Assembly: GCA_030425385.1 (NCBI GenBank)
Contig: JAUIAH010000012.1
Span: 1 to 64,000 of the forward strand
DNA from: Verrucomicrobiia bacterium
GTDB lineage: Bacteria > Verrucomicrobiota > Verrucomicrobiia > Verrucomicrobiales > DEV007
DNA: 64,000 bases
Direction of reading: 5' to 3'
Positions 1 to 64,000 of the stretch are shown here, one piece after another. Positions within the stretch are counted from its first letter, which is position 1; each line of letters opens with the position of its first letter. The notes beneath the pieces are model-generated. The model was not told where the DNA came from. It worked only from the letters and a program-made list of their open reading frames with translations, and did not search any database. The position numbers and the translations under genes were made by a program.

Positions 1-207
1 GACGCAGAGCGATTACTTTCGATTTAGGCTGGGGCTGGGAAGTTTTACGTCTCTTGTTAGTTTTCACACACCGATTAGACGGCGTGAGCTTTCCGGTTTC
101 CAGCTTTTCTTACGGGATGCCTGTGAAGCGAAATTGAAAGTGTTTTTGAAGGTTTTGACGCAGCGGAAAGTTACGGAATAATTAATGTATTAAATACGTT
201 TTCCGAT

Positions 208-888
208 TTGAGCGTCTCCTACCGAACTGATCGACAGACAGAGCTAGACTCATTGAATGCAGCAGCAGCTTGGGCTTTTAATGATGACGAAATGTGGTTT
301 GGGTCGACACCGACCATTTCAGATGCTGGAATAGTTTTACACGAGTATGTCCACGCTTACAATGACATTAACTCAACATCCGCTGCTGGAATTGTAACTT
401 TAACTCATATCGATACCTCAGCGGATGAAGGTATGGCGTACGCTATTCAATATACCTACACACATTTGGAAATATTGAATTCGTTGAAAGAGAATCTCGA
501 ACAACAGTTTGCTGATCAGTCTGCTGGCGATCCTTCTTGTGACAATATTCGAACTGCCGTTCAATCCATTTGGCCAAGCTCATGGGCATTGCTAACGGAC
601 TCAGGGGTTGAATACCTTGCCTCCAATGCATGGGTGTCTGCATTCCCGCTCTTGGGAGCCGTATTTAGTGCCCATTCGAATCAATCAAGAACCATAGGGC
701 CCAATGATTATCAATCGCTCAGTAATCATTTGGGAGTCTTGCCAGACTGCGATTCGATGGCAAATTTGCTGAACGGATTGCCAGTGATGCAGGCCTGTTG
801 CATTGAGGTAAGCTGTGAAGAATCGGGAACTGACTCCGGTAGGGTTTACAGTGGATTGACTAATGCCTACTCGCTATTTCGAAACTGA
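208..888 (+). CDS. Hypothetical protein with an HExxH motif (VLHEYVHAY); no obvious signal peptide; lies in an AT-rich block. Start uncertain (TTG at 208; first ATG further in).
   Basis: ORF in the AT-rich segment; the H-E-x-x-H zinc-metallopeptidase-like motif is visible in the translation; no other recognisable family signature. Confidence 0.3.
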   Translation: MSVSYRTDRQTELDSLNAAAAWAFNDDEMWFGSTPTISDAGIVLHEYVHAYNDINSTSAAGIVTLTHIDTSADEGMAYAIQYTYTHLEILNSLKENLEQQFADQSAGDPSCDNIRTAVQSIWPSSWALLTDSGVEYLASNAWVSAFPLLGAVFSAHSNQSRTIGPNDYQSLSNHLGVLPDCDSMANLLNGLPVMQACCIEVSCEESGTDSGRVYSGLTNAYSLFRN

Positions 889-902
889 GAGTTTTTAGTG
901 CA

Positions 903-1385
903 ATGAAAGGTGTAAAGCTGATGTTATTGTGTGTGTTTGTCGCATTGGGTGCATATGTTATCCTAAAGGTTGCCAATTCAAAGTTCGATATAGGGATGCA
1001 AAGCTTTACATCTGAAGCGCTCAATCAGCCGAAGGCTCTTTCGGAACATCTCAAAGTGCAGAAGTTGGGGGCCAAGCTTATCATGCGATTGAATGATCTC
1101 GTAAGAATGGTTGAAAGTGAAGGCATGACCGTTGGTGAGGCAGCATACCGTATTCTTGTCGAGTCTGGTATATCGGAGATAACACCGGAGTGGCATGCAA
1201 TGAAAGCCCCATTGGATGGGTGGGGGCAGGCCTATGTAGTGAGATTTGATCTGCCGGAGAAAAATATTGTGTTTTACAGCATTGGCGAGAATGCGACAGA
1301 TGATCGAGGGCTGATTGATGATCTCAATCTAGGTGATGAATATAGGGCACATAAATCTCGTTGGTTTAGCAGTTGGCTTGATTGA
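903..1385 (+). CDS. Type II secretion pseudopilin (GspG)-like C-terminal domain protein. The N-terminus is hydrophobic but lacks the canonical G/F...E prepilin cleavage motif.
   Basis: The C-terminal segment DGWGQAYVVRFDLPEKNIVFYSIGENATDDRGLIDDLNLGDE resembles the GspG C-terminal consensus (DPWGNPY...YSLGADG...). ATG start at 903 with an N-terminal TM-like stretch. Confidence 0.4.
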   Translation: MKGVKLMLLCVFVALGAYVILKVANSKFDIGMQSFTSEALNQPKALSEHLKVQKLGAKLIMRLNDLVRMVESEGMTVGEAAYRILVESGISEITPEWHAMKAPLDGWGQAYVVRFDLPEKNIVFYSIGENATDDRGLIDDLNLGDEYRAHKSRWFSSWLD

Positions 1386-2065
1386 GCGGTACAGAACTGC
1401 AGAGAAGGTTTAAAGGGACAGCAGAAGGTTTAAAGGGACATGGGAAATATAGAGAAAGCAGTTTTACGAATGCGGAACAATGCCCAAGAACGGGACAATG
1501 CGAACAATGCCCAAGAACGGAACAGGACCACAGTCGTAATGGCCTTGACAACCACCGCCCCACCGGCTTCCAAATCGGCACCGCAGCGGACCCCAACCAA
1601 GACTACGAGGTCCGTTACGGCTACGACCACGTCAATCGCCTCAGCAGCGTCGCCGCCCAAGGTTACTGGTTCGAATACGAATACGACTACCTGGAAAACT
1701 CTACGACCGACCGCCTCCACAAAACCCGCGCCCCCTTCATCAAGGAAACGGAATGGACCTACGAACCCGGCCGTGATACCATCACCAGCGTGACCAACCG
1801 CGTCGGCTTTCACCTCGATCAGCAGATCTCGCAGTACACCTACGAGAACAACGCCGACGCCCAACGCACCGCCCGCACCAGCACCCAAGCGGGTAACACC
1901 TGGACGGACCACTTCAGCTACGACCCCGACACCGGAGGCATCACCGCCAGCAACCCAGACACCAAAGAGCGAGAGCCTGAGGCCTATCAATACGACAAAA
2001 TCGGCAACCGCCTAGAAGCAACAAAAGGCACCCAACATTTAAAGGGACAGGAGAGCCACATTTAA
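1382..2065 (+). pseudogene. Truncated RHS/YD-repeat protein fragment. It has neither an N-terminal domain nor a C-terminal toxin tip, and the reading frame runs into a tandem repeat array.
   Basis: Multiple YD-repeat motifs are present: RYGYDHVNRL, WFEYEYDYLENSTTDRL, FSYDPDTGGITA, YQYDKIGNRL. The ORF begins at the compositional junction and its last codons translate the 23-bp tandem repeat. Confidence 0.5.
1404..1525. repeat. Repeat-rich junction. Two 20-bp tandem copies of gaaggtttaaagggaca(gca) lie at 1404-1443, followed by two 27-bp tandem copies of gaacaatgcccaagaacgg(gacaatgc) at 1475-1525.
   Basis: Direct repeats read from the sequence. They coincide with the switch from AT-rich to GC-rich composition. 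Confidence 0.7.
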
Positions 2066-2124
2066 AGGGACAGGAGAGCCACATTTAAAGGGACAGGAGA
2101 GCCACATTTAAAGGGACAGGAGAA
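2036..2124. repeat. Tandem array of about 3.9 copies of the 23-bp unit catttaaagggacaggagagcca. It shares the TTTAAAGGGACAG core with the 1404-1443 repeats.
   Basis: Perfect head-to-tail copies at 2036-2058, 2059-2081 and 2082-2104, and a partial copy at 2105-2124. The array overlaps the 3' end of the RHS fragment ORF. Confidence 0.85.
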
Positions 2125-2174
2125 ATAATGGGAAAGCAGTTGTCAAGATCAAGAGGTGGGTGTAGGTCCGGATT

Positions 2175-3212
2175 ATGAGGAAGCCGCGTCGCATGCTGTT
2201 AGTCGAGGGGCCGCAGTGTTTTCACGTCGTATTACGTGTCAATGGACGGCATTTCCTGTTGGATGAGGAGTCGAAGGAGCGGTTTGCGAAGCTGCTGCGG
2301 AAGGTGGAGCGCTTTGCGAATGTGACCGTGGTGACGTGGACGATGCTGGACAACCATCTGCATTTGGTGCTGCAGGTGCCGGAGACGATTGGGGTGGATG
2401 ATTTGCCGGAGGAGGAGTTCTGGGCGCGGTTGAGTGCGTTGTATTCTCGGGAGGAGATGGATGCGATTCGGGCGCGGATCGCGTCGTTTTATAGGCTGAA
2501 TGGGGGCGCGACGGCGGTGGTGCAGGAGAAGGCGTATCGACAGGACTTCGTGAATCGGATGCACGATCTTTCCGAGTTTATGAAGACGCTTATGCAGCGG
2601 TTCACGGTGTGGTTTAACAAGCGTCATGAGCGGGTGGGGCGGCTTTGGGAGCAGCGTTTTAAGAGTGTGGTGATTGAGGGTGGTTGGGACGCCTTGATGA
2701 CGGTGGCGGGGTATGTGGATCTGAACGCGGTGCGGGCGGGGATGGTGGAGGATCCGAAGGATTATCGGTGGTGCGGCTATGCGGAGGCGGTGGCGGGGAA
2801 ACAGGCGGCGCGTCGTGGATTGGGCTTTCTGATGCAGGAGGAAGCGTTGCGCGAGGGTCGGGCGATTCCGAATTGGCGCGTGGTGGGGCGTGAGTATCGG
2901 CGGGTGTTGTTTGGGATGGGGGAGGCGCAGGTGACGGCAAGTGGAGAGGTGGTGCGGAAGGGGGCGTCTGCGGAAGCGGTGGCGGCGGTGCGTGAGGCAG
3001 GTGGGGCGTTGTCGTTGGCGGCGCTGTTGCGGTGTCGGGTGCGTTACTTCACGGATGGCGTGGTGATAGGGTCGAAGGGGTTTGTGGATGGGTTCTTTGA
3101 GGCGAAGCGGGAATACTTTGGGCCGAAGCGGAAGGATGGAGGACGGAAGATGCGTGGAGGAGATTGGGGAGAGTTGCGGTCGTTGCGCGACCTGCGGGAA
3201 CGATTGGAGTGA
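2175..3212 (+). CDS. IS200-like / REP-associated tyrosine transposase (Y1 HUH, GRYKS-type family) homolog. The presumed catalytic Tyr position reads Phe (LWEQRFKS).
   Basis: HUH motif LDNHLHLVLQ. Downstream block GRLWEQRFKSVVIEG...YVDLNAVRAGMVEDPKDYRWCGY matches the G.LFQGRYKS...YIHLNPVRAGLV..P.DY.WSS pattern of this transposase family (consensus recalled from memory). The Gly/Arg-rich C-terminal tail is longer than in classical TnpA. Confidence 0.55.
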   Translation: MRKPRRMLLVEGPQCFHVVLRVNGRHFLLDEESKERFAKLLRKVERFANVTVVTWTMLDNHLHLVLQVPETIGVDDLPEEEFWARLSALYSREEMDAIRARIASFYRLNGGATAVVQEKAYRQDFVNRMHDLSEFMKTLMQRFTVWFNKRHERVGRLWEQRFKSVVIEGGWDALMTVAGYVDLNAVRAGMVEDPKDYRWCGYAEAVAGKQAARRGLGFLMQEEALREGRAIPNWRVVGREYRRVLFGMGEAQVTASGEVVRKGASAEAVAAVREAGGALSLAALLRCRVRYFTDGVVIGSKGFVDGFFEAKREYFGPKRKDGGRKMRGGDWGELRSLRDLRERLE

Positions 3213-3642
3213 TAGAGAACCACAAATGGACACGAAAGAGAGCGGAGTGATGGAAGCTGAAGGGGTTGGAGGGAGGCCGCGTGGGGAGATGAAGAGGGCT
3301 CGAGTAGTCGCCAAGGCGCAGAGGTGTTGTTAGAGCGGATTGGTGAGTGTTAGAACCTTGAGTGAATGAAGGCGAATGATCATGTGGATAGGCCGTCTTC
3401 AGGGAAAACGGAAGGGCCCTGAAGTTTGGACCACAGATCATCACCGATGAACACCGATGGATTTGATCGGTGCTTTGGAATTTGTGAGGTTGGGTGGGGT
3501 GATAGGGAAGTACGAAAGGAAAGTGGGCGAGAGTGAGGAAGGCTCGCGCAGTGTTGTTAGGCGGAAAGAGTTCGTTGGAATCTCACGATTCACGACTGTG
3601 AGCCGCGTCTCTCCTCGAATGGAATGTGATGAGAGATTAGTG

Positions 3643-4617
3643 TCAGGCGAAGGCTTTCATGAAACCGACCTCGATGGCAAGGGCGTCTTGCACGGTGGTT
3701 TCTAAGTGTCCACGCAGGTCTTCTAATGCCGCATAACGTTTGTTCAGTTCGGCGGGAGACAGGCCCTGAGCCACGCTTTGCGCGAGGCCCGCGTGAGCTT
3801 TGAAATCGAGCCGATCATAGCCCGCTTGGAGGCGGAGGGCATCGCCGAGGAAACTGAGCACTGCTTCCAACATCGACGTGCGTCGTTGGACGTATTCGGA
3901 TTCGGTGCGGTCTTTATAAAAGATCTCGCGTCGTTTCAACCAATCCCCATCGGTGGTCTCGCGGTAGCGATCCAATTCCTCGCGGAGCGCGTCGTCGTTT
4001 CCCTTGGTGATTTCCTCTTTCTCTGCTCTGAGGATGCCAGTGAAGGTCCGGGCGAGGATGAGGGCTCGCGAGAGGCTCCGGCGCGAGTCGGCTAGAGTGC
4101 CAGCCGCTGCTTGGAGGAAGTTTTGAAAGGTCTGTGAGAACTGCGGCTGGTGCCCTTCCTTGGAATAGAGTGGGACCTGCAAACAACGCGAACGGATGGT
4201 GTCTAACAATTGTTCGGGTTGTGCGGTGAGGAGGAGGAGCAGGGTTCCTGGAGGTGGCTCTTCTAACGTTTTGAGAAAGGCATTCTCAGATTCCGCTTGG
4301 AGTCGATCGGCATCTTGGATCACGCCGATCTTGGTCATTCCCGGGCGACCGGACAGGTGTAACTGTTTCTCCAGCGCGCGAATCTGATCGATCTTGATCC
4401 GACGCATGCGCGATTCGGGGCGGATGAGAAAGACGTGAGGATCGCGAATCTGGCTCACCGCGGTGGCGTGAAGGTCATTGGTGAGGGCGATCAGACGCAG
4501 GGCAAGGGCTTCTTTGCCTGCGCCTTCGGGACCGGTGAGGAGGTAGGCGTGCGCGAGCCGATCCTCGGCATGGGAACGCTGTAAGTAGCCAAAGGCCTGA
4601 TCAATCAAGAAGGCCAT
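3643..4617 (-). CDS. holB: DNA polymerase III subunit delta prime
   Basis: AAA-like clamp-loader motifs HAYLLTGPEGAGKEALALRL and SRC motif TIRSRC. I chose the internal Met (MAFLIDQ) as start because the longer ORF overlaps tmk; the 17-nt overlap with the tmk stop is typical of a tmk-holB operon. Confidence 0.8.
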   Translation of the reverse strand: MAFLIDQAFGYLQRSHAEDRLAHAYLLTGPEGAGKEALALRLIALTNDLHATAVSQIRDPHVFLIRPESRMRRIKIDQIRALEKQLHLSGRPGMTKIGVIQDADRLQAESENAFLKTLEEPPPGTLLLLLTAQPEQLLDTIRSRCLQVPLYSKEGHQPQFSQTFQNFLQAAAGTLADSRRSLSRALILARTFTGILRAEKEEITKGNDDALREELDRYRETTDGDWLKRREIFYKDRTESEYVQRRTSMLEAVLSFLGDALRLQAGYDRLDFKAHAGLAQSVAQGLSPAELNKRYAALEDLRGHLETTVQDALAIEVGFMKAFA

Positions 4618-5311
4618 CGTAACGTTCGGTGAGGGTTGCCCAGATGCGTTCTGCGATGGTGCTGACCTTCTCCATGGCATCAATGATGACAAACCGGTTA
4701 GGCTCCTTCTTTGCGAGATCGAGGTAGCCTTGGCGTACCTGATGGAAGAAGGCCTCTGGCATCTTCTCAATCCGATCGAGATCGGCATTGCCCCGAGTCG
4801 TCATGCGCCGTCGCGAATCCGATGGATCGATGTCCATCAGGAACGTGATATCGGGAAGGCAGTCGCCCACCGCGATGCCATTGATGGTCTCCACCATCTC
4901 CGTGGGCAAACCGCGCGCGACGCCTTGATAGATGGTGGTGGAATCGAGAAAGCGATCGGCAATGACGATCTTGCCGCTTGCGATGGCGGGGCTGATCACT
5001 TCCGAGACGAGCTCCGTTCGGCTGGCGGCGAAGAGGAGGAGTTCCGCCTTATCAGTGATTTCTCGGCGGTCATCTGCCTGCTGCAGAATGCGCCGCACAT
5101 CCTCGCCCAACACGGTGCCGCCGGGTTCGCGTGTGAGCACAAGCCGATCCCCGAGACGTCGCAGCCGCCGCCGCAGTTCCTTGATCTGCGTGGATTTGCC
5201 GCAACCGTCCACGCCTTCAAAGCTAATGAAGATCCCGCGTCGGCTCACGGAGGCATAGGAAGCCGAGGGGGCGACTTTGCCAAGAGAAATTCTTGGCAGA
5301 CCGGCAGGCAA
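4601..5311 (-). CDS. tmk: Thymidylate kinase
   Basis: P-loop FISFEGVDGCGKST and the dTMP-binding and lid regions; sits upstream of holB on the same strand. Confidence 0.85.
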   Translation of the reverse strand: MPAGLPRISLGKVAPSASYASVSRRGIFISFEGVDGCGKSTQIKELRRRLRRLGDRLVLTREPGGTVLGEDVRRILQQADDRREITDKAELLLFAASRTELVSEVISPAIASGKIVIADRFLDSTTIYQGVARGLPTEMVETINGIAVGDCLPDITFLMDIDPSDSRRRMTTRGNADLDRIEKMPEAFFHQVRQGYLDLAKKEPNRFVIIDAMEKVSTIAERIWATLTERYDGLLD

Positions 5312-5339
5312 TCGTGGGGTTCATTTCAAAAGCCTCGTC

Positions 5340-7676
5340 ATGAAGCGATTCCTCCTCCTCACCTTCTTTCTCGTCTCGGGGCTTGCCGCGAGCGAGTCGA
5401 CCCATTGGGCGTTTCAACCCGTTACCGACGTCGGTCTTCCTGATGACCTGGGAGAAAGCCCCACTGCTTTGGATGCCTGGCATGAGGCGGCCTTGAAGAA
5501 ACAAGGCTTGGAGCGGAGCCCGACGGCTTCTCGTGAGGTCCTGGCGCGCCGCCTTGCCTACCATCTCCATGGATTGCCACCGGAACCTTCCGCAGCACAG
5601 CCGTTTGTCGATGATCCTTCGCCCAATGCGGTGTCACGTCATGTGGATCGTTTGTTAGCATCACCGCGCTTTGGGGAACGCTGGGCGCGGCACTGGATGG
5701 ACGTGGCGCGCTATGCCGATAACAAAGGCTACGTCTTTGAAGAGGAGCGTCGTTACCCTTACGCCTACACGTATCGCGACTGGTTGGTGACATCCTTCAA
5801 TCACGACTTGCCTTATGATGCCTTCATCACCCAGCAAATCGCGGGAGATCATGTGGCGACAGTGTCAGGGGATTCGAAAGCTCATGCGGCCCTTGGATTT
5901 CTCACCTTGGGGCGCCGCTTTCTCAATCGCCAACCAGACATCATCGATGACCGGATCGATGTCGTCACACGTGGTGTGTTAGGGCTCACGGTGGCGTGTG
6001 CACGCTGTCATGATCACAAATCAGATCCTATCCCAATTGAGGACTACTATTCGCTCTACGGAGTCTTCGCGAGTTCCTACGAGCCTGACGAAAAGCCTTT
6101 GTTAGGCGAAGCGGACACGACATCTCCAGACTATCAGCAGTATCTCAAAGAAGCCGAAGAGCATCAGGCAGCGATTGATCGTTTCTTTAATGAACGGCAT
6201 GCCAAGCTGCGTACGGCACCGGTTCTCGAAGCGTATTTCCGCTTGGTTCATGAAGGACGTGGATGGGATGACACGCGATTGTCTTCTCAAGCGCAAAGCG
6301 AGAAACTTTATCAGAAGATCGCTCTCCGGTGGCGGGACAGGATCACGCATTACCTCGATGAGAACCATCCCGTCTTCGTGCCATGGAAAGCATTGGCCGA
6401 GGGGCGATCTCTTGAGACGGTGAAATCCGAGAGTCACCCCCTCATTTGGCAAGCCCTGGCGGATGCCCGCGTTTCTAGCATTGAGACACTGATTCCGATC
6501 GTGGCGAAGACCATCGCCGAGGCGAATGCTGAGGAGCCTCACGAAGATGCGCATTTGGAAGCGCTGCGGCAATTGCTCGTTGCCAAGGATTCGCCCACAG
6601 GGCTGAAGCCAGAGGCGCTTTATCGGATCTTCAACACTCCAGATCAGCAAGCAGTCCGTCGCTTACGCCGTGAGCGCGAGAAGCATCAGGCGCTGTCTCC
6701 GGGAGCGCCCCCGCGTGGGATGACCTTGTTAGACAAAGAGAAGCCTGTCGAGCCTCACGTGTTCGTTCGTGGCAATGAGCGGGTGCGTGGTGATCAGGTG
6801 CCGCGTCAGTATCTTGCGGTGCTTTCGGGCGAAGAGCGGAAGCCATTTGCGCGTGGTAGTGGGCGGGCGGAATTGGCAGAGGCCCTGGTGGCACCGGGGA
6901 ACCCGCTCACGGCGCGGGTCCTCGTGAATCGCGTCTGGCTGCATTTATTCGGCGCAGCGATTGTCGAATCGCCAAGTGACTTCGGGGTGCAAACGGCTGA
7001 GCCCGATCTGCGCCACGTCATGGACCGCTTGGCGAGCGATTTCATGCGAGACGGCTGGTCCATGAAGAAGCTGATCCGCGAGGTGGTAAGCTCAAGAGCC
7101 TATCGACAGGACAGTGTTGCCTCTGAGAAAGCGCTAGAAGAAGATCCGGAGAATCGGTGGTTTACCCGCATGAATCGGCAGCGTTTGGGCTTTGAATCCA
7201 TGCGCGATGCCTTGATCTCTGTGGGGCAAGGCTTGGATCTCAAGACTGGCGGCCATGCCGTGGCGCTCTTTGAGAAGCCGTTCACCCCACGACGAGCGCT
7301 TTATGGCTTCATCGATCGGCAGAATCTGCCGAGCACCTTTCGCACCTTTGACATGGCCAGTCCTGATGCGCACACGCCGCAGCGGCTAGAGACTATCGTT
7401 CCCCAACAAGCGCTCTTCATGATGAATGGTCCACTGGTGGAGGAACAGGCGGCGAGACTGGGTCGCGCGTCGGAGGTGAAAGCCGACCGGGATTCGCCTA
7501 GCAAAGCGATTGCCGCGCTCTATCATCAACTCTATTTCCGAACGCCAGCGCAGGAAGAAGTCGCGCTCGGTGAGATGTTTGTCGAGAATTGGCAAGCGAC
7601 CGATGCATTTGCCAATGCCTGGGAGGCCTACGCGCATGCGCTTCTATGTGCCAATGAGTTTCTCTTCATCGATTAA
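5340..7676 (+). CDS. DUF1549/DUF1553 (PSD1-type) secreted protein
   Basis: Signal peptide MKRFLLLTFFLVSGLAAS. DUF1549 block RWARHWMDVARYADNKGY...NHDLPYDAFITQQIAGD. DUF1553 block CARCHDHKSDPI. Followed by a DUF1501 gene, the classic PVC pairing. Confidence 0.85.
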   Translation: MKRFLLLTFFLVSGLAASESTHWAFQPVTDVGLPDDLGESPTALDAWHEAALKKQGLERSPTASREVLARRLAYHLHGLPPEPSAAQPFVDDPSPNAVSRHVDRLLASPRFGERWARHWMDVARYADNKGYVFEEERRYPYAYTYRDWLVTSFNHDLPYDAFITQQIAGDHVATVSGDSKAHAALGFLTLGRRFLNRQPDIIDDRIDVVTRGVLGLTVACARCHDHKSDPIPIEDYYSLYGVFASSYEPDEKPLLGEADTTSPDYQQYLKEAEEHQAAIDRFFNERHAKLRTAPVLEAYFRLVHEGRGWDDTRLSSQAQSEKLYQKIALRWRDRITHYLDENHPVFVPWKALAEGRSLETVKSESHPLIWQALADARVSSIETLIPIVAKTIAEANAEEPHEDAHLEALRQLLVAKDSPTGLKPEALYRIFNTPDQQAVRRLRREREKHQALSPGAPPRGMTLLDKEKPVEPHVFVRGNERVRGDQVPRQYLAVLSGEERKPFARGSGRAELAEALVAPGNPLTARVLVNRVWLHLFGAAIVESPSDFGVQTAEPDLRHVMDRLASDFMRDGWSMKKLIREVVSSRAYRQDSVASEKALEEDPENRWFTRMNRQRLGFESMRDALISVGQGLDLKTGGHAVALFEKPFTPRRALYGFIDRQNLPSTFRTFDMASPDAHTPQRLETIVPQQALFMMNGPLVEEQAARLGRASEVKADRDSPSKAIAALYHQLYFRTPAQEEVALGEMFVENWQATDAFANAWEAYAHALLCANEFLFID

Positions 7677-9131
7677 TTGATTGATCACCCCTCTGAACCG
7701 ATGCCAAATCACCATCCTGACGAACTCCGTCATCATTTCTACACGCGGCGCGACTTCCTATCGAAAGTCGGCATGGGCATGGGGGCGGCGGCCTTCGGTG
7801 CCCTGATGGGCAAGGCGGACGGGCGCCTGAATCCCTGGAGTTCGCGGCCTGCGCAATTCCAGGGGCGAGCTAAGCGGGTCATCCACCTCTTCATGAATGG
7901 GGGGCCCTCACAGGTAGACACGTTTGATCCCAAGCCGCAATTGACGAAATACCACGGGCAGGAGTTGCCCATGGAGAATCTGCGGACCGAGCGCAAGACG
8001 GGTGCGGGCTACCGGTCGCCCTTCACCTTTGGCAAGTACGGGCAAAGTGGCATTGATGTCAGTGATATCTTTCCCCACGTCGCCAAGTGCGCGGATGATC
8101 TCTGTGTCATCCGCTCCATGCATGCGGATGTGCCCAACCACGAGCCCTCCCTGATGCTCATGAACTGCGGTGAGGCACGCCTGGTCCGTCCGAGCATGGG
8201 TTCTTGGGTAACCTATGGCCTGGGCACGTCCAATCAGAATCTCCCTGGCTTCATCACCATGTGTCCCGGTGGTTACCCCATCCAGGAATCGCAGAATTGG
8301 CAAGCGGGCTTTCTTCCAGGATCCTATCAAGGAACTTACATTGATACCAAGCACAAGGAGGTGGAGAAGCTAATCGAGAACATCCGCAACAGTCGGATGG
8401 ATCAGGGCCAGCAGCGGCAGCAATTGGATCTCTTACAAAGACTGAATCAGCGGCATCTCGAACGCCGTCAGGCGGATGGCCAATTGGAGGCACGATTACA
8501 ATCTTTCGAGTTGGCGTATCGGATGCAAATGGACGCCACGGATGCCTTTGACATCCAACGAGAGCCCGAGTACATCCGTGACCTCTATGGTGGTGGGACT
8601 CAAGGACGCCAACTCTTGATCGCGCGGCGCTTGGTGGAGCGGGGCGTGCGTTTCGTGCAAGTGTGGCATGGTCCCGGTCAACCTTGGGATAATCACGATG
8701 ACATCGAAACACGGCACCGCAAGCTCGCTCAAGAGTGCGACCAGGCGATTGGGGCACTCCTCACCGATCTCAAACAGCGCGGCATGTTAGAAGATACATT
8801 GGTCATTTGGGGAGGGGAGTTTGGACGCACGCCTACAGTCGAATTGCCCACGCCAGGTGCGAATGCCGGTAAGGTCAATGGTAGGGATCACAACCATTAC
8901 GGCTTCACGATGTGGATGGCCGGTGGCGGCGTGAAAGGCGGATACATTCATGGGGCCACGGACGAGTTTGGCTTCAAGGCTGTGGAAAAGCCCGTGCATG
9001 TGCATGATTTGCATGCCACTATCTTGCATTTGTTAGGATTTGACCACGAGCAATTAACTTACCATTACGCCGGGCGCGATTTCCGGCTCACAGATGTGCA
9101 CGGGCACGTCGTCCACGACATCATTGCCTAG
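7677..9131 (+). CDS. DUF1501 family protein (sulfatase-like fold) with Tat signal
   Basis: Twin-arginine motif RRDFLSKVGMGMGAAAFGAL and conserved WGGEFGRTP motif. Start abuts the stop of the upstream DUF1549/1553 gene. Confidence 0.85.
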   Translation: MIDHPSEPMPNHHPDELRHHFYTRRDFLSKVGMGMGAAAFGALMGKADGRLNPWSSRPAQFQGRAKRVIHLFMNGGPSQVDTFDPKPQLTKYHGQELPMENLRTERKTGAGYRSPFTFGKYGQSGIDVSDIFPHVAKCADDLCVIRSMHADVPNHEPSLMLMNCGEARLVRPSMGSWVTYGLGTSNQNLPGFITMCPGGYPIQESQNWQAGFLPGSYQGTYIDTKHKEVEKLIENIRNSRMDQGQQRQQLDLLQRLNQRHLERRQADGQLEARLQSFELAYRMQMDATDAFDIQREPEYIRDLYGGGTQGRQLLIARRLVERGVRFVQVWHGPGQPWDNHDDIETRHRKLAQECDQAIGALLTDLKQRGMLEDTLVIWGGEFGRTPTVELPTPGANAGKVNGRDHNHYGFTMWMAGGGVKGGYIHGATDEFGFKAVEKPVHVHDLHATILHLLGFDHEQLTYHYAGRDFRLTDVHGHVVHDIIA

Positions 9132-9196
9132 TTGAGGCTTGTCAGGGATGGAGCGGGTCTTCTAGATTCTAGCTCGTTAATTTAGAAATCCCATCC

Positions 9197-10579
9197 ATGA
9201 AACGGACTCGCCTCTTCATCACCACCCTCTTTGCCTTCACACTTGCCACTCTCGCTGCAGACGAACCGCTGTCTCTTGTCGGCACATGGGAAGCCGTAGG
9301 TGAGCTTCCCGGAGGTGATGCCAGCGAGTCCACCATCACCATATCAACAGGCCCAGAAGGGTTTGAAGCCACCGTGTCATCGGACGACAATGAGGATCGC
9401 AAGATTGATCGTGTGAAGGCAGAAGGCAAGGAGGTCACCTTGGAATTGGACGTGGAGCGCGATGGCCAATCAGGCATCATCCGCGTCATCGCCACGCAGA
9501 CTGAAGTGGGGAAATTGTCAGGGAAATGGTATTTGATCGATTCCGAAGGCGAAGATCGCGGGAATGCCCCTTGGGAAGCGGTGAGAATTTCCGAACCGGA
9601 ACCCGCTGTCCCGACGGTGTCTATTGCTGGCAAGTGGGAGTCGATTGCCTATACGGATAATGGTCGCGAACTGCCAGCGGTGGTGGAGATTGTGGAGTCG
9701 GAGGGGAAACTCAGTGGCACCACCACGTCCGAGCGAGGCGAGACGAAATTTGATTTGGTCAAGCAGATGGGTCGTGAGGCTGAAATGGAAATGGTCTTGA
9801 AATTCGGTGACAATGAGGTGGATGTGAGGATCGAAGCCGCTCTACAGACAGACGATCACCTCGACGGCAAGTGGATCATCTTTGATCAGACGGGACAGGA
9901 GGCTGCTTCTGGGAAGTGGGAAGCGAAGCGGGTGAAAGAGGTTGTGTTAGACATTGCGGGCACGTGGGATGTCGTGGCGACGTCTGACGATGGCGATCAC
10001 ACCCATCAAGCCATCTTTGAGAAGACTGAAGATGGCTATAAGGGTGAGGCCACCTCGGATCTGGGATCGATGGCATTCACCACGGTCACGGTCGAGGGAG
10101 ACGCCCTTGCGCTTGCCATTCCCTTTGGTGAGGGAACGATCACGATTGCCGCGAAGAAGGTGGCGGACCATAAGCTTGAAGGCACCTGGCATTATCACGA
10201 TAGCGATGGCAATGAGCAGGCGAGTGATGCCTGGGAGGCTACCCGGAAGGGCGCGCCTGCAAGCGCCACGCCTGTGGGGGAGTGGGCGTTGCATGTCGCT
10301 TTAGGAGAGATGAAGCGGGACTACGGCCTGCGAGTGGAGGCAAGTGAAGACGGCTTCAAAGGAACCCTCGTCCATCCGGAACACGGTGATCTCCCTTGTG
10401 ATTCAGTGGCCTTCAAGGACGGAGCCTTGTCGATGGTTGTCACGCGAGAGATCCAGGGGAACGCCGTGGAAATTCTCTATGACGGTCAGCTGTCAGAGGA
10501 TGGCAAATGGTCTGGCAAGGTGTCGCCCAAAGGATACGAAGATCAGTTCAGCGGGACCTTCAACGCAGAGCGAAAGTAG
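9197..10579 (+). CDS. Secreted hypothetical protein built from 4-5 diverged ~90-aa repeats (GKWE/GTWE-initiated beta-rich modules)
   Basis: Signal peptide MKRTRLFITTLFAFTLATLAA. Repeated G[TK]WE...DG..G....S modules are visible in the translation. Confidence 0.5.
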   Translation: MKRTRLFITTLFAFTLATLAADEPLSLVGTWEAVGELPGGDASESTITISTGPEGFEATVSSDDNEDRKIDRVKAEGKEVTLELDVERDGQSGIIRVIATQTEVGKLSGKWYLIDSEGEDRGNAPWEAVRISEPEPAVPTVSIAGKWESIAYTDNGRELPAVVEIVESEGKLSGTTTSERGETKFDLVKQMGREAEMEMVLKFGDNEVDVRIEAALQTDDHLDGKWIIFDQTGQEAASGKWEAKRVKEVVLDIAGTWDVVATSDDGDHTHQAIFEKTEDGYKGEATSDLGSMAFTTVTVEGDALALAIPFGEGTITIAAKKVADHKLEGTWHYHDSDGNEQASDAWEATRKGAPASATPVGEWALHVALGEMKRDYGLRVEASEDGFKGTLVHPEHGDLPCDSVAFKDGALSMVVTREIQGNAVEILYDGQLSEDGKWSGKVSPKGYEDQFSGTFNAERK

Positions 10580-10643
10580 GGATATCGATGGCTCAAGGAT
10601 GCCCAACATGAAGGAGCGCCTTGAATGTTGAAAGCAATCTACC

Positions 10644-11366
10644 TCACGACGGAGCGTGACCAATGCTAGAGCCTCCGTCGACGTAGAGCGTTTGTCCGGT
10701 GATGAAACCCGATTCTTCTCCTAACAAGAAAGCGTTGATAGCGGCGAGTTCAGCGGGTGTGCCAGTGCGTTTGAGCGGAATGTTATCGATATAGCGCTGG
10801 CGACTCTCACTCCCGGGCGGGTTGTTCGTATTGAAGAGTTCGGTCTCTACTGGGCCGGGAGCGACGGCATTCACGGTGATGGCGTGGGGCGCAAGTTCCA
10901 AGGCCCAGCTACGCGTGAAGCTGATGAGTCCCGACTTGGCAGCGGCGTAACTTGTGCGGAATGGAACGCCCACCGTGACGAGTGAGGACGTTTGGACGAT
11001 GCGTCCCCAGCTCTGTGCTTTCATGTGAGGGAGCGCTGCTTGAGTGGTTTGTAAGGCTACTCGGAGGTTTAGGTCTAACACTGCGTCGAGTTGATCCAAG
11101 GTAATCTCCTCTAATGGCGCTGGATGCACCAGCCCCACATTATTGAGAATGCCATCAATACCGTGATCGCTTGTGATATCGGCGAGTGCGTCGGCGGTGG
11201 CTTGGCGGTCTGACAGATCCACGGTGATAAAGGGTCCGGGAAAGTCGCCGTTCGGCTGCGTGCGCGCCAGGCCCACGACGGTATGCCCTGCTTCACCCAG
11301 GCGTTGTGCGGTCGCGTAGCCAATGCCTTTGCTGGCTCCCGTGATCAAGTAAGTCCGTTTGGTCAT
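10644..11366 (-). CDS. Short-chain dehydrogenase/reductase (SDR) family oxidoreductase
   Basis: TGASKGIG Rossmann motif plus a YxxxK active-site region (SYAAAKSG). Start set at MTKRTYLITGAS. Confidence 0.8.
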   Translation of the reverse strand: MTKRTYLITGASKGIGYATAQRLGEAGHTVVGLARTQPNGDFPGPFITVDLSDRQATADALADITSDHGIDGILNNVGLVHPAPLEEITLDQLDAVLDLNLRVALQTTQAALPHMKAQSWGRIVQTSSLVTVGVPFRTSYAAAKSGLISFTRSWALELAPHAITVNAVAPGPVETELFNTNNPPGSESRQRYIDNIPLKRTGTPAELAAINAFLLGEESGFITGQTLYVDGGSSIGHAPS

Positions 11367-11461
11367 GACCGATGATCTGCATGGTTTGCCTGCAGATTTC
11401 AAGCAAAGCTCACCTTCTTCGTTTGACGCTGCTCCGGTTCGCTTGTTGGCTGGCCGCCTCT

Positions 11462-12448
11462 ATGAAAGTTCTAGTCACGGGCGGCGCAGGATACATCGGG
11501 AGTGTGGCGAGCGCTGAGTTGATGCGTTCGGGCCACGAGGTGGTGGTGTTTGACAATCTCTATCAAGGACACCGTGCGGCGATTCCCAAGGGGGCGGCCT
11601 TTGTCGAGGCGGAACTTGCCGATCGTGCGGCGATTGATGCTGCCATGACCACTCATAAGCCAGAAGCCATCATGCATTTCGCGGCGTACTCGCTCGTGGG
11701 TGAGTCGATGGAAAAGCCCTTTAAATATCTGGGCGAGAATGTGACGAACGCGCTCAACCTCTTGCAGAGTGCGGTAGATCATGGGGTGGGGAAATGCATC
11801 CTCTCATCTACCGCCAATTTGTTCGATGCTCCCGAACAGATGCCCATTGCCGAAAGTGAATCCATTGTTCCCGGCAGCCCTTACGGAGAATCGAAAGCCA
11901 TCATTGAACGCTTTCTGTATTGGTTAGAGAAGACTTCTTCGATGCGCTATGCCTGTTTGCGCTATTTCAATGCGGCGGGCGCCGTGCCTGGATTAGGAGA
12001 AGATCATGCGCCCGAGATGCATCTCATTCCTCTCGTCCTGCAGGTCGCCTTGGGACAACGTGAGTCGATCAAGATCTTTGGCGATGACTACGACACCCCA
12101 GATGGTACCTGTGTGAGGGACTATATCCACGTGCATGACCTCGCCCAGGCGCACATCCTCGCGCTGGAAGCGCTTGATCGTGGGAGTTGTGTCTACAATT
12201 TGGGCAATGGGCAGGGATATTCCGTCAAGGAAGTGATCGAAACAGCCCGCCAGATCACTGGGCACCCAATCCCTGCTGAGGTGACGCCACGACGCCCTGG
12301 TGATCCCGCAATCTTGGTGGGATCGAGCGCGAAGATTCGCGAGGAATTGGGTTGGAATCCCCAGTTTCCATCGCTGGAGGCCATTGTACAAACGGCGTGG
12401 GACTGGCATCGCGAACACCCACAGGGCTACGCTGATCGCGCGGGTTGA
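11462..12448 (+). CDS. galE: UDP-glucose 4-epimerase
   Basis: [17 protein letters not shown]-binding motif and YGESK catalytic motif; length ~328 aa from the internal ATG at 11462. Confidence 0.85.
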
Positions 12449-12503
12449 CAAGGCTCCTGCGCTGGTCACGTTGGCACTCCTGTTTCCAAACCTCTATTAC
12501 GAA

Positions 12504-13319
12504 ATGCAAACCCTATCCTTCGCTCGTTCTCTCGTCTTGGGCGCGACAGCCAGCGTGCTGATCCTTACCGTGAATGCTGAAATCGAAGCCCCTGAAGATG
12601 TCGCCAAGCCTCCTGCGGATGCCATTGCCGAGGAATCTGGTCTGAAATCGAAGGTTCTGACAGAGGGGACAGGCACGTCCAAGCCTGGACCCACCGACAA
12701 GGTGCGAGTGCATTACACGGGGTGGACGACCGACGGAAAGATGTTCGATAGTTCCGTCGAACGCGGATCTCCCTCTGAGTTTGGTCTCAACCAAGTGATC
12801 AAGGGGTGGACAGAGGGCCTTCAGCTCATGGTGGAAGGGGAGAAGCGCCGCTTCTGGATCCCTGCTGAGATGGCCTACGGTGAGAATCCTGGCGGTGGTC
12901 GTCCTGGTGGGATGCTTTGCTTCGATGTTGAACTCATCGAGAACCTCTCCAAGCCCCCAGAAGACGTTGCTGCCGTGCCGGACACTGCGACGAAAGAAGA
13001 CTCTGGCCTCGCCACGCGCGTCATTACCAAGGGCACCGGCACCACGCATCCCAGCGCGACAAGCACCGTCACCGTGCACTACAGTGGCTGGACCACGGAT
13101 GGGAAGAAATTCGACAGCTCCGTGGATCGGGGCCGCCCCGCCACATTCAAATTGAATCAAGTCATCGCCGGCTGGACAGAAGGCGTGCAACTGATGGTGG
13201 AAGGGGAGAAGCGTCGTTTCTGGATCCCGGAAGACCTCGGCTATGGCGAGAATCCCCCTGCGGGTGCTCCTGCAGGCATGCTCGTCTTCGACGTCGAGCT
13301 GCTCCGCTTCCGCGACTAG
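12504..13319 (+). CDS. FKBP-type peptidyl-prolyl cis-trans isomerase with two tandem FKBP domains, secreted
   Basis: Two copies of VxVHYTGWTTDGKxFDSS...VIxGWTEGxQLMVEGEKRRFWIP...YGE. Signal peptide after start at MQTLSFARSLVLGATASVLILTVNA. Confidence 0.8.
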   Translation: MQTLSFARSLVLGATASVLILTVNAEIEAPEDVAKPPADAIAEESGLKSKVLTEGTGTSKPGPTDKVRVHYTGWTTDGKMFDSSVERGSPSEFGLNQVIKGWTEGLQLMVEGEKRRFWIPAEMAYGENPGGGRPGGMLCFDVELIENLSKPPEDVAAVPDTATKEDSGLATRVITKGTGTTHPSATSTVTVHYSGWTTDGKKFDSSVDRGRPATFKLNQVIAGWTEGVQLMVEGEKRRFWIPEDLGYGENPPAGAPAGMLVFDVELLRFRD

Positions 13320-13337
13320 AGCTTCGGGAACTTGCTC

Positions 13338-14183
13338 TTAGACTAGCCGATACACCTTCGCGGCGTTGTCGTGGTAGAGCTTGCGTTTGGCATCTTCATC
13401 CCAGGCGTGCGTGAAGGCGGTGAGGGTCTCCCACCAGCGCTGGTAGCCACCGGCGAGGACTGACACTGGCCAATCGCTTCCATAAAGGATGCGGTCATGG
13501 CCAAAGACGTCAATTGCGTGGGCGATGTAGGGGCGCAGCTGCTCCGGCGTCCACGCATCGTGGTCCGCCTCTGTGATGATTCCCGAAAGCTTGCACCCGA
13601 TCACGTTGGGCAACTCTCCAAGCTTCTCTAGGTCTTCGCGCCATGGATCCTGCTCGTCTTTGACGATCGCTGGTTTGGCGATGTGATCGAGCACGAAGGA
13701 AGTTTCTGGACATGCCTTCACCAGCGCGATCACATCGTTGAGTTGGTGATGCTTGAGGCAGAGATCAAAGGTGAATCCAAAGTCCGGCAACATGCGCACG
13801 CCGTCGATGAATGAGGCTTGTTTGGCGAAGCCCGCAGCTTCTGACTGGATCAACCGCCGCACACCTTTCACCAGAGGGCGCTCTTTCAAAGCCGCCAGAT
13901 GGGAGCGAATCGCCGCCCCCCGTTCCATTGCTGCCTGGGCCACGATCGCCCGGATCGACAAATCACGTTCGGCAAGACCATCGACCCAATCCACCTCCTG
14001 CAGTGCCTGGTCTGCCGCGCCGCCCGCCTCCACAAAGACCTTCCCGACGATATCAATGCCCGTGCTAGCCTTCTGGTAATCCTCCGGAAGATGGGCTCCG
14101 GCGATGCGTGGAACCCCATTCAGCCATGCGTAAGAAAGTTTCGTGGGATCCCAGAAATGGACGTGCGTATCGATCACTTTCAT
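13338..14183 (-). CDS. Amidohydrolase-2 (PF04909-like) family metal-dependent hydrolase (e.g. lactonase-like)
   Basis: N-terminal MKVIDTHVHFWDP motif typical of the amidohydrolase-2 TIM-barrel family; length 281 aa. Confidence 0.65.
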   Translation of the reverse strand: MKVIDTHVHFWDPTKLSYAWLNGVPRIAGAHLPEDYQKASTGIDIVGKVFVEAGGAADQALQEVDWVDGLAERDLSIRAIVAQAAMERGAAIRSHLAALKERPLVKGVRRLIQSEAAGFAKQASFIDGVRMLPDFGFTFDLCLKHHQLNDVIALVKACPETSFVLDHIAKPAIVKDEQDPWREDLEKLGELPNVIGCKLSGIITEADHDAWTPEQLRPYIAHAIDVFGHDRILYGSDWPVSVLAGGYQRWWETLTAFTHAWDEDAKRKLYHDNAAKVYRLV

Positions 14184-14363
14184 TTCCCCATCTCACGAGA
14201 AATAGGCCATTCTGGCAAGCCCCAGGTAGGCGGTCCTAGTCTTCTTGGACATCGTCGTCATCTGGCCGTCGCTTGCCGAAATGATAACCGAACTGCTGGA
14301 ATCCCTGCTGCGATCGCCCTTGCACCCCGAGTTGGCAACAACGCTACGCTGATCAATGATCTA

Positions 14364-16106
14364 TCATTCTCCTAGGAAATCCACGTAGACAAAGTAGGCA
14401 CCCCAACTGCGCGTTTCCTCGGCGCGGGGTGGTAGCTTGAAGGCGGTCTCCATGTCGTAGTCGCCTTCGGTGAGATCCAGTTCAATCATCACGTGGTCGG
14501 CTTCAGGAGTCATCGTCTGGTGGGCGAAGGTGCTGCCAACTCTGACAGACGCACCTATCGCTCCGATGGCGGTCGGGGCTTCCCGAGGGTACCAGCGCAA
14601 TTCAAAGCGGTACTTCCCCGATTGTGCCACGGTCACGGCCCACACGCCATTCTGTCGTTGGCGTTTGAGGTGCAGTTGGTGCCAGGGCGCGCCGCCGCGA
14701 TACCAGTCCATGCCATTGAGTCGGGTCTGGGGCGCCTCAGGGGCTCCGAGAAGGTGGCGACTTAAGAGGGTGTCTGGGTGGGGCAGGCTGTGCCAGAAGG
14801 TTTCGTAGGTCGATGACAGGTTAGCGACGATGTCAGGAAAAGTTTCGGCGACATTCGTGCGTTGGCCAGGATCGGCGGCGATGTCGAAGAGCATGTTGCC
14901 TCCGATCAGACGCCAGCGCTGAGTCTTGATCGCTGCGTTTTCCCATGGCTTTCGTATCCGTCCGCGCGGGCATTGCACGATGAGCGTGCGCTCATCGTGC
15001 CATTGAGAGGTCTTGCCGCCTAACAAAGGCCGCAAGCTCCGACCATCGAGCGATGATGGACCTGGCACCCCACACAGATCAAGGATCGTCGGAGCGATAT
15101 CGACCATGCCGATCAGGGCATCGCATGCTTTCCCCGTGGTGAGGGGTGGATAGCGCATCATGCAGGTGACTTGATGTTTCTCATCCCACGCGACCGGGTG
15201 TGCAGAGCGTTTCTCCTCAAAACGTGGCGTGGCTGCTCCGCGATCATTCATGCCCTGGTCGGTGGCGAAGATAACGAGGGTGTTTTCTCGTAGGCCCAGC
15301 GCGTCGAGATGATCCATGAGGCTCCCCACATTGACATCAATGTTCTCGATCATGGAATACAGTTTCAGATCGGCTTCGCGTGCCTCGACGTCGCGTTCCC
15401 GGATGCGGCTCATGGCCACGGGTTCGGCCTCGTAAGGGGTGTGCGTGGCCGGTGTTGAAAGAAAGCAGAAGAAGGGGCCTTCGCGTTCCGCCTCTATAAA
15501 GTCCTTGGCTCTAGCAAAGAGCACATCGCTTGAGAAGCCCGTGCTCTTGGTAGGCACGCCATTGTGATCCCAGGTGGCGTTCAGGTGACGATTGCCATAG
15601 AAATCTTCGAGCTGCCCGATGCCGCCACCACCATGAACAAAGACGTCATCGAAACCGCGTTGCAGGGGATGATAGGGATACGACATGCCAAGATGCCATT
15701 TGCCAAAGATCGCTGTGGCATAGCCGATCCCTTTCAAGTAGTTTGCTAGAGTGACCTCGTCACGATGAAGGATGGAGACGCCGCCGATGGCGTTGTGAAT
15801 CCCGGAGCGCAGGGCATAACGTCCGGTGAGCAGGGCGGCACGGCTGGGAGAACAGAACGGTGGCGCGTGAGCGTTGACGAAATCCACGCACTCGGATGCC
15901 AAGGCGTCAATGTGAGGTGTTTGCAACTGGTCATGCCCATGGCAACTTAGTTCGAAGTAACTTTGATTGTCGACGAGAATGAGAAGCACGTTAGGGGGAG
16001 CAGCGGCGGTTGCTACCACGGTGCTTTTGACTAGCAGAAGTGCCAGCGTCTTCAGGCAGATCCACAACGAGAAGAGGGGAGAGAGTCGCCGATGGTAGGC
16101 TCGCAT
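14364..16106 (-). CDS. Sulfatase (formylglycine-dependent arylsulfatase family), secreted
   Basis: PPNVLLILVDNQ and the C-x-P-x-R motif CSPSRAALLTGRY; signal peptide at N-terminus. Confidence 0.85.
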   Translation of the reverse strand: MRAYHRRLSPLFSLWICLKTLALLLVKSTVVATAAAPPNVLLILVDNQSYFELSCHGHDQLQTPHIDALASECVDFVNAHAPPFCSPSRAALLTGRYALRSGIHNAIGGVSILHRDEVTLANYLKGIGYATAIFGKWHLGMSYPYHPLQRGFDDVFVHGGGGIGQLEDFYGNRHLNATWDHNGVPTKSTGFSSDVLFARAKDFIEAEREGPFFCFLSTPATHTPYEAEPVAMSRIRERDVEAREADLKLYSMIENIDVNVGSLMDHLDALGLRENTLVIFATDQGMNDRGAATPRFEEKRSAHPVAWDEKHQVTCMMRYPPLTTGKACDALIGMVDIAPTILDLCGVPGPSSLDGRSLRPLLGGKTSQWHDERTLIVQCPRGRIRKPWENAAIKTQRWRLIGGNMLFDIAADPGQRTNVAETFPDIVANLSSTYETFWHSLPHPDTLLSRHLLGAPEAPQTRLNGMDWYRGGAPWHQLHLKRQRQNGVWAVTVAQSGKYRFELRWYPREAPTAIGAIGASVRVGSTFAHQTMTPEADHVMIELDLTEGDYDMETAFKLPPRAEETRSWGAYFVYVDFLGE

Positions 16107-16145
16107 GGCAAAGGTGAAGGTGGAGGGAAGTGGCGGGTAAGGTGC

Positions 16146-16778
16146 CTAGGGATTCTGATCGGTGAGTCGGTAAAGATACCAACTGGCGACACTTCGCCAG
16201 GGCTGCCAGTGCAGTGTTTCCTCCAAGAGCTGTTTGGGCTTTGGCAGATCGGGCGATTCATGAAGGATGGCAAAGCCTTTCTGGATGCCGAGGTCAGTGG
16301 CTGGCATGATATCTGGTCTGCCAAGTCTAAAGAGGAGAAGCATCTCGACGGTCCAGCGGCCAATCCCTCGCACTTGCACCAGGCGTTCAATGATCTCGTC
16401 ATCCGCCATCTTTTCCAGTTGTTTCAGCGTGGGCACGGTGCGGTCGAGGCGATGGCGTGCGAGATCGCGGAGGGCGGCGAGCTTGTTGCGCGAGAGCCCG
16501 GCCCCACGAAGAGCCTCGTCGGGTAGATCGAGGAGCGGCTGTGGGCGAATGCGTTTGCGGGGAAAGAGCGCCTCCACCCGACCATGAATCGTGGCAGCAG
16601 CTTTGCCGGAGAGTTGCTGAAAGACGATGGCTCTTGCCAGGTACTCGAAGGGATCTCCTACGGGAGAGAGCTCAAGTTCGAAGGCGCCCAGGCGACGGAT
16701 GGCCTGACCGAGTTTCCGATCCGCTCGGCTGAGTTCTTTAATCGCCGTTTTCGGATCGTATGGAAGCGTGTTAGACAT
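16146..16778 (-). CDS. DNA-3-methyladenine glycosylase II-like (HhH-GPD superfamily)
   Basis: HhH-GPD block LVQVRGIGRWTVEMLLLFRLGRPDIMPATDLGIQKG. Start set at MSNTLPYD, 2 nt downstream of the upstream gene's stop. Confidence 0.7.
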   Translation of the reverse strand: MSNTLPYDPKTAIKELSRADRKLGQAIRRLGAFELELSPVGDPFEYLARAIVFQQLSGKAAATIHGRVEALFPRKRIRPQPLLDLPDEALRGAGLSRNKLAALRDLARHRLDRTVPTLKQLEKMADDEIIERLVQVRGIGRWTVEMLLLFRLGRPDIMPATDLGIQKGFAILHESPDLPKPKQLLEETLHWQPWRSVASWYLYRLTDQNP

Positions 16779-17676
16779 CGCAAAGAGCCACGGCGTGCCG
16801 GAGGGCGGCCACCTTATCATCCCAGGTTGGGATAAATTCCTGCGCCACGTAGCCTTCGTATCCAGTCGCGAGAATGGCACGCATGATAGGTGGGTAATGG
16901 ATCTCTTGAGTATCATCGAGTTCTCCCCGACCAGGATTGCCCGCCGTGTGGTAGTGGCCGATGATGTCCTGCAGCTCACGAAGGCGGCGGATGACATCCC
17001 CGTGCATGACTTGCACGTGATAGATGTCAAAGAGGAGTTTCATGTTAGGCGAATCCACCCGCTTGATCAGATCTGCGCACAAATCGATGTCGTCTCCGAA
17101 GTATCCTGGGTGCCCTTTCATCGGATGGCTGTCGTCGCGCGAATTGAGATGCTCCAGACACAAGCGCACGCCTTTCTTCTCTGCGTGGCCCATGACCGAT
17201 TTCCAAAGGTCGACGCAATTCTTGGCTCCTTGTTCTGGTGATATGCCGGGCTCGGCCATGCCCGTGAAGGTGATGACGTTGGGCGAGCCAACTTTGGCCG
17301 CGAGGTCGATGCTGCCGAGGAGTTTCTCTTTGCACGCGGCGTGGTTCGCTGTGGTGATGGGGCCATTGGCGAACCCATGACTGCCAACGATGGCAATCTT
17401 CAGACCCAACTCCATCACGTCGGGATAACTGTCAGCGCTGATGCCTTCGATTGCTGGCATGCCAAGGGCTCGGCACACCTTGGCTAGCTGCACAGGGGAC
17501 ATCGGCTTGAAGCACCATCCCATAACGCTTTGCTTGATCCGGCCTTTGGTCACCGCGCGCTCTGGCAATGTCAGGGAGGTGTCAGGCTCTTCGTCGGCAC
17601 GAAGAAAGGACGGCAGTGCGGACGCGGCAACGCTGAGAGCGCCTGTACGGAGAAGTTGTCGGCGAGATAGGGACAT
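16771..17676 (-). CDS. Sugar phosphate isomerase/epimerase (xylose isomerase-like TIM barrel) with Tat signal
   Basis: Tat motif MSLSRRQLLRTGALSVAASALP and length/composition typical of AP-endonuclease-2/xylose-isomerase-like TIM barrel proteins. Confidence 0.6.
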   Translation of the reverse strand: MSLSRRQLLRTGALSVAASALPSFLRADEEPDTSLTLPERAVTKGRIKQSVMGWCFKPMSPVQLAKVCRALGMPAIEGISADSYPDVMELGLKIAIVGSHGFANGPITTANHAACKEKLLGSIDLAAKVGSPNVITFTGMAEPGISPEQGAKNCVDLWKSVMGHAEKKGVRLCLEHLNSRDDSHPMKGHPGYFGDDIDLCADLIKRVDSPNMKLLFDIYHVQVMHGDVIRRLRELQDIIGHYHTAGNPGRGELDDTQEIHYPPIMRAILATGYEGYVAQEFIPTWDDKVAALRHAVALCDV

Positions 17677-17772
17677 GCGTCATGCTCAGGATGTCCCAGG
17701 AAAAGGTCAAGACGAAGTCCGTGGGTCAGCCGATCAATCATCACGCTTCAATCAACGTGGAGAGCCCGGCGC

Positions 17773-18642
17773 CTAGCGTTTGGCGTCAGCTTTGAGAGGG
17801 CGTCGTTCTGCAAGTGTGGCGCGGACACTGCCGATGAAGACTTCACTCCGAATCTCCAGGGGCATGCGGTAAGCGTCTTCTGAGATCCAGAGCGTGGCTT
17901 TCTTAAACTTGTCATGACGTTCGAGCTCTAGCGTGTCGCGATCAATCTTGTGCAGCTTGACGTCCAATCGGATCGCCTTCTGGTTCCCCAAAGAAGTTTT
18001 GAAGTTCTCCCGACCCACAACGTGGAATTGCGCGAAGTAGGCAGACTTGGCTGGGTGCACGACGAGGGAGATCGTGTCTCCATTATTCAGGGGAAGGCTC
18101 CGCAGGTAGAGTGTGGACGACAACAGGTCGTGGGTGCGATCGTAGGCAAAGGTGCGATCACGAACCTTGTCCTTCTTACCCACGCGGGTCACCGTCTGGC
18201 GGCTTTTAACCTTTCCGTTAGCGAATCGAGCCACCGTAACCGTGCGTTCTTTCTTCTCCAATTCCGTCCATTGGAACCCCACGGGCCGGAGTGAACGAAG
18301 ATCGACCTGAGAGTCGAGCCGGTTCCGATAGAACCACATGTTCTTGGCTAGGCCCGCACTGCGTCCCTCACAAACACCCCAAACCGTGTTCGGTGCCTTG
18401 GCGTCGCGCATCCCAAGCTTGAGCTTGGCTTCACCCGCCTTGACCAGGCCATTCCAACTCATGTGATAGACGAGTTCGCAGGGAGGAATCTGGGCAAATT
18501 TGCCAGGACGGGCCTTGGTGACGGCCTTCATCCACGTGGGAGCGGCCTTCTGAGAGGAATTCTTGGCGATCCCCGTGCCGAAGCAAAGCGTAAGCACCAG
18601 CACAAGACTGGCGAGGATCCTGAACGATCGCGTAGTGTTCAT
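17773..18642 (-). CDS. Secreted hypothetical protein (possibly DUF3108-like beta-barrel)
   Basis: Signal peptide MNTTRSFRILASLVLVLTLCFG; no catalytic motifs recognised. Confidence 0.45.
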   Translation of the reverse strand: MNTTRSFRILASLVLVLTLCFGTGIAKNSSQKAAPTWMKAVTKARPGKFAQIPPCELVYHMSWNGLVKAGEAKLKLGMRDAKAPNTVWGVCEGRSAGLAKNMWFYRNRLDSQVDLRSLRPVGFQWTELEKKERTVTVARFANGKVKSRQTVTRVGKKDKVRDRTFAYDRTHDLLSSTLYLRSLPLNNGDTISLVVHPAKSAYFAQFHVVGRENFKTSLGNQKAIRLDVKLHKIDRDTLELERHDKFKKATLWISEDAYRMPLEIRSEVFIGSVRATLAERRPLKADAKR

Positions 18643-18877
18643 GGCAACGAATGAGACGCACTGGTCGCCCCTATTATTCAGGGAAACGCGGGGGGACGCA
18701 AAGGGATTGTTCCGTCGCCGAATCCCTTGGGATTCTCCCTCGGAAGGCATTCTGAAGCATCGTCACTGGTTTCTCGCCCATTCGCTGCCTGCTACCAATG
18801 AGCGGGCTGCGGCTCCCGGGCGAATGAGACTTCGTCAGACTATTGCGCATTGAGCGAGCAGATGGCACCCTCCTCGC

Positions 18878-19702
18878 ATGCGTATTGCCGAATTCATCGC
18901 TTTGATCCGTGAAGGAGATTTGGAGAAAGTCCAGGCGGCCGCGGCGGCGAACCCGGATCTCGTGCATACGCGTGACCCGTCAGGCGATGAACCGGAAATG
19001 ACCGCGTTGCATGGCGCGGCGCGCCACCTGCATTTGGACATCTGCAGGTTTCTGGTCGATCAGGGCGCGGAAGTGTATTCGCATCCTACCGCGACTTACC
19101 CGCCAGTCTTCTGGGCGTTCTATAGTCAAGGAGAGGATTCTGACAAACAAGCGGTCGTCGACTATTTCCTCAAAGAGATCCCAGAGAAAGCCTTTGGCAC
19201 CGCGGGTTTCGGCCTCACTATCAATCTGGCAGCTCGGATGGGGTGTACGGACATTGTCAGGAAACATCTAGAACGTGATCCATTGGCCATCTATTGCCGT
19301 GGTTGGATCGGCGATACTCCACTGCATTGGTCCTCACACAATGGTCATGTAGAGATCGTCCAGTTGCTCCTTGATGCAGGCGCGGATGTCGAGGCGGATG
19401 AGATTAACTGTTACGGTGGCAAGCCACTTCATTGGGCAAGCGAGTGTCGGCCGGAAGTCGTTAAGATATTGTTAGATCATGGAGCGAAGGTGGATGCTCT
19501 CAATGTGAAGCAGGGAAGTAGTTACTACGGGATCACACCCCTGGGCATGAATGTCTCAATGACAGATGATTGCGCCGAAGTGACGCAAATACTCATCGAG
19601 GCGGGAGCAGACACGGCGACGACGGTTGATGGGAAAACGTTGATCGAGATCGCCGAGACTCATGGGAACAAGAAGATCTTGAACGTGTTGAAGCAGGCGT
19701 AG
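18878..19702 (+). CDS. Ankyrin repeat protein
   Basis: Several 33-aa ankyrin units, e.g. TALHGAARHLHLDICRFLVDQGAEV and TPLHWSSHNGHVEIVQLLLDAGADV. Confidence 0.8.
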   Translation: MRIAEFIALIREGDLEKVQAAAAANPDLVHTRDPSGDEPEMTALHGAARHLHLDICRFLVDQGAEVYSHPTATYPPVFWAFYSQGEDSDKQAVVDYFLKEIPEKAFGTAGFGLTINLAARMGCTDIVRKHLERDPLAIYCRGWIGDTPLHWSSHNGHVEIVQLLLDAGADVEADEINCYGGKPLHWASECRPEVVKILLDHGAKVDALNVKQGSSYYGITPLGMNVSMTDDCAEVTQILIEAGADTATTVDGKTLIEIAETHGNKKILNVLKQA

Positions 19703-19783
19703 CCCCTCACCGGCATGGAGGCGTACTAGGAGTGCCGGAACAGCAACCTCACATTCTGGCAAAACCGCAGACGATTGGTTAGG

Positions 19784-20515
19784 TCAGTCCCTGGGGCGGC
19801 GACGGGGCTTCTGCGCCAGTTTGGCCAATTCTTCGCGATAACGTACCGCAACCTCACGCGCGAGAGGCGCATCGCAGATGACACCCAGGGCCACCGTGGC
19901 CACGTCCCATTTCGCTTGCATGAGGCAAAGGGTCTGATCGTCAGCGAGTTCCAAATGAAGCGCCCCTTGGTCTGGCCGTGAGACGTGCGCCTTCCCGCGT
20001 CCGAGGGCGTCAGCGAGGTGGCTGATGGAGGCGAGAAACACGGGATCGGCTGAGGGATCGGCGGCAATGCAGGCGCCGTAGGCATCGACGACGTAGGCGG
20101 CTGTGGCGTCGGCGGTCTTGCGAACCCATGTTACAAAGGCCCTGGCGCGAGCTTCCGGGCTCGATGCCGGTGAGTGGAAATAGAGCCCCAATGGATTGAT
20201 GGCTGGTTTGCCGGGGGGCATCGGGATGGGATCGGGGGCCGCCTCTGGTGCTGGCTCAGCCACAGACGTGGTTTCCATAGCAGGTGCCTTCTCCGGCTTG
20301 GGAGGCAATCCCTTGGCGAAGGCGCGCTCGGGAATCTCATCCGCTAGCAGGCGTTCGGCGTTGGGCGGCTCCGAGGTGGACTCCCCTGTGACGGGATCTT
20401 CAGTGATTTCCTCGGGAGCCTGCTCGCGTTCGCAGCTGCCCGGGCGGAGCACTTCCAACAGCTCTTCAATGCGTTGGGGGTCAATCCAGGAGTCGAGTGA
20501 ATTCCCTTTCGGCAT
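19784..20515 (-). CDS. Hypothetical protein with a Pro-rich linker and a C-terminal ~110-aa region that may be roadblock/LC7-like; overlaps the 3' end of the ParA-like gene
   Basis: ORF co-oriented with the upstream ParA-like ATPase, overlapping it by ~35 nt. The C-terminal alpha/beta-looking segment YVVDAYGACIAA...ALHLELADDQTLCLMQ. Domain call is tentative. Confidence 0.4.
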   Translation of the reverse strand: MPKGNSLDSWIDPQRIEELLEVLRPGSCEREQAPEEITEDPVTGESTSEPPNAERLLADEIPERAFAKGLPPKPEKAPAMETTSVAEPAPEAAPDPIPMPPGKPAINPLGLYFHSPASSPEARARAFVTWVRKTADATAAYVVDAYGACIAADPSADPVFLASISHLADALGRGKAHVSRPDQGALHLELADDQTLCLMQAKWDVATVALGVICDAPLAREVAVRYREELAKLAQKPRRRPRD

Positions 20516-21299
20516 AGGCGAGTTTCTGCAGCGTGAGACGTGGTTCCAGTTCGGCGGCCAGTTGATCAAAGACCAAGGCAGCAGGCGAGAGTTTCTCGTA
20601 AAGAAGTGCCACAGGCACGCCATGGGCGCTTGCTCGGACGAAGTCTGGATCACGCGGGATGCTCGTGCGCAAGAGCGAATCCCCCGGCACCATCTGGCGG
20701 AGATCACGCGCCACTTGCAGGCTCTCTTCCCCATGGGGATCCACCATGGTCAGGAGAATGCCCGCCACTTCCACCGAACTCTCCTCATCCTGCTTGAGCC
20801 GGGTAATCCCTTCTAACAATTGCATGATCGAACGCACCCCGAGAGGCTCCGATTGCTGCGGCAAGAGGGCAAAGTCCGCCTGGCGCACGAGTCCGCGTGT
20901 GTGGCCCATGAGCCCAGCAGCCGTGTCCACCAGGACGATGTCGTAATTGAGCCCATCCAATTGCCCTAACATGCGTGCGAGATCGCCCGCGTAGGCTGAG
21001 GCGTCCGTTTCAAGCTTGAAGAACGTTTCTGTTAGCCCAGCCGTCACGAGATGCAGTTCCGGAAGTCGCGTGGGAATGATCAATTCATCCACATCGCACT
21101 GAAAGTGCAGGAAATCATAGTAGCCCGGGCAACGCTTGGCTTTCTCCGAGAGGGAGAGCCCCACGGAGTTCTGAGGATCGGAATCCACCAGCAGGGTCTG
21201 CCAGCCGCGACACGCCAAGGAATGCGCCAAGTTGATGGCGACGGTGGTTTTCCCGACGCCTCCTTTCTGGCTGGTGATGGCTAGCGTGATCAAGAGCAT
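20481..21299 (-). CDS. ParA/MinD-family P-loop ATPase (orphan; no parB adjacent)
   Basis: Deviant Walker A SQKGGVGKTT, LLVDSDPQ and LIIP...VVDT... blocks. Start set at MLLITLAITSQ. Confidence 0.75.
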   Translation of the reverse strand: MLLITLAITSQKGGVGKTTVAINLAHSLACRGWQTLLVDSDPQNSVGLSLSEKAKRCPGYYDFLHFQCDVDELIIPTRLPELHLVTAGLTETFFKLETDASAYAGDLARMLGQLDGLNYDIVLVDTAAGLMGHTRGLVRQADFALLPQQSEPLGVRSIMQLLEGITRLKQDEESSVEVAGILLTMVDPHGEESLQVARDLRQMVPGDSLLRTSIPRDPDFVRASAHGVPVALLYEKLSPAALVFDQLAAELEPRLTLQKLAYAEREFTRLLD

Positions 21300-21404
21300 T
21301 GCACTCTGTCGCGCTCCCACAGGTTGCAAACGGAAAAGTGCCTCACGTGACGCTCTGTTTGCGTCTCTGCGGAAATGGACCCATAGGAGACCCTCGCCTT
21401 CACC

Positions 21405-22643
21405 ATGAGCTCGCCCGCGGCCAAACGCCCTCCCAAGAAATTTCATCCAGAACCTTTCGCCTACCACCAAGAAGTCGAGGTGGACATCACGGCGCTGACC
21501 AATCTCGGCATCGGCCTGGGACGGATCGATGGATGGGTGGTCTTCGTTCCCTACACCCTGCCGGGCGAGCGCGTCCTCGCACGCATCTACCGCAACGACA
21601 AACGCCACAGCCAGACCGATCTTGTGAAGGTGCTGACTCCGTCGCCAGATCGGATCACCCCGCGCTGTCCTCTCTTTGGCGAATGTGGAGGATGCCAATA
21701 CCAGCACTTTCACTACGAAAAACAATTGGAGTGGAAACAGCGCCAAGTCGCCGAATTGTTAGAGCATATGACTGAGATGCGTGTGGCTGTCGAACCGGTC
21801 ATGGCGTCGCCCCAGACGTACGGCTATCGTTCCAAGATCACGCCACACTTTCAGAAACCGAATCGTGACGGCGTGATCGATGCCATCGGCTTTCTCCAAG
21901 TGGGACGCCGCCGCGATCTCGTCGAGGTGGACAACTGTCCCATCGCCATGGACGCGATCAATGTGCGTCTGCCAGAAGAGAAAGCAGCCATCCGCGCGCG
22001 TGCTACCAGCTACAAGAAGGGCGCTACGCTGCTCTTGCGTGCTTCCGCCGGTGATCCTGCGGTCCTGACAAACAACAAAGACATTTGTGAGGAGATTGTT
22101 GGCAATATTCGATTCCGCTTTCCGGCGGGCGATTTCTTTCAGAATAATCCCTACATTCTGGAAGCCTTCACCACAGACGTTCGTACACAGGCGGCCGCCG
22201 GTGGCGCCCGATTTCTCGTCGATGCCTATTGCGGGAGCGGTCTCTTTGCCCTCACCGCCGCCCATGCCTTTGAATCCGTCATGGGCATTGAGATCTCCGA
22301 AAGCAGCATCCACTGGGCACGCCAAAACGCTGAGGATAACAAGATCACCAATGTACGCTTCCTAGCAGGCAAGTCGGAAGCCCTCTTTCCCGATTGCCAT
22401 TATCCTGGCCATGAAACAGCCATGATCGTCGACCCGCCGCGACGCGGCTGTGATGCTGTCTTTCTCGAGCAGCTCTTCGCTTTCGGTCCCGAACGCGTCG
22501 TCTATGTCTCTTGCAATCCGGCAACCCAGATGCGCGACCTCAACGCCTTCGCCGAACACGGCTATCGCCTCGCCCGACTCCAACCCTTCGATCTCTTTCC
22601 CCAAACGCGCCACTTAGAGTGCGTCGCGACCCTGACCAAGTGA
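21405..22643 (+). CDS. 23S rRNA (uracil-5-)-methyltransferase RumA/RlmD family (TRAM + Fe-S + class I MTase)
   Basis: TRAM-like N-terminus, Cys cluster CPLFGECGGCQYQH, and a C-terminal SAM-MTase with VDAYCGSG and DPPRRG motifs. Confidence 0.8.
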   Translation: MSSPAAKRPPKKFHPEPFAYHQEVEVDITALTNLGIGLGRIDGWVVFVPYTLPGERVLARIYRNDKRHSQTDLVKVLTPSPDRITPRCPLFGECGGCQYQHFHYEKQLEWKQRQVAELLEHMTEMRVAVEPVMASPQTYGYRSKITPHFQKPNRDGVIDAIGFLQVGRRRDLVEVDNCPIAMDAINVRLPEEKAAIRARATSYKKGATLLLRASAGDPAVLTNNKDICEEIVGNIRFRFPAGDFFQNNPYILEAFTTDVRTQAAAGGARFLVDAYCGSGLFALTAAHAFESVMGIEISESSIHWARQNAEDNKITNVRFLAGKSEALFPDCHYPGHETAMIVDPPRRGCDAVFLEQLFAFGPERVVYVSCNPATQMRDLNAFAEHGYRLARLQPFDLFPQTRHLECVATLTK

Positions 22644-22767
22644 AACGGCTCCGTCTCAATAACACTCCTGAGAAATCACTTCCAAGGGGCAATTGACTAC
22701 ATGGGAGGAGGAGAAGGAGGAGACGTTGAGGATTGCATCATCGCTGCTTTGTCTTCAACATTCGAGC

Positions 22768-24192
22768 ATGTTGAATGCAAGGCACTTCACCTCGACGCTC
22801 GTCTTGGGCATCATGACGATTCGGGCAACGGTTAGTCTGGCCGGCACGATCCATGTGCCTGCAGATTTCGCAACCATTCAGGAAGCCGTGGACGCGGCGA
22901 GTGTTGGTGATCTCATTAGTGTCGGCAGAGGGTCGTTTCATGAGAACATCGTCATTGATAAACGTCTTACAATCCTTGGTACTATCATCGTGGATGGAGA
23001 TGTCTTCGATGACGATATTCGGACGTTGATTCGCGCTGCGGATTCGAGCAAACCTGTCATCACCATCGAGGCGGATGCCGTGCGACTGCAGGCGCTAGAC
23101 GTTCGTGGAGGTGAGTATGGGATTGTGGCTCAAGACGTGGAGGCCATCAGCTTGAATCTTCTCCGGGCGCGGTACCACCGGCTAGATGGCATCTTTCTTG
23201 AGAATTGTGATAGTTCCTCAATCGATGACACCCGAGTGTCCTACTGTGGACGCTATGCGGTCTATCAGAAGGGAGGGGCGGTCACGACCAATTACTTTGG
23301 CATCGTCAAGGGGACAGATATCAATGATATCAGGGGGAGTTACAACGTTGGAGGAATCCGAATTGAAGGGGCGGAAGATACCGTGGTCTCAGATTGTTCC
23401 CTCACGTATCATGAGGTAGCTGCGATTGAAGACATCGCTTCAGTGCGTTCTTCGATTAATCAGAACTATGTTTCTAGGAACGCTATTGGGATCTTGGTCA
23501 GTGGTTCGGAAGACTGCGTGCTCGGTGAGAATTTGGTTTTTAGCAATACCGATGGGATCTTGATAGAGGAATCCACGGGATCGTGCAGTGAATCGATCAT
23601 TCGAAACAATTTGGGCGCTGGTGTCCGAGGCTCAGGTTCTGGTTGGACGTTTACTGAGAACACGATTCGAGGTAGCCGAGTGATTGGCGTGGACTGGGAG
23701 GGGAATGCGTGCGTGTTCGAAGCCAATATGATCCGTTCGAGCTTTGGGGATGGGTTCTCTTTGAAAGGGAACGAGAATGTGCTCTCAGGAAATATTTCCA
23801 GAAATAATGACGTTGGCTTTCTTTTGAAGGGCAACGATAACCTTTATCGGCACAACAAGGCCAGTCGTAATCGGGAAGAGGGGTTTCTCCTCACAGAAGG
23901 ACGACGGAATATGCTGAGTTCGAATCGCTCAGAATCTAGTGGGGCGGACGGCTATCTGGTCGAGGACCAAATAGAGAGTCTCTTGAAGAGTAATACGGCC
24001 ATGCGTAGTGGCGGTAACGGATTCACCTTTGCAGACACGACGGAGAGTCTAAACATCGTCAATGGATTTGCCGGCTTCAATGGTGGATATGGTTTCGTGG
24101 ATGAAGGGGAATTGAATGATTTCTCGAACACCTCGTGCAATGGAGAAGGGAATGTGAAAGGCGGCTCGTTGCCCGCTGGGTTGTGTGATTGA
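22768..24192 (+). CDS. Right-handed parallel beta-helix repeat protein (pectin-lyase fold / NosD-like), secreted
   Basis: Periodic ~22-aa Gly/Asn/Ile/Val repeat pattern (NxxxGIxxxxS) throughout; signal-like N-terminus. Confidence 0.6.
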   Translation: MLNARHFTSTLVLGIMTIRATVSLAGTIHVPADFATIQEAVDAASVGDLISVGRGSFHENIVIDKRLTILGTIIVDGDVFDDDIRTLIRAADSSKPVITIEADAVRLQALDVRGGEYGIVAQDVEAISLNLLRARYHRLDGIFLENCDSSSIDDTRVSYCGRYAVYQKGGAVTTNYFGIVKGTDINDIRGSYNVGGIRIEGAEDTVVSDCSLTYHEVAAIEDIASVRSSINQNYVSRNAIGILVSGSEDCVLGENLVFSNTDGILIEESTGSCSESIIRNNLGAGVRGSGSGWTFTENTIRGSRVIGVDWEGNACVFEANMIRSSFGDGFSLKGNENVLSGNISRNNDVGFLLKGNDNLYRHNKASRNREEGFLLTEGRRNMLSSNRSESSGADGYLVEDQIESLLKSNTAMRSGGNGFTFADTTESLNIVNGFAGFNGGYGFVDEGELNDFSNTSCNGEGNVKGGSLPAGLCD

Positions 24193-24204
24193 GGAACCGT
24201 TTGA

Positions 24205-24696
24205 ATGCCCCGTTGGCCCAGTTTAGTCGTCTTCGATCTCGATTTCACGTTGTGGGATGCGGGCGGTGTGTGGTGTGACTGTTTGAGGCCTCCTTTCAAG
24301 AATGACGGAGGTCGTGTGCTCGACGCTTCCGGCGCCCATGTATGGGTCTATCCAGAGACCCTGGCGTTGATCCATCGACTCCCCGAAGAAGGCTGCCAGC
24401 TTGCCTTGGCCTCGCGCACGGGGGAGCCAGATTGGGCGCGTGAGCTGCTTTGTTTGTTAGAGCTCACGGACGTGTTTCCTTACCAAGCCATCTATCCGTC
24501 GGACAAGCAGGTGCATTTCCAACAGTTGCGCGAAGAGAGCGGGATCCCGTTCGAGGAGATGCTTTTCTTTGATGATGAGGTTCGAAACATCAGGTCTGTG
24601 GGAAAGCTCGGTGTGCTCAGCGTTCAGGTTTCCCATGGCGTGCGACAGAGCGATTTCGATGCGGCTCTATCACAGTGGCGGCGGCGGTCTCCGTAG
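24205..24696 (+). CDS. Magnesium-dependent phosphatase-1 (MDP-1) family HAD phosphatase
   Basis: LVVFDLDFTLWD HAD motif I in the context typical of MDP-1 (PF12689); small size (163 aa). Confidence 0.7.
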   Translation: MPRWPSLVVFDLDFTLWDAGGVWCDCLRPPFKNDGGRVLDASGAHVWVYPETLALIHRLPEEGCQLALASRTGEPDWARELLCLLELTDVFPYQAIYPSDKQVHFQQLREESGIPFEEMLFFDDEVRNIRSVGKLGVLSVQVSHGVRQSDFDAALSQWRRRSP

Positions 24697-24767
24697 CAGG
24701 AGAAGCCCAGGCATGCATCAGTGATTCGCTCCAAAGTGGCGTTCTGGCCGTGTCGATGACAAAGTCG

Positions 24768-27700
24768 CTAGTCTCCTTGGCGCACCTTAGAGTCCACATC
24801 GACAGGAAGTTCGGAGGGAGCGGATTCTTGGACAGGGTGCACGTTGATGTCCACCTCGACGGGGACCGCGCGGAGGCTGGCGATGATCTGTTGGAGCTTG
24901 GCCACGGTCTGATCGGCTAAGGTTGCGGGCTTCTGTTGCTCTGTCAGGGCGTTGGAGAGAACGGCTTCAATGGCGGAGAGTTGCCCCACGACTCGGGTGA
25001 CGGGGTCGTTCTCACCCGCGCCTCCGGTGAGAAGATTGCGCCGGAATGTCTTGCGGATCTCCTCCCAGCGCGCAGCGGACTCCTCTGTCAGTGCGCCTTC
25101 CAATGCCTTGAATTTCAGAAGATTGGCCTCTGCCCCGGTCGTGAGGGTCTGTGCTTCATTCTCATAGTGGTCTAGGATCACTTGCTCCACCTCTTCGGGC
25201 GTCATGATGGGGAGAATCTTCTCAGCCATCCGATTCATGTTCCTGTAGGAGCCTTGCAGTTTGAAAGGTGGCTCAGTCCGATAAGCATCCGCTTGAGCGG
25301 CCGAACGGATGTACTCAAGATTCACGCGGAGGACGGTATCGCGCACCCGCATGAGCTTGCGCATGACGTCGACCATTTCCGTGAGTTCCTCAGGCGCGTA
25401 GCTGCCCTCAAGATCGATGCCTTCTTGCGAGCCTGTGCGGGCGATGGTGATGATTGCTCGGACATCGTTCTGGCTGCGTGAGGCGAGCGGTGCAAGGATG
25501 GCATTACTTGTCAGGCTGTTCTCCAAGTAGGAGTCCTCAAAGGCTTGCTGGTGAGTGCCGACGATGTCGCCAAGATTGTAGGTGTCGGCGCGGTTGGCAA
25601 GCATGTCAGGAATTTGAAATTTCCCACCACTCTCCGTGTAGGGATTCCCCGCCATCACGACCGCAACTTTGCGTCCCCTGAGATCATAGGTTCGCGCCAC
25701 GCCATTGTAGACTCCCTCGATGCGGCGTTGAGCGTCACATAAGGAGATGAACTTCTGGAGAAACTCGGGATCGCAGTGCTGGATGTCGTCCAGATAGAGC
25801 ATGACATTATCCCCCAGCTCCAGGGCGAGGTTGAGCTTCTTGACCTCCTCTCGCGCACTGGCATTGGGGGCTTCGTCAGGGTCTAACGAGCGCACATGAT
25901 GGCCGATGGCGGGCCCATTCACTTTGACAAAGGTGAGCCCAAGCCGGTCGGCAATGTACTCCATGAGCGTAGTCTTGCCGTAACCGGGCGGGGAGATGAG
26001 CAATAGCAATCCCATGCGATCCGTGCGAGTATCGGCTCCCGCCACGCCAATCTGCTTGGCAAGATTGTCGCCGATCATGGGCAAGTAGACCTCGTTCAAC
26101 AACTGGTTGCGGACGAATGCGCTCATCACCCGCGGCTTGAACTCCTCCAGGCGCAGGAGCGTCCGTTTCTTAGAGGTGAGGGTGTGTTTGAGGGCGGTGT
26201 ATTGCTCGAATAGTGGGAGGGTCTCACGCTGGTGGTGGTCCAGTTTCGAGAGGAAACGCGTGTAATGCAGATGGTAGGTTCCCTTCTTAATCACAGAGTG
26301 ATTCCCTAACAAGCCATCGATCGCTTGTTCCAGATTCACCGCGATGACTTCGCTCGATTCTGGAACACCCCTGAGCAAGTGAGCGGCGGCTTCGTCAATG
26401 TAGCTTGATGTGGGATGAGAGGCGCGCAACCAGTCGCGGATGACTTCAAACTCGGCCGCTGGATGGTCGTTTAATTGTTTCCGGGCCTGATCAAATGCGG
26501 TTTGTTGCCGCTTGGTGGTGAGTGTCTTCTGGAACGCCTTGACGATGTCGGCGGCCTCCGCACTGACGGTGAATCCAGGGCCATCGATTAGTTCATGAAA
26601 GAGATACTCGGCGACGGTAGGTGACCTGTCGCCTACCCATGCTGTGAGGCGTGCGATGTAGTCCTCCTGCACGGCTGCCGCCGTGTCGAATGCGGCGCGA
26701 AGAGCACCGTAAGAATGGAGTTGATGCAGGAGTTGCTGCCTCTCGGGGTCGCCCTGCCATTGTTTCCAAAGCACGATGGCCCGCGCGCGATCCGCCTGAT
26801 CGTAGCGGAGCAGCCCAGCTTCCGCACGCAAGGGCATGAGCGCCTCAAGCAAGCGATGCGCATCGGCGTCGTGCACCCCCTTGGTGTAGCCTTCTGTGTA
26901 ACGCGGCGCCATGAATTGCTGGATGGCTTCGAGGGTTGGCTCGCCCTCTGGATGCGCTTGGAGATACTGGAAGGCCAAGTATTCGCCGCGATAGACCGTC
27001 TCCGATTCTGAGGGAAGCTCCAAGGACCAAGCGGCGCGGGTATCTTCAAAAGCGGGGTCGGTAATCGGTTCGAAGAAGTTCGTGCCCGTGAGGTGGTAGG
27101 CCATGATGTCCTCACGTGGCACCACCGTGAGCTCCAAATCTTGCTGATTCACCGTGAAACGATGCTGACCTAACTGAATGATGTTCTCACCGTCTGCATA
27201 CAGCTCCTGCCGATCTTTGAGTTGTCTAACGGAATCCTCACGCAAGGTCTTCAAGCGTGCTTGGATGGCGTCGGCCTTAACGGAATCGCCCAATGCCTGC
27301 AATTGGGTGACGATGTCGCGCACTTTCTCGATCATCAGATCGGAGGCGAGATAGGCATGAATCTCGGAGAGTTCCTGGAACCCGTCCAGGCGATTGCCGA
27401 TGCTTTGGAAGATGCGGTCGGCGGACTTTTCAAGATTGGAGGCACGCTTGTTGCGCGCTTCTAGCAGAGTCACTTTTCGAGCTTCGAACGCATCGTAGAT
27501 CTCCGTGCGTTTGTCTGCGAGTTCGGCCACGTAGTCGTCGAACTCGGCATACTTTCCTTCCAGTTCCTCTAACTGGACCATGGTCTTGGTGAGGTAGGAC
27601 TCACATTTGTCTGGAGAATCACAGAGTTCGAGGTAGTTCACCACCGCCTGATTGAGGAGCTTCAGCTGGGCGTGAAATTGTGCGGCTCCTTCGGCACGAC

Positions 27701-29723
27701 CGAGTTCGCGCAGACGATTCTTCAGCGTGACTCGGACCTGATTCAGGGTGCCGTAGATGTCGGAAATGCCGTCAATGATCTGGGTAGTCTGCGTGGCGTC
27801 CTCGATCTTGAGATTCGTGACGATCTCAATCAGCATCTCCAACTCCTCGCCCGCCTGACTCAAGGCCTCATCGATCACCTTGCCATCAGATACTTTAGCG
27901 ATCGCATCGACGGCTTCTTTCTGATCGTGGATCTGCTTGCGATAGGGTGCGAGCGCCTCTTCCTGCAGGAGAAAGTCGACGCAGTGCCCGGAGACGCGCT
28001 CAGTGATTGCTTGGATCTCTTCCTCCAATGCCTCCAACTGCTCGCGATTGACGTAGCGAACGTCTCGCAGGGAAATGACCTCTCCTCGCACAGTTCGCAA
28101 ATCTGCTAGGTGCTTCACGTAGCCCTTGATGTCGTCGGGACGACTATGCTCTGCCTCAGATATGAGTTTGCGGGCGTGTGCGGTGAGGGTGCTCGTCTGC
28201 GCTGCGGCGGATTCTCGCAGGCGTGTGACCTTGTCAAATTCGGCAATGGCGGATTCTGCCGCCGTTTGGATCGATTCTAACGGTTCACTGATGGCAAAGG
28301 CTTCTTTGTGCCCCACCCAGAAATAGGCATTGCGCACATCGGCCGCTTTCTTGGCAAGGTCGTGGTAGAGATTCGCGTAGGCATCGTCTTTTCCCAAGAG
28401 ATTGATCACCTCCTGACATTCGGCCATGCAGCGCACGATGTCGGCATTGCCAATCTTGTAGAGATAGTGGTCGCTATGTGAGGACGGCTTCTGAAGGTCG
28501 GCATTCACATAGGGCGTTTGCCAGACTTGTAGCACATGATGCTTCTGCGGTTGATTCTCCGTACGGAAATAGATCAGTTCACCGTCGTCGAAGATGCTGT
28601 AGCCGTGACAAGTGATCGGTGTCTCCACTTGCTGATCGATCACATTGTAAGACATGAGAATGTAATCGCCAGAAGCCCGGTTGTAGAAGGCGTAGAGATG
28701 ATCTTCGCCATTGGGGGCTGAGACTCGCCGTTCAAAGATCATCCTCGTCAGGCCGCTATCGTAGAGCTTGGTCTCGCCTGTTTGAAGGTGAAAGCCGTTG
28801 GAGAAGATGATGCCGTGGTCCTCTGGCAAAAGTACACACGCATCCTCGATGGCATCCAGACGATGCACTGATTGGACCTTCTCGTTGTAGACCAGGTAAC
28901 GGAAGGCGTTCTCTTGATAGGGGCGAATCTTGAGGATGATGAGGCTGCCGAGGATGGCGTAGAGAACCTCGGCATCATCGAGAGTCTGGTCAGCTTCGGT
29001 CACGGGCTCGGCGTAGATGCCTTCGCCGCTATCGGTGTTGTCTTCAATCTTGATCGTGAGATCCCCGCCGACGGTTTCAACAAAGACGCGGTCTTCAATG
29101 GAAATGTGAGGGTGTTCGCCGCCCCGTTGCATGTCGCGGTGGGCCCGCTTCCATTCGAATTCTTGCTGGGGAGGAAAGCGATACTCATGGTCCGAGCGAT
29201 TCCCTTCGTAGATGAGCTTGCCATTATCATTCAGTACCCATTTGAAGGTCTTCACATCAGTCACCTCGCGGCCGGAGCGGAACGCCATGTAGAGATGTGG
29301 GCCAATGAGGAGAAACTTGGCGAAGACCGTCTCGCGGTAGTATTTGTAGAGATGAGCGAAGTCCCGGTGGAATTCGGCATCTGATAGGATGTCTCCGAGA
29401 TCGATGGGGGTGAAGGCGTGATCCTCGCTGCTATAATGATAGGCTGCAAAGACGTCGGCGGGTTCGGTCGTCGATTTCAGGCCGATGTGGACATTGAATC
29501 CGAAGAGGAAACGGCCTTGGCCGATGGACACCATGTCTCGCGGAACACAATTGTGTTGTGTGGACACGCGCTCGGTCGCGATGAGACTCGGCTCGATGGC
29601 GCCAAAGACTTCCTGGCGAGTGCGATTGAGATCACTGAGCCGTTGGCGAAGGTCATCTCCCTGCGCTTGCAGGCGTTGGCGGATGACTTCGTAGGCTCCT
29701 GATTCTAAAGTTGGTTCAGGCAT
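24768..29723 (-). CDS. Giant (1651 aa) cytoplasmic protein: ~1100-aa N-terminal region of unknown function with central coiled coils, a C-terminal AAA+ ATPase module (AAA_5/MoxR/dynein-like) and a ~250-aa tail. Last gene of the NfeD-flotillin operon.
   Basis: Walker A LLLISPPGYGKTTLM. Walker B-like VMLYLDDIQH (note D-D). Sensor-1-like VVMAGNPY. No TM segments or signal peptide. 60-bp gap to the upstream flotillin gene on the same strand. Confidence 0.7.
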   Translation of the reverse strand: MPEPTLESGAYEVIRQRLQAQGDDLRQRLSDLNRTRQEVFGAIEPSLIATERVSTQHNCVPRDMVSIGQGRFLFGFNVHIGLKSTTEPADVFAAYHYSSEDHAFTPIDLGDILSDAEFHRDFAHLYKYYRETVFAKFLLIGPHLYMAFRSGREVTDVKTFKWVLNDNGKLIYEGNRSDHEYRFPPQQEFEWKRAHRDMQRGGEHPHISIEDRVFVETVGGDLTIKIEDNTDSGEGIYAEPVTEADQTLDDAEVLYAILGSLIILKIRPYQENAFRYLVYNEKVQSVHRLDAIEDACVLLPEDHGIIFSNGFHLQTGETKLYDSGLTRMIFERRVSAPNGEDHLYAFYNRASGDYILMSYNVIDQQVETPITCHGYSIFDDGELIYFRTENQPQKHHVLQVWQTPYVNADLQKPSSHSDHYLYKIGNADIVRCMAECQEVINLLGKDDAYANLYHDLAKKAADVRNAYFWVGHKEAFAISEPLESIQTAAESAIAEFDKVTRLRESAAAQTSTLTAHARKLISEAEHSRPDDIKGYVKHLADLRTVRGEVISLRDVRYVNREQLEALEEEIQAITERVSGHCVDFLLQEEALAPYRKQIHDQKEAVDAIAKVSDGKVIDEALSQAGEELEMLIEIVTNLKIEDATQTTQIIDGISDIYGTLNQVRVTLKNRLRELGRAEGAAQFHAQLKLLNQAVVNYLELCDSPDKCESYLTKTMVQLEELEGKYAEFDDYVAELADKRTEIYDAFEARKVTLLEARNKRASNLEKSADRIFQSIGNRLDGFQELSEIHAYLASDLMIEKVRDIVTQLQALGDSVKADAIQARLKTLREDSVRQLKDRQELYADGENIIQLGQHRFTVNQQDLELTVVPREDIMAYHLTGTNFFEPITDPAFEDTRAAWSLELPSESETVYRGEYLAFQYLQAHPEGEPTLEAIQQFMAPRYTEGYTKGVHDADAHRLLEALMPLRAEAGLLRYDQADRARAIVLWKQWQGDPERQQLLHQLHSYGALRAAFDTAAAVQEDYIARLTAWVGDRSPTVAEYLFHELIDGPGFTVSAEAADIVKAFQKTLTTKRQQTAFDQARKQLNDHPAAEFEVIRDWLRASHPTSSYIDEAAAHLLRGVPESSEVIAVNLEQAIDGLLGNHSVIKKGTYHLHYTRFLSKLDHHQRETLPLFEQYTALKHTLTSKKRTLLRLEEFKPRVMSAFVRNQLLNEVYLPMIGDNLAKQIGVAGADTRTDRMGLLLLISPPGYGKTTLMEYIADRLGLTFVKVNGPAIGHHVRSLDPDEAPNASAREEVKKLNLALELGDNVMLYLDDIQHCDPEFLQKFISLCDAQRRIEGVYNGVARTYDLRGRKVAVVMAGNPYTESGGKFQIPDMLANRADTYNLGDIVGTHQQAFEDSYLENSLTSNAILAPLASRSQNDVRAIITIARTGSQEGIDLEGSYAPEELTEMVDVMRKLMRVRDTVLRVNLEYIRSAAQADAYRTEPPFKLQGSYRNMNRMAEKILPIMTPEEVEQVILDHYENEAQTLTTGAEANLLKFKALEGALTEESAARWEEIRKTFRRNLLTGGAGENDPVTRVVGQLSAIEAVLSNALTEQQKPATLADQTVAKLQQIIASLRAVPVEVDINVHPVQESAPSELPVDVDSKVRQGD

Positions 29724-29783
29724 GCGTACTGTGAGGGGCGACAGGAATCCTGTCGCCCTCTGGTGACTGGGCTGCAGTGAGGA

Positions 29784-31838
29784 TTATCCAGCGATCTGCT
29801 TGAGCGCTTTGCCAGCATTCACGCCATCAAGTCCGAAGCGCTTGGCATTGTCTAACAAGCCCTGCAATTGCCCTCGCGTGTCGTCATCGTTGCAGGCAGT
29901 GATCATTTGACCGAGGGCAGCGCTGACACTGAGGTTCTTGAGGTCTTCTGTGGAGAAACCAAAGTCATCGATCCAGCGCTTTAGCTGACCACGGAAGTAG
30001 GCGGGATCTCCATTGAAGAAGGTTTCTTTGACATCGGTGAGGGCTTTGCTGTTATTCAGAGCCCTGTCGACCGCCTTGCCAGTGGTCACGGCTCCAGCGA
30101 TCTTGTCAAAGAAGGCGCTATCGCCGCCGATGATATCGACGTTAGCATTCTCGAGGGCTGTGCCCACGACTTCTGAGTGACGCGAGGCGATCTCACGTTG
30201 TGCTTCGATATCAGCCAGCTCGATCACTTTCCGCTTCTCTAGATCGAGGCGGAACTCCTCGTGTTCGCGTCCTTCGCCGTCGAATTGCTTCATGGCTCCC
30301 GCCTTCTCGGTGATGCCTTTGGCTTCTGCTAGGGCCTTCAACTCGATGACTTTCGCCTCGGCAGCACCTTGCTTTTGTGAAGCGGCGGCCTTGGCCTCGA
30401 TTACCTGAGCTTCGCCCAAGCCCGTGGCGGCAGATTCTGCGGCGGTGGCTTCCGCGAGGGTCTTCTTGGCAATCGCCGTCTTGTCGGCGGCCGCCTGCTC
30501 CGCTTCGGCACTGATAAGAATCTCATCGGCGTGCAACTCGGCTGCTTGCTTCTTCGCCTCGGCATCTTTCACGGTGCGATACAGTTCCTCATCGGCCTTC
30601 ATTTGCGCCGCTTCCTTCGTGGCCTCCGCTTCTTTGATCTGTTTCACGAGCGCTTCTTGCGCCTCCATCTCGGCAAGCGTCACTTTCACTTTCCGCTCCC
30701 GCTCGGCACCAGCAAAGGCCTCGGTATCCTTGATCTTCTCTTGCTCTTCTACGACCGTCTTCTCCACGGCGACGCGCTCTTTGATCACGTCTTGAATGTT
30801 CTTCTTCTCGACCTCAAGCGCCTTGTCGCGCTCGATCGCTTTTAATTCCGTCATCCGTTCGCGTTCGATTTCCTCTAACATGCGGTCACGCTCCACCCGT
30901 TCGGCTTCCACCACATCCGTGCGTTCCTTATTGCGTTCCGCCACGATGACCTGGCGTTGCTTGTTCTGGGTGGCGATTTCAATCTCCTCTTCCGTGGCGA
31001 TGCGTGCGCGCTCGGATTTGAGGCGCTCTTCCTGGGCGACTTTCTGGGCTTCGGCTTCCTCACGTGCTTGCACGGATAGAATCTCGCGTTCTTGCTTGGC
31101 GGTTGACTCAGCCAGCTGCCGATTCAATTCCAAGATGGCTTCTTCAGCTTCCACATCTTGCTGACGGATGACGCGTTCCTTATCGCGATCGATCTGGTTG
31201 GCCAGTTTCGCCTGTTCAGCGGTCAGATCCGTGATCTTCTTGATCCCTTCGGCATCAAGGATATTGTCAGGATTCAAGCTCTCGAGTGGGGTTTGTTCTA
31301 AATGGTCAATGGCGCAGTCATCGAGCACAAAGCCGTTCAGATCCGTACCGATCAGCTTGAGGATCTCTTCGCGGAAGGTGTCGCGCTCTTCGTAGAGTTC
31401 GGCGAATTCGAACCGTTTCCCCACCGTCTTCAGGGCTTCGGAAAACTTGGCGTCGAAGAGATCCTGGATCTCCTCTTGGCTAGAGGCGCGATCGCAACCG
31501 ATGGCGGATGCCACGCGTTTCACATCCAACTCTTCATTGTTCACCCTGACAAAGAACACGACTTTGATGTCAGCGCGCATATTGTCCTTACAAATGAGCC
31601 CATCTTTCCCTTGGCGGCTGATTTCGATGCGCTTCACAGAGATGTCCATGACCTCCGCCTTGTGAATGACCGGAATGACAGGGACACCAGTGAAGCAGAC
31701 TTTCGTCCCGCCCATGCCATTGCGAACGAGGGCTTCGCCCTGGCTCACTTTGCGATAGCACTTGATAATGAGGATGATGAGGCCGACGACCAAGAGGATG
31801 GCCACGGCGATGAGGACTTTGGCGACTTCAGCAGGCAT
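29784..31838 (-). CDS. Flotillin (SPFH/band-7 domain, YqiK-like) with a long Glu/Ala/Lys-rich coiled-coil region
   Basis: N-terminal TM VLIAVAILLVVGLIILII. SPFH block GEALVRNGMGG...VPVIPVIHKAEVMDISVKRIEI. Extended EA-rich flotillin repeats. The preceding gene is NfeD-like. Confidence 0.85.
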   Translation of the reverse strand: MPAEVAKVLIAVAILLVVGLIILIIKCYRKVSQGEALVRNGMGGTKVCFTGVPVIPVIHKAEVMDISVKRIEISRQGKDGLICKDNMRADIKVVFFVRVNNEELDVKRVASAIGCDRASSQEEIQDLFDAKFSEALKTVGKRFEFAELYEERDTFREEILKLIGTDLNGFVLDDCAIDHLEQTPLESLNPDNILDAEGIKKITDLTAEQAKLANQIDRDKERVIRQQDVEAEEAILELNRQLAESTAKQEREILSVQAREEAEAQKVAQEERLKSERARIATEEEIEIATQNKQRQVIVAERNKERTDVVEAERVERDRMLEEIERERMTELKAIERDKALEVEKKNIQDVIKERVAVEKTVVEEQEKIKDTEAFAGAERERKVKVTLAEMEAQEALVKQIKEAEATKEAAQMKADEELYRTVKDAEAKKQAAELHADEILISAEAEQAAADKTAIAKKTLAEATAAESAATGLGEAQVIEAKAAASQKQGAAEAKVIELKALAEAKGITEKAGAMKQFDGEGREHEEFRLDLEKRKVIELADIEAQREIASRHSEVVGTALENANVDIIGGDSAFFDKIAGAVTTGKAVDRALNNSKALTDVKETFFNGDPAYFRGQLKRWIDDFGFSTEDLKNLSVSAALGQMITACNDDDTRGQLQGLLDNAKRFGLDGVNAGKALKQIAG

Positions 31839-31873
31839 AGGTTTCTGGTGTTCGAGGTTGAGGTGGTTGGTGA

Positions 31874-32512
31874 TCAGGAATCGAGTTTGCGAACAATGTA
31901 TGTTTGCGCGTTGTCGAGCGTCTCCACGACGAGGGCGCGATCGCCCTTGCTGAGTGGCTTCTGGCCCTCGGAAATGCGGACGTGGAGGAGGAGGGGATTC
32001 CCCGATTCATCCTCACATTCGGCTTGTCCGAAGTCTTCGGTCACTTCACTTGTCTTGATGATGCAAGAGCGCCCCACGACGGGGCGATGTTTCTCGCCCG
32101 CACGGAGGGCGCGCATGAAGGGTTTCAGCGGTGTCGTCACCAACTTGGTGGCGAAGAGACACACGATGAAATTGCCTAACAAAAGTCCGGCAGCCAAGGG
32201 CAGAGACCCTTGGGGATTCAGGTAGTAATTGAGTAAGACCGACGTGCCCCACATCAAGGCGATGAGCACGGATAACAAGACCATGAGGGGGATCTCCCCA
32301 AGGTTGAAGAACCGCAGTAACCCTAACCGGAAACTGCTTCCATGGGCGTCCGCATCGGCATCGGCATCGAGATCCACATCGAGGTCGGGCTCTAACGAAT
32401 CGGTATCTGCGGCGCCGACGATCGTGAGCACCCAGAAGAGCACGACCAATCCTAGCAAGATGGTGAGCGGGAAATTCGGGAGTTTGAGAGCTTCGTGTAA
32501 GAGATCAGACAT
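31874..32512 (-). CDS. NfeD-like / YqiJ-like (DUF1449) membrane protein with a C-terminal OB-fold-like domain
   Basis: Three predicted TM helices followed by a ~80-aa beta-rich soluble C-terminus. It sits 35 bp upstream of the flotillin gene on the same strand, the canonical yqiJ-yqiK arrangement. Confidence 0.75.
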   Translation of the reverse strand: MSDLLHEALKLPNFPLTILLGLVVLFWVLTIVGAADTDSLEPDLDVDLDADADADAHGSSFRLGLLRFFNLGEIPLMVLLSVLIALMWGTSVLLNYYLNPQGSLPLAAGLLLGNFIVCLFATKLVTTPLKPFMRALRAGEKHRPVVGRSCIIKTSEVTEDFGQAECEDESGNPLLLHVRISEGQKPLSKGDRALVVETLDNAQTYIVRKLDS

Positions 32513-32732
32513 TCAGAGGCACTGTTTCGGTATGCCTATGTTATGTGATCGAACTCAAACTGCGATTACAATCCCTCAGAGGGTTTCTAATGAGGAAATC
32601 CCCTGATATCCTATGTGACTCAAGATGGCAAGTCAATCCAAGAGCATGCCCACGGTGCCCGGCCGGTAGAAGGAACCGATCATCTCAATCTCGGGACGGT
32701 TCGCCGGGTAGATTCTCTCTTCCGCCCTCGGA

Positions 32733-33413
32733 TTAGCTCCGTCGGCGGCGAAAGAGCAAGGAGGCTCCCAACAGTCCGAGAAGGCTCACGGAGGGCTCAG
32801 GGATGGCATCAGCCGCGCGCAACTCCACGTCGTCGAACATTGCCGACTGCGGATTGGCTTGAGCATCCATCCCGTCGACCATGCCGACGCGAACGACAGC
32901 GCTCGTGGCACCGGCGGGAGCCACCGTCGAGAGCGTGTAATTCTGCCAGCTTCCATCTTTGGGATGGGAATCGATGTTGCTGGATTCCATTGACAGGACG
33001 TTGTCTGATCCATCGAGGAAATCGACCGAGAAGAATGTGGACGCCGCTGTGTAATTGGCTTCCTGCTTGCTCCAGACGGATAGCTCGTAACTGAGACCAC
33101 CCATGACAGCGACCGTCTGAGAAGCGGTAGCGTTCGCAAGGGCATCGCCCGCGGCTTGCGCGCCTTCGAACGCTTTCAGCCATAGACCAACGCCCGGGTC
33201 CCCATTGGGATTGCTTGCCCAACCGGCATCTTGATACTGTGCGGAGAAACCCGTGCCATCTGGCTGATTCGCTTCCAAATTCCACACAGGATTGGATTGG
33301 CTGTTGGCGGTAGACATCTCGAAACCCGAATCCACGAGGATGTTCGTAGCGCCCATGGAGGAAGTGAGGCCCAAGGCTGCGAGGGCTCCGACAAGAGGAA
33401 GGGGTGATTTCAT
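32733..33413 (-). CDS. PEP-CTERM sorting-domain protein with an N-terminal carbohydrate-binding-like beta-sandwich domain
   Basis: Signal peptide. C-terminus ...AIPEPSVSLLGLLGASLLFRRRRS (PEP motif + TM + Arg tail). The N-terminal ~150 aa are paralogous to the N-terminus of the adjacent 1261-aa protein (NLEANQPDG.GFSAQYQ.AGWAS...GLWLKAFEG). Confidence 0.7.
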   Translation of the reverse strand: MKSPLPLVGALAALGLTSSMGATNILVDSGFEMSTANSQSNPVWNLEANQPDGTGFSAQYQDAGWASNPNGDPGVGLWLKAFEGAQAAGDALANATASQTVAVMGGLSYELSVWSKQEANYTAASTFFSVDFLDGSDNVLSMESSNIDSHPKDGSWQNYTLSTVAPAGATSAVVRVGMVDGMDAQANPQSAMFDDVELRAADAIPEPSVSLLGLLGASLLFRRRRS

Positions 33414-33475
33414 GATCGTGAGAGTCTGGTTCAGCGTGGAATGGTAATCGTCAATCTGTTAAGGTAAAGCAGAAA

Positions 33476-36400
33476 CTACTGGGAATTCTGCAAACGATAG
33501 AACCCCTTTTCCTGAGATACGCGGGTCGGCTCGCGGTCGAGGTAGACGCCGTTCGACGATTGTCCAACTTCTTGCCAATCAACGAGATCTGTCGAGAAAG
33601 CAATGCCAACGGATTCCTGGGCATCCAGCTCCAAGCGGATGCCGTCGACGGATCGCTCAATCGTTTGGATCTGAGGTATCCCTGGAGCCGAGCTTTCACC
33701 CCTCTCAAAGGCGATGAGGACGGGGCTGAAGCCTTCTGGCAAGGGGCCATTGACCACGGCATCCCATTCTCCCACCTGGCTTGCTCGGTAGACTTCTAGG
33801 GCGGCCCCGCCGGTGCGATTATACATCAGCATCTCTAGGCGATGCTCCCCGGCCTCCAGGTGAATGGTGCGCATGGTGTGATTGCGACCGCGATTGCCGT
33901 CGAATTCGATGATCTCCGTCCCGTTGATGCGAAGTTGGCCCCCGTCATCGGAGTTGAAACCGATCCCCCACGGTCCGGATTCCGCGACCACGAATTTCCC
34001 AACGGCATGCACGATGAAGTGGTCTCCTACCTCACCGTCGAAGAGCACATCGCCAGGAAGGCTAGCGGTATTCGCCTCGGTGTCCGTGAAATTGATCACT
34101 TCGTGAAGCGCCACCGTCTCAATCCCTGGCGCCCTTCCATCGAGCAGGGCGCGTGCATCTGCTAGAGATTGCACTTGTCCATCATCGCTCACAATGGTGC
34201 GCACGACAAAGCGGTTGGGCTGGCTAGCAGCCGAAAGCGGATCGACGTCATTGTCCAATTCGATCTTATCACTAAACCCATCGCCATCGGTATCTGCTAG
34301 TTTAGGATCAGTGAGAGTTTCTTGACGTTCAGTGAGATCATTCAAGCCATCGCCATCGGTGTCCGCATTGATCGGATTCAATTCGAGCGCGATCTCCTCC
34401 TGATCTTCGAGCCCATCACTATCAGAATCACGTGCCGTGGGATTCGTCCGATGCACCATCACCTCCTCGCCATCGGAGAGTCCATCGCCATCGGTGTCGG
34501 CCACCTTGGGATTCGTGACCAGGGTCTGCTCGTTAAGATTGGTGAGCCCATCATGATCGGGGTCGGCTTCAGGCTCTGCTGACAAATCACCAAAGTTCTC
34601 CATTTCCCAAGAATCACGCAAGCCATCATTGTCCAGATCACCAGCATCGCGAAGCAATGTCAGGGTGCCGTCTCCTGAAATCCCTTCATCCAATCCGAAG
34701 ATCGCGAGCAGGTCCGCGGCGTCAAAGGGGCCGTTGGACTCGACCACATCGGAAAGGCTGAAGCTGACGTCACCACCTTCCGTGAGTCCGATCAAGTCGC
34801 CCACAGCCACATCGTCATCTAGAATCAACTCGAAACCGGTGCCCTGCAATTGCAGGATGGCATTAGGGCTGGAAAGGGGATAAGCAAAGGTGAGGGCTCC
34901 GTTGGCAATGCGAATCACGCCCGTGCCGAGCGATCCAGGAGTTGTCCCCGTCGCATCCACGCCATCAAACCGCATTTCCCCAGAGAACTGGCTTCCTGCC
35001 CCTGACAGCATTACCTTGGCAGTGGTCTCGGGATCATCACCGGTGAAACGCACGGTCCCATTGCCTTGAAGCACCGAGGCGAGGTCCAACTCATGATCAT
35101 GCACGGCAACGTCCACATCGCCACTCAGCGTCAACACCCCTTCCAGCCGATTCGAATTGCCAACATCGACCATGGCATCACGAATCACCAAAGGCGCCGA
35201 AGCGGAGCCCTCATGGGCCAATGATAGAGTCATGTGAGGTCCTCGCACTTCAAGCAAGTCTCCATCAAATGGGCCCCGGGAACTCACCAAGGTATTGGTC
35301 ACTCCGCCAAGTGCCAAATATGTTTTGCCGGCAGTAGGAACCGCCTCATCTGCCCAGGTCGCCGCCACGTTCCAAGCACCGTCCGCACCTGCCACCGTCA
35401 CTGTGGGAGCGTCGTTGGCGTTGAGAGGATCTGTCTCTAACGCTAACTCCACATTGTCCGCATACTCGTCTCCGTCGGTATCGCGCTTGGCGGGATCCGT
35501 TCCAATCACATTGACTTCTTCGGGATCTGTGAGGCCGTCGCCATCGGTATCCACCATGGCTGGACTACTCCCATGTTCCGCCACCTCGGCGCCATCTTCC
35601 AAGCCATCGCCGTCCGAATCTCTTTCCGTTGGATTTGCCATGGCTGCCAACTCATCGCGGTCATTGAGCCCGTCGCTATCGGCATCGCCGGTGCCGTCGC
35701 GCGTGAGATCACCGAAGAAGAAGCGCTCCCGGAAATCATCCATGCCATCACTATCAGTATCCTCGGTCACCACCTGGTGAACGTCATATCCTGACAAGAG
35801 TTCATAGAATTCTTCCGTCACTTGGGGTGGCTCCGTTCCTTCATCCAGGACGAGCCGTCCGATAAAGAGACTCACTCCGGCACCGCCTGCCGCCTCCCAA
35901 TGGAGCAGTTCGAAGGTGTGCAATCCTGCCTCCAATTCCGTGGTGAGCACCGAATTCATCCGCGAGCGATTGCCGAAGGTTCCCACCAACTCGCCGTCGA
36001 CTTTCAATTCGAAGCCATCATCGCTATTCACCACGAAGGGGACGATGCCGCCTTCTTTAAGATAGAATTCTCCCGTGGCTAGGATCGCATAATGATCGGA
36101 TCCTTGCAAAGACACCTCGCCGTCCAAATCCGGATCGAAGAGCGGATATGGCCGCGAAGCGCTTTCGTAGATTGGCGGCGCTCCGCCATCATCGAAGTGC
36201 ACGAAGGGGACCGTGAACGTTCCGCGCCCCTCTGCTTCTTGATCTTCAAAGGAAGCCCGCGCCAAGGCCGCATCGGTGATCTCAACGCCCGTGCCATAGA
36301 CATGCAAGACATCGACCGTTCCCCCCGCGTAGAGAATCGATCCGGGGACACGATGCCTGCCCTCGGCAGCGATCACTTCCCCATTCTGATCCACTGCTTG

Positions 36401-37237
36401 AAAGACCCAGGGAATCCTCGCATCTGCCTCAAACGGTGTTTCTGATAGATAGGTGAATGCGGTTAGCGTTCCCTGTTGTGAATTCTCTAATGGCACGTCC
36501 TCGCCCCCGAAAGTGAGTCTTGCTGAATCGGGATCCACGGTGCTTCCCTCGGTATTCTCTACCACAATGCGAAACCGAGTCGTCCCTCCGCCCGAATCGA
36601 CCACTTGCGCTACCGAGGCCAGTTCGACGGCGGTGAGGCTGAAGTCATCAACCATCGCGGACTGCGGATTTGCCATGGCATTCACCCCACCGACCATGGT
36701 TGCGCGCGCCTGGAGTTCCGTGGTGCCCTCTGGCGCCGTGCCCTTCGCCGAGAAGAATTCCCAAGAACCATCGGCGGGATGTTTCCCGTTCAGCTCGTTC
36801 TCCACACTGGCAAGGATCTCTCCGGCGCCATTGAGAAAGTCCAGGGCAAGAATGGTAGAGGCCGAGCTATAGTTTGTCTCCACCCGCACCGCGGCGCGCA
36901 ATTCATACCCCTGCCCGGCCTCTCCCGGCACGCGTTGGGTGAGGGTGACTTCAGCCGCAGGCTCCGTCTCCGAGTTGCCACCTTCGAATGCCTTCAGCCA
37001 GAGCCCGATCCCTGCGGTGCCCGCTGGGTAGCTCGCCCAGCCTGCCGATTGATACTGCGCCGAGAAATTCTGTCCGTCTGGTTGATTGGCCTCCAGGGTC
37101 CAACTTGGATTCTCCTGTGAGGCCGGCTCAGAAGCCTCTAGAGAGGGATCTGCCAACAGATTCACCTGTGCCTGAGCGAGAACACTGGTCGCTAGGAGAC
37201 CAGACGAAATGATTAAGAAGGGGGCCTTGGGTCGCAT
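33476..37237 (-). CDS. Giant secreted surface protein (~1250 aa) with: an N-terminal CBM-like domain; two PA14 domains; two blocks of thrombospondin type-3 (Ca-binding DxDxDG) repeats; and a C-terminal FYRL-ending beta-sandwich module.
   Basis: Signal peptide MRPKAPFLIISSGLLATSVLAQA. PA14-like segments GEFYLKEGGIVPFVVNSDDGFELKVDG and GKFVVAESGPWGIGFNSDDGGQLRING. Repeated DTDGDGLSDGEE-type motifs. C-terminus ...FSTDLVDWQEV...GFYRLQNSQ. Confidence 0.7.
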   Translation of the reverse strand: MRPKAPFLIISSGLLATSVLAQAQVNLLADPSLEASEPASQENPSWTLEANQPDGQNFSAQYQSAGWASYPAGTAGIGLWLKAFEGGNSETEPAAEVTLTQRVPGEAGQGYELRAAVRVETNYSSASTILALDFLNGAGEILASVENELNGKHPADGSWEFFSAKGTAPEGTTELQARATMVGGVNAMANPQSAMVDDFSLTAVELASVAQVVDSGGGTTRFRIVVENTEGSTVDPDSARLTFGGEDVPLENSQQGTLTAFTYLSETPFEADARIPWVFQAVDQNGEVIAAEGRHRVPGSILYAGGTVDVLHVYGTGVEITDAALARASFEDQEAEGRGTFTVPFVHFDDGGAPPIYESASRPYPLFDPDLDGEVSLQGSDHYAILATGEFYLKEGGIVPFVVNSDDGFELKVDGELVGTFGNRSRMNSVLTTELEAGLHTFELLHWEAAGGAGVSLFIGRLVLDEGTEPPQVTEEFYELLSGYDVHQVVTEDTDSDGMDDFRERFFFGDLTRDGTGDADSDGLNDRDELAAMANPTERDSDGDGLEDGAEVAEHGSSPAMVDTDGDGLTDPEEVNVIGTDPAKRDTDGDEYADNVELALETDPLNANDAPTVTVAGADGAWNVAATWADEAVPTAGKTYLALGGVTNTLVSSRGPFDGDLLEVRGPHMTLSLAHEGSASAPLVIRDAMVDVGNSNRLEGVLTLSGDVDVAVHDHELDLASVLQGNGTVRFTGDDPETTAKVMLSGAGSQFSGEMRFDGVDATGTTPGSLGTGVIRIANGALTFAYPLSSPNAILQLQGTGFELILDDDVAVGDLIGLTEGGDVSFSLSDVVESNGPFDAADLLAIFGLDEGISGDGTLTLLRDAGDLDNDGLRDSWEMENFGDLSAEPEADPDHDGLTNLNEQTLVTNPKVADTDGDGLSDGEEVMVHRTNPTARDSDSDGLEDQEEIALELNPINADTDGDGLNDLTERQETLTDPKLADTDGDGFSDKIELDNDVDPLSAASQPNRFVVRTIVSDDGQVQSLADARALLDGRAPGIETVALHEVINFTDTEANTASLPGDVLFDGEVGDHFIVHAVGKFVVAESGPWGIGFNSDDGGQLRINGTEIIEFDGNRGRNHTMRTIHLEAGEHRLEMLMYNRTGGAALEVYRASQVGEWDAVVNGPLPEGFSPVLIAFERGESSAPGIPQIQTIERSVDGIRLELDAQESVGIAFSTDLVDWQEVGQSSNGVYLDREPTRVSQEKGFYRLQNSQ

Positions 37238-37385
37238 CGAACAATCACAACACGTTCGCATTCAACAGCAAGCGCTTTGTGAAGAGAATGTTTCGATGTG
37301 TTAGCGTGTGCCTGCCCTGTGAAACGAAATGTCCTGATTCAGTGGCTTGCCTTTCTTGGTAGGGGGCAGAGCGTCCTTCTGTCTC

Positions 37386-40300
37386 ATGATTGTGTATCTC
37401 CCTATCAAACGCCTCTCGCTACTTCTCGCGTCCATCCATGCCAGCTTGCTCTGTCTCGCTCACAGCCAGGGCTTGGCCGATGGGTTGGTCTCCTATTGGC
37501 CACTCGATGATGGCCTTCCCTCACGCATGACGACTTCCATTAGCGATCTGCAAGGTGCCAATCCTCTAACATTAGACGCCTCGGATCCCGAATCTGCCTG
37601 GCTGACAGGGCCTTCGGCTAAGTCGCGCGGGGCGTTGCAAGTAGATGGCGAAAGCCGCTACGTGGTCGTGCCTTCATCGGAGACGCTCGATCTCGGCACG
37701 AATGCGGTGACCCTATCGGTTTGGGTGAACCTTGCGCAGTTACCCGCGGATCTGCCCGATGCCTTTGGCGGCATCTTTGATTCGGCGAATGATGCCTATG
37801 TCCTCTACCTCGATCGCGGTGCGAACGAGTTGCGTTTCAAAGTCACGGCGGACGGAGCGCAGCGTCCTGGAATCCCTGCCGCAGATCTCACGGTGGGCGA
37901 ATGGATGCACGTCGTCGGAGTCTACGATGGCGTGGAGTCTCGCATTTATGCCAATGGTGAATTGAAAGACACCCACGCAGGACCTACAGGCCAAGTGATC
38001 AGTGGGCAAATCGCCGGTATCGGTCGTAATGGGGACGAGGATCGCTATTTCCTTCAGACGGCAATCGACGAGATGGCGCTTTGGAATCGAGCCCTCACTG
38101 AATCTGAGATTCAGACTATCAGAGACACAGGGCTTGTCTCGATCGATGATTCGGAGGCTGATGGCATGCGAGATTCCTGGGAAATGGAGACGTTTGGCAA
38201 TCTCGACAGCGACGGGACGGGCGATGGCGACAACGATGGTCTCACTGATCTGGAAGAGTTCACCCACGGCACACTTCCAGACACGGCGGACAGCGACATG
38301 GATGGTCTGCAAGATGGCGACGAAGTGGCGACCTATGGTTCGGATCCACTGCACGCGGACACCGATCGCGATGGGATTTCTGATAGTGACGAAGTTGCTA
38401 GTAACACCAGCCTCACACGTGCAGACACGGATGGCGACGGATTAACTGATCTTGAAGAAGCCACCGTCTATCAAACCGATGGCACCCTGGCCGATAGCGA
38501 TGGTGATGGATTCACGGATTCCCAAGAATTGGCCGCAGGCACGGATCCCAATGTGCAGGGCGATTTGCCGGGCAGCAATACGGTCTTTCTGGTGCGTTCG
38601 GCGATGGCCGGGGAAACGTGGATGGAACCAAGCTTGTGGTCGGATGGGGCCGCGCCCCAAGCTGGAAAGCACTATGTGATCCCTGGATTCGGTGCCGATG
38701 AATTGGTGGTCATGGCCGAAGGCGAAACGACCTTTCCTGGCGATTCGCTTGCGGTCTTCACAGGTACTCAATTGCGCCTTTCTCAAGCGGGCACAGGCGT
38801 GATCACCATCCCCTCGCTCGTGCTCAATGGGGGGCAGTTGGTGATCGAGGGCACCACCGCATTGACCCTCGCCGGAGAGGTCACCGTCACAGGAAACACG
38901 CAGATTGCGTTAGGAGCCGAAGGCGACGCTGTCACCCTAGCATCCACCCTTGCAGGTGATGGTCAGTTGACCGTTCGGGCGCCCATGGGTGAAACGACTC
39001 CCCGCACCTTTATCCTGGCGGGCTCCGGGAGCACCTTTGCAGGTGATCTCATCTTTGATCACGTTTCGCTCAATGCCAGGACGCCTGGATCTCTTGGCAA
39101 TGGCAACGTCCACATGATCAGCAGCAGCATTGATATCGATTACAATGCCTACAATCCTGAATCCAGCTTAACCCTTGCGGGTGCTGGTTCTATCATTGTT
39201 CTTGATCAATTCCTGATCTTCAAAGCGCTTATCATCGCAGAGACCACATTTCCTGATGGCACCTATGACTTTGCAGCTTGGGAAGCGCTTGATCCGAATG
39301 CCGCCGATTTCATCATGGACGGCGGGGGAGCCATTGTGATTGGCGGAGATTCTGACAATGATCGGCTCCTAGATGCGTGGGAATTGCGCTATTTCCCCGA
39401 TCTTAGCACCTCAAGTGGCGGGGATGATCCTGACGGGGACACGCTCAGCAATGAGCAAGAATTCATTGCCGATACCAATCCTACCTTGCTCGACACGGAT
39501 GCCGACACGCTTTCTGATGCCGATGAAGTCAATACGCACGGCACGAACCCGCTGGTGAGTGATACGGATGGGGATCGCCTAACGGATGCCGAAGAACTCG
39601 CTCGCGAAGAGCCCAGCAATCCTCTGCGTGCGGACACGGACGCTGATGGTCTCTCGGATGGCGACGAAGTGCTCGACTATCTAACCAATCCTCTCCTTGC
39701 CGATAGCGATGAGGACACATATGCCGATGCCTTTGAGATCCATGATAATGGCGACCCATTGGATGCCAATGTGATCCCGCGATTGGCGCAATTGAACCTT
39801 CTCGACGGACTCGTTTCCTTCTGGACATTCAATGATGGGCTCACTCGGGCAGACACCTTGTCCATTGCCGATGTCCAAGGGCGCAATCATTTGCAACTCG
39901 TCTCACCAGATGCTGCCGCCGCTTGGCTATCAGGTGAACTGGCCAAGAATGACGGTAGCCTGCGCATTCTCGGAACCGAAACTTATGTGCCCGTTCCGAA
40001 CACGCCGAGCCTTAATCTCACGACGGATGCCGTCACGCTTTCGGCTTGGGTGCAGCTTGATGAATTGCCCAGTGCCATGGCGAGTAGTTTCGGTGGGATC
40101 TTCGATTCTCGCAATGACGCTTATGTGCTCTATTTGGATCGTGGCAATGCGGAATTGCGTTTTAAAGTCACCGCAACGGGAGCCGAGCGCCCAGGCATTC
40201 CCGAGTCAGAATTGACTCTTGGAGAGTGGCTGCACATCGCCGGTGTTTACGATGGCGCGGCGCAGGAATCCCGCATTTATCTAAATGGGCAATTGATGGA

Positions 40301-41642
40301 TACGCACCAGAACCCTACCGGCACGGTGATCCCAGATCAGATCGCTGGGATCGGCAGAAATGGCGATGAAGATGCCAGTCACTTTCACGGCGCCATTGAC
40401 GACCTCGGCATCTGGAATGTGGCGCTCACATCCACACAGATCAATCAACTCATGGAAGGTCCTTCCGATGTGGACCTAGACACGGATGATGATGGCTTGC
40501 TCGATTCCTGGGAGTTAGCCTCCTTTGGCAACCTCGATCAAGATGCGTCTGGCGATCTTGATAATGATGGCCTCGACCATGCCGCAGAGTTTATCGCGAT
40601 GACGCATCCCAACCAGAGTGATTCCGATAACGATGGCGTTCTCGATGGCGAAGAGCTTGACTTTGGCACAGACCCCCTTGATGCGACGAGTGCGCCAGTG
40701 GTGATCACTGAGGGGCTGGGCAAGGGATTGGTGGCTTATTGGCCACTCGATGATGGCGTCGAGGATCCTAGCACCACATCGATTGCCGATGAGATTGGCC
40801 TCTCGCCACTAACGCTCACCTCACCGGAGCCAGCAAACGCATGGCTTACGGGCGATACCGTTCCGACCGCTGGCGGTGTGCGGGTGAATGGCGTTGATGA
40901 CTATATCGTCATCCCGAACACGCCTGCTTTGGACATTCCAGGGGACACCATGAGTCTTTCCATGTGGGTTTTGTTAGATCAGCTTCCCTCAGAGATCGAA
41001 AGTGGCTTTGCCGCCATCTACGATTCTTCAAATGACGCCTACGTGTTCTATTTGGATCGCAATAACGGTGAGCTGCGTTTCAAAGTCACGGCGACGGGAG
41101 CCGCTCGTCCAGGCATTCCAGAAGCTGAGCTCACCACTGGCGAATGGATGCACATCACGGGTGTGTATGATGGCCCCACTGGGGAAGCCCGCATTTATAA
41201 GAATGGCGTTCTTATGAGCACGGTTGGTGGGGTTAGTGGAATCGTTCGGGCAGGTCAACTGGCCGGTATTGGACGTCAAGGTGATGAAGAAGCCAATTAT
41301 TTCTCCGGTGGTGTCGATGACGTTGCCGTGTGGAAACGTATCCTTCTCCCCGATGAGATCATGGACCTTGCCAATGGGGCATCGATCCTAGGGGCGACGG
41401 AACCGGATCCCGATTTCAAAGTCACTTCGATTGCCATTGATGACGCAGGCATCTCCTTGCAATGGGACGCGATTCAGGGGCGTCACTACACCGTTCAATA
41501 CACCGAAGACCTGAGCAGCAACCAATGGTCTGACGTTGTTTCCGATCTCGCCGCACCGATGGATGGTCCAATCACATTCACTGATACCGAGGTGAGAGGG
41601 CTTGAGATTGGATTCTACCGCATTCTTGAACAGGCCAATTAG
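37386..41642 (+). CDS. Giant secreted surface protein (~1418 aa) with three LamG/Concanavalin-A-like lectin domains, each followed by TSP3-type Ca-binding repeats, and a C-terminal FYRI-ending module
   Basis: Signal peptide after start at MIVYLPIKRLSLLLASIHASLLCLAHS. Three ~210-aa units share the pattern GLVSYWPLDDG...AVTLSVWV...FGGIFDS.NDAYVLYLDRG..ELRFKVTA.GA.RPGIP...GEW.H..GVYDG...RIY.NG. Runs of DSD.DG..DGEE repeats. Divergent from the 1261-aa gene. Confidence 0.7.
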   Translation: MIVYLPIKRLSLLLASIHASLLCLAHSQGLADGLVSYWPLDDGLPSRMTTSISDLQGANPLTLDASDPESAWLTGPSAKSRGALQVDGESRYVVVPSSETLDLGTNAVTLSVWVNLAQLPADLPDAFGGIFDSANDAYVLYLDRGANELRFKVTADGAQRPGIPAADLTVGEWMHVVGVYDGVESRIYANGELKDTHAGPTGQVISGQIAGIGRNGDEDRYFLQTAIDEMALWNRALTESEIQTIRDTGLVSIDDSEADGMRDSWEMETFGNLDSDGTGDGDNDGLTDLEEFTHGTLPDTADSDMDGLQDGDEVATYGSDPLHADTDRDGISDSDEVASNTSLTRADTDGDGLTDLEEATVYQTDGTLADSDGDGFTDSQELAAGTDPNVQGDLPGSNTVFLVRSAMAGETWMEPSLWSDGAAPQAGKHYVIPGFGADELVVMAEGETTFPGDSLAVFTGTQLRLSQAGTGVITIPSLVLNGGQLVIEGTTALTLAGEVTVTGNTQIALGAEGDAVTLASTLAGDGQLTVRAPMGETTPRTFILAGSGSTFAGDLIFDHVSLNARTPGSLGNGNVHMISSSIDIDYNAYNPESSLTLAGAGSIIVLDQFLIFKALIIAETTFPDGTYDFAAWEALDPNAADFIMDGGGAIVIGGDSDNDRLLDAWELRYFPDLSTSSGGDDPDGDTLSNEQEFIADTNPTLLDTDADTLSDADEVNTHGTNPLVSDTDGDRLTDAEELAREEPSNPLRADTDADGLSDGDEVLDYLTNPLLADSDEDTYADAFEIHDNGDPLDANVIPRLAQLNLLDGLVSFWTFNDGLTRADTLSIADVQGRNHLQLVSPDAAAAWLSGELAKNDGSLRILGTETYVPVPNTPSLNLTTDAVTLSAWVQLDELPSAMASSFGGIFDSRNDAYVLYLDRGNAELRFKVTATGAERPGIPESELTLGEWLHIAGVYDGAAQESRIYLNGQLMDTHQNPTGTVIPDQIAGIGRNGDEDASHFHGAIDDLGIWNVALTSTQINQLMEGPSDVDLDTDDDGLLDSWELASFGNLDQDASGDLDNDGLDHAAEFIAMTHPNQSDSDNDGVLDGEELDFGTDPLDATSAPVVITEGLGKGLVAYWPLDDGVEDPSTTSIADEIGLSPLTLTSPEPANAWLTGDTVPTAGGVRVNGVDDYIVIPNTPALDIPGDTMSLSMWVLLDQLPSEIESGFAAIYDSSNDAYVFYLDRNNGELRFKVTATGAARPGIPEAELTTGEWMHITGVYDGPTGEARIYKNGVLMSTVGGVSGIVRAGQLAGIGRQGDEEANYFSGGVDDVAVWKRILLPDEIMDLANGASILGATEPDPDFKVTSIAIDDAGISLQWDAIQGRHYTVQYTEDLSSNQWSDVVSDLAAPMDGPITFTDTEVRGLEIGFYRILEQAN

Positions 41643-41674
41643 CGCTCAACGCTGGCCTTTCGCTTATCCAACAA

Positions 41675-41707
41675 GAAGAAGGACTTGGCACAGCCAAGCC
41701 CTTCTTC
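41675..41707. terminator. Bidirectional stem-loop between convergent genes (gaagaaggacttggcacagccaagcccttcttc)
   Basis: Perfect 8-bp outer stem gaagaagg/ccttcttc plus inner cttggc/gccaag pairing. Lies between the stop of the 37386..41642 gene (+) and the stop of the 41731..42642 gene (-). Confidence 0.5.
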
Positions 41708-41730
41708 GCATCCGATCGGTGAGACGGTCG

Positions 41731-42642
41731 TCACTCTGCGAGGCTCACTTCCACGCGAAGCAGTTGCGTGAATGCCGATATCGGAAGATCCCATTCCGTC
41801 GCTCCGCCTTCGGCATCATCTGCTAGCGTGAAGCGATCCAGTTCCACCCAATGCTGGCCGGTGGGGCTGCCTAACAAACGGTAAGTGCGTCCGGGAAGTG
41901 TTTGAAACTCGACACACCCCACGCCGGGTTCATCTTGGCGCATCGTGATGCGATCAATGCCAAAGCGCGACCGCCGATCATTGGGAGCGGTTCCCGCCGC
42001 AAACTCCTGACGCAGTGTCTGACCGTCTCCATCAGCATCCTCGTCAGCGTTGCGCATGGCGAAGGCTTCTTCAAAGGCATCAGGCAAGCCGTTGGCATTG
42101 CGATCAGGGCCCGACCGATCGAAGAGAGCACGCTGGGGTCTATCTGGATCGCCCTCCAAAGGCTCGTAGATCAGGGTGGCCGCCGCAAAGCTGAAACTGA
42201 CATTCTCAGAAGGTGACTGCGCGTGCACCATGTGCACACGGTGGTCGACTACTTGCACGTCTTCGAGAAGGAATTGCACGGTTTCCTCTGAGCGCTTGTT
42301 CTCCGGTCCCAGATAGACCAGGGTGAGCTTTGGAAAGACACGTCCTTCTGCGAGGGCCTCCACGAGTTTGGGGGTGGCTTTGTCTAACGGACGCACAACG
42401 GAGAACGTCTTGCCGATCGTAGGAACGCGTCTTCCTTCGCTCGGGACGCTGCTTTCCAAGTCTAACTGATGACCAAAGGCCTCGACGGCCATCCAGCCTT
42501 GCCATGCCTCTGGCACGCGGTCGCTTTCAGCGGTGAAGGCGTTGTCGTCGCTCTCCAGTTTGAGATAGCCTGTGGGCAGGGCCTTGGCCCCGAGGGGGCA
42601 GAGGAGCAAGAATGCCAGGGCGTTGAGTGAGACCGCTTTCAT
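41731..42642 (-). CDS. Secreted Hcp-like (T6SS tube-protein fold) domain fused to TSP3-type repeats and a C-terminal LRVEV-ending beta-sandwich module
   Basis: Signal peptide MKAVSLNALAFLLLCPLGAKA. Hcp-like blocks GYLKLESDDN...EAWQGWMAVEAF, RPLDKATPKLVEALAEGRVFPKLTLVY and VQFLLEDVQVVDHRV...ENVSFSFAAATLIYEP. Then DRNANGLPDAFEE...DEDADGDGQT and the shared C-terminal module. Confidence 0.6.
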   Translation of the reverse strand: MKAVSLNALAFLLLCPLGAKALPTGYLKLESDDNAFTAESDRVPEAWQGWMAVEAFGHQLDLESSVPSEGRRVPTIGKTFSVVRPLDKATPKLVEALAEGRVFPKLTLVYLGPENKRSEETVQFLLEDVQVVDHRVHMVHAQSPSENVSFSFAAATLIYEPLEGDPDRPQRALFDRSGPDRNANGLPDAFEEAFAMRNADEDADGDGQTLRQEFAAGTAPNDRRSRFGIDRITMRQDEPGVGCVEFQTLPGRTYRLLGSPTGQHWVELDRFTLADDAEGGATEWDLPISAFTQLLRVEVSLAE

Positions 42643-42689
42643 GATCGTATGGTGCTTGGATTGGATTGGATTGGATTTGAAGGCGGGGC

Positions 42690-43292
42690 TTATTTCACTT
42701 CCCGAAGTTCTTCGCGTGCGAGGATCACGAGTTCGTCAGCTTCTCGTAGGGAGACACCTTCCTCGACTTTCCATGAATAGGAGACTTCCTCGGATGGGCG
42801 CCCACTGGCATCGTAGGTCGTGTAGGTCCACTCCACCTTTTCGTAGTTGAAGCTTACTTCCTCCATGGGTACCTCGTTTCCTGCGGCACTCCCATTCACC
42901 GAATAACTTGTGACGAGGACATTGGTCAGTTTGATCTTCAAATAGACGGCTTTCTCTTCTCCCCGTGTGAGTTCCAACTCAGCTTCTGGAATCACTTCTC
43001 CTGTGAGTAGGGCTCGTGCGAGCAAGGGCGATGATTTGTCGAGTTCCTTGACGCATTTAAGGTCCTCTATCACGGCGGCACCCCGACGGCGAGTTGCCCC
43101 TTCGCCCATATCTGGGCGGTGCATGGCTTGGCTGAAAGAAGCGATTTCGATCCAATCCTTGTGGTGGTTATCATTCGATTCGCCCTTGATATCGCCGAGT
43201 TTCAGATAGCCCGCTCCGGAAGCGGCGGAGAGGAGCGTGCCCATGGCGATCACGGTGAGAAACAGTTTGGAGGCGGTTGCTTTGGTATTCAT
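42690..43292 (-). CDS. Secreted Hcp-family (PF05638-like) protein with Sec signal peptide
   Basis: Signal peptide MNTKATASKLFLTVIAMGTLLSAASGA, then GYLKLGDIKGESNDNHHKDWIEIASFSQ, ELDKSSPLLARALLTGEVIPEAELEL, YLKIKLTNVLVTSYSVNGS and EEVSFNYEKVEWTY. These align block-for-block with canonical Hcp1 (FIKIGDVKGESKDK.H..EIDVLAWSWG; IDKSTPNLMMACSSGKH...; YLIITLKEVLVSSVSTGGS; NVTLNFAQVQVDY). Confidence 0.65.
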   Translation of the reverse strand: MNTKATASKLFLTVIAMGTLLSAASGAGYLKLGDIKGESNDNHHKDWIEIASFSQAMHRPDMGEGATRRRGAAVIEDLKCVKELDKSSPLLARALLTGEVIPEAELELTRGEEKAVYLKIKLTNVLVTSYSVNGSAAGNEVPMEEVSFNYEKVEWTYTTYDASGRPSEEVSYSWKVEEGVSLREADELVILAREELREVK

Positions 43293-43492
43293 GACAGGAA
43301 TGTGTTTGTAGTTTGGTTGGAAGAGTGGCGGGCCGTGTTTGGTGACCCGCACGTGGTTACCCCCTTTCAATGCAAACCGATTTCGAAAGGTACACGATTT
43401 CTGCCCATGCCTTTCGGAGAAGAGGGACGTTGGAAATCAGGTTTTAGTTTAGGATGGCCCGATCTGGGCTAGGTTGTGATTCCCCCCTATCA

Positions 43493-44125
43493 ATGGCTGA
43501 TCAGCGATACGTCACCCGTCCCACGCTCCTGTTGCGCTTGCGAGATCGCGAGGATCAGCATTCGTGGACGGAGTTTGTGGAGATCTACGGGCCGCTGATT
43601 CATCGTTTCGCCCTCAGTCGTGGGGTGCCTCACCATGATGCGGCGGATATCACTCAGGATGTGCTGCGAAATGTGTCTCGGGCGATGCAGCGGTTCGAAT
43701 ATAACCCGAAGAAGGGGTCGTTCCGTTCCTGGCTATTCACAGCCGTGCGGCGCGAGATCGGGGGCGCGGCGGAGAAACAACGGCGCAAGCCGGGAACGGC
43801 GGGACCGGATGATGCCGATGCCTACTTGCGGCAACTTCCGGACGAACAGGACACCTTTGATTGGCATGGCGACTACCAGAGGCGTCTGGTGAGTTGGGCC
43901 ATGGCGAAGATCAAAGCGGAGTTTGCTGAGAATACTTGGGGTGCTTTTCTGGCATTGGGTCTCGAGGGCAAGAGTGCGCAAGAGGCATCGGAAGCGCTCG
44001 GAATCACGGTGGGCAGTGCCTACGTGGCCAAGTGTCGCGTGCTGAAACGGCTGACTGAGATGATTCGTTCGGTGGATGATGAGGAATGGGAGGTGGACCT
44101 GATTCGCTCGGAGGGGCGCGGCTGA
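43493..44125 (+). CDS. ECF-type RNA polymerase sigma factor (sigma-70 regions 2 and 4)
   Basis: Region-2 block FVEIYGPLIHRFALSRGVPHHDAADITQDVL and a C-terminal region-4 HTH; ATG at 43493. Confidence 0.8.
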   Translation: MADQRYVTRPTLLLRLRDREDQHSWTEFVEIYGPLIHRFALSRGVPHHDAADITQDVLRNVSRAMQRFEYNPKKGSFRSWLFTAVRREIGGAAEKQRRKPGTAGPDDADAYLRQLPDEQDTFDWHGDYQRRLVSWAMAKIKAEFAENTWGAFLALGLEGKSAQEASEALGITVGSAYVAKCRVLKRLTEMIRSVDDEEWEVDLIRSEGRG

Positions 44126-44170
44126 CGAAATTCATCTCTCGGGCGTAAGGTTTGCCTGCAGCAGAGCCTA

Positions 44171-46384
44171 TTGTTTCATGTGAGCGTGCCCGTGCCATCC
44201 GCCCCATGTCCTGAGAAGTCTGTCCTGACAGATCTCCTGGAGGGGCGTCTCTCCGCTGCGGAGGAGGCGCGTTGCGAAGCGCACGTGGCCGAGTGCTCTT
44301 TGTGTCAATGTGCGCTCGATGCCATGGCGTCTGGTGCGTCCATGGATGGCTTTGCCCTCCGGCAAACAGTGCCTTCCGATGAGGATGTGCGCATCAATGC
44401 GATCTATCAAGGTGGCTCGGAAGATTGGCGTGTGGTGCTCGAACCGAAGCCTCCAGGGCAGTCTGTTCGCGCCTTGATTGGAATGCTAGGATCTTACGAG
44501 ATTGTTTCTCATCTCGCCTCGGGTGGCATGGGCACGGTCTTTCGCGGGTTTGATCCCGGCTCATCGCGCGACGTGGCGATCAAGGTGCTGGCACCGCGCC
44601 TAGCAGCCATCGATTCCTCTCGGCGGCGTTTCTTGAGGGAGGCACGTGCGGCGGCTTCTCTGGAAGACGAGTATATTCTCCCCATCTATCGAGTGCAGGA
44701 CAGTGGTCCTTATCCTTACATTGTCATGCCCCTCAACACGGGTGGCACTCTTGAGGATCTTGTACGTTCACAAGGTCCGTTACCCTTTGAGGAGATTCGC
44801 CGGATCGCTCTCGGCATTGCCAAGGGCTTGCGAGCGGCCCATGCGGCTGGGATCATCCACCGTGATTTGAAGCCGGCTAACATTCTCCTGCAAGGAGACC
44901 GCATTCGCCTGGCCGATTTCGGATTGGCGCGGGTGCAGGATACGCCTCAGCTGACCCTGCCAGGTTCTGTTCCAGGTACTCCGGAATTCATGGCACCCGA
45001 GCAGATCGAGGGCTTGCCGGTGAATCATCGCGCCGATCTCTTCGGCCTGGGGTGTCTCTTGCAATTCATGGCAACGGGCGAGTCTCCTTTTCAGGCAGGC
45101 TCGGTTTCCGCTATCTTGCGGTCCGTGGTCTCGGAGGCGCCTGCGAAGATCACGAGAGAACAACCTGGCTGGTTTTCGAGCGTCCTCGAACGCCTTCTAG
45201 AGAAGGATCCGGATCAACGCTGGCAAACTGCCGATGACGTGATTCAGGCCTTGCAATCGCAGACAAACAAGCGCCGAAGACGAGTTTCTAGACGAGCTGT
45301 CTTGTTAGGAGTAGCGGGTGTTGTCTTGATGGTGGTAGGGGCGCTCATCGCGCCTTTCCTCCGATCCCAGGAGGCGCCTGATCCGGTAACGGTAGCCGAG
45401 ACAGGGATGGGATTCGACACCATTGAGGAAGCCATCGCGCAGGCGCCTTCGGGATCGACTATCATCCTCCAAGATGGGTTATACGAAATTGCTTCGGCTC
45501 TCACACTCTTTCAGCCACTACGGTTTGAAGCGGCTAAGAAGGCGCAACCAGTCTTACGAAGTTTGGCTGTCGACGGCAAGATCTTCGATGCCTATCATGA
45601 TCTCACTCTGGACGGACTAACGCTACGGCACACCTTGCGCGACTTGCAGAAGAGCCGCTCGCTCGTGCAGGCGCGGCAAGGCATCACGGTGCGTCACTGT
45701 CACCTGGAACAGATTTGGAAGGGGGCTGGGAAGCCTGTGCCCTTTCCTGCCGCCATCTACGCGTGGGGCCCGGTGGATGTGTCTCACACCGTCATTGATG
45801 CGACTGCCGGGTGTGCGATCTTCTTGAATGCCAACGAAACGGTTGAGCCTGTTGTTCCCATTCGCGTCGAGCACTCGGCCATCGCCGCAGTGCGCGGGTT
45901 CTTTCTCACAAGCCCGAAACGAGCCGTCACCTGGGACATTCAGCTCCGAGAGAATCATATCGTTGCTGGGGCGTTTGCTAGTTTAGGTGATCACAACTTG
46001 GGCGTCGCTGATTGGGATTTGACACGCTGTCGGATCGAAGCTGCAAGCATGCTCATGGTTCGCGATCCCTGGGTGGACTTTCTAGCGCACACGCTGCCAC
46101 GGACGTCGTGGGACGGGCGGGGCAATGTCTATAGCATGACGCGCTTTGTATGGGCTTGGGAGGGCCGACCGAATGACCCCGCGCTCTTGGAAGATCTCGC
46201 TGGGTGGCTGCAGCTGTGTCCACAAGCGAGTGAGATCAACAGCCACCAATCCGAAGCGCTACTCTTCCTGGATGACCGTCCACAGGACTATCGGGCTCTC
46301 CGCGAGCACTTCAAATCCTGGCTGCCTATCACTGGAGAGGCCCTTGGATTCAAGCCAAACGAGGTGGGGACAAGCGCTCGCTAA
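44171..46384 (+). CDS. Ser/Thr protein kinase with N-terminal anti-sigma-type zf-HC2 motif, one TM segment and a large extracytoplasmic beta-helix-like domain
   Basis: H-x3-C-x2-C motif EAHVAECSLCQ. Kinase subdomains GGMGTVFRG...AIKVL, HRDLKPANILL, DFGLA and APE. TM VLLGVAGVVLMVVGALIAPFL. Start codon uncertain (TTG 44171 / GTG 44180). Confidence 0.8.
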   Translation: MFHVSVPVPSAPCPEKSVLTDLLEGRLSAAEEARCEAHVAECSLCQCALDAMASGASMDGFALRQTVPSDEDVRINAIYQGGSEDWRVVLEPKPPGQSVRALIGMLGSYEIVSHLASGGMGTVFRGFDPGSSRDVAIKVLAPRLAAIDSSRRRFLREARAAASLEDEYILPIYRVQDSGPYPYIVMPLNTGGTLEDLVRSQGPLPFEEIRRIALGIAKGLRAAHAAGIIHRDLKPANILLQGDRIRLADFGLARVQDTPQLTLPGSVPGTPEFMAPEQIEGLPVNHRADLFGLGCLLQFMATGESPFQAGSVSAILRSVVSEAPAKITREQPGWFSSVLERLLEKDPDQRWQTADDVIQALQSQTNKRRRRVSRRAVLLGVAGVVLMVVGALIAPFLRSQEAPDPVTVAETGMGFDTIEEAIAQAPSGSTIILQDGLYEIASALTLFQPLRFEAAKKAQPVLRSLAVDGKIFDAYHDLTLDGLTLRHTLRDLQKSRSLVQARQGITVRHCHLEQIWKGAGKPVPFPAAIYAWGPVDVSHTVIDATAGCAIFLNANETVEPVVPIRVEHSAIAAVRGFFLTSPKRAVTWDIQLRENHIVAGAFASLGDHNLGVADWDLTRCRIEAASMLMVRDPWVDFLAHTLPRTSWDGRGNVYSMTRFVWAWEGRPNDPALLEDLAGWLQLCPQASEINSHQSEALLFLDDRPQDYRALREHFKSWLPITGEALGFKPNEVGTSAR

Positions 46385-46388
46385 CGCC

Positions 46389-47486
46389 CTAACGTTGATA
46401 AATGGGAAGCAATTGGTATGGCGGGGTAAGCGTGAGCACTGCCAAGGAAGTGAAGTAGGCATCGCCAAACTTGGCGTCCCGCCCGTGATCATATTCCCAG
46501 GACCCGTCATCGTCTTGGGCATTGACCAAGGTCGACGCTACCGTGGGATAGAATTCCTGCCAATAGCGCCCACCTAGTTGCGCCATGGCTTGGGCACAAT
46601 AGTACGCGGTGTAGTGATAGCGATTATCTCTTCGATAAAAGTTGGCGTCCATGGGGTGCTCAAGCAGAAAGTCGCCCGCCTCAAGCACTTGGGGATCCTG
46701 ATGCAGGCCGCCGAGAGCTAGTGATAGGGCTCCGATGCCAGTCATGGTCTCACTCGCATCCCCTCGATCGCCTGGCGAATAGGTGAAGGTTCCGTCGCGA
46801 TGTGAGATGTAACAGCGTTTCACAAAACCCATGGCCGCATCGATGAACTCTTTCGGCACATCAAATTCTGCATTCTTGGCGGAACGCAGAAACATCAACT
46901 GCCAACCAGTCACCGAAAGATCCGAGTCGACCTCGTCACGTTTGTAGAGGTAACGCCATCCACCTTGATCTTCAGGGCGCTCCTTCGCTTGGAATTGCAA
47001 TCCCCACGAAAGGTCCAGAGCCTTCTCAATGGCGACTCGAATCCGATCTGATCGTTTGCCCTGGCACATGCCGTAAACTTCGCCTAACATGAGCCCGGCG
47101 ATAGCGTGATTGTAGGTGGCCGTGTGAGGGGCCTCGCGATGCTGATAGGGAGGAGGCGCATCGGCGTAGGTGAAGAGGCCGTTGGGTCGCTGTGTTCCTA
47201 ACACAAAGTCGATTCCTTTTGTCATGGCTTCACCGTAGGGGCCGACGCCGGGACGGTGTCCCCGTGAGAGAAAGGCCATGATGGCAAACGACGTCACGGC
47301 GGGCTGGCCCAAGGCGTGCCCTTCGAAGCTCCCATCAGCCACCTGCTGCCGTGCCAACCAAGCCAATCCGCGGTCCACCGAGTGCTCCACGGCGGCCCAC
47401 TGACGCGCGTCCAGGGTCTCTGGCAAGTCGGCCGCTGCAGGCACGGGGGCGCAGGCGAGGACGAGAAGAAGGAACCATAGACGCAT
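46389..47486 (-). CDS. Prenyltransferase/squalene-oxidase-repeat (terpenoid cyclase beta-barrel-like) secreted protein
   Basis: Signal peptide MRLWFLLLVLACAPVPAAA; repeated alpha-alpha toroid-type motifs (LARQQVADGSFEG...). Confidence 0.55.
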   Translation of the reverse strand: MRLWFLLLVLACAPVPAAADLPETLDARQWAAVEHSVDRGLAWLARQQVADGSFEGHALGQPAVTSFAIMAFLSRGHRPGVGPYGEAMTKGIDFVLGTQRPNGLFTYADAPPPYQHREAPHTATYNHAIAGLMLGEVYGMCQGKRSDRIRVAIEKALDLSWGLQFQAKERPEDQGGWRYLYKRDEVDSDLSVTGWQLMFLRSAKNAEFDVPKEFIDAAMGFVKRCYISHRDGTFTYSPGDRGDASETMTGIGALSLALGGLHQDPQVLEAGDFLLEHPMDANFYRRDNRYHYTAYYCAQAMAQLGGRYWQEFYPTVASTLVNAQDDDGSWEYDHGRDAKFGDAYFTSLAVLTLTPPYQLLPIYQR

Positions 47487-47541
47487 GGGGGATCGTAACG
47501 TGGGGGCTTGTCCGCCGCAAGAAAGCTCGTAGACTACCAGT

Positions 47542-48333
47542 ATGAAACGACCTGTCATTCTCCTCGGTCTCGCCGTGACTGCGTTCGGCGGGGTGCTCCT
47601 TGCGCAGGAATCCCCTGAAGACGTGCGCGAATTTCGCAGTAAGAGTGGCACGCGGATGAAAGCTATGGTGGTGGGAATCGATCCCTCAGGGAAAGTGCTC
47701 TTGCAGCGCTACGCGCCATCGGCGGTCTCACTGAAGAGCCTTAGTCCAGAGGATCAGGCTTATGTGAGGGAGTGGCAGGAACGGCATGCCAAGGAGCAGG
47801 AATTCATCCGCGATGGCTGGTTGAATGAACGCTACCGCGATCCTGGTATCACGATTCTCAAGGGCACCATGCGTACTTTGGAAGATGGAAAGTGGAAGCC
47901 TTACGAGCCTGCTAATGTCGAGAATCTGCGTTACGTAGCCTACTATTTTACGAAGGAATGGGAAGAGGATCGCTTCATCAAATCGGTATCTGACACCTAC
48001 AAGAAATTGCGCAAACGTTATGATACGGTCGAGGTCGTCTACCTGACGCTGGGCAAGTCGGACGAGGCGGTGCGCACTTACATTGAGGAGAAAGACGTTG
48101 AGTTTCCCGTGTTAGATCCTTCAGCTAGTGGTCTCTTGCGCACGGATGCGGTGGGGGCCCTATTCAAGGGGACCTACCCGCAACTGGTGGTCGTGGATCG
48201 CCAAGGCAATGTGAAAGCAGATTCCTTCGTGGGAAAGAACGAGGCTTCGACATTCTCGGAAACCTTGGAGGCCTTTGAGAAGCTTGCCCGAGACGCCGCT
48301 CGCGAGCAGAAGGCGACGACAGAGAACCCTTGA
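47542..48333 (+). CDS. Secreted hypothetical protein (possible thioredoxin-like region)
   Basis: Signal peptide MKRPVILLGLAVTAFGGVLLAQ; no catalytic CxxC seen. Confidence 0.4.
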   Translation: MKRPVILLGLAVTAFGGVLLAQESPEDVREFRSKSGTRMKAMVVGIDPSGKVLLQRYAPSAVSLKSLSPEDQAYVREWQERHAKEQEFIRDGWLNERYRDPGITILKGTMRTLEDGKWKPYEPANVENLRYVAYYFTKEWEEDRFIKSVSDTYKKLRKRYDTVEVVYLTLGKSDEAVRTYIEEKDVEFPVLDPSASGLLRTDAVGALFKGTYPQLVVVDRQGNVKADSFVGKNEASTFSETLEAFEKLARDAAREQKATTENP

Positions 48334-48369
48334 AAGGTCCGCTGATCCTTGCATTCATAGCCACCTATC

Positions 48370-48894
48370 ATGAGCACCCTTGCACCCGAACTCCACCAGC
48401 TGATCAATCAGCAGATCAATGAGGAAATGTCAGCCTCCTACAGTTACCTCGCCATGTCCGCATGGTTTGAGGATACGCCTTATGGTGGATTTGCGCAGTG
48501 GATGCTAGCGCAGAGCCAAGAAGAGACTGTGCATGCGATGAAGTTCTATCACTTTCTTGTCGATCGAGGAGCCACCGTGAAGCTGGCGGCTCTGAAAGCT
48601 CCTGACCAGGCGTATACGAGTCCGCTCGAAGTCTTCGAGACGAGTCTGAAACAGGAGCAGCACGTGACCCAGTGTATCCATAGGCTCTACGAAGCTGCTC
48701 AGGAGCATCGGGATTATGAAAGCAAGAATCTGCTGAATTGGTTTCTCGATGAGCAGGTTGAAGAGGAGAAAGCCGTGCAAGACATGATCGATCGCTTGCG
48801 ATTGGTGGGGGACAACCCTGTTGGCCTTCTGCAATTGGACCAGGAAGCGGGGCAGCGCAAGCCTCTCGCGCCGACAGGCGAGGAGACGGCATGA
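48370..48894 (+). CDS. Ferritin (non-heme ferritin-like diiron protein)
   Basis: Ferritin helix blocks INEEMSASYSYLAMSAWFE and QEETVHAMKFYHFLVDRG with conserved Glu/His ferroxidase ligands; 174 aa. Confidence 0.85.
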   Translation: MSTLAPELHQLINQQINEEMSASYSYLAMSAWFEDTPYGGFAQWMLAQSQEETVHAMKFYHFLVDRGATVKLAALKAPDQAYTSPLEVFETSLKQEQHVTQCIHRLYEAAQEHRDYESKNLLNWFLDEQVEEEKAVQDMIDRLRLVGDNPVGLLQLDQEAGQRKPLAPTGEETA

Positions 48895-51863
48895 GGCATT
48901 GCCTCGTGGTCACCCTCTGCGCGACGGCTTTGCTAGCCTTGTCGTGCGTGGCGGACGATTATGTTCCGAGGAACACGCAGCGCGCAGGTGAGGAGCCGCC
49001 GTCCCCTGTCGAGGCACTCTATCAATTGTCCCTCCCACCGGGATTTGAAGCGACTCTCTTTGCCCACGAGCCAGCCGTTCGTCAACCCATCGCCATGACG
49101 CTCGATTCCCGTGGTCGGCTTTGGGTGGTCGAAAGTTATTCCTATGAAGAATGGGAAGAGCGGGGCGAAGACCGCATCGTCATTCTCGAAGATATCGACC
49201 AGGATGGGCGTCATGACAAACGGACAGTATTCTATGATCGCGGGAAACACTTTGCCGGCATAGCGCTGGGTCTTGGGGGCGTTTGGGTGGCGGATGCTCC
49301 TAACATACTCTTTATTCCTGATAAAGATCGCAATGACGTGCCTGATGGGCCGCCTGAGGTGGTGTTGACGGGGTGGACCACGGAGGCAGAGCACAACATG
49401 GTGAATGGCCTTTGCTGGGGCCCTGACGGTTGGCTCTATGGACGCCATGGTGTCCTCGCGTGGTCGAACGTGGGGCGCCCGGAGACGCCAATCGACCAAC
49501 GTGAGGAGGTGAACTGCGGGATTTGGCGCTATCACCCTGGGACGAAAGTTTTCGAACACGTGGTGCGTGGGTCGACCAATCCTTGGGGCTTGGATTGGGA
49601 TGCAGAGGGTGAACTTTTCATGTCGGGAAACGTCAATGGCCATCTTTGGCATGTCATCCCGGGTGCCTACCTGGAACGGATGCATCCGACCACGCGCACG
49701 CCCTATGTATACGAACGTCTTACCATGTTCGCGGAGGCCCCGCACTACGCGGCGACTTCCCATTGGAAGCGCGACTGGAATCGTGGTCAGATCGGACGTG
49801 ACGGTGAAAGCGCTCTTGGAGGCGGCCACTCGCATTGTGGGGCCATGATCTACCTGGGAGATCAGTGGCCCGAGGATTACCGTGGGAAGCTCTTCATGTG
49901 CAACACGCATGGGAGACGTGTCAATATTGATGTGTTAGAAAGGAAGGGGAGTTCTTTCCGCGGCCGATACGAGGGCGATTTCCTCCTGGCGAATCAATCG
50001 TGGTTCCGGGGTGTGTCGCTTCTCTATGGGCCCGACGGTTCCGTGTATGTGTCAGACTGGACCGATGACGGAGAGTGTCACGATGCCGATGGAGTGCATC
50101 GCACGAGCGGGCGCATCTTTCAAATTAGGTATGGGAAACCACGTTCGTGGAAGGGGGATCTTCAGGCTCTTCGAGACGAGGATTTGCTGGGTTTGTTAGA
50201 CCATCGCAACCGTTGGTTTCCCCGTCAAGCGCGACGCGTGCTACAGCAACGGGCGATGTCGGATCGCTTGGAAGACGGCACGCCAGCGCGTATCCGGGAG
50301 CGGTGTTCCAGCGATGATGCAAATCGTCGACTGCAGGCTATCTGGGCAGCCCACGTCACCCAGTGCCTTGACGAATCGATGCTCCTCGCGCTCACGCACG
50401 ATCCGAGCGAAGCCATTCGCGCCTGGGCGGTGCGTCTGCTGGCCGATCATACGGAGCCTAGCGCAATTGCGAAGGCACGCTTGGAAGCGATGGCCTTGAA
50501 GGACGACTCCGCGCGTGTGCGTCTCTACCTGGCTTCGGTTGCCCAGCGCGTGGGTGCCCCGACGACCTTGCTCTTGGGGCTCGCCTCACGCGGCGATGAT
50601 CATGAGGATCCCGTGCTGCAGAGAATGTTATGGTATGCGCTAGAGCCAGCCCTGGCAGATGCCCCCAATTTGATCGCTCCGTTGGCTCGGAGCGCCTCGC
50701 CATTCCTCGTTCGGCTGGCTGCTCGCCGCTTGATGGAGGCCGATCTGATAGAGCTAGGCGGCCGGGAGGCATTGGGAGCTGCCTTGGCGGCGGGATCTGC
50801 CACCGAGGCCTTGCTCGAAGGCACATTGACCACGCTTCGCAAGTTGGACAATCCTGAGCTGCCAGCCGGCTGGGAGGCGATGTTAGCCCCGTTACGCGAT
50901 CACGAGGATACGACGATTCAGGGAATGGCGGCGGAACTTGCTGTCCGTTTCCGCCACGGGCCGACGCTGGACGCATTCCTTTCGATGGTGGCCTCCCAAG
51001 CCACGCCGATGCAGGAGCGGCTCTCCAAATGGGAAGCGCTTCTGGCTGTTCCCAACGCGGAGGTGGATGCCATGGCGGCAAGCGTTCTTCGCGAAGGTCC
51101 AGAGGTGCTCAGACGAGCACTCCTGCCTCATTTGCCTCAGCGCGCTATTCCAGATTGGTCGGAGTGGGTGGTCTCCCATTGGGAAACACTGAGCGGCGAC
51201 GAGCAGGCTGTCGCGGCGAATGTGCTTTGCGCTCACGTGGACACCTGTCGCCTGTTGCTCGAAGCCATCGGCGCGCAGCGCGTTCCTCGTGCGGCCCTCT
51301 CGGCCACCCATGCCCAGCAGATTGGCGCCATGAAAGACGATGATCTGAACGCTCTGTTAGAAGAACATTGGGGAAGCGTTCGCCATTCCAGTGTCGAGAA
51401 TGAAGCAGCGATTCAACGCTATCGGGACCTCATCCGCACGGCGACTCGTGAGGCGGATCATCAGCGAGGACGCGTGTTGTTCCAACAGAACTGTGCGGCG
51501 TGTCATCAACTCTTTGGGGAAGGGGGAACGCTGGGGCCTGACCTCACGGGATCTGATCGGGGAAACCTCGACTACCTCTTACAGAATATCATTGATCCCA
51601 GTGCCAGTGTCGCTGCGGATTATCGTCTCACCATCGCGACAGGGAAAGGCGGGAGGGTGCTCAGTGGGGCGCTTCTAGAACGCGACCGAGCAAGTCTCAC
51701 GATACGAACATTGATAGGAGAAGAGCGAATGGCCCGCAGCCAGTTGGCAAACATGCGCACCCTCAAGACCTCCCTCATGCCTGAAGGCATTCTCCAATCG
51801 TTGGCTGACAACGACGTCCTCGACCTCATCGCTTACTTGCGCCACCGCGCGGCGGCTCCCTAG
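48891..51863 (+). CDS. PVC-type multidomain protein: membrane-bound dehydrogenase-like beta-propeller + HEAT repeats + C-terminal Pirellula/Verrucomicrobium-type heme-binding (cytochrome c) domain
   Basis: Signal peptide; propeller block RGRLWVVESY...DRIVILEDIDQDGRHDKRTVF; CAACHQLFGEGGTLGPDLTGS heme-binding motif near the C-terminus. Start overlaps the ferritin stop (ATGA). Confidence 0.8.
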   Translation: MRHCLVVTLCATALLALSCVADDYVPRNTQRAGEEPPSPVEALYQLSLPPGFEATLFAHEPAVRQPIAMTLDSRGRLWVVESYSYEEWEERGEDRIVILEDIDQDGRHDKRTVFYDRGKHFAGIALGLGGVWVADAPNILFIPDKDRNDVPDGPPEVVLTGWTTEAEHNMVNGLCWGPDGWLYGRHGVLAWSNVGRPETPIDQREEVNCGIWRYHPGTKVFEHVVRGSTNPWGLDWDAEGELFMSGNVNGHLWHVIPGAYLERMHPTTRTPYVYERLTMFAEAPHYAATSHWKRDWNRGQIGRDGESALGGGHSHCGAMIYLGDQWPEDYRGKLFMCNTHGRRVNIDVLERKGSSFRGRYEGDFLLANQSWFRGVSLLYGPDGSVYVSDWTDDGECHDADGVHRTSGRIFQIRYGKPRSWKGDLQALRDEDLLGLLDHRNRWFPRQARRVLQQRAMSDRLEDGTPARIRERCSSDDANRRLQAIWAAHVTQCLDESMLLALTHDPSEAIRAWAVRLLADHTEPSAIAKARLEAMALKDDSARVRLYLASVAQRVGAPTTLLLGLASRGDDHEDPVLQRMLWYALEPALADAPNLIAPLARSASPFLVRLAARRLMEADLIELGGREALGAALAAGSATEALLEGTLTTLRKLDNPELPAGWEAMLAPLRDHEDTTIQGMAAELAVRFRHGPTLDAFLSMVASQATPMQERLSKWEALLAVPNAEVDAMAASVLREGPEVLRRALLPHLPQRAIPDWSEWVVSHWETLSGDEQAVAANVLCAHVDTCRLLLEAIGAQRVPRAALSATHAQQIGAMKDDDLNALLEEHWGSVRHSSVENEAAIQRYRDLIRTATREADHQRGRVLFQQNCAACHQLFGEGGTLGPDLTGSDRGNLDYLLQNIIDPSASVAADYRLTIATGKGGRVLSGALLERDRASLTIRTLIGEERMARSQLANMRTLKTSLMPEGILQSLADNDVLDLIAYLRHRAAAP

Positions 51864-51864
51864 C

Positions 51865-52557
51865 ATGCGCATTGATATCATCACGATCTTTCCCGAGATG
51901 TGCCGGGCACCCCTTTCGGAGAGCATCATGCAGCGTGCACAAGACAAGGGTATCCTCGAACTGCATCTCCATGATTTGCGCGCCTTCACAACAGACAAGC
52001 ATCGCAAAGTGGACGATGAACCCTATGGCGGCGGTCAGGGCATGGTGATGAAGCCCGAGCCTTTCTTTGCCGCCGTGGACGCTATTCGCGTGGCCACGAT
52101 GCCTTCCGAAGTCCTTCTCATGACGCCGCAGGGGAGGCGATTTGACCAAGCGCTAGCAGAGGAACTTGCCGCCGAGCCTGACAAACAGCTTATCTTGCTT
52201 TGTGGGCATTATGAGGGGGTGGATCACCGCGTGGTGGAAGCATTGGTGGATCGGGAACTCTCGATCGGAGATTATGTTCTCACCAATGGAACGTTGGCGG
52301 CTGCGGTCGTGACTGATGCGATTGTGCGACTCCTTCCGGGAGTGCTCGGGGACGACCGATCTGCTTGGCAAGAATCATTCAGCGACGGTCTGTTGGAAGC
52401 ACCGCATTACACGCGTCCACCGCGTTTCCGCGACTTAGAAGTGCCTGAGGTGCTTTTGTCAGGGCATCACGGCAGGATCGAGGCCTGGCGGGAGGCGGAA
52501 GGGCGACGGCGGACCTTGGCCAACCGACCGGATCTGTTAGAGAGGGGGGATGCCTAG
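51865..52557 (+). CDS. trmD: tRNA (guanine37-N1)-methyltransferase
   Basis: MRIDIITIFPEM N-terminus and SPOUT-class TrmD motifs (LLCGHYEGVDHRV, SIGDYVLTNG). Confidence 0.9.
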   Translation: MRIDIITIFPEMCRAPLSESIMQRAQDKGILELHLHDLRAFTTDKHRKVDDEPYGGGQGMVMKPEPFFAAVDAIRVATMPSEVLLMTPQGRRFDQALAEELAAEPDKQLILLCGHYEGVDHRVVEALVDRELSIGDYVLTNGTLAAAVVTDAIVRLLPGVLGDDRSAWQESFSDGLLEAPHYTRPPRFRDLEVPEVLLSGHHGRIEAWREAEGRRRTLANRPDLLERGDA

Positions 52558-52560
52558 GCC

Positions 52561-53817
52561 ATGGCTTTCGATGCCTCGAAAGGATTGCCAACCGGCGAAC
52601 CCCGCCGGGTAGCCGTCACTGGGGCAGGCATTGTCACTGCACACGGTCTCGGTTGGGAGGCCAATGCGGAAGCCTTCCGACGCGGCCAATCGTCCCTCAG
52701 CACGATCAGTCTCTTTGACACCTCGAAACAGCGCACCTCACAAGGTGGCGAAGTGACCTTGCCGGAAGTGATCGATGCACGTCAACTGACAGGACGTCAG
52801 CGCGGTCGTCTCGACCGCGCCTCGCGTCTGCTGATGCATGCGGGCTATGAAGCGTGGGATCAGGCGGGGTGGGGTGAGGCGGAGCGTTCGCTGCAGCCGC
52901 CGATCATCATGGGCACGTCTGCGGGGGGCATGGCTCTGGGCGAGGCCTACTATCGGCAAGCGTGTCAGGAGGATCGGCGACGGCATCGCCAAGCTACCCG
53001 AGTCGCGCTCTATCAGCCCCAGAGCCAGGTGTTGCATCTTTGTCAGGCGCTTGGAGTGGCGGGTCCGATTCGGATTGTGAGCAATGCCTGCGCTTCCGGA
53101 GCGGACGCCATTGGGCATGCCTTTCATCTCATCCGTCACGGGCTGGCCGAGATCGCGATGGCTGGTGGCTATGACGCGCTGTGCCAACTCGTCTTCGCTG
53201 GCTTTGATTCCCTTCAGGCGTTGTCGACTACCATACCTCGTCCGTTTGATGCGCATCGTGATGGCCTCGCCTTGGGCGAGGGAGCTGGCGTGGTGATGTT
53301 AGAATCCTGGGAGCGCGCGCAGCAACGGGGAGCCACCATTCTCGGTGAAGTGGGTGGCTACGGCAATGCCACGGATATCCATCACCTCACCCAGCCACAC
53401 CCAGAGGGCGTCGCCGCGCGCGCCAGCATGGAGGCGGCCTGTGCTGAGGCGGGAGTGGGTCCGGCTGAGATCGACTATATCAATGCGCATGGCACGGGGA
53501 CACCACGCAACGACGTGGCAGAGGGGGCCGCGATTCAGTGTTGGGCGGGCTCCCATGTCGAGAACGTTTGTGTGAGTTCGATCAAAGGAGGCACCGGCCA
53601 TTTGTTAGGTGGCGCGGGCTCGGTAGAGGCCGTTCTCTGTCTCATGTGTTTGCGAGAGCAATGGCTCCCACCCTCGCTGAACGTCGAGACGCCTGATGCC
53701 GTCTGCACTTTCGATCTCGTGCGCGCGCCTCGAGATGCCAAGCTCACGCACGTCCTCACGAATTCATTCGGATTTGGAGGGTCAAACGCCACCCTTGTCC
53801 TGCGCCGCGCGGTCTGA
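52561..53817 (+). CDS. fabF: Beta-ketoacyl-[ACP] synthase II-like ketosynthase (active-site Cys present)
   Basis: Cys in VSNACASGADAIGHAF and the His-His dyad in INAHGTGT and SIKGGTGHLLGGAG. Symbol fabF is by family resemblance only. Confidence 0.75.
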   Translation: MAFDASKGLPTGEPRRVAVTGAGIVTAHGLGWEANAEAFRRGQSSLSTISLFDTSKQRTSQGGEVTLPEVIDARQLTGRQRGRLDRASRLLMHAGYEAWDQAGWGEAERSLQPPIIMGTSAGGMALGEAYYRQACQEDRRRHRQATRVALYQPQSQVLHLCQALGVAGPIRIVSNACASGADAIGHAFHLIRHGLAEIAMAGGYDALCQLVFAGFDSLQALSTTIPRPFDAHRDGLALGEGAGVVMLESWERAQQRGATILGEVGGYGNATDIHHLTQPHPEGVAARASMEAACAEAGVGPAEIDYINAHGTGTPRNDVAEGAAIQCWAGSHVENVCVSSIKGGTGHLLGGAGSVEAVLCLMCLREQWLPPSLNVETPDAVCTFDLVRAPRDAKLTHVLTNSFGFGGSNATLVLRRAV

Positions 53818-54788
53818 TGACGTCGACACCTTCCATCGTCATTGCTGGACTTGGAGCGGTCTCCGCGGCGGGCTGGGGCGTGCCTGCCTTGCGAGAGGGG
53901 CTTCGAGCACACGCGCCTCTCTCCTGTGTGGAAGGGCCCCGTCAGCGTGGCCGCATGCGTCCGGTGCCGAAGCCGGACGCGCCTCTAGCATTCATGCGTC
54001 ATGTGCGCTTGCGCCGCTGCAGCCCAGTCACGCGCTACGCCACCGCTGCTTCACTGGAAGCCGTGGGCGAGGAGCGTGCGGCGGCGATCAAGGAAGGGGA
54101 GTATCAACTTGGCATTCTCTTCACGTTCATGAATGGCTGCGTGAATTATAGCAATCGCTTCTACGGTGAGGTGCTCGCCGATCCCAGTCTGGCCAGTCCC
54201 ATCCTCTTTCCGGAAACCGTGTTCAACGCGCCTGCATCGCACCTCGCGGCGATGTTAGGGTCGCGCGCCACGGCATTCACTCTTGTCGGAGATTCGGCGC
54301 AGTATCTCGGTGCGGTAGAATTGGCGCTCTCGTGGTTGGGAGGGGACGGCTATGACGGTGTCCTCGTCGTTGGTGCAGAAGAACTGGATTGGCTCAGCAC
54401 GGAGGCTGCCACGCTCTTCCAACGCAACGCTGTTGTCAGTGAAGGTGCCGGCGCGCTCTTGCTCGAGAAGAATGGTGAAGCGGCTGGTCATTCGGTGATC
54501 GAGCGTATCAGCCCCACACTCACCTACCACCGGGGACGGTCTCGATGCCAAGCCATGGCTGACTTGCGCACGCATCTCTCGCCTGTGGATCGGTCTGTTT
54601 GTCAGGACTCTCTCACACCCATTCTGGGCGATGCCATGGGGGCGTCATTGGCGCTTCAGTGCGTGCACGCGTGTGATTTGTTAGAACAGAGGGAGTGCCA
54701 ACGCATCAATGTGCTACATGCGGGCGGTAATCAGCAGGCCATCGGGGCGCGTTTCGCGCTGACGCTAGGAGCGGCCCGAGAGTCGTGA
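53817..54788 (+). CDS. Ketosynthase-like partner protein with active-site Cys replaced by Gln (chain-length-factor-like KS-beta)
   Basis: KS N-terminal-like fold with VGDSAQYLGAVELA where KS enzymes have T-A-C-S. Start overlaps the upstream KAS stop by 1 nt (TGATG). Confidence 0.55.
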   Translation: MTSTPSIVIAGLGAVSAAGWGVPALREGLRAHAPLSCVEGPRQRGRMRPVPKPDAPLAFMRHVRLRRCSPVTRYATAASLEAVGEERAAAIKEGEYQLGILFTFMNGCVNYSNRFYGEVLADPSLASPILFPETVFNAPASHLAAMLGSRATAFTLVGDSAQYLGAVELALSWLGGDGYDGVLVVGAEELDWLSTEAATLFQRNAVVSEGAGALLLEKNGEAAGHSVIERISPTLTYHRGRSRCQAMADLRTHLSPVDRSVCQDSLTPILGDAMGASLALQCVHACDLLEQRECQRINVLHAGGNQQAIGARFALTLGAARES

Positions 54789-54835
54789 GCGCGCGCGGTT
54801 CCTGATGGGAAAGTGCTCGTCAACCAGATGAGAGT

Positions 54836-57800
54836 CTAGTGCCCGGCGGGGCCGATTTCGGCAAGCTCCTTGTTGGAGGGGCTATCGTCGTGGGTGAGCT
54901 TCATGCCTACAGGCTTGCTGACGCCGAATTCTTGCATGGTGACTCCATACATGACATCAGCCCGGTTCATGGTGCGTTTGCTATGGGTGATGATGACAAA
55001 TTGGCTCTGGTTGATGAAGCGGTCGAGCATCTTGACGAAGCGCGAGATGTTGGCTTCATCCAAGGGGGCATCCAATTCGTCGAGCACGCAGAATGGCGAG
55101 GGCTTGACCATGTAGATGGCAAAGAGCAAGGCCACGGCAGTCATGGAGCGCTCTCCCCCGGAGAGGAGGCTGATGGTCTGCAGCTTCTTGCCGGGCGGCT
55201 TGGCGATGATGTCGATCCCGCTTTCGAGCGGGTCGTCTTCGTCTAACAAGATCAAATCAGCCTTTCCTGATTCGCCGAAGAGTTCTTTGAACATCTTCTT
55301 AAAGTTCTCGCGGACCTGTTGGAAGGTCTCGGCAAATTGCTTGCGAGACTCTGTGTTGATCTTGGTGAGAACGCGTAGCAGTTCTTCCTTCGAATTGGTG
55401 AGGTCCGCGTGCTGTTCGTTGAGGAATTGCAAGCGCTCCTCAGTCTCTTCGAACTCCTTGATCGCGTCGAGATTGACGGGGCCCATGGAGTCAAGCTTGC
55501 GGCGCATTTCTTTCACCGATGCCTCAATGAACCCCCAATCGGGCTCAGCAGGCTCTTCGAGTCCGGTCTCCAGCGTCGCCTCATGGTCCTCTTCGGCGGT
55601 GCTCTCGGATTCTGTTTCCTCAATCCGATTGGTGCGTGCGCGCCGATTGCGCGCTTTCTGCGACTCTAACGCAAGCAGCAACTGATGCGCATCGGGGCGG
55701 AAGTGTTCAATCTCCACCTGGTAGCGTTCGGTGATGGACGTGGTGATGCTTTCCACACGGAGATCGAGCTGAGTGGTGCGCACTTCCTCGCGGCCGCGTT
55801 GTTCTTGCAAAGCGCTCCGCTCTTGATTCTTACGCGCTAACAAATCTTCCAACTCCCGCACTTCTTGCTGGGCCACCTTTCGATTCTCCGACGACTCTAA
55901 CAGTTGAGCCTCGACTTGAGAAACCTCTTCCTGACTGGATGTGACCACTTGATTCAGCTCCGCATCCTCTTGCTCGATCGCTTGCAAGCGTTCGCGGTGG
56001 CTGGCGATCTCGGACTCGTGGCGTTTGCGGACGTCTGCCAATTCCTCAAGACGTCCGGCCATGGGATTGCGTTGCTCGCGCAAGGCTTGCTCCGCCTGTT
56101 GCTCCAGGGCGAGCGCCGTGCGCAAAGCGTTGACGCGTTCAGCGGACGTGGCTTCCTCCTCGCTCAGCGCTTGCAGGTCCGATTCGGCTTGGTTCAGCGC
56201 TTGCTGCGTGGACTCCATCGCTTGCGCTTTCTCATCGCGCTCCGTCTCCATCCTAGCGAGGTCGGCGGCAGCTGATTCCTGACGCTTGGTCAGCTCCTGC
56301 TTCTCGCGATCCAGTTTGCCCTCACGTCCAGCCACGCGTTGCAGCTCCATGGTGGCCAGCCGTTTCTGGTCCTCCATGCGGGAACGATTCAGTTTGTGTT
56401 GCTGATGGGTCTCTTGCAGCTCTTCCCGTTCCGTTTGCTTGGACAACAACGCTTCTTCCAGACGATTGAGTTCTGCTTGCGCGGCCTCGTGCTCGTTCTC
56501 CTGAGTCGCGAGAGTCTCTTTCAATTTCTCGATCTCAGCTTGCTTTTGGAGAATGGAGTCTTTCGCCTGGCCCGTGGCTCCACCGTGGAGGACGCCGGAC
56601 TCGGAAACGGATTCTCCTTTCAGAGTCACAAAAGCGGTGCCGGGATGCTGTTGTTGCAGGACGCGAGCTCTCGCAATGTTCTCAACAATGAAGACATGAC
56701 CGAGCGCGGCCTGGATGAAGGCCTCGGCTTTGCCTTTCACTTTCACGACATCAAGGACTGGGGTGACGCCCTCTTCCGACACCGATGGCTTCGCGCTTGC
56801 CACCGGCGCCGGAAGGTCTTCCGGGAGGATTGAGGCATATCCCAACTGCTTCTCAGCTAACCGGTCGACCATCGCTTCAGCCACGGTGCCATTGTGCACC
56901 AGGACCGTCTGCAGATGATCGCGAAGCGCAGCCTCAACCGCCGTCATGTAGGCTTCATCCGTGACGTTGATCAAAGAACCCAGCACCCCACGCACCGAGT
57001 TCTTGAACGTCTCCGGATCGTCCAGCCCTTTGAGAAGGTTCTGCGTTCCCTTCTCGAAACCTTCACCCTGCTCCACCCAACGCTGCACGACTTCCAGACG
57101 CGAGCGGGTGCCACTCATGGCACGCTCCACCTCACGCAAGCGTGTGCGTTTCTCGTCCTGCTCGGCGCGCAGATCACGTAACTGCTGCTCCAGTGCCTGA
57201 CGTTCCCCCTCACAGGATTCTAACGCCTTGATCTCCTCCGCAATGGATGCTTCCAATTGCTCAGATTCCTCCTGGAACTGCTGGCGTTCCCCCTGCAAAT
57301 GCCGGACCTCTTCCTCGAGCACTGCCATCCGTTGCCCGTCGGCTTCTTTCTGTGCGGCTTTGCTAGTGAGTGATGCTTCGAGCCCAGCTAACTGCGAGGT
57401 GAGTTGTTGGCGCTTGCTCTGCGCTTGCTGGAGGCGCTGTTGGATCTCGCCGCGTCGTTGGCGCACTGTCCGATCGGATTCTTCTGCTTGAGCGAGTTCA
57501 GATCGTTGGGTGTCTAACTTTGTCACCAGGAGCGTGAGGTTCTCCTCTGCCTGGGCAAGGGCGTTCTCCTGCTCGGCCAGCTTGTTGACCGTTTCCTGGA
57601 TCGCGACCTCGTTCTGGTCCACATAGCGGTGCAGTTCTTCCGTCCGCTCTTTGTTGAAGCCTAACCGTCCCTGACTGTTCTGGATTCGGCTGCGAAGCGT
57701 CATCTGCTGTTGGGAGAGTTCGTGGAACTCCGCCTCCAACCGTTCCAATTCTTCCCTGCGAGCGCTCAAGTCGCCACTGCGATTCTCGATCGTCGTGCGG

Positions 57801-58573
57801 CAGGCTTCCTCGTCACGCCCTAACGCTTGGATGGAATTCTTAAGTTCCGCCTGCTCCGCTTCCAATTCGCGATACTGCCGATGAGCGAAGTGGGTGTCGA
57901 GCGTGGTGAGATCGTCTAACAATTCACGATAGCGTCGAGCTTTGTTCGCCTGACGTTGCAACGAATCGCGCTGACGCGAAAGTTCTGCAATGATGTCAGA
58001 CACACGTACGAGGTTCGACTCCGTGTAGTCTAATTTGCGGAGAGCTTCTCGCTTCTGTACTTTGAATTTGGTGATCCCAGCAGCTTCCTCAAAGACCGTG
58101 CGTCGATCCTCTGGCTTGGAACTGAGAAGCATATCGATCTTTCCCTGTTCCATGATGGAATACGCCGAGCGTCCAATGCCCGTGTCCATGAGCAGGTTGG
58201 AGATGTCTTTCAAACGGCAAAGTTTATCGTTGATACGATACTCCGATTTCCCATCGCGGAAGACACGCCGAGTGAGTGATACTTCGTTGTAATCGACGTT
58301 TAGGGCTTCTTCGCAATCGGCAAATGTCAGGGTGACTTCCGCCATTCCCAGGGGCTTGCGCTTATCCGTGCCATTGAAGATGACGTCGGCCATCTCACCA
58401 CCACGCAAGGCCTTGGCGGAGGTTTCCCCCAATACCCAGCGAATCCCATCCACGACATTGGATTTGCCGCAGCCATTGGGGCCCACGATCGCGGTGACGC
58501 CAGGGTGAAAGGCGAATTCGGTCACGTCGGCGAAAGACTTGAATCCGTGAAGATGGAGCGATTTGAGGCGCAT
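54836..58573 (-). CDS. smc: Chromosome segregation protein SMC
   Basis: N-terminal Walker A FHPGVTAIVGPNGCGKSN, long coiled coils, hinge, and C-terminal signature LSGGERSMTAVALLFAI with Walker B FCVLDELDAPLD. Confidence 0.9.
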   Translation of the reverse strand: MRLKSLHLHGFKSFADVTEFAFHPGVTAIVGPNGCGKSNVVDGIRWVLGETSAKALRGGEMADVIFNGTDKRKPLGMAEVTLTFADCEEALNVDYNEVSLTRRVFRDGKSEYRINDKLCRLKDISNLLMDTGIGRSAYSIMEQGKIDMLLSSKPEDRRTVFEEAAGITKFKVQKREALRKLDYTESNLVRVSDIIAELSRQRDSLQRQANKARRYRELLDDLTTLDTHFAHRQYRELEAEQAELKNSIQALGRDEEACRTTIENRSGDLSARREELERLEAEFHELSQQQMTLRSRIQNSQGRLGFNKERTEELHRYVDQNEVAIQETVNKLAEQENALAQAEENLTLLVTKLDTQRSELAQAEESDRTVRQRRGEIQQRLQQAQSKRQQLTSQLAGLEASLTSKAAQKEADGQRMAVLEEEVRHLQGERQQFQEESEQLEASIAEEIKALESCEGERQALEQQLRDLRAEQDEKRTRLREVERAMSGTRSRLEVVQRWVEQGEGFEKGTQNLLKGLDDPETFKNSVRGVLGSLINVTDEAYMTAVEAALRDHLQTVLVHNGTVAEAMVDRLAEKQLGYASILPEDLPAPVASAKPSVSEEGVTPVLDVVKVKGKAEAFIQAALGHVFIVENIARARVLQQQHPGTAFVTLKGESVSESGVLHGGATGQAKDSILQKQAEIEKLKETLATQENEHEAAQAELNRLEEALLSKQTEREELQETHQQHKLNRSRMEDQKRLATMELQRVAGREGKLDREKQELTKRQESAAADLARMETERDEKAQAMESTQQALNQAESDLQALSEEEATSAERVNALRTALALEQQAEQALREQRNPMAGRLEELADVRKRHESEIASHRERLQAIEQEDAELNQVVTSSQEEVSQVEAQLLESSENRKVAQQEVRELEDLLARKNQERSALQEQRGREEVRTTQLDLRVESITTSITERYQVEIEHFRPDAHQLLLALESQKARNRRARTNRIEETESESTAEEDHEATLETGLEEPAEPDWGFIEASVKEMRRKLDSMGPVNLDAIKEFEETEERLQFLNEQHADLTNSKEELLRVLTKINTESRKQFAETFQQVRENFKKMFKELFGESGKADLILLDEDDPLESGIDIIAKPPGKKLQTISLLSGGERSMTAVALLFAIYMVKPSPFCVLDELDAPLDEANISRFVKMLDRFINQSQFVIITHSKRTMNRADVMYGVTMQEFGVSKPVGMKLTHDDSPSNKELAEIGPAGH

Positions 58574-58913
58574 GGATAGTTAAGAAATCCTAATGATTAA
58601 GTTAAGCTAAGTATTCTCTCAGAAGAACAACTCAGGTGGCCGGAGCTTGCTCAGCTCGTCACCCTCACGCAAGGGAAAAGTGATTATCAACCCAGGATAT
58701 TGTGGTCTTTGAGAATCGAGCACCACAAGATGTTGTACCAATAATTCTTGGAGAGAGCGGCTTAGTCTTGACGTTATGAACATTCTATTCGATTCGGCGC
58801 ATCGATTCCTTGGATGAAATTGCGGATCGGTCTGATGATTTGAAACGCTTGTGGAGGCTCGACATTCTTAACCTCTTGATAATCGACCGTTTCCTCCTAG
58901 ATAGAGGACCACT

Positions 58914-59735
58914 ATGGCCGACGATGCCCCTACTGATTCCTCTCCGGAGGACGCCGTTTCCGCCCCGGAGGCCCCCAAGAGCGCTGCCTCCACGTCGGCA
59001 CCTCCCCAGGACAATCCGATCGCCAATATCGTGATCAACGTCTTGGCGCCGGTGCTCATTCTCAGCTATCTGAGCAAGGAAGGCGATAGCCCTTGGCATG
59101 TGGGTCCAAAGATCGCGATGGCGATCGCGCTCGCCCTGCCGATCGGCTACGGGCTCTGGTATTTCATCAAGCATCGGACCATGAACGTGTTCTCCTTCGT
59201 CGGGTTCCTTTCCGTCCTCCTCACGGGGGCAATCACGATCTACCTCTGGACGGGTGGGCAGCCTGTGCGGGAGAATGCGGCCTTGCTCTTCGGGGTGAAA
59301 GAGGCCGTTCAGCCTCTGATTCTAGGTTCGCTCTTCCTCATCACGCACAAACTCGGGAAACCGCTCTTTAATGTCTTCCTTTATAATGACGCCATCTTCG
59401 ACGTGAACCGGATCGAGCAAGCCGTGGAGGAGAAGGGCAATCATGCCGACTACAAGGGGCTTCTGTGGAAGTCGACGCTCCTCTTCTTTGGGTCCTTTGT
59501 GATCAGTAGCGTGATGAATCTGCTCCTTGCCTTCTATTTCCTGGGCGATCTCGATCCACTGGCTGAGAACTGGCGCGAGCTCTACAATAAAGACGTGGCC
59601 CGTATCACCGGCTGGGGCTTTCTCGTCATCGGTGGCCCCCTGCTCATCGTGAGCGGGTTTCTCCTCTGGCATCTCGTCAGTGGTCTCAAACGGCTCACGG
59701 GACTCGACACCGAAATGGTGCTGCAGGCGCGCTAA
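58914..59735 (+). CDS. Polytopic inner-membrane protein (possibly intracellular-septation-protein-A/YciB-like)
   Basis: 5-6 hydrophobic helices. N-terminal IVINVLAPVLILSYLSK resembles the LPLIxFFxxYK start of IspA/YciB-type proteins. Assignment is tentative. Confidence 0.45.
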   Translation: MADDAPTDSSPEDAVSAPEAPKSAASTSAPPQDNPIANIVINVLAPVLILSYLSKEGDSPWHVGPKIAMAIALALPIGYGLWYFIKHRTMNVFSFVGFLSVLLTGAITIYLWTGGQPVRENAALLFGVKEAVQPLILGSLFLITHKLGKPLFNVFLYNDAIFDVNRIEQAVEEKGNHADYKGLLWKSTLLFFGSFVISSVMNLLLAFYFLGDLDPLAENWRELYNKDVARITGWGFLVIGGPLLIVSGFLLWHLVSGLKRLTGLDTEMVLQAR

Positions 59736-59788
59736 GAGCACGAATTCGATACTGGCAAGCATTTCGGGCTTGATAATTCTAATGGGTA

Positions 59789-60226
59789 TTGAATTTATTA
59801 TTCATGACCGCCCTGCAACCGCCTCCCGCTGAGCTTCTCTTTGCGTGTGGAGCATGCATGGGGCGCATTCAGACGCCGCCTCAATTTGCTGGGGTGTCCG
59901 CTCCCTGTCCTTATTGTGGAACGTTGATCACCGCGCCGGGACCGTCCGTGTCGCCCCCACCGGCTTCCGTGGCGCCAACGCCCCCACCTCCAGTGCGGTC
60001 GGAGAGGGCTACCGTGCCCGGGCCGCGTCCTATTAAGGCGCGTCCCCGGACGATCGAGATTCGCCCGGTGGCCCCACCTCCATCGCACACGACTACCACC
60101 ACTGCCCCAGATGCTGCCGACAAGTTGGAGCAGTTGTTCCAATCGATGGTGGAGCTAGAACATCAGCTCGATCAGCGGGCTCGGAAACGGACGTCCCTCT
60201 TCGACAAACCAGTTCGGCGCATTTAG
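59789..60226 (+). CDS. Small Pro-rich protein with N-terminal C4 zinc-ribbon-like motif
   Basis: CGAC...CPYCG pairs followed by a Pro/Ala-rich low-complexity region and a short C-terminal helix. Confidence 0.4.
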   Translation: MNLLFMTALQPPPAELLFACGACMGRIQTPPQFAGVSAPCPYCGTLITAPGPSVSPPPASVAPTPPPPVRSERATVPGPRPIKARPRTIEIRPVAPPPSHTTTTTAPDAADKLEQLFQSMVELEHQLDQRARKRTSLFDKPVRRI

Positions 60227-60279
60227 ATCGGCACGGGGCAGGGCTTGAGCGTCTGAGCGATCGCTATTAGACCTGCATC

Positions 60280-61332
60280 ATGAAAGCAGCGGTCTATCAC
60301 GGCAAAGAACGGCTCCCTGTTGAGGAAGTGGCCGTTCCCGAACTTGAGGAAGGTGAGGTGCTCATCGCCATCGACGCCTGCGCGGTGTGCGGTACGGATC
60401 TCCGCACTTACCGGCACGGGGATAAGAAGATCGCCCCACCGCGGATCCTAGGACACGAGTTCTGCGGAAAGGTCGTGGAGTCCCGGGCGGGCGATAAGGC
60501 TCGCGTGCGCGTCGGGGAGCGCGTGGTGATGTACATTGTGTTGCCTTGCGGTGAATGCCGCTATTGCCAAGGCGGCCGACAGAACCTCTGTGTGTCTCGC
60601 ACGACGATGTCCTATCATTATGACGGCGCCTTCGCTCCGCTGATGAAAGTTCCAGCCAAAGCGGTCTCCAATGGACAGCTATTCCCCGTGGACACGGATA
60701 TCCCTTCCGAGCACATGAGCTTAGCGGAACCGTTAGGCTGTGTGATTAACGCGCATGGCCGATTGGGAATCGGGCTGCATGACACCGTCGCCGTGGTGGG
60801 GGCAGGACCAATTGGCGTGATGCATGCGGCAGTGGCACGTCTGCAAGGGGCGCAGCGGGTGTGGATGTTAGATGTGTCCCCGGCGCGTCTGAGACTAGCG
60901 GAATCTTTCGATATTGACGGCACGATTCCAGTCACCGCAGATGGTGCGCATCTGGATGAGATGGAGAAACGGACGGATGGTCTTGGGCCTAGCGTTGTCA
61001 TCGTCGCGTGTAGCCACGCGCAGGCACAGGCAGACGCCTTGGCACTCGCCGGGAAAGGCGCGCGGGTAGAGTTCTTCGGCGGGCTGCCGAAGTCCGCCCC
61101 TACGGCGCTGCTGAACACCAATCACCTTCATTACAAGGAGCTGATGGTCACTGGTTCCTATTCTGAAAAGATGAGCGATTTCCAGGCGTCACAGGCCTTG
61201 ATCCAAAGTGGGCGATTCCCTGCCGATCGCATCATCACGCACACGCTTCCTTTGGAGGCTATTGATCAAGCATTTCCTCTCATGGAATCAGGGGAAGCAT
61301 TGAAAGTTTGCATCAACCCTGGAACGGCCTGA
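60280..61332 (+). CDS. Zinc-dependent medium-chain alcohol/polyol dehydrogenase (MDR family)
   Basis: Catalytic Zn ligands (CGTDL, GHEFCG), structural Zn cluster CGECRYCQGG, and Rossmann VVGAGPIGV. Confidence 0.8.
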   Translation: MKAAVYHGKERLPVEEVAVPELEEGEVLIAIDACAVCGTDLRTYRHGDKKIAPPRILGHEFCGKVVESRAGDKARVRVGERVVMYIVLPCGECRYCQGGRQNLCVSRTTMSYHYDGAFAPLMKVPAKAVSNGQLFPVDTDIPSEHMSLAEPLGCVINAHGRLGIGLHDTVAVVGAGPIGVMHAAVARLQGAQRVWMLDVSPARLRLAESFDIDGTIPVTADGAHLDEMEKRTDGLGPSVVIVACSHAQAQADALALAGKGARVEFFGGLPKSAPTALLNTNHLHYKELMVTGSYSEKMSDFQASQALIQSGRFPADRIITHTLPLEAIDQAFPLMESGEALKVCINPGTA

Positions 61333-61341
61333 GCAGACGCG

Positions 61342-61905
61342 ATGCCTCGACTTCTTCGGGCCACGGCATTCGTCCATGAGCTCCTAAGGGCGCATCTTCG
61401 CCCGGGTGATCGGGCCATCGATGCCACGTGTGGGCGGGGTTTCGATACAATGCTTCTGGCGGAATGTGTTGGTGAACAAGGGCATGTCTGGGCCTTGGAC
61501 ATCCAGCGAGAAGCACTTGAAAGCACGGGTCAAAGGCTCAAGGATGCCGGTCTTGAATCCAGAGTGGCTCTGTTAGAAATCGATCACGCGACCTTGCGGC
61601 AACACCTCAAGGAGCCGTGTCAGGCAGTGGTCTTCAATCTCGGCTATCTTCCCCACGGAGACAAAGCGTGTGTCACGCGACCAGAATCGAGTAAGGCGGC
61701 TCTCATACAAGCGCTAGAGCTTCTGACACCCAAGGGAATCGCCACGGTGACCGTCTATGCGGGACATCCTGGTGGGCGCGAAGAAGCCGATGTCGTGGAT
61801 GCATATGTCAGAAAGCTCTCACAAGAGCACTATGCGGTGTGTCATTACGGCTTTGTCAATCAGGTCAATGACCCACCCTATGTCTATGTCATTGAGAAAC
61901 GCTAG
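61342..61905 (+). CDS. Class I SAM-dependent methyltransferase of the putative rRNA-methylase (YtqB/PF06962-like) family
   Basis: N-terminal AH.LL...L..GD.AIDATCGRGFDT.LLAE.VGE.G.V.A.DIQ..AL pattern characteristic of that family. Confidence 0.7.
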   Translation: MPRLLRATAFVHELLRAHLRPGDRAIDATCGRGFDTMLLAECVGEQGHVWALDIQREALESTGQRLKDAGLESRVALLEIDHATLRQHLKEPCQAVVFNLGYLPHGDKACVTRPESSKAALIQALELLTPKGIATVTVYAGHPGGREEADVVDAYVRKLSQEHYAVCHYGFVNQVNDPPYVYVIEKR

Positions 61906-61906
61906 T

Positions 61907-64000
61907 CTACTCCAGCTCCTCGCGCACCTGGACGCGAAGGTAAAGTTGTCTTGCTTGCTGAGGAATAGGAAACTGTAAGACGCCAGGCTGCGAGAGGTCG
62001 GCATGCACTGTGGAGAGCGTCCACGTCTCAAGGTCTCCTGACTGTTCGAGAGTGAACTGATAGGAGCCGTCGCCTGTCACGGGATAGCGCAGTTGCCACC
62101 CGTCTCCTGTCGGCATCCAAGCCGGCTTGCCTAACGGAAGCGCCCTGTCTGGCGTTTCCTCAGAGCCTTCGTAGCGGAGTGAGGCGATGAGATGCCCTTC
62201 TCGATTAAGCAAGCGGATCTCTTCGCCACGACTGGAAAGATTACCATCGTAGTCGCCCTGAATAAAGCGCCGCTCGCCTCCGCGAGGGCCTTCGGTTCGC
62301 GCACGGAATGCTCGGCTATCCTTCACCACATAGAGGTGTTGGCGGCCGGGGGCAAAGAGACTGGCCGTGCTGAGAACAGTGCCAGGGTGAAAAGTGTGGC
62401 GCACGGCACCTTCCAAACGCCACCCAGATAAATCCACGGTGAACCGGTTTGGATTGCTGAGGACGAGGTATTCCTCATCTTGATTTCCGGAAACGGGGTC
62501 CACGTCCACCTCGAGGATCTCGATCGGCGGCTGCGATGGCTGCGCCTCTGGGATGCCCACACCACCTCCGCGTTCAAAGAAATCGCGTCGATCTGCCAGA
62601 TACTCTTCTTTGATCCGCCCGACGGTTTCCTCCATCGATTCTCGCCTTCCACCGAAGTGGGCACGTGTTCCCCACGTTTCGTTGTCGACGATCGCATCCG
62701 GACCGATGGATGCTAACAAGGCGTCTAAGCGTTCTTCGAAGTGATTGTTCGCGAGGAAGGTATCATGCAAGGTGCGAATGCGGCGCAAGAGCATGTCTTG
62801 AGTGCGTGACGTCACGACGATGGCATCAATGAGTTCATTCGTCTTTCCGGCGTGGAGCGGAAAGCGGTGGCTTCCAATGAAGGGGTGTGTGGCATTGGGA
62901 TTGACCGTTCCCGCGCGCCGCTCCTCGTTGGCCAGGATGACATCGGTGTTCAAGGCGTCTGGCCCGAAGGAAAGATCGAGGTCCCAAGGGGTCATGAACC
63001 ACTCCCCGGATCCATCGGTGTCGCGATAGAGGTAGTGATTCTTATCGCTGCCATCAATGTTCTGGGTGATGGCGATGCCCGCCATGAAGTTCACTTGTGC
63101 TGGCAGATTCACATGGTCGAACAGGAACGTGGTCAAATCGGCGTCATTCAATCGCAGGCCTTCTAACAATTGCTCAAGATCCTCCTTGCCTTCTTCACGA
63201 CGGGTCTTCTTCTCGAACGGTCCGGTGCTTTTGTAAGTGGACCCTGGTCCCGCCTTGTAGTAGGCGCCATCAGGGTCCAGGTTGTTGCGTCGCAAGAAAT
63301 CGCGGTCTGGTTGTTCTACAAACAGCGCCACGCTGTAGAAGGCGCCATTCTGATGCACCCGCCATGGCAAGGTGATCGGTGACGGAGCCCCAGAAGCCTG
63401 ATGGAGTTCCGTGGTGAGAATGGCGCGTGCATAGGATTTGTCCGTGTAGGTGGCGTTGAGATTGAATTCATCCACTCGTGGCCACTGGGGATCGAACGCG
63501 AAGTGGTGATCCTCAGGGAACTCCACCTTGAAACTCTTCTTGGGCCAGCCACGGGCTGTTCCACCACGCACGCGGGTGAAGAGATTGTCATAGAACTCCC
63601 CTCGAAACCAACAGGCGCTCCGAGTGCCGCCATCCGTTTCCGCTAGACGTGGTTCCTCCACGAACCAGTGAAAGATGTCTAACGTTGTTTCAATTGGGCC
63701 AGGATCAAAGACAGTGCCCATGAATTCCTCGTCATCCTCTTGCAGAAAGGCAGGCAGTCTTGTTTGCTCGCCTGTGTTTGTTTCCACGAGTACTGCCCAA
63801 CGCACCATTTCGCCCGGTTTGAAGAGTGGGCCAAACAGGGATTGGTTGGAGATGGAGGCGGTATAGAGGCCATCTCCCGCCACTTCATCGGGAGCCATGC
63901 CATCATCGGTCATGAGTCGATCAGAAGGGTTCTTGAACATCACGCGGGCTAACAAGCGTACCGCAGCAATGGCGTTCCCGTGCGCATGAACCCGAGCCGT
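61907..64000 (-). CDS. CotH-family (spore-coat-protein-H-like kinase fold) secreted protein with a lamin-tail domain (LTD) and C-terminal LRVQV-ending module; 5'-partial (continues past window end)
   Basis: CotH blocks YTDKSYARAILTTELHQASGAPSPITLPWRVHQNGAFYSVALFVEQPDRDFL and HYLYRDTDGSGEWFMTPWDLDLSFG. LTD block DEEYLVLSNPNRFTVDLSGWRLEG. No in-frame stop between 63955 and the window end. Confidence 0.7.
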   Translation of the reverse strand, partial: TARVHAHGNAIAAVRLLARVMFKNPSDRLMTDDGMAPDEVAGDGLYTASISNQSLFGPLFKPGEMVRWAVLVETNTGEQTRLPAFLQEDDEEFMGTVFDPGPIETTLDIFHWFVEEPRLAETDGGTRSACWFRGEFYDNLFTRVRGGTARGWPKKSFKVEFPEDHHFAFDPQWPRVDEFNLNATYTDKSYARAILTTELHQASGAPSPITLPWRVHQNGAFYSVALFVEQPDRDFLRRNNLDPDGAYYKAGPGSTYKSTGPFEKKTRREEGKEDLEQLLEGLRLNDADLTTFLFDHVNLPAQVNFMAGIAITQNIDGSDKNHYLYRDTDGSGEWFMTPWDLDLSFGPDALNTDVILANEERRAGTVNPNATHPFIGSHRFPLHAGKTNELIDAIVVTSRTQDMLLRRIRTLHDTFLANNHFEERLDALLASIGPDAIVDNETWGTRAHFGGRRESMEETVGRIKEEYLADRRDFFERGGGVGIPEAQPSQPPIEILEVDVDPVSGNQDEEYLVLSNPNRFTVDLSGWRLEGAVRHTFHPGTVLSTASLFAPGRQHLYVVKDSRAFRARTEGPRGGERRFIQGDYDGNLSSRGEEIRLLNREGHLIASLRYEGSEETPDRALPLGKPAWMPTGDGWQLRYPVTGDGSYQFTLEQSGDLETWTLSTVHADLSQPGVLQFPIPQQARQLYLRVQVREELE

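Follow-up and report, generated by a model that had tools for sequence, protein, structure and literature searches.

The window, by which we mean the whole 64-kb stretch of DNA analysed here, carries a further member of a computationally known bacterial system: a YqiJ/NfeD-like protein, a flotillin of the YqiK type and a giant soluble ATPase, encoded by three genes that form one predicted operon. Whichever of the two is used as the seed, this flotillin and this ATPase are almost obligately linked across genomes. We regard it as somewhat probable that the flotillin is a scaffold at the cytoplasmic membrane face, working with its YqiJ/NfeD partner and a dedicated MoxR-class remodelling ATPase, that the locus is the PspA-less form of an operon which Ravi et al. 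(2024) described, and that the flotillin cage is remodelled at the expense of ATP during envelope stress.

All three open reading frames lie on the minus strand. The yqiJ/NfeD-like gene (212 aa, positions 31874..32512) is followed after 35 bp by the flotillin gene (684 aa, 29784..31838) and after a further 60 bp by the gene for the giant ATPase (1651 aa, 24768..29723), which databases automatically name 'DNA repair ATPase'. The layout is the one that a first, sequence-only reading of this DNA had given. The terminator scan, which like the promoter scan yields no more than chance, detects no hairpin of terminator type on this strand in either of the two gaps. A sigma-70-like promoter match lies on the minus strand some 100 bp upstream of the yqiJ-like gene (32608..32636) and is at chance level: the scan returned three such sites in the region with 3.6 expected. 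Searched with Rfam, the window has no match to an RNA family. A public metagenome contains an almost identical contig (99%), in which the neighbouring genes are the same. Around the triad the window otherwise holds genes that look like housekeeping genes or genes for secreted proteins.

The 212-aa protein is 24% identical to E. coli YqiJ over residues 13–196, almost its whole length (E = 6e-7), and matches the Pfam family YqiJ_N (PF21001; E = 2.4e-6; 28.2 bits, cut-off 23). Its three hydrophobic segments (residues 8–40, 65–96 and 102–127) are accompanied by a D-rich acidic loop, and the C-terminal part is soluble. The Pfam model of the NfeD OB-fold was not detected in residues 100–212, although this region aligns with the C-terminus of YqiJ. 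Together with its position 35 bp upstream of the flotillin gene, these features agree with the earlier description of the product as a YqiJ-like membrane protein.

Over 421 aa the flotillin and E. coli YqiK share 31% identity (E = 2e-47), in an alignment that spans anchor, SPFH domain and coiled coil. Its hydrophobic windows fall within residues 1–32 and make up a single N-terminal anchor in front of the SPFH/Band_7 domain (residues 30–171, 31326..31751, minus strand; PF01145; E = 1.5e-12; 48.4 bits, cut-off 23.6), which has a median identity of 66% across phyla. Searched at full length, the protein has no match in Pfam or NCBIfam because the coiled coil masks the SPFH domain; the trimmed sequence revealed PF01145. 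The coiled coil itself (residues 200–520, 30279..31241, minus strand) consists of 19% A, 19% E and 11% K and aligns with that of YqiK; the identification as a YqiK-like flotillin with a Glu/Ala-rich coiled coil, already made from the sequence, holds. The YqiK alignment ends at about residue 415 and leaves the C-terminus unaligned. Here the flotillin carries a domain specific to its subfamily (residues 560–684, 29787..30161, minus strand) that neither aligns with YqiK nor matches Pfam: even at E values up to 1 the C-terminal 185 residues have no significant Pfam match, and hence no recognisable flotillin-type domain. The length of this domain is nearly constant, 116–126 aa in 56 loci, while the aligned segment 183–560, which includes the coiled coil, takes up 345–462 aa across related loci. 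Searches of the PDB with the full-length flotillin, with residues 1–230 or with a 15-sequence profile gave no match.

The giant ATPase has no hydrophobic segment and is a soluble protein. The sequence-only reading had left some 1100 N-terminal residues without a family; about half of this region can now be assigned. Residues 24–468 (28320..29654, minus strand) match DUF3686 (PF12458) at 623.8 bits against a cut-off of 25, an N-terminal helix followed by a divergent beta-propeller, and residues 589–673 (27705-27959, minus strand) match DUF7902 (PF25472, E = 1.8e-27). The latter lies within a probably helical, coiled-coil segment (residues 469–845, 27189..28319, minus strand) of fixed length: it counts 376–378 residues in 56/56 loci despite a median identity of 47%. 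The part that stays without a family comprises the C-terminal tail and the middle domain (residues 846–1196, 26136..27188, minus strand), for which neither Pfam nor a PDB search by sequence or profile returns a match. In the AF2 model the middle domain consists of a helical bundle preceded by a small beta element, with pLDDT mostly above 90; it is the least conserved structured part of the protein (median identity 36%). The AAA+ module (residues 1197–1560, 25044..26135, minus strand) is followed by the variable tail (residues 1561–1651, 24771..25043, minus strand) of low pLDDT, 36–253 aa long across loci with a median identity of 22%. A profile of the family finds PDB matches confined to about 40 residues around Walker A. 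There are more than 5000 homologs, and 738 clusters at 50% identity carry the N-terminal domain; among the members listed, full-length proteins mostly have 1600–1900 aa. All homologs among the matches listed have PF12458 and PF25472, and all but one have PF00004.

As the sequence-only reading had guessed, homologs go under an uninformative automatic name, 'DNA repair ATPase', and Pfam describes DUF3686 as an 'ATPase involved in DNA repair'. Taken at its word, the name would make the giant protein a true DNA-repair ATPase whose adjacency to yqiJK is incidental. Weak P-loop matches to RuvB, and RuvB and MCM among the AAA+ matches listed by Foldseek, lean in this direction. Pfam finds no DNA-binding or nuclease domain in the protein, the name is unsupported and has no traceable experimental basis, and we consider this explanation scarcely credible. 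Our literature search returned no paper that mentions DUF3686, and none that combines 'DNA repair ATPase' with flotillin.

The closest fold to the AAA+ module is that of MoxR members (the AAA_5, or helix-2-insert, clade). The motifs picked out in the sequence-only reading, GYGKTT, LYLDD and MAGNPY, lie at residues 1247, 1309 and 1357. They correspond to Walker A (GYGKTT, with K1250), Walker B (VMLYLDD, with D1312-D1313) and a candidate sensor-1 (N1360); R1378 is a candidate arginine finger. The invariance of the ATPase residues indicates that the giant protein is under selection as an enzyme. Walker B departs from the canonical hhhhDE of the MoxR class: DD is found in 57/57 aligned sequences and in 296/305 database homologs, and the canonical DE in none. 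Judged from sequence, such a Walker B could mean slow or switch-like hydrolysis, not a motor. MoxR ATPases normally act with a VWA/MIDAS partner. No gene for such a partner is conserved beside the triad when all flanking open reading frames of 80 loci are clustered, and none of the genes inserted between flotillin and ATPase is related to VWA. The MoxR proteins CbbQ and NorQ, whose VWA partners are CbbO and NorD, are stand-alone modules of about 260 aa, whereas here the module is the C-terminus of a 1651-aa protein, is just 13–15% identical to them in sequence, has the DD Walker B and has no conserved VWA partner gene nearby.

We surveyed the gene neighbourhood in 80 ATPase-seeded loci that represent Verrucomicrobiota, Planctomycetota, Bacteroidota, Desulfobacterota, Clostridia, Kiritimatiellota, Omnitrophota and Lentisphaerota. 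The flotillin gene lies upstream on the same strand in 62/65 ATPase-seeded genome loci, the exceptions being L021, L035 and L044, and tblastn finds an NfeD-like gene as well in 52/63; the spacing between NfeD-like and flotillin genes is very tight, often a 4-bp overlap. Conversely, seeding metagenome loci on the C-terminal 165 residues of the flotillin alone, which contain the domain 560–684, places the giant ATPase downstream in 44/45. The triad is thus conserved as a unit. Identity across phyla is 44–60%, with fixed architecture and segment lengths. Over the 80 loci the only conserved neighbours are the flotillin and NfeD-like genes, joined in Bacteroidota by PspA, CesT and HTH-S24: in 15–20 Bacteroidota loci CesT_Tir_1 and PspA_IM30 genes precede the triad on the same strand, and a divergent gene encodes a LexA-like regulator (HTH_3 plus Peptidase_S24). 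In other genomes the gap between flotillin and ATPase genes collects AbiEii, DUF559, PDDEXK_3 and DMP19 genes. The length of the flotillin coiled coil does not co-vary with that of the helical segment of the ATPase (Spearman 0.12), and there is accordingly no sign of the two lying alongside each other.

The connection to PspA is documented in the literature. Passages of Ravi et al. (2024; mSystems, PMC11237479) describe an operon CesT/Tir-PspA-YqiJ/YuaF-flotillin-(beta-propeller + coiled-coil + AAA+) within the phage-shock (PspA) membrane-stress network, give Dokdonia donghaensis ANH61663.1 as an example of the full arrangement, and state that 'abbreviated' operons devoid of PspA are widely distributed; the functional statement in these passages is a prediction only. 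Independently, Popp et al. (2022) connect PspA with neighbours of the band-7/FloT and NfeD types. The three proteins in the window are those of the Ravi et al. passages, alike in domain architecture and gene order, and our Bacteroidota loci reproduce the full form described there, including the divergent HTH + protease regulator. A giant AAA+ extension of yqiJK, which the sequence-only reading had placed outside established knowledge, had thus been described in those passages already. The window differs from their full form in lacking CesT, PspA and the regulator: tblastn with the PspA, CesT and HTH-S24 queries of a Bacteroidota locus (L026) finds nothing significant across the 64 kb. With the CesT/Tir-PspA dyad absent, the locus is of the abbreviated form, and the link to envelope stress is here drawn by analogy with other phyla. 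What our analysis adds to those passages is the MoxR clade, the invariant DD, the fixed segment of 376–378 aa, and the flotillin C-terminal domain with its 44/45 pairing.

The better-known relatives are the E. coli yqiJK and B. subtilis yuaFG pairs (floT; SPFH2 group, Hinderhofer et al. 2009, PMC2636767), in which, as here, an NfeD-like gene precedes one for an anchored SPFH flotillin with a Glu/Ala-rich coiled coil. Unlike in the window, yqiK is followed in E. coli by sib/ibs loci and not by a giant ATPase gene, and YqiK lacks the C-terminal domain of about 120 aa. An ATPase partner is mentioned neither by Hinderhofer et al. nor in a 2026 paper on P. aeruginosa SPFH proteins, MoxR is unmentioned in the 15 best-ranked literature matches for MoxR with flotillin or SPFH, and our literature search found no experiment on any member of the giant-ATPase/flotillin family.

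SPFH scaffolds coupled genetically or physically to an AAA+ ATPase are familiar from HflK/C-FtsH and prohibitin-m-AAA, and the triad resembles them in this respect. A rival explanation is membrane protein quality control, with the clients rather than the cage or PspA as substrate: the cage would confine damaged or unfolded membrane proteins, and the giant AAA+ protein would extract or unfold them as a protease-less counterpart of FtsH or m-AAA. The linkage of flotillin and ATPase genes fits this explanation as well as it fits cage remodelling, SPFH cages around AAA+ machines have a precedent in the HflK/C cage that encloses FtsH hexamers (Fu and MacKinnon 2024), the propeller is a plausible client-binding platform, and in S. 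aureus flotillin microdomains are described as stabilising unfolded proteins in passages of a further study (PMC11222466). FtsH, however, is a membrane-anchored protease of the classical AAA clade inside a periplasmic cage, whereas the giant ATPase is soluble, MoxR-like and without a protease domain, and the bulk of the flotillin is predicted to be cytoplasmic. No protease gene is conserved in the operon either, the DD Walker B would be unusual for a processive unfoldase, and the best match of the AAA+ module is to MoxR, whose members act on assembled complexes as remodellers and are not known to thread substrates. On balance quality control strikes us as rather unlikely.

Defence systems commonly pair large ATPases with membrane proteins. 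In an anti-phage, abortive-infection role, which the sequence-only reading had listed among its options, a membrane sensor pair would be coupled to a large ATPase effector triggered by infection; besides the common pairing, the genes inserted between flotillin and ATPase elsewhere and the CI/LexA-like repressor of the Bacteroidota version point this way. Yet the three proteins match PADLOC-DB 2.0 only weakly, by way of their coiled coil (LmuB, 3.9e-6) and P-loop (IetA, mad8). In the helical segment of the ATPase the match, again weak, is to LmuB/SMC-like models in their coiled-coil part. The neighbours of the three genes in the window give weak partial matches in ankyrin-type and methyltransferase-type regions. 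Pfam detects no nuclease, protease or pore-forming effector domain. The fixed architecture and segment lengths and the 44–60% identity across phyla are also unlike fast-evolving, patchy defence genes. We consider a defence role improbable and, given the PADLOC results and the neighbourhood, have rejected it.

The membrane-tethered, ATP-driven machine proposed in the sequence-only reading remains the best interpretation, and we infer that the three proteins form a complex. The flotillin would be anchored by its N-terminal hydrophobic segment and, with SPFH domain and Glu/Ala-rich coiled coil mediating oligomerisation, would build a cage at the inner leaflet, comparable to those of flotillin-1/2, a cage of 44 subunits (Fu and MacKinnon 2024), and HflK/C; its subfamily-specific C-terminal domain would then be the cytoplasm-facing end of the cage. 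Like CbbQ and NorQ, the giant ATPase may assemble into a ring by way of its AAA+ module; the N-terminal beta-propeller would bind the cage or proteins held in it, and the fixed-length helical segment would be a rigid spacer or lever that connects the propeller to the ring. ATP turnover would assemble, open or dismantle the cage, or PspA polymers recruited there, during envelope stress.

In bacteria and eukaryotes alike it is still being asked how cages of SPFH proteins and flotillins are put together, opened and recycled, and we know of no energy-consuming regulator of flotillins. We tentatively put forward a bolder version, possible though speculative, in which the giant ATPase serves bacterial flotillin cages as a dedicated engine for disassembly or gating: a MoxR ring would use six long, fixed-length, propeller-tipped arms to grip the subfamily-specific C-terminal domain of the flotillin and would open the cage or recycle it. 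If so, SPFH scaffolds would have their first known energy-dependent regulator, and Vps4 with its action on ESCRT-III would have a counterpart in bacteria. Since the operon association has already been published as a prediction, what the present analysis contributes is detail that is sharper and can be tested: the MoxR clade, the DD Walker B, the arm of fixed length and the flotillin C-terminal domain as a candidate docking site. Found in eight phyla or more, a flotillin subfamily that is matched almost one-to-one by a large ATPase offers a natural experimental entry to the cycling of flotillin cages and to the connection between PspA/ESCRT-III membrane repair and flotillin domains.

The ORF list of the window contains three minus-strand genes exactly where the sequence-only reading had proposed an operon: an NfeD-like (YqiJ-like) gene (31874..32512, 212 aa), a flotillin gene (29784..31838, 684 aa) and the gene of a giant ATPase (24768..29723, 1651 aa), with intergenic gaps of 35 and 60 bp. 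Because the next ORF downstream (24205..24696) runs on the opposite strand, the unit terminates with the giant gene. The GC content of the triad region (0.55–0.57) is that of the remainder of the window, and a contig from a public metagenome run, 99% identical, has the same neighbours around the operon. On the operon's strand, a 226-aa ORF (32733-33413, minus) precedes the NfeD-like gene by 220 bp; neither Pfam nor PADLOC gives a match for it. The near-identical metagenome contig has this ORF too, but other triad loci do not conserve it. Close upstream of the triad lie two divergently transcribed genes for giant proteins of 1261 and 1431 aa (33476-37261, minus; 37347-41642, plus), presumably secreted or surface proteins, with bacterial TSP3 repeats and PA14 or Laminin_G_3/pentraxin-like domains. 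Other neighbours in the window encode a HAD phosphatase, a beta-helix protein and a tRNA methyltransferase. Positions 2001-4000 have a GC skew of 0.364, against an absolute value of at most 0.12 elsewhere in the window; a 345-aa ORF in this stretch (2175-3212, plus) contains, by eye, the motif 'HLHLV', which recalls tyrosine transposases of the IS200/RAYT type.

The first two genes are correctly described as a yqiJK pair. The 212-aa protein, which has three hydrophobic segments, matches YqiJ_N (PF21001, E 2.4e-6) and shares 24% identity with E. coli YqiJ across residues 13-196 (E 6e-7). Full-length flotillin gives no match in Pfam, NCBIfam, PADLOC or PDB; its N-terminal 230 residues searched alone match SPFH/Band_7 (E 1.5e-12), and thus the coiled coil (19% A, 19% E) had masked the domain. 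Aligned directly, the flotillin and E. coli YqiK are 31% identical along 421 residues (E 2e-47), from the N-terminal anchor through SPFH domain and Glu/Ala-rich coiled coil. What is added to the pair is a C-terminal domain: this comparison finds nothing in YqiK that corresponds to the final ~120 residues, which belong to no Pfam family.

The 1651-aa protein is soluble, and most of its length can be assigned to families. Its N-terminal region, earlier left unassigned, matches Pfam DUF3686 (residues 24-468, 623.8 bits), itself an uncharacterised family rather than a well-characterised unrelated enzyme. DUF7902 follows at residues 589-673, and AAA models match residues ~1240-1363 with scores just over their cut-offs. 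In the predicted structure of residues 860-1651 (pLDDT 85.5), a helical bundle with a small beta element (~846-1196), for which no match was found anywhere, is followed by the AAA+ module and then by a disordered tail. Databases list over 5000 members of the family, commonly under the names 'DNA repair ATPase' and 'MoxR-like ATPase', and a role in DNA repair is suggested by the former name alone. Similarity to RuvB spans ~50 residues at Walker A and reaches 26.5 bits, where the family cut-off is 282, and the protein has no DNA-binding or nuclease domain; the name probably spread via coiled-coil similarity to SMC/SbcC-type proteins (cf. the LmuB match).

The architecture of the family is essentially fixed. 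Clustered at 50% identity, its N-terminal domain falls into 738 groups, and most of the listed full-length members have 1600-1900 aa. Across 56 loci from eight phyla, K1250 (Walker A), D1312 and D1313 (Walker B), N1360 (candidate sensor-1) and R1378 (candidate arginine finger) are invariant. Walker B (codons of D1312-D1313 at window 25784-25789) reads hhhhDD in all 56, never the canonical DE; among 305 database homologs 296 have DD and none DE, which could make for slow or switch-like ATP hydrolysis. The helical segment 469-845 (window 27189-28319) measures 376-378 residues in all 56 loci, yet is 47% identical, which points to a strict geometric constraint. Little length variation is also seen in the AAA module (363-371 residues) and in the C-terminal domain of the flotillin (116-126); the flotillin coiled coil spans 345-462 residues and does not track the length of the ATPase segment (Spearman 0.12). 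Some homologs, such as P0122 and P0171 (Desulfobacterales, metagenomes), carry ankyrin repeats of several Pfam families, and P0219, a homolog with a high score, belongs to a eukaryotic protein set and may reflect contamination or gene transfer.

Is the ATPase a regular partner of the pair? We scanned for ATPase homologs in one genome per species and kept the best 80 loci (44-59% identity), by record titles 36 from Bacteroidota, 20 Verrucomicrobiota, 11 Planctomycetota, five Clostridia, three Desulfobacterota, one each Kiritimatiellota, Omnitrophota and Lentisphaerota, and two unclassified. Flotillin lies upstream on the same strand in 62 of 65 loci whose upstream sequence extends for 2.3 kb or more, three loci lacking an adjacent flotillin, and tblastn also detects the NfeD-like gene in 52/63. 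Conversely, in a metagenome scan seeded with the flotillin C-terminal domain alone (best 80 matches), the ATPase follows in 44 of 45 loci whose downstream sequence reaches 3 kb or more. The synteny expected of a genuine operon is thus present in other genomes, and the pairing is near-obligate within these samples, which lean to closer relatives because each comprises the 80 best matches. When all flanking ORFs were clustered, no neighbour beyond flotillin and the NfeD-like gene was conserved across the whole locus set.

The NfeD-like and flotillin genes lie close together, in several loci with an overlap of 4 bp, and the distance between flotillin and ATPase genes is anything from -11 to 2360 bp. 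Long gaps hold unrelated small genes, different per locus (related loci L001 7501-7920, L043 7353-7910, L029 6609-7695, L016 7228-7896, L079 7501-7893 and L075 7012-7968): PDDEXK_3, DUF559 (Vsr-like endonuclease), the DMP19 DNA mimic with DUF3997, an AbiEii toxin and a biotin/lipoyl-domain protein. In an otherwise fixed operon, the flotillin-ATPase gap seems to be a hot spot at which small genes of a selfish or toxin type insert. Phage defence, an option raised by the sequence-only reading, is not borne out for the triad itself: PADLOC matches of its three proteins are weak and confined to coiled coil and P-loop, window neighbours give only weak partial matches, and the architecture is fixed across phyla, unlike that of typical defence genes.

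In 15-20 Bacteroidota loci, genes for CesT_Tir_1 (131 aa) and PspA_IM30 (~240 aa) proteins precede the triad on the same strand, alongside a divergent HTH_3 + Peptidase_S24 (LexA/CI-like) regulator. The same CesT-PspA-triad neighbourhood was published by Ravi et al. (mSystems 2024, PMC11237479; preprint 2020), who describe abbreviated operons without PspA as widely distributed and whose supplementary entry for Dokdonia donghaensis (ANH61663.1) has the identical gene order. Popp et al. (2022) independently linked PspA with band-7/FloT and NfeD neighbours. No PspA, CesT or LexA-like gene lies within the 64-kb window, which therefore has the abbreviated form. The flotillin-giant ATPase association is already in the literature, where we found no experimental work on the ATPase: the system is real, conserved and experimentally uncharacterised.

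The DD Walker B, the three loci without an adjacent flotillin and, unusually for a MoxR ATPase, the absence of a VWA partner count against a remodelling role or stay unexplained. Client-directed quality control is possible and hard to tell apart from such a role by sequence work. What the analysis shows is the identity of the domains, linkage in both directions and, in another phylum, operons in which the triad is joined to PspA. The reading with most support places a flotillin cage at the cytoplasmic face of the membrane, together with its NfeD partner and a MoxR-type ATPase dedicated to remodelling. The flotillin-1/2 cage and HflK/C around FtsH (Fu and MacKinnon 2024) are structural precedents. 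The ATPase would form a ring, its predicted DUF3686 propeller docking on the flotillin C-terminal domain and the fixed-length segment 469-845 serving as spacer or lever. Through a physical interaction with flotillin, it may remodel the cage itself or PspA polymers that the cage recruits, and the system would have a stress function.

What the first reader, a model, noticed from the sequence alone, without database searches (positions are those of the whole stretch)
33476..42642. Shared ~65-aa C-terminal beta-sandwich-like module (..DL..W.....FYR[LI] / LRV[EQ]V) on four unrelated secreted proteins: candidate sorting/anchoring tag
Four secreted proteins end with a colinear module: the 1261-aa PA14 protein (...FSTDLVDWQEV...GFYRLQNSQ); the 1418-aa LamG protein (...YTEDLSSNQWSDV...GFYRILEQAN); the Hcp-TSP3 fusion (...WVELDRF...LLRVEVSLAE); and the CotH-LTD protein at 61907..62110 (...GDLETWTLS...LYLRVQVREELE).

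All four keep a conserved Trp about 30 residues upstream and an aromatic-Arg-hydrophobic motif within 3-9 residues of the stop. Their N-terminal architectures are otherwise unrelated.

This is the pattern expected of a dedicated C-terminal sorting or attachment signal (cf. PEP-CTERM/exosortase, T9SS CTD, LPXTG), or of a common cell-wall-binding FN3-like domain. One PEP-CTERM protein is also present in the locus, so this organism may use at least two C-terminal tagging systems.
Basis: seen in the sequence. Interest (0 to 1): 0.7.

Follow-up and report, generated by a model that had tools for sequence, protein, structure and literature searches.

The report
Strictly C-terminal short FN3-like tail domain
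Four exported proteins in this Verrucomicrobia-type window end in the same ~70-residue fibronectin-III-like beta-sandwich that lacks the usual last strand. The domain has no Pfam or NCBIfam model and closes thousands of otherwise unrelated extracellular proteins, so it may hold or sort them at the cell surface, but it is not a classical cleaved sorting signal.

Summary
All four ORFs end in one colinear ~67-79 aa module. Support is strong for the LamG and Hcp tails, borderline for the PA14 tail and indirect for the CotH tail.

Pfam and NCBIfam have no model for it. A profile search found 6260 protein clusters.

Its position is extreme. In 88 of 88 module-bearing ORFs from a metagenome sample chosen with patterns internal to the domain, the last copy ends within 2 residues of the stop. 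Internal copies occur only as tandem repeats upstream of a terminal copy, and they look identical to terminal ones. Passenger domains are very diverse.

It is not a PEP-CTERM/LPXTG-type signal, because it has no transmembrane helix and no basic tail. It is not a T9SS CTD either.

My best reading is a non-covalent surface-attachment or docking module. This is an inference; an export-signal role is not excluded. Two of the four "unrelated" proteins are paralogs.

The parts
33476..37261 (-). PA14/TSP3 exported protein. The probable start is the ATG at 37237 (1253 aa), followed by the Sec-type signal MRPKAPFLIISSGLLATSVLAQA.
   Evidence: P0222 (1253 aa) has the same length and appears identical on reading.
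33479..33679 (-). C-terminal short FN3-like module of the PA14 protein (67 aa, IPQIQT...GFYRLQNSQ). It is a divergent member.
   Evidence: External HMM E 0.012 with a full-length alignment, third best of 667 ORFs. 34 real hits above the best decoy.
37347..41642 (+). LamG x3/TSP3 exported protein, probable ATG at 37386 (1418 aa). It is a paralog of the PA14 protein over a 575-aa core.
   Evidence: P0137 (1418 aa) is near-identical.
41412..41639 (+). C-terminal short FN3-like module of the LamG protein (76 aa, DFKVTS...GFYRILEQAN). This is the most canonical copy in the window.
41731..42642 (-). Signal peptide + Hcp-like domain + TSP3-like repeat + module (303 aa).
   Evidence: P0185 is near-identical.
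41734..41970 (-). C-terminal short FN3-like module of the Hcp-TSP3 protein (79 aa, SRFGID...LLRVEVSLAE).
   Evidence: External HMM E 7e-5. 72 real hits above the best decoy.
61907..63955 (-). CotH + LTD protein. The reading frame is open to the window edge at 64000, so the protein is truncated at its N-terminus here.
   Evidence: The same CotH+LTD+module architecture is seen in P0267, L003 and L021.
61910..62131 (-). C-terminal short FN3-like module of the CotH-LTD protein (74 aa, GKPAWM...LYLRVQVREELE). It is the most divergent copy.
32733..33413 (-). Context. A 226-aa PEP-CTERM protein (…IPEPSVSLLGLLGASLLFRRRRS). Its passenger domain is 49% identical to aa 34-213 of the adjacent PA14 protein, so the same passenger appears with two different C-terminal ends.

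Best explanation
SHOWN. The shared tail is a self-contained domain of about 70 residues from the fibronectin type III superfamily. It has only six strands. The chain ends 4-6 residues after the near-invariant Arg of the last strand, and the fn3 FG loop and G strand are missing.

The invariant Trp falls in the fourth strand and 'RFYR[VLI]' in the last one, in the place of the Y-x-x-R-V strand-F pattern seen in the canonical fn3 hits.

The family has no Pfam or NCBIfam model, is large (6260 clusters at 50% identity), and is found in Verrucomicrobiota genomes and in soil, peat, sediment and sludge metagenomes. It sits at the extreme C-terminus of proteins whose other domains are typical extracellular ones and very diverse. 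It occurs as one copy or as a tandem array of up to 8 copies that runs to the stop codon. Signal peptides are clear in three of the window proteins and, by a crude heuristic, in about half of the others checked.

INFERRED. It is not removed like a sortase-type signal. It acts as a folded C-terminal docking module that holds the passenger non-covalently on a cell-envelope or matrix component, with tandem copies adding avidity. Functionally this resembles GW, choline-binding, SLH or dockerin modules.

For the window, this means four exported proteins (PA14 lectin-like, LamG, Hcp-like, CotH kinase-like) would be retained or displayed through this tail, in parallel with a PEP-CTERM/exosortase route used by the neighbouring 226-aa protein.
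For: FOLD AND HOMOLOGY
- AF2 of the LamG tail: pLDDT 90.3, strands at 4-10, 13-20, 25-31, 40-47, 52-58 and 68-74.
- AF2 of the CotH tail gives the same strand order.
- The module profile also retrieves bona fide PF00041 fn3 proteins.
- hhalign of the module against those fn3 copies gives 97.9% probability and E 6e-13. The last ~23 fn3 columns are unmatched.
- The tandem period is 79 aa, against 89 aa for canonical fn3.

NO EXISTING MODEL
- Pfam and NCBIfam give no hit on the tails or on tandem-array proteins.

SIZE
- 6260 proteins at E<=1e-3 in 1.84e9 cluster representatives.

POSITION
- 88/88 ORFs in 80 metagenome loci, chosen with patterns internal to the domain, end within 2 aa after the last copy. 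Of these, 75 have one copy and 13 have two or three.
- 7/7 in an HMM scan of the Verrucomicrobiota loci.
- 4/4 in the window.
- 116/150 top profile hits, with 292 of 393 copies inside the contiguous C-terminal array.
- The chain ends exactly 5 aa after the Arg in 70/87 ORFs, and Pro is the last residue in 43/88.

PASSENGER DIVERSITY
- LamG, PA14, Hcp, CotH+LTD, GSDH, PD40, Exo_endo_phos, Big_5/Big_9, cadherin-like, DUF11, MBG/YDG, Ig-set arrays, RCC1+M6 peptidase, NosD+Kelch, NHL, Malectin+CARDB, reprolysin.

BINDING MODULE RATHER THAN SIGNAL
- Tandem arrays of variable copy number.
- Terminal and internal copies are not distinguishable at any conserved column.
- No hydrophobic or basic tail in any of the 150 top hits.

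POSITIONAL EQUIVALENCE WITH ANCHORS
- LamG homologs in other phyla carry PEP-CTERM or a T9SS CTD at the same place.
- The PA14 protein's N-terminal domain recurs next door on a PEP-CTERM protein.
- A choice-of-anchor X domain is present in the CotH protein.
Against: - No experiment, and nothing in these data, shows binding, retention or localisation.
- No conserved neighbouring partner gene was found. The best recurrent family appears in 5 of 80 loci, and the window neighbours are housekeeping genes.
- A pure binding module would not obviously need to be C-terminal in 100% of cases. That strictness is more typical of export signals such as the T9SS CTD.
- Model coordinates could not be inspected, so the exposed strand-F edge is inferred from strand counts and profile alignment only.
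- The taxonomic range beyond Verrucomicrobiota is undetermined, because the metagenome loci carry no taxonomy.
- Membership of the PA14 and CotH tails rests on weak sequence statistics.
- The signal-peptide checks were crude heuristics: 29/63 and 10/23 were clearly positive.
Confidence: 0.5

Rival explanations
1. Export or sorting domain. The folded tail would be recognised by dedicated outer-membrane machinery and direct the passenger across or onto the outer membrane, with or without later removal. It would work like the T9SS C-terminal domain without being related to it.
For: - Strict placement at the extreme C-terminus (88/88) with a fixed distance to the stop.
- A many-unrelated-passengers-to-one-tail pattern.
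- Homologous passengers elsewhere carry a T9SS CTD or PEP-CTERM at the same position.
- The T9SS CTD is likewise a small Ig-like beta-sandwich whose C-terminal strand can swap (PMC4804311).
Against: - Tandem arrays of up to 8 copies, with internal copies identical in their conserved positions to terminal ones, are not expected of a single-use signal.
- There is no sequence relationship to T9SS CTDs (hhalign 1.7%; no PF18962 hit).
- No candidate machinery is encoded nearby.
- To my knowledge T9SS is not found in Verrucomicrobiota.
Confidence: 0.2
2. Generic FN3-type structural or stalk domain with no special role. On this view the C-terminal bias reflects how a 3'-terminal cassette spreads by duplication and recombination.
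For: - Clear homology to ordinary fn3.
- Tandem duplication is common.
- The conserved residues fall within the predicted strands.
Against: - A spacer has nothing to space at the very end of a chain.
- 88/88 terminal placement across very different passengers and habitats, and thousands of clusters, argue for selection on the position.
- Canonical fn3 in the same search is mostly internal.
Confidence: 0.14
3. C-terminal prodomain or intramolecular chaperone, like the bacterial pre-peptidase C-terminal (PPC) domain. It would aid folding or export and be clipped off afterwards.
For: - Small beta-sandwich at the C-terminus of exported enzymes, including the reprolysin and M6 peptidases.
- PPC domains can occur singly or doubled (my own knowledge of PF04151).
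Against: - There is no PF04151 hit on the module. P0178 has a separate PPC hit at residues 813-892, away from its C-terminal module.
- Most passengers are not proteases.
- Arrays of up to 8 copies.
- No conserved cleavage motif lies between passenger and module.
Confidence: 0.08
4. Sortase/exosortase-type cleaved sorting signal (PEP-CTERM, LPXTG, GlyGly-CTERM class).
For: Only the C-terminal position and the diversity of passengers.
Against: - The defining tripartite architecture of motif, transmembrane helix and basic cluster (PMC3237569) is absent.
- The tails end in polar or acidic residues or in Pro.
- None of the 150 top hits has a hydrophobic or basic tail.
- The region folds as a beta-sandwich.
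Confidence: 0.01
5. Chance resemblance among four tails.
For: Pairwise BLASTP between the window tails is weak. The CotH tail is not significant against the HMM.
Against: - External-only profile: E 8.7e-17, 7e-5 and 0.012 for three of the tails.
- Decoy-controlled hits for all four.
- Thousands of homologs.
- The same fold is predicted.
Confidence: 0.01

Closest known systems
Fibronectin type III domain (Pfam PF00041, fn3)
   Same: Homologous beta-sandwich:
- The module profile retrieves true fn3 proteins.
- hhalign gives 97.9% probability.
- It shares the strand-B Trp, the strand-C Tyr and the strand-F Y-x-R-V type motif, and it forms tandem arrays.
   Different: - Six strands, not seven; the FG loop and G strand are absent.
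- Period of 79 aa against 89 aa.
- Not detected by the Pfam fn3 model.
- Almost always at the extreme C-terminus, whereas ordinary bacterial fn3 is mostly an internal linker.
T9SS C-terminal domain (Por_Secre_tail, PF18962/TIGR04183; RgpB CTD structure, PMC4804311)
   Same: - A small Ig-like beta-sandwich at the extreme C-terminus of many unrelated exported proteins.
- LamG homologs in Bacteroidota/Ignavibacteriota carry it where the window protein carries the module.
   Different: - No sequence relationship (hhalign 1.7%).
- Seven strands against six.
- The T9SS CTD is single-copy, whereas this module forms tandem arrays.
- The T9SS CTD is cleaved by PorU; nothing is known here.
- No T9SS components were seen in the window.
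PEP-CTERM/exosortase, LPXTG/sortase and GlyGly-CTERM/rhombosortase signals
   Same: - C-terminal position.
- One tail shared by many passengers.
- A genuine PEP-CTERM protein lies next to the PA14 gene and shares its N-terminal domain.
   Different: Those signals are about 25-35 aa and tripartite (motif, transmembrane helix, basic cluster). This module is a folded ~70-aa soluble domain with none of those elements.
Non-covalent C-terminal anchoring repeats (GW modules, choline-binding repeats, SLH, LysM) and dockerins
   Same: Works-like analogy only: terminal placement, variable tandem copy number, all copies equivalent, very diverse passengers.
   Different: - No sequence or fold relationship.
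- Those systems have known ligands (lipoteichoic acid, choline, secondary cell-wall polymers, peptidoglycan, cohesin), and most are from monoderm bacteria.
- The ligand here is unknown and the hosts are diderm.
Bacterial pre-peptidase C-terminal domain (PPC, PF04151)
   Same: A small beta-sandwich of about 70 aa at the C-terminus of secreted enzymes, sometimes duplicated.
   Different: - No Pfam match on the module.
- PPC is tied to peptidases and is removed after secretion.
- Passengers here are mostly not peptidases.

Membership tests
fn3 (PF00041) / FN3 superfamily | Scores above the Pfam fn3 gathering threshold | tested here: not met
   No fn3 hit on any of the four window tails or on the module copies of tandem-array proteins. 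In P0127 the only fn3 hit is a separate N-terminal domain at residues 28-101.
fn3 (PF00041) / FN3 superfamily | Detectable profile-level homology to bona fide fn3 domains | tested here: met
   34 of the top 150 hits to the module profile do not end in the module. All five of those scanned (P0259, P0184, P0199, P0210, P0269) are PF00041 proteins, with E between 2e-27 and 1e-107. hhalign gives 97.9% probability and E 6.4e-13.
fn3 (PF00041) / FN3 superfamily | Seven-strand A-B-C-C'-E-F-G sandwich | tested here: not met
T9SS C-terminal domain (PF18962 / TIGR04183) | Match to the Por_Secre_tail models, or profile similarity to known CTDs | tested here: not met
   No hit in Pfam or NCBIfam. hhalign against nine PF18962-bearing tails gives 1.7% probability.
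T9SS C-terminal domain (PF18962 / TIGR04183) | Extreme C-terminal Ig-like beta-sandwich on Sec-exported proteins | tested here: met
   This is a works-like feature, not evidence of membership.
T9SS C-terminal domain (PF18962 / TIGR04183) | Host encodes T9SS (PorU/V/K/L/M/N, Sov) and the CTD is cleaved | not testable with these tools
   Only 64 kb of the genome is available. No such genes were seen among the window ORFs scanned.
PEP-CTERM / LPXTG / GlyGly-CTERM class | Tripartite tail: signature motif, transmembrane helix, basic cluster (PMC3237569) | tested here: not met
   The tails read ...GFYRLQNSQ...GFYRILEQAN...LLRVEVSLAE and ...LYLRVQVREELE. None of the 150 top hits has a hydrophobic or basic tail. 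As a positive control, the neighbouring ORF 32733-33413 does have IPEP + hydrophobic stretch + RRRR.
PPC pre-peptidase C-terminal domain (PF04151) | Match to PF04151 | tested here: not met
   No hit on the window tails. In P0178 the PPC hit at residues 813-892 is separate from its C-terminal module.
Proposed new family: strictly C-terminal short FN3-like tail | Consensus ...I.S....G...L.W....G..Y.lQy...L....W..l....A.G......D......RFYRV, with the chain ending 4-6 residues after the Arg | tested here: met
   - LamG tail: E 8.7e-17.
- Hcp tail: 7e-5.
- PA14 tail: 0.012.
- CotH tail: indirect only.
- Terminal placement: 88/88, 7/7 and 4/4.

The most novel reading that the evidence does not exclude
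The tail is the recognition element of an undescribed surface-display or export route in Verrucomicrobiota and other soil and water diderms. It is a folded FN3 that lacks strand G, and its open strand-F edge and free C-terminus would be completed by a donor strand from an outer-membrane or envelope partner, or from another tail. This would work like donor-strand complementation in pilins, or strand swapping in the T9SS CTD. If so, thousands of unrelated enzymes and adhesins share one docking mechanism that runs in parallel with PEP-CTERM/exosortase.
Probability: 0.18. Interest if true: 0.75.

Novelty: new variant of a known kind. Interest (0 to 1): 0.45.

Why it matters
It is largely unknown how Verrucomicrobiota and related diderms keep or release their very large sets of extracellular enzymes and adhesins. 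Apart from PEP-CTERM and GlyGly-CTERM, no general tag is described for them.

This is a domain with no Pfam or NCBIfam model. It closes the polypeptide in every case sampled, occurs in thousands of protein clusters and is carried by very different passengers. That makes it a concrete, testable handle:
- An HMM can now annotate these proteins as one class.
- A tail-deletion or tail-fusion experiment would show whether the module anchors, exports or merely decorates.

If it proves to be an ordinary structural FN3 variant, the gain is only a better domain annotation.

Tried and rejected
- A word-indexed homolog search with the LamG tail alone and with an 11-sequence tail alignment found nothing at E<=1e-3. 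The domain is too short and too divergent for that tool.
- Exact-sequence contig look-ups for the Hcp and PA14 proteins found no record, so the source genome was not identified. Taxonomy rests on the Verrucomicrobiota relatives found.
- The AFDB Foldseek library was unavailable. Foldseek against PDB gave only weak FN3 hits (best E 0.05), so there is no close solved structure.
- tblastn of a four-copy protein against plasmids gave no match.
The consensus sequence worked.
- Looking for a conserved neighbouring partner gene in 80 loci turned up none.
- The TSP3-to-module junction seen in the window and in L001-L005 is not general: 3 of 96 arrays.
- Proteins made only of a signal peptide plus modules were sought. 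The small candidates looked like fragments.
- Literature searches for the motif and for Verrucomicrobia C-terminal domains found nothing on this family.
- Rejected: PEP-CTERM-like signal, T9SS CTD membership, PPC membership, chance resemblance.
Full report
**1. What is in the window**

- a PA14/TSP3 protein at 33476-37261(-);
- a 303-aa protein at 41731-42642(-) with a signal peptide, an Hcp-like domain and a TSP3-like repeat;
- a CotH+LTD protein at 61907-63955(-), whose frame stays open to the window edge.

Pfam and NCBIfam annotate the N-terminal and central domains. Neither has a hit on the last ~75 residues of any of the four. A motif scan and later HMM scans of all six-frame ORFs found no fifth copy in the window.

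**2. Is the similarity more than chance?**

The four tails are only weakly similar to one another (best BLASTP E 0.004), so I looked for outside relatives.

A genome scan seeded with the Hcp protein returned Verrucomicrobiota MAG loci. Their ORFs end in the same kind of tail.

A profile of the four tails plus three close homologs was searched against 1.84 billion cluster representatives. It found 6260 proteins at E<=1e-3 and 244 at E<=1e-10.

An HMM built only from 271 external copies was then searched against all 667 window ORFs:

| Tail | E-value |
|---|---|
| LamG | 8.7e-17 |
| Hcp | 7e-5 |
| PA14 | 0.012 (full-length alignment at the C-terminus) |
| CotH | 3.4 (not significant) |

In a decoy-controlled phmmer test, all four tails hit real copies above the best of 1258 decoys: 460, 72, 34 and 14 respectively.

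The CotH tail has further support. It is colinear with the tail of P0267 (pairwise E 8e-4), a CotH+LTD protein that the profile hits strongly. The same CotH+LTD+module architecture recurs in L003 and L021. Its AF2 model has the same six strands at pLDDT 78.6, with the caveat that the alignment consisted of family members.

The observation therefore stands, with decreasing certainty in the order LamG, Hcp, PA14, CotH.

**3. What the module is**

The module profile also pulls out proteins that Pfam calls fn3 with E as low as 1e-107. hhalign between the module and those canonical copies gives 97.9% probability and E 6e-13. The last ~23 fn3 columns, which are the FG loop and strand G, have no counterpart in the module.

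Tandem arrays of the module have a period of 79 aa (IQR 76-84), against 89 aa for the canonical fn3 arrays in the same hit list.

The consensus is PRITSITVTNGGVTLTWNSVPGQTYRVQYKTDLASGNWTTLTPDVTATGGTTSFTDPTAASAPQRFYRVVLLP. Trp38 is invariant and Arg68 is about 95% conserved.

The Pfam fn3 model does not detect these copies, and NCBIfam has nothing for them.

About 50 Verrucomicrobiae GDPD+LamG proteins end in a diverged variant...YFRIEGx. hhalign relates it to the module at E 1e-4.

**4. Where it sits**

Among the top 150 profile hits, 116 end in the module. These carry 393 copies, 292 of them in a contiguous array of 1-8 copies that runs to the C-terminus. The other 34 do not end in the module, and all five that I scanned are ordinary fn3 proteins. 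That list is ranked by summed score and so favours multi-copy proteins.

I therefore took a second sample. A metagenome scan used six peptide patterns internal to the consensus and returned 80 loci from soil, peat, sediment and sludge. An HMM scan of all their six-frame ORFs found 88 module-bearing ORFs. In all 88 the last copy ends within 2 residues of the stop. Of these, 75 have one copy, 10 have two and 3 have three. The chain ends exactly five residues after the conserved Arg in 70 of 87, and on Pro in 43 of 88.

An HMM scan of the Verrucomicrobiota loci gave 7 hits, all terminal.

Every LamG homolog with the tail motif, 53 canonical and GDPD-type proteins in total, has it at the very end.

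Internal copies exist only as tandem repeats in front of a terminal copy. Column by column, they are indistinguishable from terminal copies.

**5. What it is attached to**

Passengers are very diverse and of the kinds usually found outside the cell: LamG, PA14, CotH+LTD, glucose/sorbosone dehydrogenase, PD40 and NHL propellers, an Exo_endo_phos family (endonuclease/exonuclease/phosphatase) domain, GDPD, Big_5/Big_9, cadherin-like, DUF11, MBG/YDG, Ig-set arrays, RCC1+M6 peptidase, NosD beta-helix+Kelch, Malectin+CARDB and reprolysin-like metalloproteases.

The window proteins with visible N-termini have Sec-type signal peptides and no lipobox. A crude hydrophobicity heuristic found signal-like N-termini in roughly half of the apparently complete carriers, which is supportive but weak.

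The TSP3 repeat directly before the module in the Hcp protein and in L002, L003 and L005 is a lineage feature, not a general one.

**6. What it is not**

It is not a sortase/exosortase-type signal. The defining tripartite architecture of motif, transmembrane helix and basic cluster (PMC3237569) is absent from the window tails and from all 150 top hits. The PEP-CTERM neighbour shows that architecture plainly.

It is not a T9SS CTD. There is no PF18962 or TIGR04183 match, and hhalign against nine CTDs gives 1.7% probability. The RgpB CTD has seven strands (PMC4804311).

It is not PPC.

**7. How it most likely works**

Shown: the fold, the homology, the size of the family, the strict terminal placement, the tandem arrays, the equivalence of copies and the diversity of passengers.

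Inferred: function.

A spacer role is hard to reconcile with a domain that always ends the chain.

A single-use export signal is hard to reconcile with arrays of up to eight equivalent copies.

Variable tandem copy number at a terminus is the hallmark of non-covalent attachment modules that gain avidity from repetition, such as GW, choline-binding, SLH and LysM modules (my own knowledge). The module also occupies the position that PEP-CTERM or T9SS CTDs occupy in homologous passengers from other phyla. Within this locus, the PA14 protein's N-terminal domain recurs, 49% identical, on a PEP-CTERM protein.

I therefore favour a folded docking or retention module at about 0.5. The rivals are an export-signal role (about 0.2), a neutral structural role (about 0.14) and a prodomain role (about 0.08).

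No conserved neighbouring partner gene was found, and nothing in the literature library describes the family.

**8.

The PA14 and LamG proteins are not unrelated. They are paralogs over a 575-aa TSP3/beta-helix-like core (37% identity, E 2e-68), so the window offers three independent contexts rather than four.

The CotH protein is cut by the window edge, so its secretion status is inferred from homologs.

**9. Verdict**

This is a real and statistically supported feature. It is a strictly C-terminal variant of the FN3 fold that lacks strand G and has no Pfam or NCBIfam model, and it is widespread in Verrucomicrobiota-type and environmental genomes.

As a protein fold it is a variant of a known kind. 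As a candidate general tail for surface or extracellular proteins of these bacteria it is a worthwhile, testable lead, but no function has been demonstrated.

Noticed in passing
window 41731-42642(-) and 42690-43370(-): Two adjacent Hcp-family (PF05638) ORFs both begin with Sec-type signal peptides. This is unexpected for T6SS tube proteins, which are not Sec substrates. They sit next to an ECF sigma factor (43454-44125+) and a Ser/Thr kinase with a zf-HC2 anti-sigma-like N-terminus (44171-46384+)..
   Followed up: partly
window 32733-33413(-): A 226-aa PEP-CTERM protein lies immediately downstream of the PA14 gene. Its passenger domain is 49% identical (E 5e-51) to residues 34-213 of the PA14 protein, so the same domain appears with two different C-terminal ends in neighbouring genes.
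   Followed up: yes
window 33476-41642: The PA14 and LamG proteins are divergently transcribed paralogs. They share a 575-aa core of TSP3 repeats flanking a beta-helix-like region (37% identity), with different lectin-like domains swapped in.
   Followed up: yes
proteins P0006-P0057, Verrucomicrobiae: About 50 GDPD+LamG proteins of ~590 aa all end in a diverged variant of the tail (…LGxGxYRFxY…[YF]FR[IV]EGx). It is related to the module at hhalign E 1e-4 and may be a second clade of the same C-terminal domain.
   Followed up: partly
window 61907-63955(-), residues 15-39: The CotH protein carries an NCBIfam 'choice-of-anchor X' domain hit (E 1e-7, above the cutoff). As I understand it, that name is used for domains found with varying C-terminal anchors.
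   Followed up: no
window 24768-32512(-): Gene cluster made of a 1651-aa DUF3686/DUF7902/AAA ATPase, a 684-aa ORF with no Pfam hit and a YqiJ_N membrane protein. It appears unrelated to the module.
   Followed up: no
window 2001-4000; ORF 2175-3212(+): GC skew is unusually high here (0.36) compared with the rest of the window. The 345-aa ORF contains an 'NHLHLVLQ' motif reminiscent of IS200/RAYT-type Y1 transposases. That resemblance is from my own knowledge and was not tested.
   Followed up: no
L005 6598-8499(+), 8774-11590(+), 16415-18403(-): Three module-bearing genes with different passengers (GSDH; TSP3 only; Big_5) cluster within 12 kb of one Verrucomicrobiota contig. This mirrors the three adjacent carriers in the window.
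   Followed up: partly

Follow-up and report, generated by a model that had tools for sequence, protein, structure and literature searches.

An uncultured Verrucomicrobiales bacterium encodes two adjacent proteins, here called HcpS and HcpL, that combine the fold of Hcp, the tube protein of the T6SS (type VI secretion system), with predicted Sec-type signal peptides. We propose that the two genes form an operon for T6SS-independent, Sec-exported Hcp rings that HcpL would target or tether, and we assign this reading a probability of roughly 55%. Hcp is characterised by the lack of a signal peptide and by its dependence on a contractile sheath, and to our knowledge 'T6SS tube protein' is the label that databases give to any PF05638 member.

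Hcp domains and leaders of the two proteins

The pair lies on the minus strand of the window, by which we mean the whole stretch of 64,000 nucleotides (64 kb) that was analysed. Its features are as follows:

42690..43292, minus: HcpS, a leader-bearing Hcp of 200 aa from the ATG (Pfam, TIGR03344 and structure model)
43215..43292, minus: predicted HcpS signal peptide, residues 1–26, MNTKATASKLFLTVIAMGTLLSAASG / AGYLKL (hydropathy and (-3,-1) rule)
42756..43214, minus: HcpS Hcp domain, residues 27–179 (homologue alignment and model strands)
42693..42755, minus: HcpS C-terminal tail of ∼21 aa, VSLREADELVILAREELREVK, past the canonical Hcp end (pLDDT <50)
42643..42689, minus: HcpS-HcpL spacer of 47 bp, (TCCAA)x4.4
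41731..42642, minus: HcpL, 303 aa, comprising a leader, a divergent Hcp domain, a TSP3-like linker and a C-terminal beta-sandwich
42580..42642, minus: predicted HcpL signal peptide, residues 1–21, MKAVSLNALAFLLLCPLGAKA / LPTGYLKL (hydropathy and (-3,-1) rule)
42160..42570, minus: HcpL Hcp domain, residues 25–161
41977..42105, minus: HcpL TSP3-like Ca-binding motifs, residues 180–222, DRNANGLPD...; DEDADGDGQTLRQEFAAGTAPND
41734..41967, minus: HcpL C-terminal six-strand beta-sandwich, residues 226–303, ...LPGRTYRLLGSPTGQHW...QLLRVEVSLAE (model and hhalign)

Profile and structure comparisons place both proteins in the Hcp family. HcpS covers the full PF05638 (T6SS_HCP) profile at 129.7 bits (E 1e-37; cutoff 23.5) and scores 83 bits against the TssD model TIGR03344, above its cutoff of 58.9. 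It is 45–49% identical to leaderless T6SS Hcps and keeps their TRRRG loop and ELDKSSP motifs. The AlphaFold model of HcpS (pLDDT 82.6) has strands across residues 26–175, and Foldseek matches it to the Hcp1 structures 1y12 and 4w64 (E 1e-15). The Hcp domain of HcpL is strongly diverged, with ∼20–25% identity to HcpS; HcpL scores 49.4 bits (E 6.9e-13) against PF05638 and 33.4 bits against TIGR03344, under the cutoff of the latter, and its AlphaFold model has a pLDDT of 75.4. Solved Hcp structures are the best matches for both models. The original prediction that both ORFs are Hcp-like thus holds at the Pfam gathering score and in the predicted folds, neither of which is a non-Hcp fold.

Both proteins begin with leaders that we assigned heuristically, using a script that combines hydrophobicity with the (-3,-1) rule, together with conservation across homologues. 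The HcpS leader has a mean Kyte-Doolittle (KD) value of 2.2 in its best 10-residue window, a core that is only moderately hydrophobic, and a predicted site at A-S-G/A-G-Y (-3 A, -1 G). In HcpL the best hydrophobic 10-mer reaches a KD of 2.6 and the predicted site is A-K-A/L-P-T-G-Y; leaders of HcpL orthologues read ...LLHTASA/AQQIY. We considered whether HcpL is a lipoprotein, with Cys15 of LLLC as the lipidated residue, and ruled this out: the -1 residue is Leu, and the Cys is missing from orthologues.

We then classified the N-termini of 68 HcpS matches and the HcpL set. Among the homologues classified, 33 have a hydrophobic leader and 31 begin MAAYIKF. Leader-bearing forms make up about half of the closest HcpS homologues, so the pair is no one-off case. 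The leader varies in sequence among homologues, yet the AxA site is fixed in position: the (-3,-1) rule is satisfied exactly two residues before the strand-1 Y/F in 31 of 36 leader-bearing homologues (AxA/AxG). Cut at this point, the proteins would start just as leaderless T6SS Hcps do. Judged by hydropathy, site and conservation, the leaders of HcpS and HcpL are conserved, predicted Sec-type features, as had been claimed. In a crude neighbor-joining tree, paired HcpS proteins do not group and leader-bearing and leaderless forms are interleaved, which suggests repeated gain or loss of the leader; we do not rely on this topology.

The start codons do not provide a way around the leaders. Between the hydrophobic core and strand 1 there is no in-frame ATG, GTG or TTG, so a leaderless product is not possible and a misassigned start would not explain the leaders away. 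The HcpS ORF also permits a GTG start at 43352, preceded by an SD-like GAAAGGGGG, which gives 220 aa and corresponds to the identical gene call on record P0179. If this GTG were the true start, it would put an unusual 29 aa ahead of the hydrophobic core. The A/C-rich leader 5′ of the HcpS ATG is similar to those of orthologues.

Absence of T6SS genes around the pair

The earlier claim that the window contains no T6SS core gene stands. A tblastn search of the 64 kb with a relative's TssC, TssE, TssF, TssG, ClpV, VgrG and PAAR matched only the two Hcp genes, and a Pfam scan of 42 window ORFs, both Hcp genes included, returned no further T6SS family. The same holds around relatives' loci: no T6SS core genes lie within ±10 kb of seven leader-bearing loci, among them loci on contigs of 419, 299, 94, 47 and 40 kb. 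Many of the leader-bearing Hcps are single orphan genes whose contexts vary. A leaderless homologue with 45% identity (P0028, start verified) belongs to a full T6SS cluster, with ClpV on one side and VgrG on the other.

Proteobacteria commonly have orphan hcp genes at a distance from the main T6SS cluster, and HcpS and HcpL might likewise be ordinary orphans that serve a T6SS encoded elsewhere, their leaders being start-codon artefacts or uncleaved extensions. That HcpS passes TIGR03344 at 45–49% identity to T6SS Hcps agrees with such a role, as does the fact that the absence of T6SS genes covers 64 kb of this genome only. Nonetheless, we consider this explanation highly improbable. The leader is kept in 33 homologues despite its variable sequence, with a positionally fixed AxA site, and no internal start yields a leaderless intact Hcp. 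Moreover, with a hydrophobic Sec leader the protein would be led away from the sheath and baseplate in the cytoplasm, and fusion of HcpL to a module of exported proteins would make no sense for a tube subunit.

The gene pair, its neighbours and the HcpL extensions

HcpS is followed by HcpL, with a gap of 47–62 bp, in all five loci in which upstream DNA is present; the labelled loci are from Verrucomicrobiales. No terminator-like site was found in the spacer of the window pair, and the two genes are therefore a probable operon. Tails like that of HcpS occur in the paired orthologues P0003, P0006 and L044, and are found in neither orphan nor T6SS Hcps. The (TCCAA)x4.4 repeat was considered as a phase-variation tract and rejected, as orthologues have A/C-rich leaders without repeats. 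The genes that flank the pair in the window are:

33476..37261, minus: protein of 1261 aa with TSP3 and PA14 (Pfam) and a C-terminal ...GFYRLQNSQ beta-sandwich
37347..41642, plus: protein of 1431 aa with three LamG domains and TSP3 repeats, ending in a ...GFYRILEQAN beta-sandwich
43293..43453: divergent intergenic region, HcpS to the ECF sigma gene
43454–44125, plus: ECF-type sigma factor (Sigma70_r2/r4_2; Pfam), divergent from HcpS
44171–46384, plus: zf-HC2 and Ser/Thr kinase (Pkinase; Pfam), divergent from HcpS

In the 1431-aa neighbour, Pfam identifies Laminin_G_3 (E 7e-83) and TSP3_bac (E 5.5e-26). The window also encodes a PEP-CTERM protein at 32733–33413. In the stretch that separates HcpS from the ECF sigma gene, no sigma-70-like promoter was found. 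Regulation of the pair by the divergent sigma factor and kinase genes was considered and rejected, as this linkage is missing from all other loci.

HcpL differs from a canonical Hcp by two extensions, and its domain architecture is kept in orthologues P0070-73, P0080, P0087, P0094 and P0108. The first extension is a TSP3-like region with one clear and one degenerate motif. In the orthologue alignment (A4) its D/G positions are invariant and the motif DxDxDGxT...E...GT.P is visible, and tblastn returns matches of 40–52% to TSP3-bearing Verrucomicrobiota proteins. The Pfam model TSP3_bac (PF18884) does not match the window HcpL stretch DADGDGQTLRQEFAAGTAPND even at E≤10; here the window protein has L at the N position of its orthologues (LTNREE). 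The original description of this region as TSP3 repeats is thus weakened for the window copy, which remains below the Pfam threshold; an orthologue, P0070, carries PF18884 on record.

The second extension is a C-terminal beta-sandwich, with model strands at residues 229–301 (pLDDT 84–91). We compared its profile (A6) with a profile of C-termini of the form 'GKxYxV..S.DL..W...FYRV' whose rows include both window giants (A5), and hhalign aligned the two over 47 columns with a probability of 93% (E 3.5e-7). The likeness is at the profile level only: BLASTP of the C-terminal 78 aa of HcpL against the C-termini of both giants gives no alignment, and the last strand of HcpL reads LLRVEV, versus FYRV in the module profile. 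As had been claimed, then, the profiles assign the HcpL C-terminal domain to the module class that ends large exported Verrucomicrobiota proteins, both giants included. No Pfam or NCBIfam model covers the HcpL module or the 'FYRV' beta-sandwich. The C-terminus of the CotH-LTD protein (61907–63955), LYLRVQV, was tried as a further member and rejected (hhalign probability 12% versus A5, nothing versus A6). This uncurated module, common to many large exported proteins of Verrucomicrobiota, may act as a signal for sorting or anchoring.

Could the pair serve its large neighbours? The original prediction suggested a functional link, and HcpS and HcpL might be dedicated chaperones or adaptors for the adjoining LamG/PA14/TSP3 giants, which share the C-terminal module with HcpL. 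TSP3-bearing giants flank the pair in the window and in one other Verrucomicrobiales locus. In two other pair loci the flanking genes are unrelated (a PSCyt1/WD40 protein, an unannotated ∼800-aa protein and a glycosidase), and the contig of the fifth locus is too short to show them. The conserved unit is therefore the HcpS-HcpL pair, and the adjoining giants are not conserved with it. As these genomes have many such giants, adjacency to the pair is expected by chance, and we judge the chaperone role very unlikely. The suggested search for leader-bearing Hcp relatives succeeded in about half of the closest HcpS homologues, but the proposed linkage to giants did not hold up.

Proposed exported rings, related systems and significance

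An exhaustive search found exactly six tandem Hcp domains in at least 15 representative protein clusters with non-T6SS architectures. The domains repeat with a period of 153–192 aa, mostly 160–190. One of these clusters has a non-T6SS gene context, and some six-domain giants carry extra enzymatic (protease-like) or dockerin-like domains. The recurrent count of exactly six suggests that ring formation is a retained property. We infer a capacity for ring formation in HcpS from its T6SS Hcp motifs, its 45–49% identity to T6SS Hcps, the six-domain relatives and the Bacteroides fragilis Hcp2-Hcp3 heterohexamer (PDB 9vnd). The last of these, in which two paralogues share one ring, gives a structural precedent for a ring that mixes HcpS and HcpL. 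However, the B. fragilis ring is cytoplasmic and belongs to a T6SS, and mixing of HcpS with HcpL is suggested solely by their conserved gene pairing.

Alternatively, the Hcp fold may serve merely as a monomeric beta-sandwich block in secreted or adhesive proteins and form no ring. The strong divergence of the HcpL Hcp domain would fit such a use, and so would proteins in which two or three Hcp domains are combined with PEP-CTERM or another tail (P0089 and P0091, of which the two-domain P0091 ends in PEP-CTERM); P0090 and P0157 likewise have more than one Hcp domain. Six domains exactly, in 15 independent clusters, are hard to explain without six-fold assembly, and HcpS has kept the core that is conserved among T6SS Hcps. 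We therefore regard the monomeric use as unlikely.

Exported rings might instead act in defence. The lumen of Hcp rings binds effectors, and periplasmic rings could be decoys or sponges that bind competitors' Hcp-dependent T6SS effectors or tube fragments and so confer broad immunity. Consistent with this, the leader-bearing Hcps are closest to the T6SS Hcps of Planctomycetes-labelled records, keep the lumen-loop TRRRG and are in many cases orphan single genes in varied contexts. A decoy leaves unexplained the TSP3 linker and C-terminal surface-type module of HcpL as well as the six-domain giants with enzymatic or dockerin-like domains, and no effector or immunity genes lie near the pair in the window or the loci inspected. 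We think this function quite unlikely.

We favor a T6SS-independent, exported ring. HcpS and HcpL would be made with an N-terminal signal peptide and cross the inner membrane via Sec, and signal peptidase I would cut at the AxA/AxG site. Sequence comparison shows that mature HcpS would then begin A-G-Y-L-K..., like leaderless T6SS Hcps after Met removal; with the same N-terminus, its first beta-strand would be native. Outside the cytoplasm, the Hcp domains may assemble as Hcp-type rings, probably with HcpS and HcpL mixed. HcpL is predicted to add a flexible Ca-binding TSP3-like linker and the C-terminal beta-sandwich. Because the latter module ends many large exported Verrucomicrobiota proteins, HcpL would bring the ring to where those proteins go, in the envelope, at the surface or outside the cell, or would tether it there. 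We conjecture that such a ring is a scaffold or binding platform rather than a projectile.

The closest known system is the T6SS tube Hcp/TssD (PF05638; P. aeruginosa Hcp1, 1y12), from which HcpS and HcpL differ by the predicted cleavable Sec-type leader and by the lack of T6SS genes nearby. In addition, HcpS has its ∼21-aa C-terminal tail, whereas HcpL has a TSP3-like linker and C-terminal beta-sandwich and scores below the TssD cutoff. The tube proteins of phage tails and eCIS (Pvc1, T4 gp19, lambda gpV) are far more distant than Hcp, leaderless and assembled on cytoplasmic baseplates. Hcp-ET proteins have toxin domains and no signal peptide, and the T6SS fires them. Their N-terminal Hcp1 domains are fused to C-terminal toxins (PMC3482391), so that they resemble HcpL in having an N-terminal Hcp domain and a C-terminal extension; unlike them, HcpL begins with a leader, and its extension is a surface-type module, not a toxin. 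Like the T9SS C-terminal domain and PEP-CTERM, the Verrucomicrobiota '...GKxYxV..S.DL..W...FYRV' module appears as a small terminal module on many large exported proteins of one lineage, an analogy of position only.

More broadly, and with somewhat less than even confidence, we suggest that exported Hcp rings are an unrecognised class of T6SS-independent extracytoplasmic scaffolds, most visible in Verrucomicrobiota and planctomycete-type proteins. The class would include single Sec-leader Hcps, the Verrucomicrobiales HcpS/HcpL pair with a surface-targeting module on one subunit, and six-domain single chains that would fold as covalent pseudo-hexamers, some with protease-like or dockerin-like domains. 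Our literature search, limited to a searchable library, turned up no publication on Hcp proteins that carry a signal peptide or occur in tandem, which leaves novelty unproven.

If this reading is correct, surveys of genomes and metagenomes could no longer rely on hcp genes as T6SS markers, at least for Verrucomicrobiota and for the Bacteroidota-like contig found. The ring-forming fold of Hcp is already in use as an engineering scaffold, and natural extracytoplasmic and single-chain-hexamer versions would be worth solving. This reading would also raise the question of what role a 40-Å ring plays in the envelope or at the surface of bacteria whose cell plans are unusual. The Hcp fold, so far known only as a projectile tube, would have a further use as a ring-shaped platform beyond the cell membrane.

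The HcpS and HcpL genes

The two Hcp-like genes lie on the minus strand, divergent from genes for an ECF sigma factor and a zf-HC2/Ser-Thr kinase:

42690-43292, minus strand: HcpS, 200 aa from its ATG
41731-42642, minus strand: HcpL, 303 aa
43454-46384, plus strand: ECF-type sigma factor, then a protein made up of a zf-HC2 anti-sigma-like N-terminus, a Ser/Thr kinase and a long C-terminal part

The HcpS reading frame reaches back to a GTG at 43352, giving 220 aa and matching the recorded gene call. Because the 47-bp gap between the genes has no terminator-like site, HcpS and HcpL probably form one operon. A short way upstream of the HcpL start, this spacer holds a perfect pentanucleotide repeat, (TTGGA)x4.4 (42656-42677, plus strand); the spacers of orthologous pairs are A/C-rich and non-repetitive. 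The sigma factor/kinase arrangement is not kept at orthologous loci.

Both products are Hcp-fold proteins, as the original prediction held. Each passes Pfam T6SS_HCP (E 1e-37 over the whole profile for HcpS, 6.9e-13 for HcpL); the NCBIfam TssD model TIGR03344 is passed by HcpS and failed by HcpL. AlphaFold models built from alignments of homologues have pLDDT values of 82.6 (HcpS) and 75.4 (HcpL). HcpS proteins paired with HcpL mostly end in a 20–30-aa low-confidence tail that contains a short hydrophobic stretch (LVIL, LVII, IVHLI), found here at 42693-42755 (minus strand) and in the homologues P0003, P0006, P0009 and L044:9304-9948. The tail, which could be a docking peptide, is missing from T6SS Hcps and from orphan leader-bearing Hcps.

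Sec leaders were called from hydrophobicity, the (-3,-1) rule and comparison with homologues (68 of HcpS from a 5.8-billion-protein collection, plus the HcpL set). The homologues fall into a leaderless class (n = 31; ∼160 aa, starting MAAYIKF) and a leader-bearing class (n = 33; 177–216 aa, combining a hydrophobic core with a basic N-terminus). AxA/AxG stands exactly two residues ahead of the first-strand Y/F in 31 of 36 leader-bearing homologues, and a cut there leaves A-[A/G]-[Y/F]-[I/L/M]-K, the N-terminus of the leaderless relatives after Met removal. The predicted sites are A-S-G|A-G-Y-L-K in HcpS, in register with the homologues, and A-K-A|L-P-T-G-Y in HcpL. The stretch from the hydrophobic core to strand 1 contains no ATG, GTG or TTG, which means that the gene could not yield a leaderless Hcp. 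Either HcpS start, the ATG at 43292 (preceded by an A/C-rich leader, as in orthologues) or the GTG at 43352 (preceded by an SD-like motif), keeps the core and cleavage site. By these sequence criteria the leader-bearing proteins have Sec leaders with in-register cleavage sites and a native-like predicted mature N-terminus, and the leaders anticipated from the window alone are true features rather than artefacts of start choice.

Genomic context and the HcpL C-terminal module

Homologues of these proteins are annotated at source as 'type VI secretion system tube protein Hcp', and a relative supplies a control: P0028, a leaderless Hcp (45% identical), belongs to a complete T6SS cluster, with ClpV on one side and VgrG on the other; a stop codon upstream and an AGGAG site confirm its start. 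When TssC, TssE, TssF, TssG, ClpV, VgrG and PAAR proteins from a relative's cluster were run against the window by tblastn, only the two Hcp genes matched. Pfam scans of 42 window ORFs, including these two, found no other T6SS family, in agreement with the earlier reading of the window. Likewise, no T6SS genes were found within ±10 kb of leader-bearing homologues (contigs of 419, 299, 94, 47 and 40 kb). This gene content points to HcpS and HcpL being independent of any neighbouring T6SS; their reading as a misread orphan T6SS Hcp fits the full set of architectures less well than the exported rings proposed below. The window is otherwise typical of Planctomycetes-Verrucomicrobia-Chlamydiae (PVC) bacteria (PSCyt2/PSD1, DUF1501, sulfatase, CotH-LTD, a PEP-CTERM protein). 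Other features include:

2035-2123: perfect 23-bp x3.9 tandem repeat, directly upstream of a 345-aa ORF
2175-3212, plus strand: the 345-aa ORF; its Y1 transposase domain is IS200-like and may belong to the REP-associated RAYT type
24768-32512, minus strand: three consecutive genes, for a DUF3686 + DUF7902 + AAA ATPase protein (1651 aa), a membrane protein (684 aa, no Pfam match) and a YqiJ_N-like membrane protein
32733-33413, minus strand: protein of 226 aa that starts with a Sec leader and ends in a clear PEP-CTERM tail (PEPSVSLLGLLGASLLFRRRRS)
33476-33700 (minus), 41400-41642 (plus) and 41734-41967 (minus): C-terminal beta-sandwich, ∼75 aa

GC skew is extreme (+0.36) across 2001-4000. The N-terminal region of the PEP-CTERM protein resembles that of the adjoining PA14 giant, a large TSP3 protein ('NP.W.LEANQPDG..FSAQYQ.AGWAS').

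HcpL has a fixed order of leader, divergent Hcp domain, disordered linker, 'PNDRRSRFGI' and a six-strand beta-sandwich ending LTQLLRVEV. Of the TSP3 repeats originally proposed, two DxDxDG TSP3-like motifs are present in the linker; the window motif fails Pfam TSP3_bac and has L where orthologues have N. BLASTP found no similarity between the HcpL tail and those of the neighbouring giants, and neither Pfam nor NCBIfam has a model for the C-terminal module. Nonetheless, the proposal that HcpL and the giants share this module was borne out by profile comparison. In a genome scan, many large Verrucomicrobiota proteins terminate in TSP3 followed by '..GKxYxV..S.DL..W....FYRV..P'. A profile built from these tails, both giants' C-termini among them, and one of the HcpL tail match at 93% probability (E 3.5e-7, 47 columns). 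This match argues that HcpL shares a terminal module typical of exported proteins in its lineage. The FYRV-type sandwich also stands at C-termini in loci L016-L024, L032, L039 and L040. A TSP3 repeat usually comes before the sandwich, which closes many large exported Verrucomicrobiota proteins and may serve to sort or anchor them.

HcpL is scarce, with seven matches in a word-indexed search, about ten representative clusters in an exhaustive one, and full-length copies in five Verrucomicrobiales MAGs in the genome scan. A leader-bearing HcpS lies directly upstream, 47–62 bp away, at all five loci with upstream DNA (the window, L001, L007, L044 and L047), marking the HcpS-HcpL pair as the conserved unit. 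The pair had been suggested to act as a chaperone or adaptor for the adjacent giants. TSP3-bearing giants flank it only in the window and L001; at L007 and L044 the neighbours are a PSCyt1/WD40 protein and an unannotated ∼800-aa protein. These varying flanks do not support a dedicated link to neighbouring adhesins, and a chaperone for the giants fits the full set of architectures less well than exported rings do.

Tandem Hcps and further leader-bearing Hcps

An exhaustive phmmer search of 1.84 billion representatives with the HcpL mature Hcp domain returned 94 matches, among them HcpL orthologues and numerous leader-bearing Hcps of a single domain. Apart from these, the best matches were long proteins with tandem Hcp domains. 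Counted with an HMM built in this analysis, 15 representative clusters (P0076-P0079, P0083, P0085, P0086, P0097, P0107, P0109, P0112, P0113, P0122, P0134 and P0161) have exactly six per chain, with a period of 153–192 aa (mostly 160–190). Nine of the 15 carry an N-terminal 'LExLExRxLLA' motif, which also occurs in planctomycete secreted proteins; additional HExxH-like or dockerin-like regions occur in some clusters, and the gene context of P0079 is non-T6SS. Since six is the number of domains that a covalent pseudo-hexameric ring would need, these proteins offer indirect evidence that the Hcp fold may retain ring formation on export, and they may themselves be single-chain pseudo-hexameric rings. 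An exported Hcp acting as a monomeric building block fits the full set of architectures less well than rings do. Other matches combine a leader with two Hcp domains and PEP-CTERM (P0091), or with one Hcp domain and an FYRV-type tail lacking TSP3 (P0103, P0129).

A different leader-bearing subfamily (P0032, P0054; loci L004-L006 and L046) is consistently followed by a 914–922-aa protein with weak or faint Pfam matches to Cytochrome_C554 and TPR, near CotH and RtcB genes, a second conserved neighbourhood of exported Hcp. P0005 (L002, L003) is an orphan whose leader ends ...VSAQ. Its contig, with Por_Secre_tail (T9SS) proteins, is probably from Bacteroidota, so exported Hcps are probably not confined to PVC bacteria.

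A proposed role outside the cytoplasm

We propose that the mature Hcp domains build Hcp-type rings outside the cytoplasm. These would probably be mixed HcpS/HcpL rings, since the pairing is conserved and a solved heterohexamer of two Hcp paralogues (PDB 9vnd) provides a precedent. The Ca-binding-type linker and terminal beta-sandwich of HcpL would guide the ring to, or hold it in, the compartment that serves the organism's other large exported proteins. A periplasmic effector sponge fits the full set of architectures less well than such rings. Full-text literature searches turned up no account of signal-peptide-bearing or tandem Hcp proteins. The Hcp family and fold are already known; what appears to be new is their export route, their paired and fused architectures and the T6SS-independent role that these would imply.
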